Source: Podarcis gaigeae
Lineage: Eukaryota
NCBI GenBank assembly: GCA_964106915.2
Contig: OZ066921.1
DNA length: 64,000 nt
Direction: 5' to 3' (one strand)
The notes under the pieces were generated by a model. The model had not been told where the DNA came from. It did no database searches and saw only the letters and a program-made list of their open reading frames with translations. Position numbers and translations under genes: made by a program. Position 1 is the first letter of the stretch. Every line of letters begins with the position of its first letter. Of this stretch, positions 1 to 64,000 are shown in pieces.

Positions 1-280
1 GTCAACCTGGTAATTTCAGTGTAAACCCGCCTCCTTTGGAAGGGTGGGATATTTTGTAGCCACTGACTAAGGAAGAGCTAGAGGAAAATTGAGCCCATGG
101 AGAAGTGCTCTGTCGTGCTGGAGAAACACTTGCCAGTGGTGCTTAGGCAGTTGATCAGCCCATCCAGTGGACTTGGCTGTGAGTCAGAGTACAAGCAAAA
201 GGTCTGTAAATCAAAGCAGACTGAAATGGGCTTTGATGCAGAATGTATTCCGGTCAAAGCCTTTCTTGCTAGGCAGAAAC

Positions 281-282
<2 letters not shown>

Positions 283-320
<38 letters not shown>
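283..320. repeat. (AG)n microsatellite
   Basis: Direct observation. Confidence 0.95.
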
Positions 321-324
<4 letters not shown>

Positions 325-343
325 CACTGAAAAGGCAGATCAC

Positions 344-436
344 CTGAGCGTTGCCATAGGGGACGTTCTGGCAGTAGTCCCTGATGTCCGATTTGCAGGC
401 CTCATGAAGGTCTGGTTCCAGGCGGATATCCTCAGT
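344..436 (-). CDS. GLG1: GLG1 exon 18
   Basis: TEDIRLEPDLHEACKSDIRDYCQNVPYGNAQ; CAG/GTGATC. Confidence 0.95.
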
Positions 437-3400
437 CTGCAAGATGAATCACATTGAAAAAGTATTCAGACTCAAAGGGAAGGTGGAAAGCTTGAACATC
501 CAAAGCAAACAAAACCAATTAAAAAAAGTAAAAAGCCCATGAGAGAACCAAGTGTTTATTTTCTAACTAGGAAGCTTTCTGCAGGCAACCATCAGCACTC
601 TTGAGGTTATATATTTATTTAACAGGATCTCTTTACTCATTCTTCACCCTCATGCTGCACAGTGGATTACAACAATAATATAAATTTATAAAGCTGTTAT
701 AATTATAAAGCAAGCAAAACCTTTCCAAGTGGAACAGAACACTTTAAATTCAGCAAAAGAGGCTCCACAAAACAATACTTTAACAGTCAAAGGCCAGGAT
801 GAAAGAGATGTGTCTTCAGCTATGCGATGAAGATGCTAGAGATACTTCTGTAGGGAGGGACTTCCGCAATGTAGGGGCTGTCACAGAGAAAACTCTCTCC
901 CAGGCTGCCATTCCCTCAACTTCTGAGGGTGGCGGAACTACCCTCTACAGGTCTGAACACCCTTGAACAGCTTTTCTCAACCTTGGGTCCCTAGATTTTG
1001 TTGGACTACAACTCCCATCACTCCTAGCCAGCATGGCCAGTGGTCAGGGATGATGAGAATTGTAGTTCAAGAACATCTGAAGATCCAGGGTTGAGAAAAG
1101 CTGCCCTAGAAGGTCGTTTGGGAAGAGGCAGTCTTTCAGCTATTTGAGGCCAAAGCTATGAATCAAAATATAACACACTTGTGCAATGCAGTCTTCAGTT
1201 TGGCTGCCCAGGAGNNNNNNNNNNNNNNNNNNNNNNNNNNNNNNNNNNNNNNNNNNNNNNNNNNNNNNNNNNNNNNNNNNNNNNNNNNNNNNNNNNNNNN
1301 NNNNNNNNNNNNNNNNNNNNNNNNNNNNNNNNNNNNNNNNNNTGAACAAGACCCTAAAACCCCAACAGCTGGGGCTGGCTTTGGTTCAGCAAAAACTGCC
1401 TTCTTATGGCAAGGTGCCAGGAAAAGCCAATGTTTGCAAAGAAGCCTGCTATAAGCCCGATTTAGAATATAAGAAATGGTAATTAGAGAGAAGGAAACTA
1501 GCACTGAGGGGCAGCCAAATATTTTCAGGGTAGCGCAAGCTGATGCAACCCTCCACAGAAGCCTTTGCAAAGCCTCAGAGTAACAAGAGGGCAACTTTTA
1601 CCATTTCCAGCTCCTCAACACGTAGCTGCTTGCGGCACTTCATGGAGACCTGGTGCTCCTTTGCATCTCTCAGCGTGTCGTTGCGTACAATGGTGCTCAG
1701 GCAGATCACCACATCCACCCTGAAGAGGACAGAAGTGTTATAACACCAGGCTATCTTAGTGTAAAACTCTTGGGTATCACCCACTTTCTGATTAAGAGAC
1801 AAATGTTTCTCTAGCATTCAAAAGCCATGAGGCCAAATTTCTGACACACACACACATACTTTTTCTTGATGTTGGGGCACAGCTTCAGGACATCCTCTTT
1901 GCAGGCCATTTTAAATTTGTAGGAGAATCTGAAATCTTTCATCTGAACCTAAAGAAAGAAAAACAAACAGGCTCCTCTCAAGGTCAGGCACAGGAAGTCT
2001 TTCAAAGAATATCTGCTACTGCAGCCCCAGTCAATGGCATCTCTCTGCCCTGCTTCTTGCCTTGCCACCTTTGAGCTTCAGTTCAAGTTATCCCTTCTAG
2101 TGAGGCTAAGGCTGAATGCAATGCCCATCCAAATCACTATGGGCCCAACCACATGCACTGCCTGCCTCCAGCTACAAAATGAGAATGGCAGATTTGGAAG
2201 GAACGTGGCTAAAGGCACAAAGTAGTCAACACCCGGAAGCTTATTTGTGGCAAATAAGCAAAGGCAGTACTGAAAAGGGGACTCTGCCATAACAGTTCAA
2301 ATTCCAGCAGACAGGAAAATGCCTTTGGCCTTCCAGAGCGAAAAGGGTTGTCTGGCTCCCAGACTCAGTCAAACTAGGGGATGCTGGAGAACCAGCCACA
2401 CTCACCAGCTGGAAGTGTGTGACTCCAATTGCACACTTTTCATTCATCTCCTTCTGGTGTTTGTTCTGAATGAGGCACTCCATGAGGTCTCCTGAGTCAA
2501 TCTGGTTGTCTGCCACTTCCTGAATGGGATATTGGGGGGGATGGGACAGACAGACAGACTAATGACAACCTGTCGGGAACTAACTCCCTTCCTGGAAGTC
2601 TCTGTACCTCAGTTGAGGAAGCAACGGGACCCATGATTTAAAGTTGGAGAAGGTAATTGCACCTCTCTGGCTTACATTTGAAACCTGATTGTTAAAATGA
2701 CTAGTCAGGGCCTGTTAGCCCCAGAGCTCTTAAGTTGCTTTACAGCTGCACATGCCCCCACTGGACCCAAAAATGCAACACAATCTATTAAATGCCATAA
2801 ACACATTTTGCAATTTAACTACGGCTGGTATGCCAGAGATATACAAAGACTATGCAACAATAGCTGAATTCTACATACTCGCTCCTACTCTGTATAATTT
2901 ATTCTGGTTTTGTGCACGATGAGCATCAATAAACTAACAATGAAAAGTCCTGCGCATGACTACTGGAAATTGTTTCACCCACCCTTTATATTCAGATATT
3001 TCAGCAGGCACCAGCTAAAGAGTTTCAAGCGAAACCAGATATTTGCTTTTAGAAAATGGAAGAAGAAAAAGGCCAGAAAACTGAATTACCACTGTCCCAT
3101 TCTGTGCACCAATGGAATCACAGCACACATGCAGTCTTGCACCTGCTTGCTATGACCTCTGGGTATCCAAACCAGCACTGTAATTAAGGCTAAGTTCTGA
3201 GCAGGGAACTGGGGATGCAAGAAGGTTGGTTGTGCCCTTGAGAATTATGGACATTCCAGTAAGGTATGCTTAACATGAAGGGGGAACTACAAGGCATGCA
3301 CATGGCTATGGTCTTTCTCCCCTCAACTGATACTAATGGAGGAACTCCACATTCAATCCTTATTCAAATTAGAACAAGTATGAGTAAGAGTTACTTACAT

Positions 3401-6400
3401 GGCAGAAGGTCTGGATAATTGGCTCACATGCTCGCATCATCAAGGCTTCTATCTGAATATCCTACAAGAGGGAGAGAGAAAGCAATAAGTCCACCCAAGG
3501 CCACACCCAGTTTTTCTGACAGTTCACACTGTTGCTCATGTTAGGTTTGTACATCAGAGTGCGAAAGTCTCCTGGGATGTGAGCATCCCTAGAGACAAGC
3601 TGGGAAGACTTCTGTTGACAAGAACAGCTACTGTAAGAAGTCATTGAGAGCAGGAACAGGTTGCAAAAAATATCGCTTAAAGCAGCTTTTCCAGCTGTGC
3701 TGGCTGAGGGTGATGAGAGGTGAAGCCCAAAGCATCTGGAGGGGGCCAGGGTGGGGAAGGCTGCCTTAAGGTTTGCTGTCCCAAATAAAAGCTAACTAGA
3801 GTTGACCAAAACACAGTCATTTTAAGGAAATGATACCTGCCATAGAAAGGCACAACTTTTACACATACAGCCAAAAGAAAGAAAGAAAGAAAGAAAGACT
3901 CATTTACATGAATACTCCTTCTTTCTAATGATATCAGGCTTGAGTTACTTTATCTGGACAACAAATTAAGATCTGATACTTTACCTTCTTTCTTAGATGA
4001 CTCCAATACATGAAAATGGCACCCTTTTGAAGATACTTGGGAGGGCAACCCACAAATCAGCAAGTCATTCACATGGTACAAGTCTAACAACTAAATACTG
4101 GAGCTTTCCCTTCCAGACAAAGCTTACTTACTTCAGACTCCAGCTCTGTAAGGTTTCCAACAATGTCTCTACATTCAGCTGCCAAGTCATCCAGATGGTC
4201 CTGGAGACATTCAAGTTCCTGAAGGGGACACAAAGCATCTTAACACAGAACAAATGGGTTCATCTCATTAATCCCTTGAAAGCCACCCAAATGCACCTTG
4301 CTATGTCTCTGGGACATCTTTCGTTTCACCCCAACCAACACCACACTTCTGCTATGGACTTTAAAAGTGGTGTTTAGAGACACTGCAATGCAACATAACC
4401 CCTGGGATCAGCAAGTCATCACTCTAGGTTGCTCTAGGTTAGATAAATTGGGACAAACAATGCTTTGCTTTCTCCTGATGCACACATGGGTTTAGTGCCT
4501 TCCCTTCACTAATTAAGCTAAATCGAAGCACAAAACGCAATACAGAAACTTTTGAACATTAAAATTTAGTAAAATTCAGAAATGTTTATGAAGAAATAGC
4601 AAAACCAGGGCATTTAAAGTGAATGTGTTTTGCTTTCTAACTTATACAACAATTTCAACATGAGATTATTGGTTTAAATTTTTGAGATACCTGTCCAGTC
4701 TCTGTTTTCTCACTGCACCACTTCCCCAGATCTATCATGCACTTGTCCTGGAGAGCTGGATCCAGTTTTACATCCAAGGCACGCTGGTGTAGAATTCGTT
4801 GTACTTCTGCCCTGCATTCCCGGGATAGCTGCCAAGAACAAGTGTACAATTTTGTTCCAGATGAACAACCCCAACTGCTCAGATCTGGGAAGGAAGGTGC
4901 TCTTTCCAGCATTAGTAAAAGTAAAGTTCTCTTTATGCTATGCTTGGTCACCTCCCACACAGGCCCAGAGCAGGCCTCCCATGCAGGCCCCTCCCCTCAT
5001 TTTTTTAACCTTCCCTGCAGCTTAGATGGACAAGTCCCCACATCCAGACAGAAGGTGTTTAATTGAAGGACAAGTCTAAACAAGTTGTCAAAAAGTGAAC
5101 GAGATACCGTGGCATCACTTGTGTGGGGGGGCTGGCTTGCTGTTTAAGAGAAGAAGCCAATAAAATACAGACAAACAAGCCTAGTGCTAGATTGGTAGGG
5201 ATAACCTCAAATCTCCAGGCTAGCAGAAGTCAGAAGGATCTGCTAGAGCATGGCAAGGACTCTTTGGGGATTTAAAATTCTTGGTACTCTGAAAACGGTG
5301 CCAGGGACAGGCAGCTGTGCATGGCATCCTGCACAGATTTTACTACTGAAACCTAAAAACTAATTAGACATAGCAAGTGGAGACCCACCATAATTCATGT
5401 TGGCAGAAAAAGAAGGCAGGAAAAAAGGAGCAAGGCACTACTCCATTTTTCTCCCCCACAGGGAGAATGACTTGCAGAGCAACTGAGCAGCTGCCAAGTC
5501 TGTTCAACAGTTCTTTCCTGAGCAGGCACACAGCTGCAATCAGCCACCTTCTTCCTTCAGAAGGTGGGAAGGGGAAAAGGTATGTGGGTATCACTTAGGC
5601 TGCAGAAGAAGAGGCAGCACTGTCCTCTCCTCCCCAGCTTAAGTTTATAAGCTGGAATGCAAGGCCAGGAAGTCATGCAGTGCACCTTTTTCAAGGTTTC
5701 ACTATTTCAGACTGTGGTGGGAGATGATGTTTGAGAACTCCCCACTTCTCCCCAACATGCTAGTTCTGCCTGTGGAGAAGGTTTACATGCGGGAAGCATT
5801 CACACATGGACTCCCTTTTTCTTCCCACCGCCCCCAAGTCTGAAATGACTCAACCCAGCAAAAACTGCACTCACATGAATTCCTGATTATGCAGCTCAGC
5901 TCATCACCAACCACATTCTAATTACCACCTACAGGATACTGATTATCTGTCTGGTGGTCACAACTTCACCAGCCATTCATGCAACAAGCCACCCATGCAA
6001 CAAGCCACCTATTTTGTTTCTCCACCCTTCATATGAAGAGCTTTCCCACTATATTCAGCACTGACCTCAGCTACAAAAAGCAGAGGCCAGACCACATACC
6101 TTAGCTACAAAAATGTTTCCTCAGGCTTCTTCCAAAAGGCTTTTAGGGGAATTCCTGCACGCCTGTTTGAGTCTCCAGAGGCTCAAACATTAAACCCCAA
6201 TCTCATAGGGCCTTAAAACAGATGCACAGGGGGTCTCCATTTGTTATACCTACTTAGTTGTCGCAAAGCATCCAAGTGACCTGTAGAGTGGACTATAGTT
6301 GGCTTGCCTCCATGCTTTTCCCCAGTATCACCTGCTCAGTTTCTCTGCTGCCTTAAGAGATATTCAAAGCTTACATTTGAAGCCACAGATAAACTAGCAC

Positions 6401-9400
6401 ATGCCCCCAAATCACATTCATTTTCCAATAAAGGAGGACTGCTAAAGCAACTGATTGGTGCCTACCCTCCTCCCCTGTTCCTCTGTACGATAGGCGTGTC
6501 TGTACAGGCAGGAGAAGATGGCCCCAGGAGGAATCATCTCACTCGTCTCATTCCAGCCGCGTGTATGGCAAAGTCGGGATGCATCTCCCTGGCACTTGCG
6601 GTAGAGCACAAGATCCAGTCTGTCAAAGTAGAAGAATCAGTGAAGCCACCATGAGGTTCTAAAATGCCCTTTCTTCACACACCTAAGATTAACAGCATTT
6701 CACCTCTAGAATGTAGTAAATCAGAAATGAAAACCTTAATAGGTGCAATTTCCATTTAGCCATACAGGTCACTCGCAACTTACACAGGGGTTATGTTCCA
6801 GGGACAGTGCATATACTCAAAAACACGTATAGTCAAATCTCTCCCACACGACTATCCTTACCTTCTGGAGTTGTTGTGCTGAATGGGTCTTATAACACCC
6901 CCGCCCCCAGGCAAGGCAAAGAGTTTTCCACAAGATCTCATGGGACTGTCTGAGATCATTCAAGAGCCTCCCAGAGCCCAGTAAGCAAGTCTGAGAGCTT
7001 AAAAGCTCTTTATGTGCTGGGAAAACAATGAGCAAAAAAAGCGTTTAAGTTCTCAGACGTCCATGCATTTAATTTGTGCAATTTCAACTAGTCAGCCATC
7101 AACTGCACAAGTTAAATGAACACAAGTTGCGAGTCACCTGAGTAATAAAACAGACATATTTAAAGTCTTGCCAATAAAATATCTGGTTTTTTACTGCAAC
7201 CAATTCCAACTGTGTAACAGTTTTGCAGTCTGAGATTTTAAGATGATTATGAAGATTTTCTGTAAGCCACTTGGGGCTATAAAATTTTATGCAAATGTTA
7301 AAGTGCATTGGTACACATAAGAATGTGAACGTACATAAGAATTTTGCTCTTAAGGAGCAAAAACAATTTAAACCCTACACTAGAAAGAAATATGTCCTCA
7401 TGAGAAACAGGCCCTATGCTCTTATACCAGCCAGCTAACTGTGATCAGCTGGAGAAGCCCTCCTAACTATCCAACAGTTATCATACTTTCATTTGGTTTC
7501 TATGCAAACTAAAGTTTTTAAAAAGCATAGTGGCACCAGTACTTTAGAATGCTGTTCCTACTGTAATCACAAAGGCCTTAAGTGTGTTTAGAGAATGTCA
7601 GTTAGCATTAAGCCATTTGTTCTGTATTTCATGTTTTTATAATCGTATGATGTTTAAACATAATTATAGCTTGATGGTGTTGTACATCACCACAATTTTT
7701 TCTTAATGAGCTGACAGTTCATAAAACACTATTAATAATACATAAGTACAGGAAACTTTACTTTTGACACAATGCTTACACTGAGACACCCTCCATAGTT
7801 AGGCGGAGGCTGAAATTTGGGGTGAGAGGGCATTATCCTGTGGTGCACATTCAATATGAGGCAGCTCTTGAAGGTAATGCCCAGGCCAGAACCTCTGCTT
7901 TAATTTGTCTCCCCCTCCTGTAGCAGGCATTGACAGAAATTTGGGGAATAACAGTTGTGTATAAACATCAAGTACTCCAAGTTGTGAATGAAAATAACTC
8001 TTTCTGAACCTCTAGCTAGTGACTAGAGAATTAAAGCCGCCCATGACCCCACAGTACAAGAAAGACCTTTTTGACCCAACTGCCACTGCTAGAAAGTCCT
8101 GCAACAGAACTGCAGGGCCCCTGAGGGTCCCCATGCCCAGCACTCACTTCCAGTCCCGTGAGATGAAGTACTGGAGCTCCAGGAGCCTGTGCTCACAATC
8201 TTCCACCATCTTCTCTGTATACAAATGCTCCATAAGGCAAGAGAGAATCCTATGGAAAGAAAGTCATGTTATATTGATATATGCAATCTTCAGGAGCCTT
8301 CATACCAGACATTGCAACAAGGAGCATCTCACTGGTGGGAGGGGAAGGAGGTATTTGTAGAAAGGGGGAGCTGAGTAACTGCATGCTTTAAAGCACATGT
8401 GCTTCTCCATAGTGGTTTACCTTTGGCCTGTACTTTCCCACAGCTTGCATTTGTAAGGGTGATGAGAAGCTGTTGCGTAATAAATGTCTGCCTGTATGCC
8501 CACAAGAAACCCTTTCACCCAAGTCAACATCTCTCTTTATGTAAGAGACAATCTGAGTCCATCTCTTCCCCCAGGTTTAACAGGCTTCTTTCAGCTCAAG
8601 CTAAAACAGCAGTAAACTGTAGCAAAAGCAGGGGATCTCCATCACCTACATGGGGTCTCCAGCACGGATGTGCTTGCAGGCTGTTTGTATCACTGATTCG
8701 CAGGCTTCGTTCAATGCTCTGTCAATGCGGTAATCAGCACCAGGGTCTGCCTCCTGGATTAGAGTTTGAAGCTGGAGGAGGAAAGAGAAGAGGGGGGAAG
8801 AGTTTAACAACAATGGCAGAGTAGTTCAGGAAGTTGGTTTCCTGGCTTCTGTCGCTGGCAGAACTACAAGGGATTCTGCCCCCTTCCCATCTCATTTCAG
8901 TACCAGCTCCTGAAGTGGAGAACATCTTTCAAACATTCCCATGGATGTGAACTGCTCCCTCCCATACAAAAAGGGCTAACCGTTTGCCAAGGAAAAGCAG
9001 CCTCTGAACAAATGATTTATCTTCCAAGACCAGTTAATGGCAAACAGCTAAGATGTGCCAAATGGAAGAGCATTCTCCCTTGTGTATGACTCAGCCAGAA
9101 CCAGAGTTTTTATGTTGCTGTCACCTCATCTGCATCCAGAAACTGCAGGCATGACTGAGAAAGCGAAGGTGTCAGGTCATCCCTGCAGCATGGGGCAATC
9201 CAGACATTTTGCAACTCTGGGGACTTCCCTGTTCTATTTTCAGTATCCAGATGACAGTACACAGAGCTGAATTGTGCAGCCAGCCACATCACCAGGCCTT
9301 CTTGCCACTGAAACTGAAGGGGAGGAGAGCCAAGAGAACAGCAGGAGCAGGAGGATCTAATCTCCCAAACCTAGAGCCTCTGTCATGTACATGAGCAACA

Positions 9401-12400
9401 GGGACCTTCCCGAGAAAATGGCACAGGGGCCTGATGTAACGAAGGACAGCCTGGGGCTAGGAACATGTGCCTAGTACTTTTATTTGTGGTGAGTGGGCGG
9501 TGAAGAGGCAACTGTTGAGACTGAGTTGAGCATCATGCTCATAAAGGTATACTAGCAGAGAAGTGGTCTTTCAAGGATTCAGCCTCCACTGAAGCATGAC
9601 TTGAGCAGCGCAGGTAGACTTATGCAACCCAGGTTGTTTTGTTTTTTTGCTAAAGCAGCAGCAGCATAAAGCAGCAGAACTAAATGGCATCTCACCACAA
9701 AGGCCTGAGAAAAAGCCAATGGAGCTTAAGAATTCCTTCAACATGTAACACTCTCTCTTGGAAATTAAGCTCTACAAAGTTGGAGGAGCATAGAATGGGC
9801 AGATTTCTGCACTGACTGTTTCCTAGTGGAGCTCGTAGCCTGGGAATTAAGCCAATTTCAAATTTAGGAATCCGTTTACATCACTGATCTTAACCTCAAC
9901 TGAGATGAATCTAGTGAAATGCTGGGGGTGGGGGGGCATGGTGCAAAGCCATTTATTCATGTGGCCATGGAGCCATCACAGACCACAGAGCCTTTTTGCT
10001 CCCCTTGACAGAACCACAGGGCAGCATTTGCAGATATCGGGGCACTTCCCATTTCTTTGCAAGCAAAGCTCTTTCCAAGAAGCCAAACTGCCAGGTTGCA
10101 TCACACAACAGTACAACCGTACTTTAGCCTTTCCCCACCAGCACGTGTTGCAATGCCCCCCTCAAAGCCTATCAAGTAAAGTGGTGTCAAGTCTAGAGGA
10201 GTGTTCAGTAGCATCAAAGCCCCAACTTCACTGTGTAAGTATACACATCAAAGCAGTCATAATGCTGAATTGAGGCTAAGCTGCCTGGGGGAAATAGCCA
10301 TGTTCTAACAATCTGTTCCTGCCTGGGAAACAATTATCCTGCTCTCATGATTTGAGGTGGAAGATCCCTGGAATCTAGCCTGACAATCACACCAAGCCAT
10401 CTCCAGTATAAAGGAACAAGCAAGCACATGGCCTGATGGGCTTTCTGATTTTGTCTCAGGCAATCATCAGTGAGCTATCCTGGGATCAGCATTGAGAAAA
10501 AGGGAAGGGTTTTTTTTGGGGGGGGTGAGAGTGTCAATGTCATTAATCATGTGCTTGGGCTCCCCCAGCCTCCAAACTATAAAGCTGTCAAGCTTTTTAG
10601 TGCATTTGCTATTGGCAGCAGTCAAGATTAACACAACCAATTACATAAAAACAAGGATGTGGTAGGAGGGTGAACATAGCTCCTGCACAATACTACTCCA
10701 AAAATGCTACCCAACAGTGAAACCTGAATAAATCATTCAGAGGAAAAATGAGATTTTGAGGAGAAAGATTGGCAGCATTGGCAAGTAAGGCATGGGGTGG
10801 ATTATCAGAAGCCATGAAGTGAAGCAGAGAACAGGGCCAAGTAAAAAAGTCCTATGTCTATACAAAGGTCCCAATGTTTATGGGCCCAGAGGCACCTTTT
10901 AAAGTATTGTCATAGGCAACAAAAGTACCCATTATATCAAAGAAAAGCTAGCAATACTCAGAAACATCCCCACCCAAAAAACCCAACAAGCAAATCACCT
11001 ATACCCCACCGAATAAGACAAAAAAGTAGGCCTCCTACACACACCAGCCAGAAACATCATTAAAAAAATTAAAATTTGGTGTCCACAAGTGCTGCATTGG
11101 GGAGCCCAGGCTAAACTAGTGGAATCGGCCACTTTGTCCCAATCTCCTTCTGGTTTCTTAGTTTTAAGTACACACTGACTCTGCATCTTCAGTTTTTCAT
11201 GTACAACAATAAGGGCTAGAATCTTACTATTCAACACACAAGTTTTGCCTCTATGCAGTGACTGGTGCCCGTGGAAGGGAAGGCGTGAATCTGTTTTTAT
11301 GCAATGGGATAGAGACTGAGCAGCCACCATACATTCTTGTCTGCCTCAGCAGTATATTTTCAGAAGAATGCAAATATGTTCTGACCATCACATGTTACAA
11401 GATAAAGGCTTTTCTTCTTTTACGCTTTGTTTTAGGGAAAGTAATTAATCTGAAGCTACTCCAAATTCCTCCCAAATGCATACAACACTTCCAATGCATG
11501 CAAAATGAATTGTGCATATATTATGAGAAGCCTAAGAGCTGGAGAGAAATAGTCACTGGTCTCCTAGTTCAATCCAATTTTCTTCTATCACCATGCGTAT
11601 CCAACTCCTTACACTAAGTTGTTCCAGTTCACGTTTCCCCCTGAAGAACTTAAGAAGTCACATGGGATTAGGTCAAAAGCTTTGCTTGAATTAATATGTT
11701 ATGCCCATTACATTCCTCTTGGCTACTTTACAAAGAAGGTGGGTTAGCCTGAAATAACATAACAGCTTCTGAGTTTAATAGCCTGAAGCTACCCGAAAAG
11801 CCTTTTTACAAGTAGTTGATAGAGCTTTTTAATCAGCTCTAGCCAACTGTTTCATTGGGATTCCCCTAAATGGATGTTGGGGCTTTGAGGGCAAAGCCTC
11901 CCTGCAGCTCCCACCTGCATCCCAACTCAGGTCTTACTTCAGCATCAGCCCACAAAAGCTAAAATAGTGGGCAGGACACACAAGCAAATTCTTCTGCTCC
12001 CAGTAAAATCCATTGCCACATATTCTGTTCTCCTGGGGAAATGATTCAGGTATTCAAAACAGAAGTATTACTTTGCTGGGTCAGACCAAGGACCATCTGC
12101 AAGAGACCTCTCCAACCTGGTGCATTCTAGATATTTTGGACTACAGGTGCCATCTACATGGCCATAATGGCTGAGACTGGTGTGAATTTTAGCCCAGAAC
12201 ACCCAGAAGCCACAAGGTTGAAGACTGCTGATGTAGTTATGCACTCTGTTTCCAACAGTCACAATCCATAACTTCTGAAAGCTGTTGACTATGGCCTGCA
12301 CATGTTTATTCCTAGCATCTGGTACTCAAGAGGTAGGGCTACTTTTAACACCAAAGTTCCCTGCGGCTGTTATGGCCACCGGCCACTGAAAGACTCCTCC

Positions 12401-14001
12401 ATGAAACCTTGAGAAGCATCGCTTTGGATGGGGAACACATATAGGCAGCCAGGTGCTCTGAGAAGCATTTATTTAGGAGGCCCAAGCTGAAACTTTGGAT
12501 TGTCTGAGATTCTTCCTTTGGCTCAAGGTGCCAATAAGTCAGGCTCTGGTTCAAAACATTAAAACCAGCTGGGCAAAAATGAACAAGACTTCAAATGTGG
12601 GGGTTGAGACTGTCATGAAAAGGCTCCCCATGACAACCTTACCGACTGCTGGCAGCTGACTCCCAAGTTCCCCTTCTCTCCTCGTACAACTTTCATCAGG
12701 CAATGCAGGGTGCGGCCCTTCCGATGCAGTCCTGAGCAGTGGTGCTCAATCTCACTGCGGCAACCGAGGATGATCTCTGGGCTCAGTGAAAAATCTTCCA
12801 TCAACATGCGCCGGTAGTCCAACATTTCTCCCTGGCATTCACTGCTCACTTGCCGACCTAAGGCACACCGTAGTAGATACAGGTTATAAGACATCAGCCC
12901 AAGGGACACTGAACATAGCCAAGGTACATGCCGCATGTGCAATGCAGCCCCATCAGTGTGACCAGTGCCGTTCTGCTTTTAAAGATTACATCAAATGACA
13001 CACCGAGAAAACAAATTCTATGCAGAAATCCAGAGCTAACTGGGAAGCAAGATAGTGCCAGGCAGCTGGAATCCCTAAAGAGCCACAAGCAATACTGCCA
13101 TTAGCTCTACCATTTCAGAGCTATTTTGCAGCCTCTCCTTATCACAGGGTTGCATTCTATTTCTTCACAGGCAATCAGAGAAAACACCAGGTTGCACTGG
13201 AGTGTGCATTGCAATCAGAACTGTGCCTCCTCTGTGCACATGTGCACAATATCCTTTACAAGAACACAAGTTTTAATCTATTGGATACACTGTGCTTGAA
13301 GCGTGTGAGCAGCAATGGAATAAATTGCCAAAGCAGTGAAGGGGAAGGCCAGGGAGAGAAAAGGAGCTGAACAAGACTTCCAGGGATCAATGATAGGTCT
13401 TCAGTGATGTGTGCAGCTTGTCATCCTTCCTTTAGTCAGTAGCAAAAGATACAAGGAGAAAATATTCTCATTTCTGAGTACCATAACTTGATTATATTGA
13501 TTTTGACTTTCTTCAGCAGAGAAGTCAGAAAAAATTGGCACTCAACACAAATATTTTCTATCTCAGGACTAGCAGGGTGCTGGTGGTGGCACCCACTGCC
13601 TTTTAAGCCTGCCCTGCGTATATAAAAGAATGCTGCCACACATTTCTAGACTACTTCATAAAGGGATAATAACTGTTCTGATTTAGAGAAAGATGCCTTA
13701 GCAGTAGGTTTAACAAACCACAGCAGGTAGAAAAAAACAGGTCCTTCTGGACCACTAGTTGCCTATCCATCTATTCACTGGTGAGCAACCATCTGTCTGA
13801 GGGCCATTTTATGCAGCCCCCAAATTCTCCTGAAGCTGTCCTACGCTTTCATTTGATCAGAGTTGTTGCCTTCCTTCTGGTTCATTTCCTCCTTCCTTTC
13901 CCTGGCTCTTAAAAAGGTGTTTCCTTTTCTTTTTATGTAGTTTAAATACAAATGAAAGGTGCAGGATTCTATTTGATAAACTGATATTGTGTGTGTGTGT
14001 G

Positions 14002-14034
<33 letters not shown>

Positions 14035-17000
14035 TGCTTTTTTCCTGGTTGCATGGTTTAACGGGGAAAGCTGTATAAATGCGTATCTCCATCAAACTTA
14101 GTGGGGTTTATTTCTGAAAAGACCTGCATAGGATTCTAATCTGCAGTAGCTATGATAAAATTGAAGCAAGGGCAGCCTTTACGCTGGATTAGCAGTCCAG
14201 AACACGTTGTCTTTGCCTCTGCTGATCATCAACTCCACCAACCACCAGCATGCGGCTTCCAACATATTATTTATGAGAAAATGCAGGACTTGATGGTTTT
14301 TTTAAAAAAAGGTTGCCCACCCCTGTGTTTAATAATGCTTTTAGAGCTCTGCATGTGGGGGAAAAGAACACCATAACCTGAAAACAGAGACTATCAAGAT
14401 CACACACTGCCAAATGCAACATGCTGAGTTTGCAGAAAGTGAACCACAGCTAGAGAAAAACACCCAGCTTTACTGGATATTCCCCCAAGGCCACCTGACC
14501 AGTTTGAATGGGATCTCAATGCCAAACCATCAAGCCAGGGAGGAATTCAAGGGGAGTCCCACACTTCTCCTCAGCTATGTCAAGCAGAAAGATACTAACA
14601 TTTACTTTTCCTTGGAAAGAATAAAAACTATGAACATTAACTTTAACATCTTTAGTGAATTGCTCAAAAGCTCCCTGGTGTAAAGACTTGAGTGTGGTCC
14701 ATCACAGCAGAGAAGTAACTAAGCAAATAGGTTGTCCACAATATTACCCATTCAGAGAATGCCCAAAGGCATGAGATGGCTTCTCCCTTGGCTAAGGGAT
14801 ATTCAGCGCAGAACAGCTTGCAGACATGGCCTTGTGCTTTGGAAAAGGAGCCTGTTCTGCCATTCTCACACTCAGATCTGCCTGACCTATCAGGCTTCTA
14901 GAGGACAACAGTGGAATGCACTAAGCTACGCTTGACACTACAGACAGAAACAGTCTTCAAAGCACATGTCAGCAAACCCGGAGCCCTCAGAGTTTTCCAT
15001 ACAGCCACATTCCATTTCACTCCCTTCCTCAAATTGCTGCCTCCCCAAATTCATGCTCCCGCAAGCCCATACAATGTCTTCTCCAGGTAAATCACACTCC
15101 CTCTGCCCCTTATTACCAACACAATTGCTTGGCAAGCTGGGAAAAGCATGATTGTGATGAAGATGATGGCACATGGAAGGAGGGTAAACTCTCCCTGTGT
15201 TTGTCTTTCCCATGGAGTGTGTCTATGTTTGTGTGAATGGCCCCAACCATCACTGGCTCCAGCCACACCTACTGGAATGGAGCACCTGCCACTACACTTG
15301 GCCCTCAACAATAAAAAGGATATCTACCTCTGCACCAAAGGGAGTCAGTCTGTTACAGCCTAAATAATGTATATGTTGGCTCAGGTGTAAATCAATTAGA
15401 TTCAAATGTAACTTTGAAAATATGAAGTTGGTGTTATATAATAGCTATAGCTTTTATAGTTTAGAGGTCTGTCCATCTGCAAATACTAACAAGTTACATT
15501 TAATAGACTGATGTCACTGAGAACCCTGGGGAGCCAGCTGGTGTGCAGATAATAGTGAACTAGCTGGATCAATGGTCTGGTATTATGGACACGTGTTTTT
15601 TTGCCAGTGAATTCTGGAGCATGTTCTTGGCACCATAAAGATGCTTTAGTGGTGGATTTATTCTGATTTATTAGTTATTCTGCAATGCCACATTATTGCT
15701 GTCTGGAGGAGCTATAGCACAACAAACCCAGTACAAAAACAAACCCCACCACCAACATTTTTGGTATGAAAAGTTCTGGGATTCAGCAGAAGTTCCAGGA
15801 CATGCACTGACTGGAAAGTAAGCATTTGAATACCCCAGAACTTTTGCAGGTGCCAAAAGTATTGAAGCGGAATCGTTTAAGACTGGCCTGATAGTGTAAG
15901 CGCTAAGCATGCCCTCAGTGGCTACTGTTGTTTTCTTCTAACCTAGAAGAAATGCATGCTAGGAACACATCAAAGAAAGCTGACTTGCTCTGTTGCTCTC
16001 CAGAGAGATGGGATTAATCATGCAAGTGTAGCATTCTGATTAGAATCTGGGTAAGGCCTAATAGTTCTGATGGCTGTGGTAAATCTGTGCTTGGGCTGTG
16101 CCACTTCAGACTGCAGATGGGGCTCACATGAATGATCCCCCATATGAAACGTTCAGAAAGGAATGCAGAAAGGAAAACTAACACGTCTGAAAGAAGAATT
16201 TTAACCGTGGCACACTCATTTTCTAGGTATAGGAATTTATTTTCACAGGGGAGCATGCCATCAAGTGAGCCGCCACCTGCAACAGCAGTCACAGCTGTCA
16301 TCGCTCTCCATGAGAACTAAGCCCATGTTGTATTATGGAACGGCAAGATAGAGAATACAACAGAACAGCTAGACCTTCTTTCTTCTGGGCAACTGTGAAT
16401 GGTCTGCTGACATAAGACAGGCAAGCCCCTTAACATGCTTCACTTAACTGTCTGACCTAGAACCAGCCTCATGCAAAGAAGCAAAGGTGGCAAGCTGAAA
16501 CATCAAGTGTCAAGGCTCAGGGGGAGGAGAGGGAAGCAAGGACAGAAAGAGAAGGTGTTGCACAAGGGAGACAGGGATGCAGAACTATGGAGTAATGGAT
16601 AACTAGCAGAATCCTAATGCCCAAAGACATTCTCCAAAAACATTATTTTACCATGTCCATTTTCTTTCAATAACGCCCTGAAAACCCCCATTACACAACT
16701 TTTCATTTCACAAATTATTTATCAGATATAAGCAATTGGAGGAATAAGGGAAAAATATCTCTTACCTCTATGCACAGCAGATTCTAAACACATTAGCAGG
16801 TAGGATAGTCGGGCCTCTCGGGAACGAGGAAGGTTCTCTACATTACAGTGGTACTTCTTTAAATCACTTTTGCAGGACTTTGCCAATGAGTAACTGACTT
16901 TGTAATCTTGTGCAATCAGCTTTTGCCTGGTTGTCAATGCATCACGACACTGAGGAAAACAATCAAATATCTTGTGCTACTGATCAAGGGAATATCAAGG

Positions 17001-20000
17001 GAGCATTCTTTTGTCACCCAGAGGTAATTTGGCTCACACTGGACAAAAGGATTAGAACAGAAAATCTGCTGGCCTTGAATTTTCAGAACAAGCCACTGCT
17101 AGAAATAGAATACATTGCTGCTAGTTTCAAATGCATCACTATTTCTAGAAAATCCAAGGCAACCTACAGCAGGAGGAAGGGAAATAATTGTGGGGAGCAA
17201 AAGTGCAGAGTTCTTAAAGCATTTCAACCACAAGCATAGCTTGTCATTTCAATTTGCTATTTATTGCTCATATACTGCTCAAAGCGTTGAGGAAGCAATG
17301 GGGCATTACACCTGGAATAATGATCAATAAAATGCTTTGTCTGCACTTTACTCAAAACGCCGTCTCTCAGGAATGTAACATCATATCTCAAAGAAAAACG
17401 CACATGCCTTTAGAGAAGGTAACAAAGCAGCTCTCCCTCCTCAGAGATGCTAATTCTTATTGATGCAATTTAACTGCTACCACACAAGGCAACTCTGTAA
17501 CTGAGAGATGGGAAGTTCATCAGCAGGTCACAGACAGAGTTACGGCTACCTTTAAAAACACAGCTCTGAGCCTATACACAGGATTCCATGAGCTCTTCCA
17601 CCCACCACACCTCAGATAGTACTCCAAATTGTGTATTAATTTGTTTCTTATCCATTGCATGCTGTAAATAAATGAGGCGACCAAGAAGCAGAAGCTTTGG
17701 GGTCAAGAAAGATAGTGGAATGGCCAGGTGAAAGAGGCACATACCTTTTCACTCATAGAGTCTTCAAACTTGTGGTTAAAGAGACACTTGTACACCCTGC
17801 CTTCCCCAGCCTGAGTCTGTGAAACAGAGCAACAATATTGGTCATGAATGTCATATGGAAACATATTAGGAGGATCCTAGTATCCATAATTAAAAAAAAA
17901 AAATTAACACATTCATAGCCTCCTTTTTCTTCAAGGACCTCAAACCAAAGGTACATGCAATTATCCCCATTTTACCCTAACAAAACCATGAAATAGGTTA
18001 GGCAAAATTATTTGTTTAAGGCCACTCAATGAGAGTGATAGCTAAGTGGCTATTAAAACCCAGGTTTTGTATCCCACCAAGTTTTATTCAGAGCAGACCA
18101 GCTGAAAGTAAAGGACCCATTAATTTCCATGGGTCTTCTCCACATATGCACATCTCTTCAGTCCAACTTCAGCATTCCATTCTCTACATCACACTGGCTA
18201 CATTTTACCATAGGCCAACATTTTGTGATTTACAAGTCCTCTGTCATTTATATATGTTGTGCATGCTCATGACTAACACTTCCATGCATATTTCTGAAAT
18301 GAGTTCAATATATTGCCTATATTATCTGTAGTGCACCTTTGAGAGATCTGTTCTTGTATTCCTTAATTTGTTACATGTAGGAGCATTTACTAAATGACAA
18401 GGCGAGAGGGGAAAGGGTGGGGAGATGGATGCTAGTCCAACGGGAAGGACGATGTCAAGCAACAACTTACGTTCTCACAGAAGCGTTCCCGGTCATCCCG
18501 GCAGGCAAAATATAAGTGCCGATCCAAGTGGAAATCATCCGAGGAGAGCTCAGCTACTCGGAGAATAGCCTTTTTGCACAAGTCTGAGACCTTTATTCGT
18601 GGCTCAATCTCTTCTGCCTCCTTTACCAATCCTTTCTCCAGGCAGGCCACTACCTCTCCTTGAGAATGGACATCCTGAAAGAAGAGAAAGAAGCTAAGCA
18701 GCAGCAAGACACACTTCCATCTAGCTCTTCTCTGCATGTTGCATTAGGAGCCTACAGAAGCATGTCTTACGTTGAAAGAACATGGTTCAGTTCAGTACAC
18801 CTGTGGTCCTGAATTTCTGTCCTCCACCCGCCCCAAGAAAGTCTGCAGCTGAAAACACCACTGTATCTCAATAAAATACCTGAGCCTGAAAGAGCATGCA
18901 GTTGACCTAAATTTGAAGGTACCCTCAATCTACCAAAGGCTAAAAGCACTTTCCCAGGGTGTGCCCCTTCCAGAGGACAGCCCAGATTCACTCACACAAG
19001 AAACATTCCTTCTGCCTAGCACTGGTATAATATCACAGGGAGACAGGATAGTAATTTAAAATGCTGACCATAGAACGTGGTCACACTTCAACTGGCTTCT
19101 TCGGAGCAACATTGATTCTAATGAGACAATATCCTCTTCCCTCCCACCTCCAATTTAATGGACATGGAATCACTTTGTAACAGAATTACCTTTTCTCCAA
19201 GACGAATGCTGCCACACTTCAGGATGTTAATATCACTTCTGCAGTCATCCATGAAGCCACAGATCAGGCGGTAATCACTGAAAATTATGGCTGTCATTTT
19301 GGTGATGTACTGGTGACACTGGTATTCAGTGATGTTTCCTCTGTGATCTACCAAGCAGGACACCAAGTAACCTTTCCCAACAGGCTCATCAGCACACTCT
19401 TTGATCTGTCCAGAAAGACCCATGATAAAAAGAAGCCTGTATTTCATTTGGCATTTGCAGATCATTTTATTTACTGCCTACTCAGGGTGTTTCCCAATAT
19501 AGAGAGATTTTTATAAAAACAATGACACCAATTTTCAGAAAAGGGGATGGAAAAGGAGAGCCAACTGTTTATTCCCTAAAGGTTCCTGGAGAATGGAAAA
19601 TGTGGGGTGTCAACCCTCACACCTCACCCTAAAAGCAAAAATGAACATAAATTTTGCAAGCTCCACACTAAAAGGACCATGAAAGCAAGCTGTAATCACT
19701 CAATAACTTAAGATGTCATTGTTAGACTCTACATGCAAAATACGGTGCTCAAGGGCAGTCAGGAGTCAGTCTCAAATGTAGCCAGGGCCTGTATCATTCA
19801 GTTACTTGAAAGCTGTTTTGAATTTAATCTTCTGGTAGCCACTGTAACCACATGGCTGTAGTAGCTTAATCCAATAATAAAAGTCGATCTTCCACATTCA
19901 GAAATAGCTGCAAGTGACATAGCAGCATTCCTGCAATCTCTCATGTATGAGGGGTAATTACACGTGGCTTTTTAAATCAGAGAATAAAGTGCAGTCTGCA

Positions 20001-22662
20001 GTTTTCTCCTTTGAAATATCAGCGTGATAAAGACAACTAGATATGAAATGGAGAAAAGCTGCTCAGGGCTGGTATTGGAAACCAATATTCTGAGCATGGT
20101 CTTAAATAGAGCAGGGACTAAGGTACTGTGTGCTTTTTCAGAGGATCAAGCTTTAAGTTAAGTTTACACAATCCATCAAATTTATTACATTTATGTCCTT
20201 TCTTTCCTCCAGGAAGCTTAAGACAGTTCTCTCTTTTCATCTTCACAGCAACTTTATGAGGTAGCTCAGAACTAGACCATGTGACTGGCCAAGGTAATTC
20301 AGTAAGCTTCTGGCTGAATGACAATCTGGGTTGGGATTTCTCCATCCTACTGTGACAATCTACCGACAGTTCCCACCCATCCCAAAATTTTGGAGAAAAT
20401 TCTTAAAAGCTCATTGCACATGTGAGTAGAAAAAACCACACACGACAAAAAGAACTTTGGGTAATTATTCATTTGTTGCTGGCTCAGCTCTTATGCTGCT
20501 GGAACTAGTTAAACAGGTTGAATATTCAAAACAAAAAAAAATCCTTCCAGTAGCACCTTAAAGACCAACTAAGTTAGTTCTTGGTATGAGCTTTCGTGTG
20601 CATGCACACTTCTTCAGATACACTCAATCTGAAGAAGTGTGCATGCACACGAAAGCTCATACCAAGAACTAACTTAGTTGGTCTTTAAGGTGCTACTGGA
20701 AGGATTTTTTTTTGTTTTGACTATGGCAGACCAACACGGCTACCTATCTGTAACTGGAACTATGGAAGGTTGAATATTGTATTTGAGTGGATAATGAGAT
20801 TACGTTTGAGTTTCTTTGGAGAAATAGGCAATATAGGATTTTTTTAAAAAAGCAAATAAATTTCAAGACCATCCCCACTGGTCATCTGTTTACAGAATGC
20901 AACTAGGTCTGAAAAAAGCTAGGTCACTATGCTTGGAATCTGAGCACTGATACATTGCTCCCTCTCCCTCTCTTTCTCTTTTTTAAATACTTTATGTACA
21001 CTTATGCGTCATACTAATAAACAATAAATAAAACAAACAAACATGTAATACCAAACCAGAAACATACAAAGCAAAAAAACCCCACATAAATACAGTCATG
21101 ATAACAAAAACTACAGACAAGAATATAGACACTATATTCTCCTAAGAAAAAGAAAATATTCACTTCAAGAAAGAAGCTAAAAAGAAATGGGGTTAGGAAA
21201 ATAGATGACTTCCAGCTAACTCCATGTGGTTCATTCTTCTCATATCACTGGTTATCTGTAATGATTAAATTTTGGAGAAACATTTTTATTACCTATGAGA
21301 TTTTTATTCTAAGCTAAGCCAAGTATAATTCTGGGAATCAGTTCTCTTCATATAATTTATAAAGACTTCCCACTCTCTCCTTATTCTCTTATTTGAATAC
21401 ATTCTTATTAGACCTGTAAGTTTAACCAGTTGGAGGTATTCTGAGAATTTCAAAATCCATTCTTCTTTTGTTGGTATTATAGTACTTTTCCAATGTTTAG
21501 CAATTACTATTATGGCTCAGTAACCGCATACAAAAATATTCCTTTATTATCTTTTGGGATGTCTGTTGTTATTAGGCTCAATAAAAACATTCCTGGTTTC
21601 TTTGGGAAAGTAAATCTTAGCATTTTCTTTAGTTCATCGTAAATACTGTGCCAATTTTTTTTTTATTTTAGGGCACGTCCACCACATATGGAGAAAGTTC
21701 CCTTCATTGTGATTGCACATCCAACACTTTCCACTGGTATTTTTTATATATTTTAGCCAATTTCAAGGGTGTGAGATACCATCTGTACATCATTTTTTAA
21801 AAAAACATTCCTTTATTGTGTAATATGCTATAAACTTTATGTTCTTTTCCATAAATTTTCCCATTTTTCTCATTCAACTGAATAACCAAAATCTTGGGCC
21901 CACTTAACCATAACCTCTTTAACTTCTTCGTCCTTTGTGCCAATTTAATAATAATTCATACATTTTGGACAGATTTTTTTCATCATTTGTGATCAATTCT
22001 TTATCTAATTCTGAGATTTAATATCATATCCATTGGTTTTTTTATATTTTTCAAAGATTGCATTCAGTTGGTGGTACTGTATCGCCAGAGTGGTGTATGC
22101 TCTAGTTATCTCCCGCTGCAATATCCTACTGCAATGCGCTCTATGTGGGGCTACCTTTGAAGGTGACCCGGAAACTACAACTAATCCAGAATGCAGCAGC
22201 TAGAATGGTGACTGGGAGCGGCCACCGAGATCATACAACACCAGTCCTGAAAGACCTACATTGCCTCCCAGTACGTTTCCGAGCACAATTAAAGTGTTCG
22301 TGCTAACCTTTCAAGTCCTAAACAGCTTCGGCCCAGTATACCTGAAGGAGCATCTCCACACCCATTGTTCTGCCCAGACACTGAGGTCCAGTGCAGAGGG
22401 CCTTCTAGCAGTTCCCTCACTGCGAGAAGCAAAGCTATAGGGAACCATGCAGAGGGCCTTCTCGGTAGTGGCCCCTGCCCTGTGGAATGCCCTCCCATCA
22501 CATGTCAAAGAGATAAACAACTACTTGACATTCAGAAGACATCTGAAGGCAGCCCTGTTTAGGGAAGTTTTAAATGTGTGACATTTTAATGTATTTTCAA
22601 TCTTTGTTGGAAGCTGCATAGAGTGGCTGGGGAAACCCAGCCAGATGGGAAGGATATAAATA

Positions 22663-22713
<51 letters not shown>

Positions 22714-25700
22714 TGCAACCAGCTTATTCCTGTGCCTTTGTTTCATACTTCATATAAAGCTTTCCTAATAATGTGATTTTAAAATGCCTTATGAATTTTA
22801 ATTTTATTGTAGCCCAAATAACCATGCCAACCTACTATGTTATCCCAGCCCTCGATGTCCAATAATTTGGTATTCTTTAATATCATTCAATCCTTGAGCC
22901 AAACCAGGCAAGCAGTTTCATAATAAATCCTAAGATCTGGCATTCTAAACCCTGTTCTATCTTTGACTTCTGTTAGTAATTTAAATTTAATTCTGGGGTT
23001 TTTTTTCCCTGCCATATGTATTTAGCCAAAAATCTGTGCCCTTCTTTAAAGCAGTTGAGGCCATTGAGGATCAGAATGGATCCTCATTTTTGGTAAGACG
23101 ACCATTTTGATTGAAGATATTCTTCCCCACAGCAAAAGCTTAATTTACTCCAGATCTCTAAATTTTTAAAAATTTCTTTCCATACCTTTATATAATTATC
23201 TTCTTTATAAATTAATATTTTTCATAGTGATCCAAATTCCTAAATATTTTGCTCTATTTGTTACTTTAAGTCCTGTCTCTGCTTCTAAATCTGCTTTCTT
23301 GTATATCTAGATTTTTCACCATGAGTTTTGTTTTCTCGTTATAGTGGTTCTTTGGTTTACAACCATAATCCATTCTGGAGGTCCGTTTGTAAACCCAAAC
23401 AGGTTGTAACCCAAGGCGTGCTTTCACCAATGGGGCCTCTAAAAAGTCTTGCCATCACTACCTTGAATCAGAAGAGAAGGAAAGCTATGAGTAGCCCTCA
23501 GAAAAATAGTGCTCGGAAAACTGCCTCAATGGAGCGATATTAAGAAAAGTGTTTTACTGGAAAATGCATCAGTGCGCTAATGACCTGAAGGAAAACACTT
23601 CCAGCAATTATACAAACAATTATGAAACTGTGAATGACTGAAGCTCTTCAAGTAAACATAGCATTACTTTTTTAACTTTAGAATTTATGAGCACAGTAAC
23701 AGTGTTACAACGCCACCTTAGAGACTACATTTTATAGAAAGAGTTTTCAGAGGATGGACGAACAATTCTAGACATTTTCCTGAATCCTGAAACTCCCAGG
23801 AGAGGATGCAGTTAGCATACCAGTTGGTACTTTGATCCACAGAAATCACCTGTTTGTCTTCCAGAATATATTTCTCTAGTGTACCTTTCTTGCTAGCAAG
23901 TACAGGATGGTCTAGATCTACAGTAAAAGTTGGTGGTCCACCCATTCCATCAATTAAAATAGCCTTAGAAAAGTACACAATGAAAGATCTCACGGCTTGC
24001 TGCTGTTCTGCTATGCACTATTTAAAACATATTCATAATTCCCTTTTGATATATTCATTTCAACAAGACTTCAATTCTTTCTTATTTAGAAATAAAATTA
24101 AGATTACTGCCCACCACCTAATCTTCCTCAGCCTTACCTCTGATATGGTAGACTTGCAAACCTCTCTAGCCACTGATTCAAATTTTGGATCTGTAGTGAG
24201 GTTCAACTTGTAGTTCCACAACAGCTGGGAGAGAAGAAACACAATACTGTTATTTTTCAACTGCAGGAATCTTTCATGAGCCAGACTTAAAACAAACTAA
24301 TGATATATTTATTGTGGTTTTGAGGCTGCTTTGTGCAGGTTAAATTTTAAATCTATGTGAACACAAGCCAACCAACTCATTTCCTGCACAGCAGTTTTCA
24401 TGTGATTTTCAGAAACACATTAATATACTGATGCTCTGACATATGGAGAATACAGAATTTAGGGAAGCATGTGGTGTGTAAATCTCATTTTTAAAAAAAA
24501 TCAAACGAGAGCTTACTTCTATGGCTCATAATCATGAAGAATCTCAAAACAAACAGAGCCATAATTAGTGGAGCTTGGGCTTCTGTGCTTATGACAGCAC
24601 CCATGGCCAATCAGTCCTCTCCATGCCATGCCATGCCATGAGAGCATTCCACTGCAGAGAAAGTTAAATAACCTATCTGTACCCCTCAGTTTGTTTGTGT
24701 GTGTGTGCGTATTTTGATTGTTATAGGCTAGAATGTTAGAATTCAACCAATAGTTGAAGAATTAACAGAAGGTGCCTGACACTGAATTTAGCAGTGTAAA
24801 AATACATGCTAAACTTGATTTTATCCTGCTCAAGGAATCATCTTTAAGAAACAAAGACAGTCGTGACCCATCAAGATTGGCAAAGCAAACGCTGTGCCAG
24901 TCACAAACAGGACGGGATCATTAGCAAGAAAAAAGACCAATAGTTTTGGTTTAGGATTACAGTTTGCCTGTTAGAAGTGAACAGGAAAAAGGTGTCTGTT
25001 TTACAAGCTTGGGGGAGGGGTGTTACCATAAAGCACCAATGCAGCAGCAAGCAAAGGCTCTAGCAGCTCAGTCAGTTGCTTGTGGCTGGAAAGCCAAACA
25101 GGATGTTTGTGACTGTTGCCATGGGAACAAAGGGGCAGTCCATTCTGTACTGAGCACCGGATGTTAGCTCAGTGTGTGTGTCATATGACCCGTACTGGAA
25201 GTACATGGGAGGAGTTTATTCTTACTGCTGTGGAGTGCAGACATGTTTTCTCTGTACTGATGTAAGAGACAGAAATAAAGAATGTAAATAGTTTTCTGTC
25301 TGCTTCTTTCCCCTCCCTGGGGATATCAAAGGGGAGAGAGAAGAATCGGTGTGTTCTTCTCACATCTGGGAAGAATCGCCGAGACCTCGCCTGCTTATCT
25401 GCCGGGAGAAGCAGCGGGGAGGTCGACAAGGAATATCTGCCGGTGCCTACGTTGTGGCACATTCCTCTGACCCAGGCAGAATTCCAACAAGGGGGAGCAA
25501 AAAAAATAAATGGATGACAGTCTGTTTTATGATGCAGAAAGGGTCAGACACAATCTTTGGGAGCTCTTTGAATTCAAGGCTGCAGTAATGGAAGGAACAG
25601 GACTGTCTTGGGATGTAAATGCTCTGAACTCCCTCCATCTAGGCTAAGATTGTATATATGTGTAAATAAACCATGTATCATAAAGCTGCCACCATCTCTG

Positions 25701-28700
25701 ATGTGCCTCATTGTCCAAAACAAAAAACAGACCCTGGTAAGCATGCCTGGTACCCCAGGGATATAGATATAGGTAGAGATATGTGTCGGTGAATAGCTGT
25801 TTCAGGTAGATGAGTGGAACAGGAAGGAAGAGACTTAAAATGCCCTGTCTACCCAATTCATTGAAAGAGTCATCCTATTAACACAATGCCTCCAGTCCAC
25901 TTTTTACTTGACTTTATTTATTTTTTAAGTTAACCATCCTTCATCTAAAGGGTGATGTATAACAATATTAAAATACAACAACAGGGAAATATAATCCACT
26001 CTCAAGTAAAAACTAAAAACGCAGCAGCTAAAATGCAAAAATGAGACCTAAGACAGACATAGTCACTTTAAAATGTCTGGGCAAAAAAGGAAATCTTAAC
26101 TTTGCACCAAAAAGATTGTAATATCAGCACCAGTTTAACAAGCTGGGGTGCCACTGAATAGTATCATTTTAATTAAGGCATTCTTCTGTGCAAACATAAG
26201 CCCAAACATCATACTATCCTACTTGACTCGATTTAGTACTTATGTTCCTATCAAGATGATCCCAAAAAATCTAAATTGTCTATATAGATCACAGAGAAAT
26301 AAACAAACAGGAGCCTTTACTACTTAAAAGGAGTCGGCCTAGGATCCCTGAAAGAAGCCAATTTGCCAGAAGCAAATGTTGCAAAGTAATAATAAATGCC
26401 ACTTACAGCTCCCTCCCTGTTTTCTTTAAAAAGGCTTTAAATATCTGGTTTTATTAGGATTTTAAACTGTATTTTCTCTTTGGCATATGGCTTTCTATAA
26501 TTGTCTAATTATAAGTTGTGAGGTGCTGCTCTTTTAAGGTTTTTTTTTAAAGATTGGTTTTAAATGTTATATTTATTCTAAGCCACCTTGAAAAAGTCAG
26601 AATATAAATCACTGAATCAATAAAGAAGCAAGTGCCAGCCCTACAGAAAAAAATCACTTACGTGGTTGCAGTCTGATGAGATTTCATTGTCCGGCTGGAA
26701 AAAGAAAGAAAGGGACATTAATTCTGAGCAGGTCATGTTGCACTGTATTCCTTCCACACGAACAGGCACAAACTATTGTTTCAGAATAATGTGCATTATT
26801 AAATAAATGATGAAATCAGACCACAAGAGATTGTCAACTCACAGATTAAAGGCAAATTTATCTAATCTAATCAATCTCTGCTGCCCAGGGAAATGGCCTC
26901 GACTGAAAGGCAGCAGTCATGGGATGTTTTGCTTTTTTGGAACAGTGGTCTTATATTGCTTTTGCAATAGCGTTATTTCATAAAGCAATGAAGTGTAGAC
27001 AAGCCAGAGATTTATAAGGCACACTAGAGGTTCCATCAAACTAAAGCAAGTAGAATTTAATTCATGAAATATTTCTCATGACCTCTTCAGATCATAGGCC
27101 ATCCAGAATTTTTTTTTTTCCTGTCCATTGGTCACAGTTCACAATTAGGAATTACAATTTTGAAGAAAAGTGCTAACAAAACTCTCATAGATTTTATTTT
27201 GTTCCCTTTGGAGCAAAAGTCCAGAAGTTATGAAGTCTCCGCCCAGACAGAGTGGAACGGAATAAAAAGAGGCTGTATTAATTGCCCTCCACCCAGGCCT
27301 GCCTGAAAACTACCACTCACAGCCATTAAAGTCTCTGCTCAGCCAGAACTTCCATCAGAACTCCTCTGGCTGCTACTTTTCCACTTAACTCCCTGCTTGC
27401 ACATCACAAAGTGCCATATTTACACCATTACCCCTTCAAATCCTTCTGCAAAACCAATCTTTTTTGTACAGTCATACCTCTTGTTACATTTGCTTCATGA
27501 TATGTTTTTTCAGGTTGCATCCCATGGAAACCCGGAAGTACTGGAAAAGGATAACTTCCAGGTTTCGCCACTCGCACATGCGCAGATGCGCAAAATGACA
27601 TCACGCATATGCACAGAAGCTGCGAATCGCAACCCGCGCATACGCGGATGCACAGAGGAGGGTTGCGTTCCTTTCAGGTTGCGAACAGGGCTCCAGAACA
27701 GATCCCATTCACAACCAGAGGTACCACTGTAATGGGTTTAGATTAACTATGCTCAAGTACATGTAAGCTCATCTGCTCACATTCACTAGCTTTTGGTGGG
27801 TAGGGACTTCTTTGTTTATAACACTATGAAGCATCATGTGCACAAATGACTCCATATATTTATGAAATACTGATAGTTGTACCCATCCCTAATCAAAAAG
27901 CCAGAAAAACCACTCAGTCCCTCCAGCCTCATAGCTCCCCGCGCCCCAAGCCACCTTGCTGCTAGCTCCAGTGGAACTCATTCTGGCTCCTAGCCGGAAA
28001 GCTGCCTGCTATTCCACAACAGCCTTGATTCCGCAAAACTGTAGATGCACAGGCGTCAGCTTCACAATGGGAGCAGCACAGGCTTCAGTGAGCCTCTCTC
28101 TGCATTTCCCCTCAACCTGAGCTGGGTTGCTTGTTCTCTGAGCTTCCTTGGCAAAGGTCCTTCAGGTTGAGTTCAACTACTGTGCCTTCACAACTGCTTG
28201 TTACTTCTTGCAAAGCAACCATGTGATATCAGTATTTGCCTCAGTGGGCGAGACCCAGCAGCAATATCTTGCAACACGGTGACCCTTGTGTAATTTTCAG
28301 CAAGAGACTCAGGTCACATCCTGCATTGTAAGAATTCTTATGTAGACCTCCAGGATATTTATGCACTGTGGCTGCAGAGGTGAATGGAAGCACACTCATG
28401 CCTCTGCTACCAGCCAGAGGACCGAGGGCCACTCAGAGGCTGTACCCCCAGTTCCCAGAAAGGATCTTGACAAGGGGAAGAGGAACCTGGCCCTAAATGT
28501 CAGCCAGAGAAAGAGCAGCTTCAACAGCTTCTTGTCCTGGGACTGGAGAAGTTAGCAAAGGCAGAGGACACTCTCATGGCCCCATCCAACAGCCAAAGGG
28601 TGGGGAGCCACCGGCTGCTTTCAAGCCAGGGAAGACCTGCCCCACCCAAGCTGGATAAAAGTGCCTGCTTTGTTATTAATTTGCTCTCCTTTCTCTACCT

Positions 28701-31700
28701 TTTCTCTCCACTACCTTCCTTGTGTGTCTTTTATCTTTTTAGTTTCTAAGCCAGATGGCAAGGCCTGATTTTTTTTAAAAAAGTTATCTTTGGCCGACAG
28801 TAATTGTGGGTCTGAAAAGTGAGCCCAAAATAACAGTAATAACATGATTTTTAAATAAAGTAAACAAACAATCACACAAGTAGTGATGTTTTATGTTTGG
28901 TGCCTCAATGCACAATATTTTTGTCTCATTGCTTATCCTCCTAGTACCCTCAGTACCCTCACCAGGAAACAGGCTCCAATCCCTTTCTGCATCAACAAAA
29001 AACAAATGAAGATATATATGACACATTTTCAGGCAGAGGTCATCCATAACAACTTACAAACAGTAAAAGCTTAAGTATAAATATCAGTATCACTATTGAG
29101 CAATATCACTATAGCTAAAAGCAATACACTGTTTTATTACACTGGCTAAGGCTCGGGGGGGGGGGGAGAAAAAAGGAGAAGACCATTTCATTTTCTACAG
29201 TCTACACAGTGGGTGGAAAGAGACAAGCTTTATATAGCCTTTCAATGAGATCCATATCCCAGCAAACAGGATGTGGTATTTTTAAACGACAAAGGAGTCC
29301 ACTTCTCTGAAAACAGTTTGCCATAAGCCTATTTAGCACAAAGAGTGTACAAAAAGAGGGCTGCTCTAATCCACAGTGGTCCTACTGAATTGTTTTTTGC
29401 TTCTTCCAAGCAAGGCAGCAACAAAGCATTTTAGCCATGTGCCTTCTCATCCACTAGCAGTGTTCGAAATTACCCGGCCTTTTGCAACTGAATGAAGATG
29501 TCCAGGAGCCACCCTTAGTGTCTAACATCTCCAACTGCCTAGGTGCAGTCAGCTGATCTGCTGGGCACAGCGGCAGCAAAGGATGCACGTCTTTTTCTGC
29601 ACAGCGCTACCCCCACCAAACACCAGATTTGCCCAGCAGTGCAACAGTCAAGTGTCTTTGCTGTGTCTTTATTTTGCTGTTCTGCAGCCAAGTGAATCAG
29701 GTGTTTGGCGGGGTAGAGCGGTAGCAAAATATGCATCTTTTGCTGCCATGCTACCATGCAACCCCGATTCTCCCTGCAGTTTTGGGGGGGTTTTGAGGGG
29801 CTGCCTGGTTCGGTAGCAGGGCAACAACAACAAAAAATGGCACCTAGACATTTTGTTTTGGCGCTCACAACCTAGGTCCCAATAGCCACATAACTCCTAG
29901 CATTCCTATCTCAGTATCTAACACTGTCTACTAAGATACACGGCCAAGCTAAGCTTTTTCTTTTCTAAAATATCAGCATAATTTTGTTCATACATCTTGA
30001 CTAGCCATATACCCCAAACCAGCAATAAATTTTAACAATGGAACAGATACCTATATATAGCCCTAAGATCTTGTTCAGTGGTCTAGGTGCAAATTTAAAA
30101 TTTATAGTCATCCACATCAGCAGTGGAAGGGCATGAGCAACCAAGCACCCAGAATGTTTCTAGCCCTGCCAAGTTAAAGTGAGTTAGTCTAAACACCAGC
30201 TCATGTTTTCTTCACAAGGGACACATAAATGAAGCTGCTAAAATGCCCACTTAATTTCTGTTTCTGATTGAACATGACAATTAAGCTGGCAAACATTTCT
30301 GGCATTGAAATTTGGATTGCGTTGAAGACAATGTTCTTTCCCCCCCCCCTTTTTTTAAAATATTTTTTATTGAATGATTCCATGCCACAAAAACAATACA
30401 ACCACACTACCACCAAATACAATCAAGATCTAAAAACCACATACATCAATATTTAGTTTGTTATCTGTTATTTACCGTCTTGTTTCCTCCCAAACATTCC
30501 ATACAAAAACACACATATGTGCAGACACACACCCACCCACACCAAAAATGATAATAATGAAAGTAAATATTTTCCCCCTTTTATCTTTCAAAATCTTTTC
30601 TTCAACTTTGACTTCCTGTGACAATATCATTTTCTTGGTCAAATAAAAACTTCTTCTGGCAAAGCATTAAATATTAGCATACTTTAAGATTATGAACTGC
30701 CTTTATTCCAACTGATTTAGTGAGTTCTTATACTTTTTGGGAATGTAAATGTGCTTCCAGTTTTAATTCTAATAAGATTTATGCTCCAGGTATGTAAAGT
30801 TTGAGCAATGCTGATCTAGTGAGTGGGACCTGCTCCTGTAGCCTTGAACTGCAATAAAGATTGCCCTATATTAATAATGAGAGCAAGCCACAATGGATTT
30901 TTCCTGGAGCCCAATAAAAGATTCCGTCAAATTTGCTTCCTAAAATGTCCATCACCATCATGGTATGCACAGCTGGGGATTTAGGTTATTCGAACTGTAA
31001 CACTCAAGGAAAAGGGGGACAAGAAGACAAAGCAGAGAGGCCATAAACAAATTTTAGTGCCCCCTCCCCAATTTTGTTTAAAAATGGTGGGATTTCCCTC
31101 AAGAAAAGCAAGGGCAAGAAAGAATGAAGCCAAATGTCCTCTACTGATTTTACATTGACTGAGATGCAACTTGGATGACTCTTCAAGCCCCAAAGCAATG
31201 CATGCTTACTGATCCTAGTAGCTTTACCAAAGTCACATAGCAATGGTCTCAAGAAGGAATCATGAACTCACATTGTTCCTCTAAAGCAGGGGTGGCCAAG
31301 TCCCCAGAGACTGCGATCTACTCACAGAATTAAAAACTGGCAGTGATCAAACCCCTTTTGGGGGGGCTCAGGTCAAAGTTGAGCTTTTTTTTAGGGAGGA
31401 CGTCTTCCGTTCTTCAGATTGTGCAACAATGGAGGGCAGGGCGAGGGGTCGGGGCTGGATTCACGATTGACCAAAACCTCCTGGGGATCTACAAGTAGAT
31501 CGTGATCAACCTGCTGGGACATCCCTGTTCTAAAGCATTATAGCTCACCAATGAGTTTTGCTGAAAAATGTGAGAGTGGGTGGCTTTTGTGCTGTTCCCT
31601 GATACAAAAACCCATTGATATGCCCACTTTTGCCTCTAATTCTACCCACCACTGGCATACATCCCCTAGGGAATGTGTCTCTCTGGATGAAAAAGGTTCC

Positions 31701-34700
31701 TCACCCCTGAACTGAAGCTTCAGTCTTCCTAACATTCCTCCACAGATTTTTTTTTCCTTCTAGCACCAGACCTTTTAGACTGTAAATGTGAATGCAGGGG
31801 GTGTCTTTTTTACAGATCTAGAAGCAGCTCTAGAAACCTTTTTGGGTGAAGAGCAGGATAAAAATGTTTCACATAACCCAGGATAGCTCAGTTGGTAGAG
31901 CATGGATATCTCAGGATAATGGGTTCAAGGTCCACATTGGGCAAAAGATTCCTGCATTGCAGGTGGTTGGATTAGAAAACCGTTGTGCTCCCTTCCAACC
32001 CTATGACTGTATGACCTACACATTCAAAATTAGAAACTGTCTTCTTTCCTTCTGATAAATAAAAATAACAGAAGTTGGCAGCATTCAACTGGAATCATAG
32101 TTCATCTTCCTTAATACAGATGGCTGAATCATTTTCTTTGAAATTTAGAATGTCTCATGCATTAGGTAAAGGAAAAGGTAAAGGTAAAGGGACTCCTGAC
32201 CATTAGGTCCAGTCGTGACCGACTCTGGGGTTGTGGCGCTCAACTCACTTTATTGGCCGAGGGAGCCGGCGTACAGCTTCCAGGTCATGTGGCCAGCATG
32301 ACTAAGCCGCTTCTGGCGAACCAGAGCAGCGCACGAAAGCCCGTTTACCTTCCCGCCAGAGCGGTACCTATTTATCTACTTGCACTTGGACGTGCTTTCG
32401 AACTGCTAGGTTGGCAGGAGCAGGGACCGAGCAACAGGAGCTCACCCCGTCGTGGGGATTCGAACCGCCGACCTTCTGATTGGGAAGTCCTAGGATCACT
32501 GGTTTAACCCAAAGCGCCACCCACATCCCTGTCCAAATAAACCCCCAACTAGAATAAAGAGGCATATTAATTTACACAAGATACAGCGGTACCTCCGTTT
32601 GCGGACAGGATCCATTCCGGAGGTCCAGTCGAATCCTGATGTTTCCGCAACCTGAGGACTGCTTCTGCGCATGGGGCGAAACCTGGTAAAATACTTCCAG
32701 GTTTGCCGCGCATGAATCCCGAAGTTTACGTAACCAGGGAGTTACGTAAACAGAGGTATGACTGTATTTTTGGCATACTTTTATGGGTTAGGGCACTTCT
32801 GGGGACAGGCTGGCAACCTTTATGCCCTATTACAAATAGGTAACATATTGGTAAATTTGTTGAAAAGGAAGAATACTTATCCCTTCCAGCAACAAGTAGC
32901 AGCTTGCTTGCTTGCTTGCTACTAAGTTCTCCACAGTGGAAGGCTGTGGTCCACTTCCTTCAAGATCACCCCAAAGATGCAGTCATTGAGCTGTTGCAGT
33001 TCATTAAGCCTACGTTAAATTAATCATAGTGACAAATTATCAAAAGGCAGATGTGTTCGTCTATTGTGGCATTGCAAAGACCAACAGAATCTATGTGGCA
33101 GAAGCTTTTGCGGGCCATGGCCCACTCCAGCAGATGTGTGAAATGTTATCCTCAGTTGGTAGATTGTTCATGAAAGCTTTTATTATTCCATTAGCCTTTA
33201 AGATGCCACCAGACTTTATTTTTAAAATTAATTAGTTTAAAAGCCAGCCTAAATCAAATATTTTAAAAATGAAAGTTTAATTAGAAGAGAGACTTTGACG
33301 CAAGCTACCCATGTCCAAGTGACTGACAAGGCACTTCCAACAAAAAGTCATTGTCCAAATTGCCCAAAAAAATTCAGCCAAGGCCACAAAGGAAGCAGAG
33401 CACAAGGTAATGCAATAACAGCTTGGCAACCGTCTGGTGGAAGTCCCAGAGGGACCCTTAGCTGAGACTTCATGTGGCCAGAAGCCACAGGATTCTAGAA
33501 AATCTCACACTGATGAATCTCTCAGCAAAGGCAACACTTGCCTTGCCTATGTCTAAAAGGGTTCACATTTCATTTAAGTGCCAAGAACAACCCAACTCAT
33601 TTGTTTGTGAGCACCTCACACTACTGCAACACTAATGAAGTAGTGGGTAAAGGCATGGTAGTCCCTTAGATGGCACAACAATAATCCCTTGTAAAAGCAG
33701 ATGGTGGGAGTAGATTGCCCATACTTTTAAAACTTTGACGCTTACTCTCATCTCAGTACCTTCTCAACACCCATTAACTACTATTAAGGCTGATTTCAGA
33801 CTTGAATGGGCTATTTAAAAAATAACTAGAATTTGGTTTTTAAACCTTACAAAATAATATTCAGGGTAAACACATTGAAATTAATGGACCGTTGTATTGG
33901 TGGTCTGCATGCAAAGAAAATACATTGTATGTGGGACTGCTTTTGAAAGTGTCCAGCAGCTGTAGCTTGTTCAAAACGTGGCAGCCAGGTAGCTGATTAA
34001 CCTCACTGTTGAAACTGCTGCACCAGCTCTCTTATTTGTTTCCAGGCTAACTGAAAAGGCTGGTTATGTGTGACCTTTAAAGTCTTCTGATTTATGAGCA
34101 AGATATCTGAAGGACCTCCTTCTTTCCATATGTGAGCCTGCCTGGCTCATTAAGATCATCGACAGAGGGACCCTCTTGTCTGCTCCAAGTCCACATTTCT
34201 TTGTTGTTGTGCCTAGACTCAGAACTCCCTGCCTAGGGAGCTCTCATCAGCCTTCTGCTGCTGCGTCAATACCTTTTCCCAAGGATGGGTCGTACAGCTT
34301 AGCATTATACTTGTACAAATCTATTCCACTGTTATTGCTGCTGTTTTTTAGAATCATAGAGTTGGAGGAGACCCCGAAGATCATCTAGCCCAACCCCCTG
34401 CAATGCAGGAATATGCAGCTGCCCTTTCAGGGATCAAACCTGCAACCGCAGCATAATTAGCACCACACTCCCAATTGAGCTATTCTAAGTGGTTCACTGT
34501 TAATGGTGTTTTTTGTTTGTGGCATTTTATTATTGTGTTAACTGCCTTAGACTGCACAAGGAAAGACAGACTATAAGATATACTTATATCCCACTGATTG
34601 CTCCCTACCATCTATTTACAGCAATAACTACTGTTTTAGAGACCTTGGAACTAGCTACTCTTCAAATATCCACAAATACTGGAAATTCCAAATGAAGTTC

Positions 34701-37700
34701 CTGTTCACCTTTTACTGGTCTCAAAACCCTACCAGATCATTTCATTTAAGCATAGACTGGTCTTTGCCTGCTTGGTACCCTCAGATGTTTGGACTACAAC
34801 TCCCATCAGCCCCAGCATTAGCACTGACACTCCTTTAGTAGGAGGAACAGAGTAGACTCATGCAAGCAAGAAGACTGAAGCTGAAAAGTGTCCCCAGCCC
34901 AGTTTTCACGGCTGTTACACTGAGCATAACTAATTATGCTTTTGCTTTTAGTAATGTCTTGCTCTGGCTTTCCTTTGCAAAGTCTTGCTATGAAACGAGA
35001 TTTTTCATACATTTGAGCTAGAGGGAGGAATTTTTTTCCTCGGTCAGCATTTTCATTGTACAAGTCCACCTGGATTGGCTCCCTCCTACTAAGAACTGCA
35101 ACATCTGTAACTGCTTTGAGATAAGCCATTTGCTTCATTTTTTAAAAAGTGAACAGAACTTTTAAAAAGAGCTGTTAGCAGGAATCCCAAAGGACTATGC
35201 TATGATAGTTCAGTTGGTAGAGCATGAGACAGGGTTAAAGCACCATGTTGGGCAAAAGATTCCTGCATTGCAAGCAGCTGGATTACATGAGCCCCATGAG
35301 CCCTTCCAAATCTACAATTCAATATTCTATTATGGTTAGAATATCAGGAGATACAACAACATGGATGCCAAGCAGCTCCCTCCCTCCTGTCCCCTAATAC
35401 TACCCCCTCACCAGTAAGATATACTTCTTGGCTTGACATTAGTTACATATATTTACTCTTACTGTGGTTTAAATATGAACCCCATGGGTTCAGCACACAG
35501 CAGTTGTCAGTCAGTGGAGCTGAAAGCATGCAAGTATAATATCTGGACTCCTTCCTTCAATCAACCCAGAGTCTTTGGCCAATGAGCAGCAGTCCTGATC
35601 AACATCATAGTGCAGATCCAAGACAACCCCAGCACGCTGAACTACAAAGAATAATCATGCAGGAACCAACAGGCAGCTGAAGTCTATTAAACTCTATTGG
35701 CAACCCACAGCATAATTGGAGAGCATGAATTGTGCAGAAAGAGACATACAAAGCAAGCTACTCTAGATGGCCCATCAAGCTAAACCAGTCACAGTGTTAC
35801 AGGGAAAGAGAGAAAACCCAAAGCCATTAGCATCTACCGTAATTCTGCTAAAAAGATAGAAGAGCTGGCCAGTACCAGAGCTGCTTTTTCAAAATGTTTT
35901 AGAAGCATTAGCTAGTGGCAGCCTGCATGTTAGCAGGTATAGACAGATATTCACATGTACTGTAGATCCAGGTGCACATATATAACCTGTTTTGAAATAT
36001 TAGCACTAGCTGTCAATTGGATTTAATCTGATCTTGTCAGAGAACATCTTCTCCCATACAAATCCACCAGTACATAAGATATTCTAATGAATTCCACTGC
36101 ACGAGGCTAACATCCACTAGAAGTAGGACCTCCCCTGTTGCAGACCCAATTTTGTGGATCCTCTGCCAAGAAAACACCACACAATATCTTCCCTGCTAAC
36201 TAACACTTTTGCTTCTACTGGCCTTTGATCACTATATGACTTTGCTCCTGTGCTGCCTTCATCTTGCTAATAGATTGCATGTTATGAGTTTCACTGTTAT
36301 CCTAGTTTGTGAACTGCTTTTCAAAATACAAATATTATTTAACTGTGTATAAATGTTTAATAAATTTAAGCCAACACAAGGGGGAAGCCTCTTGCTGAGT
36401 TCTGCTGAGCACAGGAACCACAAATTTGTCAAGTAAGTAGCAGGTATGTCTTAACAAGTGCTTGCATATCATGCCTGTCAGCTGCCATCTTACTGGAGAA
36501 ACTGTCAATATATCTAACTAACTCAGAAATGACCGATCTTGTCCTGTTCAACACCTCTGCACAGCACACTTTGTACAGAAGTCAGTGGATCCATCAATCA
36601 CTGAATAGCGCCCAAATAGTCATGACAACCTGCACCACACACTCAACAAAAGGTCCGTGCAACTGCATCCTTCAGCAAAAAAGGAGAGACATTAGTAGTC
36701 AATACTTTCACTTTGGAAGATACTTGGATTCTCAACTCATTCATTAGCTGGAATTGTGAGGATACACGATCATATCACTATATTCCTCAAACAAAAACCC
36801 TCAAATCCAAACAACCACACATATCATTAAGATTTGCTGTGAGTTATAAAATCCCTGTGCATAGACCTACTCAGTATTGCACTGTTCTGCCTGCTCAACC
36901 TTTGCAGGTTTCCTAATTGACTGCATTTTGAATTCCTTCTTCAAGAGTATGTGAAATTATTGTGGTCAGAATATCAATGTCATTAGTAAGCCAAAGGCAA
37001 CGGTAACATTAACATTTGACAGGTTTGTTGTTCTGACCACAATGGCAGTAATGTTGAAAGTTATGGCAGTAATGTTGAAAGCAACTATGCACTTGTTCAG
37101 TTTGCAACATGTATTACTTTTGCATCAGTTTGCAGTAATACATGATGAACTCCCCCCCCCCCCGTTGTCATTTATATAATCAAAGTTTGAGGATCATCTT
37201 GCATACCTCACATCTTAGCCATCAAGCAATTGTGCTCTCCTCTTTACTGTTGGTGGCTGCATGTTTATACATGAGAGCAATCTGTCTACAGTCAAGTATG
37301 CTCTCCACCATGCATCAAAGGTGAAAACATTCCCCCCCTCCCATTATTATAAGGTAGGTCTGGGAAAACTCCTGGTCTGAAATATTGCTGCTGCCAGTCA
37401 GTATGGACAAGACTGAGCTAGATCAAGGAGCTTCCTTTGTGACTTAACCTGCACATTTCCCAAAGGTACTCTCATTTGGAAACTTACTTAGATGGACACC
37501 AAAGTGCTTCTACAAATACAATACAGATGCTGGCATTTAATATATTCTCATTTGCCTTTTTTAAAAAAGATGTCTTTTGAAAGTCTTTAAGAGCAAAATA
37601 ATAGTGAAAAGGCCACAATGTCCATTTTGCATCTGGAGACAGCAGCACAACACAACTCAGCATATTGGGTTAGACATATTAATAGATCAAACAGTTCAAG

Positions 37701-40700
37701 AATTGCAAGCCAACACTCAAAAGTTTTTGACTGTGCACAGGCACACAAGGAATCGCCAGGGGGAAAAAAGGGAAAAAAAGCCCACCTTGTTTGTACCCGT
37801 TTTCCAGGTCCTGCATTCCACACTCTAATTCTAGCTGCCCTTTGCACCTACACTTTGAATTCGTTCTTCATGTATATGGGCAAACAGCATTATTCCACAC
37901 ATCATCATACTAGAGTCTATCCAAAGTCACAATGGGGCTTTGACATGATTTTCTTACTGTGCCAGCTGCAGGAAAAATGCTGAAAATAGACATGCCCTTG
38001 TATATAGTCTTCATAGACCTGAAAAAGGTTTTGACCTCGTCAGCCAAAAAGGACTCTTCACACTGCTCCACAAGATAGGATGCCCACCTAAGCTTCAGAA
38101 GAAGATTGTGTCCTTCCACAAGAACATGAGCAGCACCATCCAATATGACTGCTCACTCTCAGATGCCTTCCCTATAATAAGGCCTAAATTTTCATATTTT
38201 TCTTCCAACCAATGTTTACAGAAGATGAGCCCCCAAAACACACATTTGTCTGTAAATGCATGGGCTTATACCTGTACTATTAGAAATCTGTCAATTGACT
38301 GAGCATCACAGTATGGTTCAGATCATTGGTTTGGTTACACAGCTGCTAAACAGGGCCAGTGCAGGCTTACAGATATGGAGATAATCCAAACTAGCCCAGT
38401 AGTTGCCACATTCAAGCTTCTCAGTGAATATTCATTCCTTAATGGAAGGTTCAGCTGTGTCAATATTGGTTAATTGAAGACACAGATCAGTGAACAATAA
38501 ATTATAGCTCTGATGATGAGAAGCTAATGCAAAAGGGTAGAACAGTTTACAGCCTGGTTCCATTTATTCTCCCTAAGGCGAAAGGGCGCCAGGATGCAAT
38601 GCCACCCTGCAGAGTCACACACATACCCAAATAAATGTATTATGTCTCTTAACTTTATGAGAGAATCTCTCTTACTCTCTTTGGTGGAACTAAAGTTTAA
38701 CACACATACAGTACACAAATGCAACATTTCATGCCATCTTTAAGCTGGACTCCTTGCTCCCCTCATCCTACCTTCCAGAAATAGCTGATACAATTTTCTG
38801 CCTCCTGCCTCAGTGCTAACATAGAACTATGAACTGACTCAGAGAACAAAAGCAGCAGGACCTTTGCTCTCACACATATGAGGATTTCTCCACAAAGGAC
38901 ATTAACACAGCACAGGGCAGAATCAGAACACCCAGCAGTTATCCTACATGTAAATTAGGTGAGAATCTCCTCCCCATTCATCTCAGATAGCCTTTTCCTC
39001 CCTCTTTACATAATCACTACAAAATGAGTTATTTCCATATCATCTGGGCCCTTTTCAGCATTGCTTGTTTCCATTAAAATATTTTCTATAAAACAATATG
39101 TATTTAATTCTGAAAAGATCAGAAACTTTGGGTTTCACAAAAGTTGATACATAGACTTTAGGGACATCAAATACCAGGGAGATTTTTCTTTAAACTAAAA
39201 TGGAAACTTGCAAAGTATGCTCAACACCAGATCTGAGATAGGAGATACATATTTACTTGACACAAGACAGGCTAAGAATCTGCCAGCAAAAGCCTACCCA
39301 CTTAAGATCACCATGTGCCCAAAATTACTTGCTTCTTTGTTCTAGTTCAAATACAGTGGCACCTTGGGTTACAGACACTTCAGGTTACAGAACCCAGAAA
39401 TAGCACCTCGGGTTAAGAACTTTGCTTCAGGATGAGAACAAAAATCGTGCGGCAGCGGCATGGTGGCAGCAAGAGGCCCCATTAGCTAAAGGTTAAGAAC
39501 AGTTTCAGGTTAAGAACAGACCTCCAGAACAAATTAAGTTCTTAACCCGAGGTACCACTGTAAATGTTTTCATACCAGATCTAACCTAAGAAAGAGAATA
39601 AAGCATTGAGAAAACAGAGATCTACAAGAAATCCCTCAAGAAAGGTCTAGGCCTCTGCTCCACCTGCAAGGTCACAAAACAAAACTAATAGGCAAAACTA
39701 ACAATTTGAAACTAAGTCCCCCCTAGCCTTAATTCTGCAACTGTTGGAGTAGAAGAGTACAGAAGGCAATGGTGAGAAAGGCAGGGAGGAAGAATAGGGG
39801 GACGAGAAGGAAGCAGCAGAGAGGGTCACGGGGTTGGGTAGAGTCATCGGGTACCATGGAGGACATTAACTCCAATGTGAACCCGATGCCCAAGTGCAGG
39901 AGGTGGAGAAGCAGCTGGAGAAGCAGAGCAAGCAGCTCCACATCCACAGTGCCAGTGGAGCTCTAGGCGGCAGCCCTAAAAGGTTTCTTGGCTGACTTTG
40001 CTGCCATCCCCTGCCACCACCAGGAGCAACTGTCTGCTGCAGGGCTTGCCCAAACAAGGCCAGGCCCAAGCATCCTCTGTTGAGCGAAAACAGCACAACA
40101 GGAAGCAGCCTAGTGCCAGCAGACAATTCAACAGTAGAGGGAGTCAAGGAGAATACAAGCCTCCTGGATGAAGTGGAGCCACTGGAGGCTGAGGAGCTGG
40201 AGCAGCTGGCCAGGTGAGGAGATTCACCTGGCTCACAGTACCAAAAGGTATGCCTCTTTTGTGCTGTGTAAGCCAGGTGATCTATGGGACACTGCTACCC
40301 CACAGATTAGCTGATTTGTGCAGAAGGCCTGCTGCTCTGCAGACCAACTGATTGCTCATGCCAGCCAGCCAGATGGAGATGTTAGGCACCAAACCTGGCA
40401 CCGGGACATCTTCATTGCCTCGCAAAAGGCCAGCAGCCTGTCTTAAAATGCAACTAGCACCTAGCTAATTTTGAACGCTGCTTATACTTTCAACATTCTC
40501 ATTCTAGTTCTCCGGTGCTGTTGCTAAAACCGCAAATATCCTACTCACCAACTCCAAGCCACAATGTCAGGCAGGTGACAGCTACCATTTTTTAAACAGA
40601 TATCCCGTAGCATTTGCACATACAAAAATAGTGGCAATGTTGGCAGCTTAAGAGTTTTCTTATTAAGCCATGTAAATTCTTCTAAGGAAATCTATAAAAA

Positions 40701-43700
40701 TTTCTAAAGAAATTAATAAAGACACTCTGGGGACTCCTGTCATAACAAATCCCACTTTGCCAGTTACGATTGGGAAGAACATAGAGATCACTTCCAACCA
40801 CAACCACCTATCCCCAGAAAGTGAATCAGCTTCACCACCAACACGCTGAAGGCCATGAAGACCAAGGACACAGAATGTTGAGAAACAACCTTTCTTATCC
40901 CACTTGTTCTCAGCCTGCATATGAATAATTTCTAACAGGCACAACTGTTCTAAGAAATCATGTGCACCTAGTAAAAGTTTGGTTAAGGAAGAACACTATT
41001 TCTCTGTACAATTCCTGCACAAAGGTGGAATCCAAATCCGTTACTTTTACTGCGTTTCCCTGAAGTATCTGTTCAGCTCAGATTCCGTGGAACCTGCAAC
41101 ATACTGAGGGGAAAAACATGTACAATGAGTTTTCTAGAAGATTCATTCAGGGCATGAAAGCAAACACAGTTTTAACACAGTTCAAACTAGATAAGTGAAA
41201 AGGAATAGAACTGCCAGAGCATTCAAGGAACAGCAGTTAAAACACAAGCATGACTCATCACCACAGCAATCTATTACTCTGTGGTTAGAGAGATGCAGGG
41301 GTGGGGATTATCTACCTTAACTAATCAAACTGCAAAAAAAATTCCTTCCAGTAGCACCTTAAAGACCAACTAAGTCAGTTCTTGGTATGAGCTTTCGTGT
41401 GCATGCACACTTCTTCAGATACACATATCTGAAGAAGTGTGCATGCACACGAAAGCTCATACCAAGAACTGACTTAGTTGGTCTTTAAGGTGCTACTGGA
41501 AGGAATTTTTTTTGTTTTGACTATGGCAGACCAACACGGCTACCTATCTGTAACTAATCAAACTGCAGTGCAGGGGCCTAGGGAAGAAGACCACTCTAAT
41601 CAGCTTCCCTTCCTCCAAAGGCTTAAGACACATCCTCAGAGTACATCAATCCTATTTGCTTCAGTTCATGCTTCTTACTCAAGCTATACAAGTGTGAACA
41701 TGAGAATCTTGTCCAGACTCTGCTGGAAATAGGTAAACTACCTGCTTACTACATTTTTATTGGCAACTACCCATTAATGAGCCTTAACTAATGAGTTAAA
41801 CAGCTATACTAACTGCTTAATGACTGAAACTCTTCTAGTGACACTGCTGCAAATCTCCAGGCACCATCTGCTCACTTAAATTTTCATACTGACAGGAAGT
41901 TATCATGCCTGTCTTATTGCAAAAGGCACAGGCAAAAGAATATAGGCATTCAAAACATTTTACAATGACACAACAGTTAAACACGATATCAATTCAAGAA
42001 CACCAGGCACATGTGCAAACACTTGCTGGAATCCCCTATTAAACATATACATACATAAAGTTTTCCATGTAGCTTTTTTTAGACATACCATCTTGGCACA
42101 ACAGCCAGGCTGGGATCAGCAGCCATTTGGCTCTACCTCCCACACCCCTGAACTGTCTCCTACATACCACCTCTCTGCATGAAACTTCATTATGTACCAT
42201 AATGAAAGCTCTGGCACTTGAATTTGCTTATTTTCTTCTTTCTTCCTCATTATTTTTCTTTTTTGTATCATATTGGATCATAAGCCATTTTTTAAAACTG
42301 TCAACTACTTTGAGCGGTTGGTTTAGCCATCCAGCCCCAAACACTCACCAAGCTACAAAAGCAACAGTGGCAGGAAAATAAACCAAGCTCTGGAAAAGCA
42401 AGTCATGACTTGTTTGCTCATCTATGAGACAACTCTTAAACAAACTGTAGCTTAGTGTTATGTAGGAAGGCAGTAACAACAGTCTTTGGTTTTTTTTTGT
42501 AATTAGCATAAGTATCCAACTCATTGATGCTTTTCTTTGTTATTCTTACAATGTTAATGCTTTAAAAGTCTTGATCAACACATAATTGGTTAGTTCACTA
42601 AAGCAGTCACATTCCAATTTGTAATAACAACATATGTAGGTTTACTTTTAAACCCAGAAAAGTTATTGCAATATGCAAGAGGCATAATAGCACATTTTAG
42701 CACAGAGAAGAGTGGCAGGGGACAGAAGACAAAACTCTGCTAATTTATCATTAATACAATGCTCTGCTCCTAATCTACCCAAGGACAGCAATCCTGTTGA
42801 GCACTGATGTTTTGTTACTCCATCCCCTTCTGGGATAAAGGTGGTATTTACAAGTCATCCACTCTACCCATAACTTCATGGACACAAATGAAGTCAAGGG
42901 TTTCAGGCTCAGCAGGTTCATTAAACTAAGATCAAATAGTGACCTACAAATTGTTGTCATCAACAACTTTGTTACTGCAAATTACTTTAAGCTAAACTAA
43001 CTGAGAATCACTGCAAAATATTCACCTTTTTTCTTGAAGTTACGTGACACTTGCAAATTTTACTAACATTCTATTTTCACATTCACTTTTCATCAGTTCA
43101 TTGTCCATCTGGTAACAAGACTTACACATATATGTCTATTCAGAAGTAAGTCTCGTTGAGGACTTACTGGGGCAGCAGTCCCCACACTTACCTGAATGAA
43201 GTGGGACCTAAAAGAAGGACCTGCCTTCTTTTAAGGGCAAGTGTATTATAATGGTTAGAGTGTTGAACTGTGACGTGGGAGACCAGAGTTCAAATCCCTA
43301 CTCGGCCATGAATTTCATTGGGTGACCTTGGGCCAGTCGCTGTATCTCAGTCTAACCTACCTCACAAACTGATTGTGTGGATAAGTTGGGGAGGGAAAAC
43401 TATGTGCACCACGAACTTCTTGGGGGGAAAGGTGGGCTATAAAGCATAATCAATAAAAAATTAAAAAATGATTTGAGCTTGTTTTATCTTTCTCTTTGGA
43501 CAATTGTTTCTCAGTATAAATAAATATGTACAACTAATTTAAGACAAAACATGCCAGACTCACTGTTCAAGATGCTTTGCAGTCCAGAGGTACATGCCAA
43601 TAGCATGGGTAATGTTTCTAATGGACTAATAAATTTTCTGGGTGCCTTTCTGAAAGGTTCTGTTACTTATTGACAGAAGTGGGCAAAAAAAGCACTCTGT

Positions 43701-46700
43701 TCCACAAGAAGGTACAAGACAGCATCCAAGCAAAAGGCACACTGACCCAGCTCACACTTAACACTTTTTGGTCCGTGTTCTTGGAACAAGCAATGAGCAA
43801 GAGCATTCCTTCCCCCATCTCCTCCTCTCTCATTCCCAGCTGCAAAACAGAGTTTTTCTGGTTTGTTAAAACCAGTCTTCCTGTTGCAATGTAATGGAGA
43901 AACTGTGATTTAACAAAACAGTCTCCACTGGAGGTTGTGATAAGGACGCACTTATTTAAGTCTGTTGCTCTTTTCCACTCCAGCAAGCTATACTTTATTG
44001 GACCAGGAACATTACACCCGAACCCAGAGAACACTCTTTGATTACGTGGCTTATACATTTTCTAAATAAACTAGGTCAGTATGTGGCAATCCAAATACTT
44101 CAAATTCCAGACAAAGCATGATTCTGCACACCACAGAATGGCAGCTCTATGAAGATAACAGATGTTGTCAAAACCAGTATACACCCATCACAAATATTAC
44201 ACATATTAGGTTATCTGCTGAATTTAAAGCAACTTGACAGCTCTTAACACACACAAATCAGATAGCAGCACGAGAAACGCTTAGGCTAAAAAACTGAACC
44301 CTCTGGGTGACATTCCAATTCAACAGAATTTGATGATGCGAACAGCGTTCAAAACTCCCATTGTTCTAGATATGTTTTGCAAAATGGAATTTCATTAGCG
44401 TGAGCAATTTTTGAGCTCTGGGTGCAGTACTGCTCCTAAGATTTCAGATTAAAACTGCAGAGTAGAAGGAAAGGAGGACCTTTTTCTGCCTCCCCACTTC
44501 CAGCCACTCTCTAAAGACTGGAGAAGAGACCCTCTTAAGAATATTAGGGGGACAGGCAGGGGAAGCATGACTTTGTTTTTTGCAGTCTTCAGATGAGGAC
44601 TCGACCATGTGAAAAATGAATATAAGATTTTAGCTGCAGTTCATTCATTTTCAGCTTTGTACTGTTATTAAAAAAGTGTGCCTAGACATTCCGTTGTTGC
44701 GCCAAAAACCTAGGTTTAAGGTGCCATTTAGCTCCTAGCTTTCATATCTCAGTTTCTAACAGTGGATGCAAATGCATCTATACCTCCAGGCTCTAAATGG
44801 AATAGGCAAAAGGGAAGGACAGCCCTCCAAGGAATCCAAGCAGAAGTGTCACCTCTTGTCAAACAATCAGTATCTTTATTCGCTCTAAAAGCTCTTGTAA
44901 ACCATAGAAGAGGCAGTATCATCCAACAGAAATCAGAGCTATATCTCAATGTCCTGAATGAACTAATAGGCTTCTGCCATACCACTACATCTCCAACTCA
45001 AGTCTGCTTACATTAATTTCTCACTCACCTATTGGATTTTTAACTGATGATACAAGACAAGAAAGTGAGAAAGGAATGTAACATTTTAAATGTTTTTATG
45101 TCATAGAAAAAGGGTTCCTAGTCCCCACCCCTTAAATTAAGGGGTATGAAATTAAAATGATTACAGCACAACCCAGTTGAAAGTCCCAGTTAGTTCAATG
45201 GGCCTTAGACACAGTCATGTATATACAGCATAGGATTGCTGTACAAATGATAAAATAATTTTGTACAATGTAGCACAGAGTGGGAACAATATAAACTGCA
45301 AAAATATGTTACTAAATTGAAGCTGCAATGTTTTACAAACTATGCACACCAATCTGGAGTAAGCATTACTGATTCAGTAGAATATACAGGTAAATCAGAA
45401 AATTGTAAATTTAAAAGAAAGGCAATTACTCAGATGTAGGAATCTGAAATCCCCAGTGTGATCATGTGGATGTAGTAACTCCATGTGTCTAACAATATTC
45501 AAAACTTTTCAAGTACATTTTAGTAACCCATGCAACCATTCTTTAAGGAAGGTGAGTATATCTCTATATTGCAGGTGGCTGCTGGTGTGTGCGTGGACAT
45601 CCCTATAATATAATCAACAAATCACAGTATTAATTTAGCAACAAAATTGTCTATTTAGCTAATTATGTACCCATTATCAGTACATAACATATTGTGACAT
45701 ACACGAGCAAGCACTTTGACTCTGCACACCCCTCCAATGAAGGCTGCAGCACCCTCTAGGAGTTTTGACTGCGGAGAACTAGTGTTATGTCTGTGGCTTA
45801 CGAAACTTTACTTCTTTGATACTGCTACATCTTAAAGCACATTCATACAGAGAACTAAAGGGCACACCTGTACAATAAATACTCGACAAGTGTCAGCTAC
45901 AATTAGTTAGGCATAATGACTAAGAGACTGAGCTATCAGTAATCAAATATCCCTAGTTCAATTCTCTCCTCTGGAATAACCTCACTAGGTGGCCTTAAAC
46001 AAGCCAGTCTCTCAGCCTTAGTCACCTACTTCACCCCCACCACCACAATCTATCTGCTTTACAGAGGATAATAATACTGTAATATTACAAGGTTGTTGTA
46101 AGGATTACAAGTTAATAAATGTGAAGTGCTTTAAATACCTGAAAGCTCTACAAACATTGTAAGAAATAGGCCACAATCCAGAGAGGCATACACACCACGT
46201 TCTGCATTATGCTTGTTCATGCTGAAGATATATTGACAATGAATGTCAACTCACAAAGTTCAGTTTGTGAACTGCACTCCAAGCAATGACACCAAGAGAT
46301 AGGAAACCATCCAGACATTATTCATACTTGTTCAGGCACAGCACCTGCACACAGAGGGACAAATATGGGACCCTGTTTCCACTCCTCAGCATCAAAAAAG
46401 TATGCTGGGCCATTAGATCAGTGGTTGTGCATGCTTCCTGTGTCTCAATCCAGCCCTGCAATGCAGTCTAATTGCTTAAGTTCAAGCCAGGAACGATGTT
46501 GGAGGGATACACAAATGTGACACAGAACTCCTGACCCCTGCAATACTGCATATCACAATGAAGGAAAGAGGGAATGAGTGGGAATGGTGATTCGTTCACA
46601 TGGCCTTCACTTAGTTTGGCTCAGCCAGAAAGTGAAACACTTTCTGAATCCAGGAACTTACCCATCTATAAATGCAATGCTAAACAATGAATTCAAAAAT

Positions 46701-49405
46701 TCAAATCCAATATTAATGTCACAGCATCAGATGACTGTTAGGGCTCTTTATCTTTTAATTTAAATAACTAAACAATCTCACTTTAAAGAACAAACTATGT
46801 TTCAGTCATTTATTTAGAAAAGTTTATAAACAGTTTAATCACAAAATAAGTGTTTTACATACTTTCATTAAAATATTGGTGGAGGGTTCACTTTTAAAAT
46901 ATATCCCCCCAAAATCTCACAACCAGCAACCTTTTCTCACCAGGGTTGGAAGGTTCAACTGATGTGCTCTTTCTTGGACTTCTCCCAGAATCAATTGCAT
47001 TGCCAGAAGTGCCCAATGTAGCTCTAATGCGATGGGACAGTGTATCTGAGTACAGTGGTACCTCTGGTTAAGAACTTAATTTGTTTTGGAGGTCCGTTCT
47101 TAAGTTGAGGTACCACTTATCTAATGGGGCCTCTCGCTGTTTATGCGCCGCCGCCACCACGTGATTTCTGTTCTCATCCTGAGGTAAAGTTCTTAACCAG
47201 AGGTACTACTTCCGGGTTAGCGGAGTCTGTAACCCGAAGTGTTTGTAACCTGAGGTACCACTGTACAGTCTTTACAAGTTTGTGGGAAACACTCCTGTAC
47301 TGACTTAGGTTGCACTGGGATCTAGGGTTCTCAGGATGTCCAACTTAGAGCTTCCTAAAAATTTCCCCCTCTTCTTATGAAAACACACAGAAATAGCCAG
47401 ACAGAGACCTAAAATAAACTTGGTTAATTTCTATTCAGAGAAGGTATCTCAAAGAATGACAATGAGCAGTTGTTAAGTTATTTCTGAGACTTATACATCC
47501 TATATTGAACCATAGAAAAACAGATAAGAATTTCAAGTTAAACAGCCTACAGGACAGGCCATAAGGCAATGGTAAAGCACCTGTTTTGTGTGCTACAGTT
47601 TGCAAGGTCAGTCCTCAGCAACTCCAGGTAGGTCTGGAAATGTCCTCTATATGAAAACCTGCAAGACCCCACTGCCAGTCAATGTAGACACTACTGAGCT
47701 AGACAGAGCAATGATCTGACTCAGTATAAGGAAGCTTCCTCAGTTCCAATTTTTCTGTTTACAAGCAATAACTTGTGTAACAATCTAGTAACTCCAGCTA
47801 AACTTACAACAATTTCTATCAGCAGTAACTCTGAATTCATGCATTCCTGCCAAGCTAGCTAGTCTGAAGCTGGAAACAGATTGTCAACCTAAAGTTGCTT
47901 CAAGAATAGGCATATTACATGCTGATATTGAAAACAGACCCACAAATGACCCAACACAAAATGCCATACTCCCTATGGCAAGAGATCAATTACTTTTCCC
48001 ATACGCGTCTCAAATTGCAAACTATTATTTGCTCTACAGCTGCTAAAGTGAACCTGTAGTTGACTTATGATTAAAAGCCACAAGTGTTACTAGCCTGACC
48101 GCACACACACCTACCTATATTAGTCATTTGTGGCACAGTGCGTGAAAGAAAAAGAAAGCTCTTGTATTTACAAAAGCCTCCCTCCACGGACAGAGGAAAT
48201 TCTTGTCGCAAGCAGCAAAGTAAGGAGGCAGCCAGGTAAGGAGTTTTGCCAATCCTGAATTATAGGATCAAGCTGTCTACCTCTGTTGGAATAGAAATAG
48301 CAGGATTGATTCACTTTAAGACAACTCAACCAGCCACGAGGGTGTGACCGAAAGACAATCCCTACTCAAAAAGTACCCAGCATAAGCTTTATCTTCAAGA
48401 ACATCACAATGGGGGGGTGGACTATCATGATAAGTATATTCATCTGGGCCAATTCCCTGAAACAGCAACGTTTTTCTCTCTCTGCTCCTTTCCCCGTTTT
48501 CTTTTAAACTATGAATGCCAGAAATTGGCAACACCGCTGTCGGCAGGCCTGCCTGAGCCAGAAAACGGGCTCTGCCCACAGAAGTGTCTTCGCTTTCCCG
48601 TGCAGCCCTTCGGCCTTTTCCCTTGAAAACAAGGATTTGCTCCTGCGCCAGAAGGGAAAGGGAGCTACTGGCGAAGGGGCTGCACTTGCTCCCTAACTCT
48701 TGGCAACCGAGGCCAGGAGGAGCTATGCATGCGCGCATGGTCCTGGCCGCAGACCTCCATCCTGGACGCCACTTCTTGGTTACACCGGAGAGTGACGGAG
48801 GACAGAGGTAAACCTGGGTCAGATGCAGGTTTCCTAAAATTGCCAGGAGAGGCTATGTGCATTGCTCCGCACCTGGGCTGGCCTCTCCCTGCAGCCGCCC
48901 GCCGCAAAAAAGTTGCTCTATGGGGGTCCACTGCCCCGAAGCCCTCCCCCGACCTCCCTGGCCTCAGTTTCCCCACCAGCTAGGAGGGGCTCCCCGCCCC
49001 GCTCACCTCCCGCACGTCCTGCAGGCACTCGAGGACGGCCAGGTTGTTGGCCCAGCTGTGCTTGGGGCAGACGCGGGTCACGTCTTCGCGGCACACCGGC
49101 TCGTCCGCCAGCTTCCAGCCGCCTCCCGCCGAGGAGCCCCCGCGGGGCAGACGGCCACCCCCAGCTCCGCCTCCGCCGCCACCCGGGAGTGCTCCCAGCC
49201 CCAACTGAGGCAGCGGCTGGCCCCCCAATCCCCCTACGGCCGCCGGCTGCTGCCCCGGAAACCCCTGGGCGGCCCCGACCGCCGCTGCCCCGCCTTCCTG
49301 CTGTGCCCGGGCTGACCCGAGAGCCACGAGCAGCCAGAGGAAAGGGGCGGCGAGGAGAGGGCCCGGCCCGCGTCTCCGGGCCGGGACACGTCCGCACGGC
49401 GCCAT
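344..49405 (-). CDS. GLG1: Golgi glycoprotein 1 (ESL-1/CFR-1/MG-160), coding exons 1-18; 3' part lies beyond position 1
   Basis: 18 GT-AG exons join in frame (2490 nt, 830 codons). They encode a signal peptide followed by GLG1 Cys-rich repeats that match the vertebrate protein as I recall it (e.g. WANNLAVLECLQDVRE, LLWNYKLNLTTDPKFESVARE, SSDDFHLDRHLYFACRDDRERFC). Confidence 0.98.
610..1160 (-). mobile_element. Old L2-like LINE 3' fragment
   Basis: Resembles the reverse complement of the L2 3' end (gggagggacttcc...ggggctgtcacagagaaa); hosts a MITE. Confidence 0.5.
968..1103. mobile_element. hAT (Charlie/URR1-like) MITE
   Basis: Perfect 15-bp TIR CAGCTTTTCTCAACC; internal ggactacaactcccatca; 8-bp TSD cccttgaa/ccctagaa. 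Confidence 0.85.
1215..1342. other. Assembly gap (128 N) in GLG1 intron 17
   Basis: Run of N; exons 17 and 18 join in frame, so no coding exon is hidden in the gap. Confidence 0.97.
1602..1719 (-). CDS. GLG1: GLG1 exon 17
   Basis: VDVVICLSTIVRNDTLRDAKEHQVSMKCRKQLRVEELEM; CAG/GTAAAA. Confidence 0.96.
1860..1948 (-). CDS. GLG1: GLG1 exon 16
   Basis: VQMKDFRFSYKFKMACKEDVLKLCPNIKK(K); TAG/GTATGT. Confidence 0.95.
2406..2519 (-). CDS. GLG1: GLG1 exon 15
   Basis: EVADNQIDSGDLMECLIQNKHQKEMNEKCAIGVTHFQL; CAG/GTGAGT. Confidence 0.96.
3399..3461 (-). CDS. GLG1: GLG1 exon 14
   Basis: DIQIEALMMRACEPIIQTFCH; TAG/GTAAGT. Confidence 0.95.
4132..4218 (-). CDS. GLG1: GLG1 exon 13
   Basis: ELECLQDHLDDLAAECRDIVGNLTELESE; CAG/GTAAGT. 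Confidence 0.95.
4691..4828 (-). CDS. GLG1: GLG1 exon 12
   Basis: LSRECRAEVQRILHQRALDVKLDPALQDKCMIDLGKWCSEKTETGQ; CAG/GTATCT. Confidence 0.96.
6466..6619 (-). CDS. GLG1: GLG1 exon 11
   Basis: LDLVLYRKCQGDASRLCHTRGWNETSEMIPPGAIFSCLYRHAYRTEEQGRR; CAG/GTAGGC. Confidence 0.95.
6765..7140. mobile_element. Tc1/mariner-type MITE
   Basis: 17-bp TIR CAGGT(C/G)ACTCGCAACTT; TA on the left flank. Confidence 0.7.
8148..8249 (-). CDS. GLG1: GLG1 exon 10
   Basis: ILSCLMEHLYTEKMVEDCEHRLLELQYFISRDW(K); TAG/GTGAGT. Confidence 0.95.
8650..8771 (-). CDS. GLG1: GLG1 exon 9
   Basis: LQTLIQEADPGADYRIDRALNEACESVIQTACKHIRAGDP(M); ends phase 2; CAG/GTAGGT. Confidence 0.95.
12643..12857 (-). CDS. GLG1: GLG1 exon 8
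   Basis: GRQVSSECQGEMLDYRRMLMEDFSLSPE...SCQQS; TAG/GTAAGG. Confidence 0.96.
13988..14034. repeat. Compound (TG)n(CG)n(CA)n microsatellite
   Basis: Direct observation. Confidence 0.95.
16766..16949 (-). CDS. GLG1: GLG1 exon 7
   Basis: CRDALTTRQKLIAQDYKVSYSLAKSC...CLESAVHR; ends phase 1; CAG/GTAAGA. Confidence 0.96.
17745..17816 (-). CDS. GLG1: GLG1 exon 6
   Basis: TQAGEGRVYKCLFNHKFEDSMSEK; CAG/GTATGT. Confidence 0.95.
18471..18674 (-). CDS. GLG1: GLG1 exon 5
   Basis: DVHSQGEVVACLEKG...RDDRERFCEN; CAG/GTAAGT. Confidence 0.96.
19190..19405 (-). CDS. GLG1: GLG1 exon 4
   Basis: IKECADEPVGKGYLVSCLVDH...KCGSIRLGEK; CAG/GTAATT. Confidence 0.96.
20526..20766 (+). mobile_element. Penelope-like element fold-back (inverted pseudo-LTR) insertion, copy 1
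   Basis: Perfect 94-bp inverted repeat (20526-20619 / 20627-20720), then tail ctatggcagaccaacacggctacc...; 12-bp TSD aggttgaatatt (20515-20526 / 20767-20778); hammerhead core typical of PLEs. Confidence 0.8.
20584..20621 (-). ncRNA. Minimal type I hammerhead ribozyme motif (PLE-type)
   Basis: GUAU-CUGAAGA-A-GUGUG(CAUG)CACAC-GAA-AGCU-C^AUAC: CUGANGA and GAAA core, 4-bp stem I, palindromic loopless stem III; mirrored on + at 20627-20662 with a shortened stem I. Confidence 0.7.
20975..23325 (-). mobile_element. 5'-truncated L1-clade LINE (ORF2 C-terminus + 3' UTR), interrupted by an L2
   Basis: Minus-strand decayed motifs KYLGIWIT (~23190), AKYIWQGKK.RIKFK (~23000), WLQ/YHQL across the L2 insertion, CCHC knuckle KCWMCNHNEGNFLHMWWTCPK (~21670-21730); A-rich 3' end. 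Confidence 0.8.
22083..22713 (+). mobile_element. L2-clade LINE 3' end with (TAA)n tail
   Basis: Decayed YCNALYVGLPLKVTRKLQLIQNAAARMVTG...TPVLKDLHCLPVRFRAQ; 3' UTR; (TAA)n tail at ~22661-22713. Confidence 0.85.
23340..23440. mobile_element. Truncated left half of a subfamily A-like MITE
   Basis: tagtggttctttggtttac...ggaggtccgtt...ctttcaccaatggggcctc matches 50671-50767. Confidence 0.65.
24138..24224 (-). CDS. GLG1: GLG1 exon 3
   Basis: LLWNYKLNLTTDPKFESVAREVCKSTISE; CAG/GTAAGG. Confidence 0.96.
26662..26694 (-). CDS. GLG1: GLG1 exon 2 (33-nt microexon)
   Basis: PDNEISSDCNH; pyrimidine tract + CAG acceptor, GTAAGT donor; absent from the ORF track. Confidence 0.95.
27469..27729. mobile_element. 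Tc1/mariner (Tigger/pogo-like) MITE, subfamily B
   Basis: TA|CAGTCATACCTC ... GAGGTACCACTG|TA; internally the reverse complement of 59954-60192. Confidence 0.85.
29458..29926. mobile_element. hAT-type non-autonomous element
   Basis: CAGTGTT...AACACTG termini; 8-bp TSD tccactag/tctactaa; its right end recurs at ~44670-44764. Confidence 0.7.
30350..31250 (-). mobile_element. Degenerate L1-like 3' fragment
   Basis: T-run plus tttattg at the start (poly-A/AATAAA on minus), followed by composition like the L1 at 20975; no intact motif confirmed. Confidence 0.35.
31287..31527. mobile_element. hAT MITE
   Basis: CAGGGGTGGCCAA / CAGGGATGTCCCA termini; 8-bp TSD ctctaaag/ttctaaag. Confidence 0.8.
31875..32015 (+). 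mobile_element. Short tRNA-derived SINE with CR1-like tail
   Basis: gatagctcagttggtagagcat...gggcaaaagattcctgcattgcagg...cccttccaacc. Confidence 0.75.
32164..32529 (-). mobile_element. Sauria SINE, full length
   Basis: tRNA-like head (GGGATGTGGGTGGCGCTTTGGGTTAAACC...GGTTCGAATCCC), Sauria SINE body, (ACCTTT)n tail. Confidence 0.9.
32584..32764. mobile_element. Tc1/mariner MITE, subfamily B-like
   Basis: TA|CAGCGGTACCTC ... GAGGTATGACTG|TA. Confidence 0.85.
33925..34290 (+). mobile_element. Old L2-like LINE fragment
   Basis: Decayed tgtatgtgggactgcttttgaaag...gcagccagg...gacctttaaag similar to 22140-22390. Confidence 0.5.
34348..34483 (-). mobile_element. Short tRNA-derived SINE with CR1-like tail
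   Basis: Reverse complement reads atagctcaattggg...attcctgcattgcagggggttgggctagatga...ctctatgattcta. Confidence 0.7.
35200..35332 (+). mobile_element. Short tRNA-derived SINE with CR1-like tail
   Basis: Same family as 31875-32015. Confidence 0.75.
37912..38180 (+). mobile_element. RTE-clade LINE reverse-transcriptase fragment
   Basis: RVYPKSQWGF/DMIFLLCQLQEKC...PLYIVFIDLKKVF...IGCPPKLQKKIVSFH, with stops and frameshifts. Confidence 0.8.
39354..39560. mobile_element. Tc1/mariner MITE, subfamily A
   Basis: TA|CAGTGGCACCTTGGGTTA ... TAACCCGAGGTACCACTG|TA; inverted relative to the 47053 and 50671 copies. Confidence 0.85.
41333..41555 (+). mobile_element. Penelope-like element fold-back insertion, copy 2
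   Basis: Perfect 89-bp inverted repeat (41333-41421 / 41426-41514), same tail as copy 1; 17-bp TSD taactaatcaaactgca (41318-41334 / 41551-41567). Confidence 0.8.
41385..41422 (-). ncRNA. Minimal type I hammerhead ribozyme motif (PLE-type)
   Basis: Identical 38-nt motif to 20584-20621; mirrored on + at 41426-41462. Confidence 0.7.
43235..43460 (+). mobile_element. tRNA-derived CORE-SINE
   Basis: A box tggttagag, B box gttcaaatcc, CORE gtgaccttgggccagtc...cctacctcac, A-rich tail. Confidence 0.8.
47053..47263. mobile_element. Tc1/mariner MITE, subfamily A
   Basis: TA|CAGTGGTACCTC ... GAGGTACCACTG|TA. Confidence 0.88.
47548..47747 (+). mobile_element. Diverged SINE with CR1-like 3' end
   Basis: tRNA-like head, then ctgccagtcaatgtagacactactgagctagac...tgactcagtataaggaagcttcct; partial copy at ~37352-37440. 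Confidence 0.6.
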
Positions 49406-49720
49406 CTTGGATGCGACTCCTCTCCTCAGCTCCGCTCGGCCCGGCCCGGCCTCGCTGCCTTAGGCCCCGCCCGCCGCAGACTGCGCGCGCAACGCCAACG
49501 GCACTGGCAGTCACGCCCACCGCCTCTCGGAGTGCGTAAGGACGGCGGCGACGTCGCCGCGGCGAGCAGAGCGAGGCCGGTGACGTCACCACCTAGCCAG
49601 AGGAAAGGGTTGGTTGTCGGAGAGCGGCGCGACACCTACTGGCAGGTCTTTCAGGGAAAAGAACTGGAATGGCGCTTTCCTCTGTCGCCTATCTCTCTCG
49701 TCATACACCCCGACCCTCTA
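48520..49720 (-). promoter_or_regulatory. GLG1 CpG island/promoter with CRE and YY1/TISU-like motif
   Basis: CpG-dense, GC-rich block around exon 1; TGACGTCA at 49581-49588; CAAGATGGCG over the start codon. Confidence 0.85.
49007..49405 (-). CDS. GLG1: GLG1 exon 1 (signal peptide, Gly/Gln-rich linker, start of first Cys-rich repeat)
   Basis: MAPCGRV...LLVALGSARA...WKLADEPVCREDVTRVCPKHSWANNLAVLECLQDVRE; donor GAG|GTGAGC; 399 nt. Confidence 0.96.
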
Positions 49721-49817
49721 ACTTTCCCCTAAAGTTATTCTAATTTTTAGGAAATTCTTTCTTGCCCATAACAGCAAGACCACTTATTTTTATCAAGTTA
49801 AGATTACTGTATATACA

Positions 49818-49841
49818 GTGTGTGTGTGTGTGTGTGTGTGT
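49818..49841. repeat. (GT)n microsatellite upstream of GLG1
   Basis: Direct observation. Confidence 0.9.
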
Positions 49842-50151
49842 ACACAGTAATCTTATTTTCTGTGCAAGCTGAACTGTGTGCCCAGCAAATTGCCTAAGGC
49901 TCAATGGAACTTCCTTATCTGTACTTTAAGTGCCGTGGGAGTAGTTTTTGCACACATTCTTTGCTCACAAGTCATACAAATGCCATAACCTGTGGCTAAT
50001 GCAGCAAACACCTTCCCAGCCAGGATGAATATGATTCTGCAAAGGTTGGCCATTCTATACTACTACTAAAAATCATATTCTATTAGTTTTTGTGTTGGTT
50101 TTAACGGCTTTTAGTTGTTTTTACTCTATTTTGTATGCTACCTTGCTATAT

Positions 50152-50357
50152 AGAGCTAGTGTATTTAGTCTCAGAGACCAGGGTTGAAATCCCCAGTCAC
50201 CAAGGAAGCTCAGATGGCAATCTCGAACACTCACTCTCAGCCTAACCTACTTCAGGGAGATGTTGTGAGGATAAAATTTAGAGGGGAAGAACTATGTAGA
50301 CCACCATGAGCTTGTAGAAAAATGTGGGATATAAACACACATAATAATAATAAATAA
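50152..50357 (+). mobile_element. tRNA-derived CORE-SINE (diverged)
   Basis: gggttgaaatcccc...cagcctaacctac...gggatataaa, (TAA)-like tail; weaker copies at ~45905-46150 and ~59786-59950. Confidence 0.7.
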
Positions 50358-50670
50358 CAGGAACACAATAGTAGTCATAGTAATAGTAAATGTTATCCCG
50401 TCTACCTGACTTCTCTACATAGGTAACGATACTGAAGCCACCCACACATTACAGAGAAAGGAAAGAACATGGCGTTACTGCAGGTCCTACCCTTGTTGTT
50501 GGTAAATTATTGGTAAATTATATTATTTGAGATTAAACTATCTTTATTTGTAAGTAAGCCTCTTTGAGGCTTAGGCCAGCAGTTATGCTTTAGAAACTCA
50601 GCAACACAAATACTGAGCTGAATTCCTGTATCAACACTTTAATGGTCCAGAGTACGACTACTACATAGTA

Positions 50671-50883
50671 CAGTGGTACCTTGGGTTACAACATAATTCG
50701 TTCCAGAGGTCCATTCTTAACCCAAAACCATTCTTAACCTAAGGCACGCTTTCGCTAATGGGGCCTCCCGCTGCCACTGCACAATTTCCATTCTCATCCT
50801 GGGGCAAAGTTCTCAACCTGAGGTACTACTTCCGGGTTAGTGGAGTTTGTAACCCAAAGCGTTTATAACCCGAGGTACCACTG
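50671..50883. mobile_element. Tc1/mariner MITE, subfamily A
   Basis: TA|CAGTGGTACCTTGGGTTA ... TAACCCGAGGTACCACTG|TA; collinear with 47053-47263. Confidence 0.88.
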
Positions 50884-51708
50884 TAATTAAAAGATATGTT
50901 CAGTGTACCTCGAATTCCAAATGGCGAGTGGTTTCAGACACTCAATTGGCTTTACCATTGCACCAGTACAGTTCCAACTTCGCTGCTGCCCTTCCCCACC
51001 CAGATATACAAGAACAGCACAGTTGGGAGGGAGACCCTGAAACACCACCACGCCTGCCTTTCACCCAAGATAAACATTGAATTCACTCTGTCATTTAGAG
51101 TGGAGACTATGCAGCCACCTTTCAGCAAACTAGGTAAGTTTCACAGTTGTTCCAAACTCTGGTAGATTAGCTTGCTACATGATTACCTTGCTACATGGAA
51201 ATATCCCAATCATATATCATAATTACCACAACATATTGGATCCACTAACCCAAACTTCAGGACTTATTTGGCATTTAGAGGATCCTATATTTATATCTCA
51301 AACATTGCAGTTGCTTGTGAGGCAGTGCAAACAGCAATTTAACATTGCAATGGAGGGTTTTGCCATTTGGAGAAAGCCAGAGATATTAAACATTCTTCCT
51401 CTTGTATATATTAAACATTCTTTATTCTTCCTGTTGCATATAAAAGTAGTATCTCACACACACAAAGCACAGTTCAATGGAAACATGTACATTTTTAGAC
51501 AAATGGGCCATACAGTTAAACTTTAGAAATGTTGTTCTGTAATTCTGTATAGTAACCCATCAGTTCAGGCAGCACACAATGGTGTGATTTCTACGGGCTT
51601 CAGGTAAAGTAAAAAAAACAACAACCCTAATATTGGTCTTGCAATTTGCATCACTCTCTTGATTGCTAGCCTTGGGCAAGAACACATACATGAAATATTT
51701 GATCCTAT

Positions 51709-51714
51709 TTTAAT
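51709..51714 (-). terminator. Candidate RFWD3 polyadenylation signal (ATTAAA)
   Basis: ATTAAA on the minus strand, then a CA ~18 nt downstream and GU-rich TGTATGTGTTCTTG; alternative AATAAA at 51421-51426 and 50543-50548. Confidence 0.35.
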
Positions 51715-52498
51715 TTATAGCAGAAGATGAATCACCAACAGTCCCAGCAAATGGTTTTTTTTCTGTCAATAGAGTTGGTAGAGTTCTGGAATTGCTTCAT
51801 GTTTCAACTCCCAATGATCTGTCAGGCACAGCACTCTGCCCAGTTCTCAATGGAGGTCTATAGGAAGTCTTACAGGAGCATATTTATACCTGAAGTTGCC
51901 CATTCTTCATCAGGCCACAATTATATTTTCTTATTCACAATGTATTTTAGCAGCCAATTTCACCGCCACCTTTTACCAAGCCCAGTCATGGTCCAGAGAT
52001 ATAACTTGAACAGCTCACTTCAGACAAGGTCCCATCTTCTTTATGAGATGGGCTGAAACAGAAATTTAAGCAGTCTTCTACCAAAGGAGTATTGCCCATG
52101 TCACAAGCCTCCAAAATCACAAGAAGAGCAGAGATCATGATCTTCATCCAAGGTCAATGGTAAATTTCCAGGAAATATAAACTGGCAGCCAATTTTTTTC
52201 TCAGAAGGGCCCCGTAATCTGCTTAGGCAGTAAAGCCAGAAAAGCACACGGTCCACAATAAGGTAAAAGTGGTTTCCTTTAAGATGAGGTGGAAACAAAA
52301 ATCCACCTCATCTTAAAAAGGAACAAATGTGTGGGCTGGGCATGGGAGAGAGCTGTTCTAAGGAGCAAGATTTTGCTTGTGCAGCAATGTTGGCAGGGTG
52401 CACTCAAGGCAGCTAGAATCCAGTTAGCAGCAGAGCTGGCTTGTGGGAAATTGGCTCAGTTCAGAGAGTAGCTCATTGGGGCAGCATGCAGCAGACAG

Positions 52499-52642
52499 TC
52501 ATTGCCACTTGTAGATCTTCACCATCTTTTCTGTCAAAGTAGCCAAGAAGCTGTTGCGGTTCACCTCATAAGGGCAGACATCTAACACAGGAAGGTCAGC
52601 AGGAAGTTTCTGCAGCAGGGAGCCACTCCCTGCATCCCAGAG
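52499..52642 (-). CDS. RFWD3: RFWD3 last coding exon
   Basis: [47 protein letters not shown]; TGA at 52501-52499. Confidence 0.96.
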
Positions 52643-55600
52643 CTGCAGGATAAACAAATAGAGTCACAGCTTATCAGGAATCCTGTTGCATAAAAATACA
52701 ACTCTAGCTGTTACTAGTTGGGATGTAGCAAGGAGACCAGTTACAAAAGTATTGAACTGTTACTTTCCCATACATTGGCAAGCAGCCAAACATCACCACA
52801 CATTTTGGGTGGATTCAGAGTGAGCAAGTGATTCGTGGTGTAATGCTGAGGACATCCCTCTTTGGCGCTCCCTGTGTACAAGGAGGAGTGGTTGCAGCCC
52901 TGGCACAGAAAACATGCATGTCCATACCCAGAGTCAAGCCTCAAGGAAAGTGAGAAGAGGGAGGACAAGAGAGCCCCATGTCCATATAATGGAAATGGCT
53001 CCAAAGAGGCAGATACAGGTTCTACCAGTGTCTCAAAACAGAATTTTCACTAGAACAAGGGCTCAAGTCTTTTCTCAATGACCAACCCGGCATTAAGCTC
53101 TTTGAAGCTACATAGCCTTAAAAACATAGGAAAACAATTACTCAAGTACCCTAACCACCACCAAAGCTTCCAGCATTTTAGACTATTAACACAGAGCAGA
53201 ACACAACGTCCTACTCCTACAACAAAGAACAAAAAAATGGTACCATGGCAGAGTTTGATGCTTCATCGCCAGCACACACAAGAATACTACCATCATCTTC
53301 AGGACTCTGGAAGATGGCATTTTTGGTCAGGAGTTTGCACGATGGACCTGCAGTAAGAGTTTGAACTGGACGACATGAACAGATCACATCCTCAGTCCCA
53401 TCAGTCAGCTGAGTAGAGGTCAGCTCCATCACCACACACCGTAAACAGTTATTGTTTCTATCTGTGGGATGAAAGTGAAGAGCTTTCCAGGGGACAGGTA
53501 GGTATCAAGGTATCATAGGAAGGTATCAAGACAAAACACTGTACTCTGGTTTAAGTGCAGCCCAGAGGCCACTGCCTGACCGCTTCACTCACCGCTCATG
53601 GCAACTACCCCATTTCCTTAGGATACTACTCACTCACAATCCCTTCCTTGCATGTCATCCCACGGAAGCAGGAGGGCTCATACTGCACAGAAGGTCCCTC
53701 TTGGGAGCTGCAAAGTTCTAGGGAGGGATAGACTCCTGAAGTAGTTGGCACTTACCCTTCACCGGGGTGGAAATAATGCCTCCCATAAAAGATCCATATT
53801 GTATTTGGGGATAGGAGACTGCACCCTCTGTGCCCCATCATCTTGAAAAGATTTGGGGAGACTGGGGTACAGAATAACTGGTGCAGCACTTTAGATGCAG
53901 GCCAGAGGTATCCTCTTCTCTTTTAATGTGTGTGCAAGAGACGCCAACAACAAATATGGTAAGTGGTTTCTGTCCACACAGTTGTAACTGTGTCCACATT
54001 TAGGGTGAAAGGAATCCCAACACTGCATAAAAATAGCCCTGCCCTGATGTCTACACATCACAACTTACTGGGTCTGAATGTTGCAAGGCAGTGCCGTGTG
54101 CTGGCCTCTGTCTGAAGGTCAATGCAACCTCCAGGCTCCAGAAGGAGGTGGTGAGGCCGGTAAGAGCCACTGGCCTTCTGTTCCCAAAAGCAGGCTCCCT
54201 CCAGTGTCCCAGATACCAGTCCACCATAGGGCAGTGAGGCAGAGGCCATTCGGGGAAGATACGATAAGGATACCACAGGGCACCTGTGAGGGACAGAGGA
54301 AAGAGCAATAACCAACAATGTCAAACCATTCCACTTTCCCTACCCATTTACTGTTGTGAATCTGAATGAGCATGAGTAAGGAAGGATTTCAAAGAGAACT
54401 GGAGAATCACTCTCACTTCTACATACCACTGGCCAAAAGAACTGGTGCTATGACTGAAATCCTATTAATATTTACCTCTGAGCAAGCACCACTGAACACT
54501 GCACAATTGACTTCTGAGTAAGAAACAAACTGAGCTCCATATCACCATGACTGTTCACAACCCCAGAAAAGAACAAGGTAGAAGTCAATCACTGCAAGCA
54601 ACATTGCAAGTATGACAATCTCTCCAGGGCTTACCTCACCCAATGTTCATTCCTATTCCTCATCCACAGAACTGATTGAAAAATACACATTCTGAGAAGT
54701 CTTAGTGCAATGCATTAAGGACTGGAAATGGGTCCCAGACAAGTTTATCAAGCTAAACCTCTGCCATTACGCCATTCTCAAAGGTCTTCATTCTGGGTTA
54801 CAGTGGGGAGGTAACCAGCAACCAGAGTAAAAGGTAGTGTTCCTCAAATTCTGTGCCAGGAAAGATATACCAGTAACACTTGGTGTGAAAATTGTAAAGT
54901 TCTACAAGCACTGATCATCCTTCATCTGCTTCAAAGTCCTCTACAGTCTTAATTCATATGTTCAAAGGACAACCTAACTGTATAAAGCAGGAAAGCGATA
55001 CCTGGATTTCTGTGGAGCAAGCTCCTGGACATGAGAGCTTGTGTCCCTCAGGTCATACACCAAGACAGAGCCATTGACCAAGCCAGCATAGACATAGTTG
55101 GTGTCATCCAGGCACCAGCTGCAGCTCCAGACAGGTCGACCAGTATTGTATGTCTGCACAACGGTGTTTGTAGTCAAGCTGAGGGAAAGTTAGCAGAGCT
55201 TTACATATCAAAGCGGTCTCCCATTGAGGACCTTGGCACTTCTGCACATGGCCCACGCTATCCAGCAAATACCCAGTTGTGGGCAGAACAGCACAGTTCA
55301 GACAAAGCTGCTCTGCAGGAGCCAGGCAATATTTCCAAAATAAGATCCTAACACAATCTCCTGGACCACAGAGAAAGGAAGCAGGCATCATAACCATCAC
55401 TACTCACCTGGTAAGCTTGAGGGTATGGTCTAAAGCAGCAGATAAGAGCAAGCCATCTGCACGGTTGCTGAAAGCCAAGCCCCGGATCTGCTTGCTGTGG
55501 ATGGGGACATATTGGCTGCTCTTTGAGTTGACAGCACTCATCATCTTAATTCCACAGCCTGAGACACAAAGCAAACTGATCAGCAGAAAGCCCACCCTGC

Positions 55601-58600
55601 TAGAGTCCAAATGCTGCAATGTCTGTCCTCTTGATTGACCAAGGCAGTGAAAAAACCATTACCATCATAAAACTTAGGGACTTGCTTCAGCAGGCAACTC
55701 ACCAGGAATGAGGGTGCTTTGTGGAGATGGCTGTGACACTACAAGGCAGCTCAGTGGGTCGCAGTATGCCATAACCCGGCAGTTGCCCACCTGAGACACT
55801 AGGGTGGCCCTCTCAAAGTGGTACTTGTGCTGGCCCTGGCTGGAGGAGAGGCAGCCTGGAAAGCATGAGCGAGAGTTGCTGGGCTGCTGAGAGGATAGGG
55901 TGTTGTGGCGAGCCATCAGGGCCTTTAATTCCTATAGAATGGAAAGCAGGAAAAATGAGGCAAAGAAAGTACGGTATGTGTGGAGCCGAGAGCACTGGAT
56001 GTTTCCACAGGCAGAACAGTAGTAAAAGTCATGAACAACTTGTTCAGGGTTGTTGTTTCTTTACTGCTTTTGTATACAACTTGGCTATTTTTTGCATGTA
56101 GAGTGGTTTATAAATTCTGAAACAAAAACTTTGTCACAGAAAAGAAATACACCAAATGCAAAAGCCCTTCAACCATCTCATCCCCCAGCTAAAATATAGC
56201 TGGGATATCCTACCCTTCAACTTGCCACTTTTCATTCTGCAAGGTGGTTCCTTAGCTGAGCTTGCCTTAGTTTTTTCACTATTTCCTGCAAGATACAATT
56301 TCTATTCCTTCCTGTGTCTGTTTCCTCTCCATGTATTGATGTGATGAGTGTCTGGAAGATGCAGGCTGGGACAAAGAAGAGCGCTGTCTCAGAACTGTTT
56401 TGAGAGGTTGTCTCTGGGGGTATGGCAGGGGATGTCTTGTGTGGGTCCCCATTCAGATTTTTTTGTGCTCTGGAATACTGCTCTGGAAGTTTTCTGAGTT
56501 ATATAAATTCACTGAGGGTATATAAAATTTACCAGATTAGAGTTTTGATTTGGAATGTTTTTGTGACTCCTTTCCCCAGATCACAAGCTTTGACATACAA
56601 ACTCAAAGCAAGGAATGAAACTGGGCCAGGGTGACGACCTGGGCCCCAGATTTTGGGTGCCCAATGGCACCCATGATGTAACATTACACCATGATGTCAT
56701 GTTACATCAGCAGAACGTTTCTACCAGAAATCACGTTTGGAAGCCTGGCAGGGCCTCGCACGTCACCTCAGAGATTGCACTGGAACCCCACGGTGTGGAT
56801 GCTAAGCACCCACAAAAAGTTGTGGGTGCCGTGCCACCCAGGGCCCCCTAGAGTTGGGGTCAGTGAACTGGGGTGTCCTATTATCTTGTCCATCATTAGC
56901 AGAGAGTGAAAGAAAAGGCCATGAAGATAGCACATTTCATTTTCTTGTACATGGGAAGGGGATTTAGAAGGTTCTGCATGAACAGGATACAGCTAAACCT
57001 ACCTGAACTTGCTGCCGAAGTTTACTGCATTCATCTGTCAAGACCTGCAGCTGGAGGCGGCTCTGTGCGGATTCCAGCTCTGCCTTCCTTCGTAGCATTT
57101 GCTCCTTCTCTAAAGAGCTGCAGGAGGAAAGTACAACAGATGCAATTAAGGAAGCTCATGAGCCAACCCATCTCTCTCCCACTGATGAGAAGAATTCGTT
57201 TTCTGTTCCATTTTCCTGCCACCCAAAAACTTTTAGAGACATAATAACAGTCTCTTGAATTTAGACAGAGACATTTAAATAGTAATACTTCAATTTCAGA
57301 ATAACCATGAGAGATTCAATAGAAAATGCATCTCATTTTATCTTAAATATATATACTAGAAAAAAAAAGTTACAGAAGCAGGCATATATCTTCACAGGGA
57401 CATCCAAACACAGGGACATCCAAACACTGTACCTATCATACCTACCTAATACAAGTGTAACAAAGCAAGGTCTTGAACTAAAGCCTAGGGTTAGGACACA
57501 AGTATCTTCTCCAATCACACAGATGCTCATCTGACTCAGCTGAGGCATAGTGACAGTTTGCCAAGACAGGTGTTTATGCCAGGTACTGCTACCCTCAAAC
57601 TTATAGGAGGAAAGTTGTGAGTATATACCTTTTCATGTGTTCCTGTTCACTGGTGTCCAGCGCTTTCAGGGTACGTGCATAAAGGACTACTATATCCGAG
57701 CGCTTGGCTTTCTTATTACACTAAAAAATGAAAAAATGTGAACATAAGCCAATTTATTGGTTATGAAGGACATTTACCATGCTGCTATTAATTTCTCATG
57801 ACTGCTACACAAACCAAGTGGTGATACTGCTTTTCAAATAGATCTCTTTGCAAAAGCAGGGATGAATGCACAGTGTTGGCTTGCTGAGAGACTCCCCTTA
57901 TCTCAAGTAATTCTCCAGAACAATCAGTGGGACTCCCCCAAACATGCAAAAGTGACCTGCTCAACATCATGCCCAAGCATCTCTTCTCAAAGTTTCCTTG
58001 TGCCGACAGGTAGTCTTGTTGACCTGACTGATCCCAGGCAAAATCCTGAACTTAGCCAACAAAGCAAAGACAACTACTTAAAAAGGTAAACAGCACCTTA
58101 CTACCCCCCCTCAAAAATCCCATTGTCTCAGGTGGAAGTTCTACCACTGCTCTGTCACCAAATATGATGTACAGCAGCTGCTGCCAACTTGGTGTCCTCC
58201 AGAAGTTTTGGATTACATAACTTCATTCAGACTTAACCAGCACATCTGTGCTAGCTGGCACTGATAGGGGATTTGCAGTCCAAAACATATGGAGGGCAGT
58301 AAGTTGCCAAATGCTGATAAAATACTCATCTCACAGGAAGAGTTTGACCAAAGGGAAGGACAACTTGTTGCAACTCCTAGAGCCCAGATTTGAGGAGTCC
58401 TGCTGTGCTCAACGCTGGCTAAAGTGCTGTGCCACTAAAGTGTTTGAGTGCCAAAACAAGGAAGAAGGCATCCAAAAAATGGAACACAGCTCAGGGGAGT
58501 GCAAAGAAAAACACAAGAAGGTCTACAGAAGGCAAGCCAAAAGAGGAAGAGCTTACAGGAAGATGGCATGGAAAGTAATGCAGAAAGGGAGAATTGAAAA

Positions 58601-61600
58601 AAGGAAAATAATGTGGAGATAACTGTTGCCCACAAATTTTACCAAGGACAGGAAAAGAATAAATGGGTTTCAAAGAGGAAGATTTAGGTTACGCATCAGA
58701 CAGAAGAAACAAAAGCTTTTACCTGTGGGCATTTGCCCACTTGTCCCTTCAGCCACCTCTCAATGCAGCTATAGCCAAAGAGATGACCACACCGCAGTGC
58801 AGAAAGACGGTGCTCCCCAGCATTTGTCCACTCTTCAAAGCAGATGGCACAGGTATCTCCACTCTCCTCTTCCTCACCCAGAGGAGCCAGAGGAGCCGCT
58901 AGGTGAGTTCTCTTTAATGGAGTTGTCTGAAACAAGAGAACATGGAAAAGGTCAAGCAAATGCAATCTTGGTTTATCTTAATTGGCTGCACACCCTCCAT
59001 AGCACACACCAAATCATTCGTACCTTCTTCTGGAGGGCAGTGGCACCTCTAGCATCAGGATGCTCTGGCCCAACAGAATCCCCTCCAGAAGGCTCCATTT
59101 GGGTTGCATCAGAAACTGCAGGGGAGAAACAAAGGAATAATTAATATAGGAAGAGATGGGGACAGGTTGTAATTAGTGTCACATAAACAAAAACTCAGTA
59201 ACAAATTGTTAGCATTTAAAAGGGAAGTTCAAAGTGACTGAACACAAAGCCACTGCTGTCTAAGAAAAAAAGAGAAAAGAGAGCAGCTTTTTCACCAAGA
59301 TAATCCTTCAAACTATGTTAACAGGAGGCAATTAAAAAAAAAATAACTTGTAAGAAAATAGTAAAATAACTCAGCCAGCAAGACACCCTCTGCAAATTCC
59401 AATGGTGGCTTCCCAGCACAATCCCCTTCCACCTATGTTCACAACTGGTTTGCTTCAACCTTCCTTTCTTCCCTCATTTCCCAAGATGCCCCACCTTTGT
59501 TCCTGCATTTTTACTATCCTCATCTGCTCTTTTTAAATACCGGTAACCTCCAACCTTCTCTTGCTGTTCAGAAAAGGGAATACAATGCACAAATAAAATG
59601 TATATGGTACCTGAATCTCCCCTATAAACCCCTTCTCAAAATTCCTCTGTGAAACCCTTTTTGTGTATGTGTGAAATAAAATAATAATAAGCATGCCTAT
59701 TTGCATAACAGAACCTCAGTTTGACATTTAACAAGGTTTATACAAAGATCAGAAAACAGCTTTCAATTATTCAAAGACAGCAGGATACAGTGGCAAAGTC
59801 TGGCCTTGGTTCAAGTCTCTGCAGTCATGAAATAAATGGTATGGTCAGGCCCAAGTCATCTTCTCCCAACCTAGCCTACCTCTCAGAGTTGTTATGAAAA
59901 TTCAATTGTCATACCCTTTGAAGTAAGCTGCCCTAAGCAGAAGGTAATGAATACAGTCATAGCTCGGGTTGCAAACGTGATCTGTGCGGGAGGCACATTC
60001 GCAACCTGCAGCGCCGTATGTACACAGGCGCATGACGTGATTCGGCACTTCTGCACATGACGTCATTTTATGCTTCTGTGCATGCGCAAGTGCCGAAACC
60101 TGGAAGTAACCCGTTCTGGTACTTCCGGGTTTGATGTGGCCCGCAACCCGAAAACGCACAACCCGCAGCGTTCACAATCCGAGGTATGACTGTAAACAAA
60201 TAGATGGTTGTGGTCAAAGGTAGGCAATGCATCACGAGCCATTTCTGAAGTTTTAGGCCCCTTTAAAGAACCAATACAAACCTCCCAAGTTGGCTGGCCC
60301 AGATGCCTCCTCAAGGGCACCCACTGTCTCCTCTTCCTCCTCAGTGGAGCTGCTGCTGCTGTTACTCTCAGAATCACTTAGAACCACAGTTTCATCTGAG
60401 CTGTTCCCACTGTGACCTGCTAGGATGTGTGATGCTGCTGTCGCTTGTGTCCTGTTGATCTGGAAATAACTGTCTAATGGTGCTGTGGACCTGAACATCC
60501 AAAGCATAAATTTCCATTAGAAAATGTAAGATGGAAAGAAGAACATGACCCACCCATTTCCAAGCCACAAAGTTCAATAATTTACACATCTCTCTTTCCC
60601 CCTCTGCCTCAGAAGCCACAACTTTTCATTAGATTCTAAACCAACTTTTCATAATGTGCTACCTTCCATCAACATTAACATTGCTCTGTAAGTTGAGCTA
60701 GCAACTCTGTAGCCAAGCGTAGCTCAACAAATTCCTACAACAAATGCTCATCCTTCCACCCAATTCTGTGAAGTGCATCTTCTCTCCCTCAACTATCTCC
60801 CATCCCAGCAGGTCCTTGTACAAAATGGGCATTTGGGTTTGCTTCCCCATCCCTTTCTTTTTGGTGCTAAGTCTTTAGATGGTAAATTATGAGGGCAGGG
60901 GCTGGAGTTTTGTTTTTTTAACTGAAAGTTACTCTGAGAGCTGGGTAGAGAACACATGAAACAAGCAAATTACTCTGTAGGCAAAACACAAGCTCCACCA
61001 CCAAACTAAAGCCCCACGCCTATCACATGAGTTTATCTAGAAGCCAGCTTACAAATATCAGCTGTCTCCAGGATCTGCTTCCCTCATGATCCCCCCCAAC
61101 AGGAACCTCCTTGGAAGATCAACCCTCCCGCTGACAGATGCTCACCTCACACACACCCAGGATCCACCTCTCTCATTCACTCTGTCAGGGACCAACTTTG
61201 CAGGATCTGACCCCCCACTCGAACAGGCCCCCATCTGCAGTATCCATTCCTCACAGGCAGCAGCTTCTCTTCACAAACACTCAATATCCCCTTCTCTGGG
61301 TCTGAGAAGCCCGCTTCCCCCACTGCAACATTGACCCCCAATAGGAGCCAACAGTGCGTACCAAGGATTCAACCCCACCTGGTACCTCCTTTCTAAACCT
61401 TTCAGAAGTCTACTTATTTTATATAGCTGCCCCATAGCAGGAGGACTCAAGGAAGCCAGTGTGGTTAGAGTGTTGGACTAAGACATGGGAGATCAAGGTT
61501 CAAATCCCCACTCAGTCATGAAGCTCACTGGGTGACCTTGGGCCAGTCACAGCCTCTTAACCTACCTCACAGGGTCACTGTAGGAGAGGGGTGAACCATG

Positions 61601-63044
61601 TACTCCTTGGAGAAAAGGATGGGATATAAATGTAATAAGCAAGCTCTTTTGCTGACCTACTACTTAAGAAAGCTGTTGATGCCAGCCAGATGAAGATGTT
61701 AGTTGCCAACCTGGCAACCACGTGGTTGCAATTGGACCCATGCCAGTAGAAAAATGCACCTGGCTATCACAATTTCTATCACAACAAAGCACATGCTCTA
61801 CCATGGGCATAGCCAGGTGGGGTGCAGGGGGCAGCTGTCCCCCACTACATCAAGTAAATAAATAGAAATACTTAACTGACCATTTGCACTGCAGGTAACT
61901 CTGTTCTGCCCCCCTAACAAAAAGATACCCCCCCCCCTCAAAAAAATCCTGCCTATGCCTATTTGCTCTACTACTACACTATGACAGTGGTGTAGCCTAT
62001 TCCCCTTCAGGAACACAGAGAGAAAATGTGAGGGGCCTCTTGTTTACAAATACCAGCTGCCTTCAGCATGTGCTCCAACAGACACCACCTTCACATATCC
62101 TCGCAGAACCCATCTGCTGCTCCAACGACCAACCCTGCAGGCTCCATGCCGCCACCCCCATTCTGACATGTGTTCCCCCAGGATCTCTACTCCCCCACTG
62201 TGACAGACACTCCTTCACGCACACACCCTACGATCCATCCCCTGGCTCTGAGATGCTCCTTCTGTGACCATCACACACTCACACACTTCCTTCCCTCGCT
62301 TAGCAACCCTCCTTGCTCTGACAGGTACCCCCTCCACTCACTCACATACCCACAGGCATGACCCACAGGTACCTCCACCACCCCACCCCGCAAGATTCAC
62401 AAAATCCACAACCCCTGCGAAAGGCCCCCCTTCCCTTCACCCACCCCAGAATCCACTCCCTGGCTCCCGAGGACCCGCCTCCTCCTCCTCCTCCGTTCTG
62501 ACAGCCACCTGCGCCCGAGAAGCCTAACAGCCTTCCTTCCCCAGGGTAGGGAACGCGAAAGGCCTCTTGTTTACAATCCCCAGCTCCCTCCAGCACTTTC
62601 CCCCGCTGCCTCGCTCCGACAGGCACCTTTTCCCTCCTCCGCGGGGCCCACTACGCTCAGCCCCGTTTCCGAGGGGCTCCCCTCCCCCAGCCCCATGGTC
62701 ACTCTGAGAAGCTCCCCACAGGATCCGAGCCCTTCCCCCGCCCCTCCTCACCTGGCTCGGGAGGCCCGTTGGGAGGAGGAGGCGGCGGCTGAGGCGGCGC
62801 GCGGTCCCTGCTGCTGCCGAGGCGGGTTCCTCCTGGCTCGAGGCGGCGGCGGCCTCCGCGACTCGCGCTCCCCAACGAAGGCGCCCCATGAAGAGCGCGA
62901 AGCCGCCGGCCGAGGCGCCCCAGACGTCGAGGCGTCCCCGTCTGCCGCGGCCGGTTCCTGAAGGCGGCTTGCGGCGGCGGCTGGCGACTCGGGTTCCTCG
63001 ACCGCCGGCGCAAAGTCCACGTCCATCGCTTCCTGGTGGGACAT
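52499..63044 (-). CDS. RFWD3: E3 ubiquitin ligase RFWD3 (FANCW), complete CDS, 12 coding exons, 712 aa
   Basis: Exons join in frame (2139 nt including TGA). RING: [46 protein letters not shown]. Coiled coil: [17 protein letters not shown]-terminal WD40 repeats end ...KMVKIYKWQ*. Adjacent to GLG1, as in human. Confidence 0.97.
53244..53461 (-). CDS. RFWD3: RFWD3 coding exon 11
   Basis: [13 protein letters not shown]...[36 protein letters not shown]; CAG/GTACCA. Confidence 0.95.
54069..54283 (-). CDS. RFWD3: RFWD3 coding exon 10 (WD40)
   Basis: [11 protein letters not shown]...[24 protein letters not shown]; CAG/GTAAGT. Confidence 0.96.
55002..55178 (-). CDS. RFWD3: RFWD3 coding exon 9 (WD40)
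   Basis: [44 protein letters not shown]...QKS; CAG/GTATCG. Confidence 0.96.
55408..55558 (-). CDS. RFWD3: RFWD3 coding exon 8 (WD40)
   Basis: GCGIKMMS...[11 protein letters not shown]...[14 protein letters not shown]; CAG/GTGAGT. Confidence 0.96.
55703..55931 (-). CDS. RFWD3: RFWD3 coding exon 7
   Basis: ELKALMARH...[42 protein letters not shown]; TAG/GTGAGT. Confidence 0.95.
57003..57117 (-). CDS. RFWD3: RFWD3 coding exon 6 (coiled coil)
   Basis: [38 protein letters not shown]; CAG/GTAGGT. Confidence 0.95.
57629..57720 (-). CDS. RFWD3: RFWD3 coding exon 5
   Basis: [30 protein letters not shown]; TAG/GTATAT. Confidence 0.95.
58723..58926 (-). CDS. RFWD3: RFWD3 coding exon 4 (RING finger)
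   Basis: TTPLKR...[11 protein letters not shown]...[23 protein letters not shown]; CAG/GTAAAA. Confidence 0.97.
59024..59115 (-). CDS. RFWD3: RFWD3 coding exon 3
   Basis: (V)[30 protein letters not shown]; phase 1->0 bridges the flanking exons; CAG/GTACGA. Confidence 0.8.
59954..60192. mobile_element. Tc1/mariner MITE, subfamily B
   Basis: TA|CAGTCATAGCTCGG ... CCGAGGTATGACTG|TA; CpG-rich interior. Confidence 0.85.
60282..60490 (-). CDS. RFWD3: RFWD3 coding exon 2
   Basis: [15 protein letters not shown]...[12 protein letters not shown]...EEEEE...ANLG; CAG/GTTTGT. Confidence 0.88.
61450..61640 (+). mobile_element. tRNA-derived CORE-SINE
   Basis: Same layout as 43235-43460. Confidence 0.8.
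61802..61963. mobile_element. hAT-type MITE
   Basis: Imperfect TIR (ATGGGCATAGCCAGG / ATAGGCATAGGCAGG); perfect 8-bp TSD tgctctac (61794-61801 / 61964-61971). Confidence 0.8.
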
Positions 63045-63430
63045 GTCCTCCCCTCAGAGGGGAGGGAAGGGACCCAGGAGTCCGGGCCTGACTCTCCCTC
63101 AACTGCAGTCGCTCGAGCGCCCCGCCGCTGCTCCGCCTCCAGCTCCCGCGGCCCCTATTGGTTGCTCGTTCAGCCGCGAAAGGCCGAGCGCGAAAGCAGG
63201 CTTCGGCTCCTATTGGGACAGAGCGGAGCGTACGTCGCATTTCCATTGGGCTATACGTCTGTCAATTTTGGAGAGGGTGGGAAACGCTTCTGAAGGGCCC
63301 CGCCCTCTGCGAGCGGAAGGGAAAAGTTGAGGTCGCAAATGGCAAGGTGCATGAGCAGAAAGGGTTCAAAGACTGACAACTGCAATAGCCATAGGCGGGG
63401 CGGGACTTCCGGTTTTTGACCCGAAGCGTC
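62410..63430 (-). promoter_or_regulatory. RFWD3 CpG island/promoter (CCAAT x3, E2F x2, GC box, ETS)
   Basis: ATTGG (CCAAT on minus) at 63157, 63212, 63245; TTTCGCGG 63174-63181 and TTTCGCGC 63188-63195 (minus); GGGGCGGGAC 63397-63406; ACTTCCGG 63405-63412. Confidence 0.85.
62752..63044 (-). CDS. RFWD3: RFWD3 coding exon 1
   Basis: [10 protein letters not shown]... resembles human MAHEAMEYD; lies in the CpG island; donor AG|GTGAGG, phase 2, matches the next exon. Confidence 0.85.
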
Positions 63431-64000
63431 AAGTGACAGCTCTTCACAGCATACAATGGGGAAAATGCAGAATTTTACCATAGTTCACCGCAGTGCATTG
63501 TACTGTACAAGCAAAGATAAATGTCGGCCCTTCTTCTGGCTCAGATATTAATGCCACAAACCCACACTAGAAGTTTCATGAGAAAAGGGAGCGGAAGGGT
63601 ATTATCTGTTCAGAACCAAGCTGAACCTGTCACGTTCCCGATCAATTATAGCCTGTACCAGCAAGGCTAAGGTCTCTCCCCCTCCCCCGCCCCAATTACT
63701 TGGTCCATGGTCCAGCGAGACTTGAAACCCGTCCTTGAGATTTTAAAGCAAAAACGGGGTTCAGCTGAAGCATGTGAGCAACCCAACAATTGAAAACCTG
63801 CAAAATATTGGGTCAATATCACCATATGGAGAAGCGAGGGGTCTTCCCAGATGAGTGTGTGCTATAACATCTTTATTCCATTTTGTACCTTTGTCTATTT
63901 CTGTTTACTATTCTGTTTACCTTGCTAAGTTTGATGCTGACAGGACATGACTTTAGTGATAAATAGCTAACCAATTATCTTGCATGCTTCTTGAATCATG

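Follow-up and report, generated by a model that had tools for sequence, protein, structure and literature searches.

Intronic head-to-head palindromes in a lizard genome are likely short insertions of a Penelope-like element

The sequence analysed here is a window of 64,000 nucleotides from Podarcis gaigeae (contig OZ066921.1). It contains two short palindromic elements, here called copy 1 and copy 2, both located in introns of a gene whose minus-strand exons carry the Cys_rich_FGFR repeat. On the basis of short peptide motifs at approximately 49.0, 26.7, 24.2 and 19.4 kb, we take this gene to be GLG1, with copy 1 in intron 3 and copy 2 in intron 1. Upstream of it, on the same strand, are exons with RING and RFWD3 WD40 domains (53220-58977). 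The window also holds five non-coding repeats that are related to one another and whose short terminal inverted repeats adjoin TA (27465-27730, 39350-39565, 47050-47265, 50730-50890 and 60060-60215), in at least two subfamilies, which we take to resemble MITEs of the Tc1/mariner type. A plus-strand frame at 37949-38299 has no Pfam match, and resembles a decayed fragment of an RTE-type reverse transcriptase (RT). A weaker inverted repeat (968-1103; 63-nt arms, 78%, with a 10-nt loop) adjoins a run of N. The longest perfect inverted repeats in the window are, for the best 15, all registers of copy 1 or copy 2.

Copy 1 is a DNA palindrome of about 240 bases. Its two arms, 20526-20619 and 20627-20720, are 94 bp long and perfectly complementary, and are separated by a loop of 7 nt (20620-20626). 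The whole is flanked by an exact direct repeat of 12 bp, with the left target-site duplication at 20515-20526 and the right at 20767-20778; the base at 20526 is assigned twice, as the end of the left duplication and as the start of the perfect arm. When random flank pairs of the same size were drawn from the window, 32 of 20,000 shared a word of at least 12 bases. Between the right arm and the right duplication is a one-sided tail of about 46 nt, on the plus strand from 20720/20721 to 20766. The arms, loop, tail and duplication are all as given in a preliminary description of this DNA. That description also stated that there was no ORF, which holds for long ORFs, but the tail opens with an ATG (20723) and 14 open codons on translation. 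By analogy with a rotifer Penelope-like element (PLE) in PMC3846280, this ATG is likely to be the start of the parent ORF. Directly upstream of the left duplication, nine bases (20500-20508) match the end of the tail (20754-20762), with the register off by three bases from that of the duplication; this may reflect pairing of target and template at priming, a longer duplication that has decayed, or chance.

The loop can be divided further by comparison with longer relatives, seen as loose ends of contigs (discussed below), since bases 20620-20624 run on into the sequence of these relatives. The inverted, tail-less arm would thus extend from 20527 to 20624 on the minus strand, perfectly complementing the right arm over 20526-20619 and corresponding to a leader from its proximal end to a putative transcription start (+1) at 20624. 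The direct arm (20627-20719, plus strand) would start at +6 of the same transcript. The two bases between them, 20625-20626, match neither arm when the sequence is compared by eye with the loose-end rows, and are likely to be untemplated; in the cDNA sense, the first of them reads C.

Copy 2 (41318-41567, plus strand) is an independent insertion. Its arms, 41333-41421 and 41426-41514, are 89 bp long with a loop of 4 nt, and its duplication is 17 bp (41318-41334 and 41551-41567); the loop sequence is different, and both the left arm and the tail are shorter. The two copies are 97% alike, have nearly the same centre, and both lie within 64 kb. A blastn search found no third copy in the window. 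The duplications overlap the ends of the elements, by five bases at the tail end of copy 2 (41551-41555), two at its left end (41333-41334) and one at the left end of copy 1 (20526). Short pairing of primer and template at both nicks would give shared bases of this kind.

All four arms of the two copies contain a hammerhead core, and each has one unpaired base, a helix II of 5 bp and a loopless palindromic helix III. On the minus strand, helix I has 4 bp in each copy, while on the plus strand it has 2 bp in copy 1 and 3 bp in copy 2. In copy 1 the more complete motif is therefore the one in the inverted arm (20584-20621, minus strand), with a predicted cut at 20588/20587. In the direct arm the core is intact and helix I is down to 2 bp, with a predicted cut at 20658/20659. 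Judged by its sequence, the motif is a minimal type I hammerhead that fits the PLE consensus of PMC4209133 (Fig. S2A). The core in each arm, the predicted minus-strand cut and the assignment to minimal type I hammerheads of the PLE kind had all been proposed beforehand and can be retained. A check with hammerhead models had also been suggested. A search of the window with Rfam gave no matches at gathering score, and with E values up to 10 allowed there was no hammerhead match; the hairpin alone gave only sub-threshold matches, mostly to generic microRNA stems, and a single arm gave two chance matches. A minimal-hammerhead descriptor (helix I of at least 3 bp, helix II of at least 4 bp) accepted three of the four cores, failing only the plus-strand core of copy 1 with its 2-bp helix I, and had no matches in 100 dinucleotide shuffles of the window.

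The region around copy 1 (19600-21700) was compared with contigs from four of 23 sequencing runs. In two of the four, one contig each from organisms C and F bridges an empty site from 20526 to 20781, with approximately 450-930 bases on each side. Since the site is found empty in contigs from two other species, the element is a true insertion, and the insertion with target-site duplication put forward in the preliminary description is borne out. With a clean 12-bp duplication, two bases would be expected from 20526 to 20781 in the empty alleles, but these have 10, eight more than predicted; other small indels nearby also separate these species. Contigs of organism B and of a second individual of organism A enter the arm from the left flank, by 14 and 26 bases respectively, and begin again in the tail at 20742, which fits presence of the element, although these overlaps fall short of the 31 bases required by the rule applied. 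The summed depth over the element is approximately 30,000-95,000 times that of the flank in the four runs, a figure that gives an order of magnitude and not a copy number; on this scale the family would have about tens of thousands of members. Copy 1 is thus a young insertion of a very abundant family, one that is probably already catalogued in Repbase or Dfam. The neighbouring stretch 21200-21600 is another, lower-copy repeat, whose depth exceeds that of the flank several-fold to about 18-fold in each of the four runs.

The contigs also show what lies beyond the arm. Among the loose ends listed, 13-19 contigs in three runs and 28 in the fourth pass through the loop into a common upstream sequence (agreement 0.55-0.76). 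In the consensus of this sequence, which was counted by hand from few contigs, a TATA box begins 30 nt upstream of the base equivalent to 20624, an A in initiator-like surroundings. The spacing from TATA box to start and the initiator consensus used here are the textbook values, and from them we infer that transcription starts at this A. The inverted arm of copy 1 reaches as far as the +1 A, with a C next to it in the cDNA sense, and that of copy 2 stops at +2; the direct arms begin at +6 (copy 1) and +5 (copy 2). The largest hotspot among the loose ends listed is at 20621, which is +4 rather than +1. The first loose letter there is C in all four runs despite AT-rich flanks. Cap-directed base addition by a reverse transcriptase would give a C at this position. 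The C at the +4 hotspot and that at the junction of copy 1 would fit such an addition, although a subfamily variant could also give the hotspot C. Since the arms begin at an initiator-like site with a TATA box 30 nt upstream, the arm is likely to be a run-off cDNA of a PLE mRNA leader, made from the tail up to where transcription starts. The promoter spacing, the ATG in the tail and the plan of the rotifer PLE together suggest that the unit is likely to be such a leader, bounded by the start of transcription on one side and the RT start sites on the other.

The likely assignment to PLEs, whose defining feature is an ORF for a telomerase-like RT plus GIY-YIG linked to the terminal repeat, is based on four anatomical features. 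The first is the minimal type I hammerhead in the pseudo-LTR, present in the three cores that pass the descriptor. The second is an inverted, 5′-truncated copy head-to-head with a direct copy, found in both copies in the window and in further head-to-head joints. The third is a tail of 30-40 bp at one end only: the main end, at 20755 in all four runs, is 36 nt past the mirrored arm, and copy 1 runs 11 nt further. The last is insertion with a target-site duplication of variable length, here 12 and 17 bp, with the empty site, including its eight extra bases, seen in two of four runs. The second and third features are the standard PLE layout (PMC8557442 and PMC8969392). In the rotifer PLE of PMC3846280, the pseudo-LTR has a TATA box 20 bp from the initiator, the inverted copy is 37 bp shorter than the full repeat, and the tail lies inside the ORF start or first codons.

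The elements resemble the EN+ PLEs (Penelope/Poseidon and Neptune; PMC8557442 Fig. 2 and PMC3846280 Fig. 2) in the head-to-head copy, the one-sided tail of 30-40 bp, the long and variable duplication and the hammerhead, and also in a tail that overlaps the likely ORF start and in having a longer form with a candidate promoter, a TATA box approximately 20 bp from an initiator-like site. They differ from them in that there is no ORF between the repeats, only an inverted arm, a direct arm and a tail, and in that both arms start at the putative transcription start. The termini of the element may resemble those of reptile Neptune elements, a clade marked by a Zn-finger-like linker joining RT and EN and by its place in RT phylogeny. 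The motif itself is like the minimal type I hammerheads of metazoan PLEs in its core, the unpaired base after position 9, the G10.1-C11.1 pair, the loopless palindromic helix III and the 4-bp helix I; the closest row listed in PMC4209133 is a painted turtle motif of very similar build, not marked there as PLE-associated. The same work describes pairs of motifs that lie on opposite strands with 100-700 bp between them, and takes single motifs to come from truncated PLEs. In contrast, the two motifs here adjoin within a single perfect hairpin, and little of helix I is left in one of them.

Searches for relatives were made at several levels. Among the 137 frames of at least 80 aa in the window, none has an RT or GIY-YIG Pfam match. 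An exact 26-nt pattern had no matches in collections of viral, metagenome and prokaryote genomes, and a degenerate pattern had none in viral contigs and two in metagenomes, both due to chance: the first falls within a 771-residue frame with LINE-type RT motifs in metagenome contig L001 (839-3154, minus strand), which is unrelated to the element, and the other is without a hammerhead or a long inverted repeat. Both were rejected as relatives. The arm sequence had no match in the supplements of PMC8557442 and PMC11167929. In a literature search covering titles and the starts of abstracts of mostly open-access papers, we found no description of the family, or of PLE palindromes tied to a transcription start.

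On the basis of these observations, we consider it probable that each element is an insertion with a target-site duplication around it, in which a short sequence, likely the 5′ leader of a PLE mRNA, is present twice, head to head, and that the palindrome is built anew at each insertion and not copied from a hairpin master. Judged by its sequence, copy 1 would then likely be a PLE stub made at insertion.

Whether the hairpin-only form is a mobilised family in its own right was the question left by the preliminary description. One or a few fold-back masters would in that case be transcribed whole and retrotransposed in trans by a PLE protein. The 97% likeness of two hairpins within 64 kb, with centres nearly the same, speaks for this, as does the high depth over the element, with the caution on copy number given above, and non-autonomous PLE derivatives are described in PMC8557442, bioRxiv 10.64898/2026.07.22.740005 and PMC6685494. 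However, the two arms of a copy do not differ from one another at any position (0/93 in copy 1, 0/88 in copy 2), whereas two positions that differ between the copies are alike in both arms of each, so that the arms of each copy share private variants. A family of self-standing hairpins has one common centre and common ends; both of the complete copies, a small sample, differ in loop, left end and tail end, as well as in duplication length. Only these two complete hairpins were seen, and contig counts cannot separate hairpins from solo arms.

The contigs nevertheless add other junction forms. Among the loose ends listed (24 of 1,088), 46-64 contigs in each of the four runs pass at 20621 from the element into AT-rich DNA that is unrelated (agreement 0.37-0.38), and one-armed copies with the same 5′ limit are therefore common. 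Tail ends among those listed fall at 20755 in 38-50 contigs (all four runs) and at 20763 in 33 contigs of one run, and tail-less ends fall at 20527, 20534 or the mirror position 20712 (20-29 contigs). Among the joints listed (15 of 348), all 15 connect a left-arm base at 20567-20623 to a base of the right arm or tail at 20630-20734. In seven of the 15 the left arm is complete to 20615-20623 with the right side cut anywhere, and nine share two or three bases. These joints have short sides (20-28 bases) and 88% likeness and are flagged as weak, and later deletions inside palindromes could yield similar joints. Taken together, the arm variants, loops, ends, junctions and one-armed copies favour formation anew at each insertion. 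In addition, the TATA box lies outside the hairpin, and a full transcript would form a duplex of about -175 kcal/mol and be a poor template. The evidence thus leans against a mobilised hairpin family, which we regard as unlikely.

For the way in which insertion builds the palindrome, we put forward a more tentative proposal, to which we would give somewhat less than an even chance: that in this lineage the short PLE insertions represent full run-off cDNA (strong-stop-like) of the capped leader of the mRNA, and that the head-to-head palindrome comes from two target-primed reverse transcriptions, one for each nicked strand and RT start site. An autonomous PLE would be transcribed from a TATA/initiator promoter in its pseudo-LTR, giving an RNA that would start about 8 nt before the hammerhead core and run through a 95-nt leader into the ORF. 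The RT/GIY-YIG protein would nick both target strands and begin reverse transcription at two closely spaced internal sites of the RNA, one at each end of the tail. With only about 95-140 nt to copy, each cDNA would soon reach the RNA's 5′ end and run off. Priming at the distal site would give the arm with the tail, and priming at the proximal site the tail-less inverted arm. The cDNA ends would then be joined, with loss of a few bases and addition of one or two untemplated ones, or one would snap back and anneal to the other. Finally, fill-in of the staggered nicks would produce the 12-17-bp duplication. The product has no TATA box and is therefore likely to be a dead end.

The chemistry in this proposal is assumed from in vitro work on the Poseidon element PAc of the green anole. 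In that study (PMC11167929), the purified protein, a predicted dimer, cuts and extends both target strands, two internal RNA start sites bound the tail, and uncut RNA is the main template. There are two differences. Priming in PAc is reported to be without target homology, whereas the junctions here share 1-5 bases with the target. The PAc ORF starts in helix II of the ribozyme, whereas here the frame of the helix II ATG closes after seven codons, and the ATG with the open frame stands some 95 nt further on, where the tail begins.

Two other routes were rejected. Pure snap-back of the tail-primed cDNA is excluded because copying the tailed arm cannot give a tail-less arm that reaches further 5′, as it does in both copies (+1 and +2, against +6 and +5). 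A ribozyme-cut RNA as the main template is rejected because both copies retain the core upstream of the cut. It is worth adding that joint ends within three bases of the predicted cuts (20585-20589 and 20658-20661) number five of 30 among the joints listed, against roughly three expected on a rough count; a minority of copies might derive from cut RNA.

A different origin at insertion has been proposed for the head-to-head palindromes of rotifer PLEs (PMC3846280): self-priming of an antisense transcript with a folded-back 3′ end. Applied here, it would still make the element PLE-derived and would equally yield identical arms within a copy. However, it leaves unexplained why the centre falls at +1 to +6 of a TATA/initiator site on the sense strand, why many one-armed copies stop at the same point, and why the tail is one-sided; moreover, priming on sense RNA at two sites has been demonstrated in vitro for another PLE (PMC11167929). 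We give antisense self-priming a low probability.

The fate of the hammerhead inside the hairpin was examined by folding. In the full element, an RNA forced into the ribozyme fold pays a penalty of 60-63 kcal/mol; for a lone arm the penalty is about 3. Whichever strand is transcribed, the antisense arm is made before the motif, and the ribozyme is therefore predicted to be buried in the 94-bp duplex. Lunse et al. reportedly described PLE hammerheads that cleave as dimers. The head-to-head arrangement means that no dimer can form in cis. According to PMC4209133, minimal hammerheads are inactive as monomers and have low activity as dimers; they require a partner on the same strand, and even then cleavage is weak (PMC4209133 and PMC6765202). 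Because of the fold cost and this requirement, the hairpin is predicted to be double-stranded RNA and not a double ribozyme, with the hammerhead, according to the folding model, locked inactive inside it. The initial wording of a ribozyme on both strands was right about the cores in both arms, but overstated for a plus-strand helix I of only 2 bp and a fold that costs about 60 kcal/mol. Likewise, the initial picture of a PLE unit of about 250 bp, made of ribozyme, mirror image and tail, stands for the PLE-like anatomy (PMC8557442 Fig. 2), the ribozyme and the tail, but not for two working ribozymes.

A functional cassette, cleaving host pre-mRNA or making circular RNAs in the manner of retrozymes, is very unlikely, even though the cores are intact, the better-formed motif is on the sense strand of the host gene, and PLE ribozymes can be protein-assisted (PMC11167929): besides the buried fold and the weak activity of minimal hammerheads, the two motifs of the hairpin are on opposite strands and the insert is missing in two of four runs. 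The elements do share with non-LTR retrozymes (bioRxiv 10.64898/2026.07.22.740005) that they are short, non-coding, hammerhead-bearing and likely derived from a pseudo-LTR. However, those are head-to-tail tandems with two ribozymes on one strand, whereas the copies here are head-to-head, and neither copy has a head-to-tail tandem array. Finally, a MITE or fold-back DNA transposon with an incidental hammerhead likeness, or an assembly artefact, would suit a short, non-coding, palindromic, high-copy sequence with a duplication, but is scarcely credible given duplications of 12 and 17 bp in place of a fixed length, a one-sided tail and variable ends in place of terminal inverted repeats at both ends, a descriptor-passing hammerhead that appears in none of the 100 shuffles, and two copies in different unique flanks, with contigs of a second individual and a second species entering the element from the flanks.

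The element is thus an expected form of PLE insertion and not a new class, and the reading as two run-off cDNAs is a mechanistic lead. PLE integration, the head-to-head repeats and the one-sided tail are unsettled in the literature: PMC3846280 proposes self-priming of an antisense transcript, and in PMC11167929 the later steps are left without validation. A young and very abundant family, with 5′ ends clustered at a predicted transcription start, would let the two-cDNA model be tested. If it is true, tens of thousands of stubs would show to the single base where transcription starts, where the two RT starts lie and how the ends are joined. In the transcript of the host intron, the palindrome of copy 1 is predicted to form a 94-bp duplex that would be a substrate for ADAR and not a self-cleaving RNA. 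In this respect, Penelope is a heavily A-to-I-edited LINE-class repeat in a lizard, with over 40,000 sites (PMC5625713), which by analogy fits the predicted fate. Introns of this lineage would then be seeded with perfect double-stranded hairpins that silence their own ribozyme, and a large pool of intronic double-stranded RNA is predicted.
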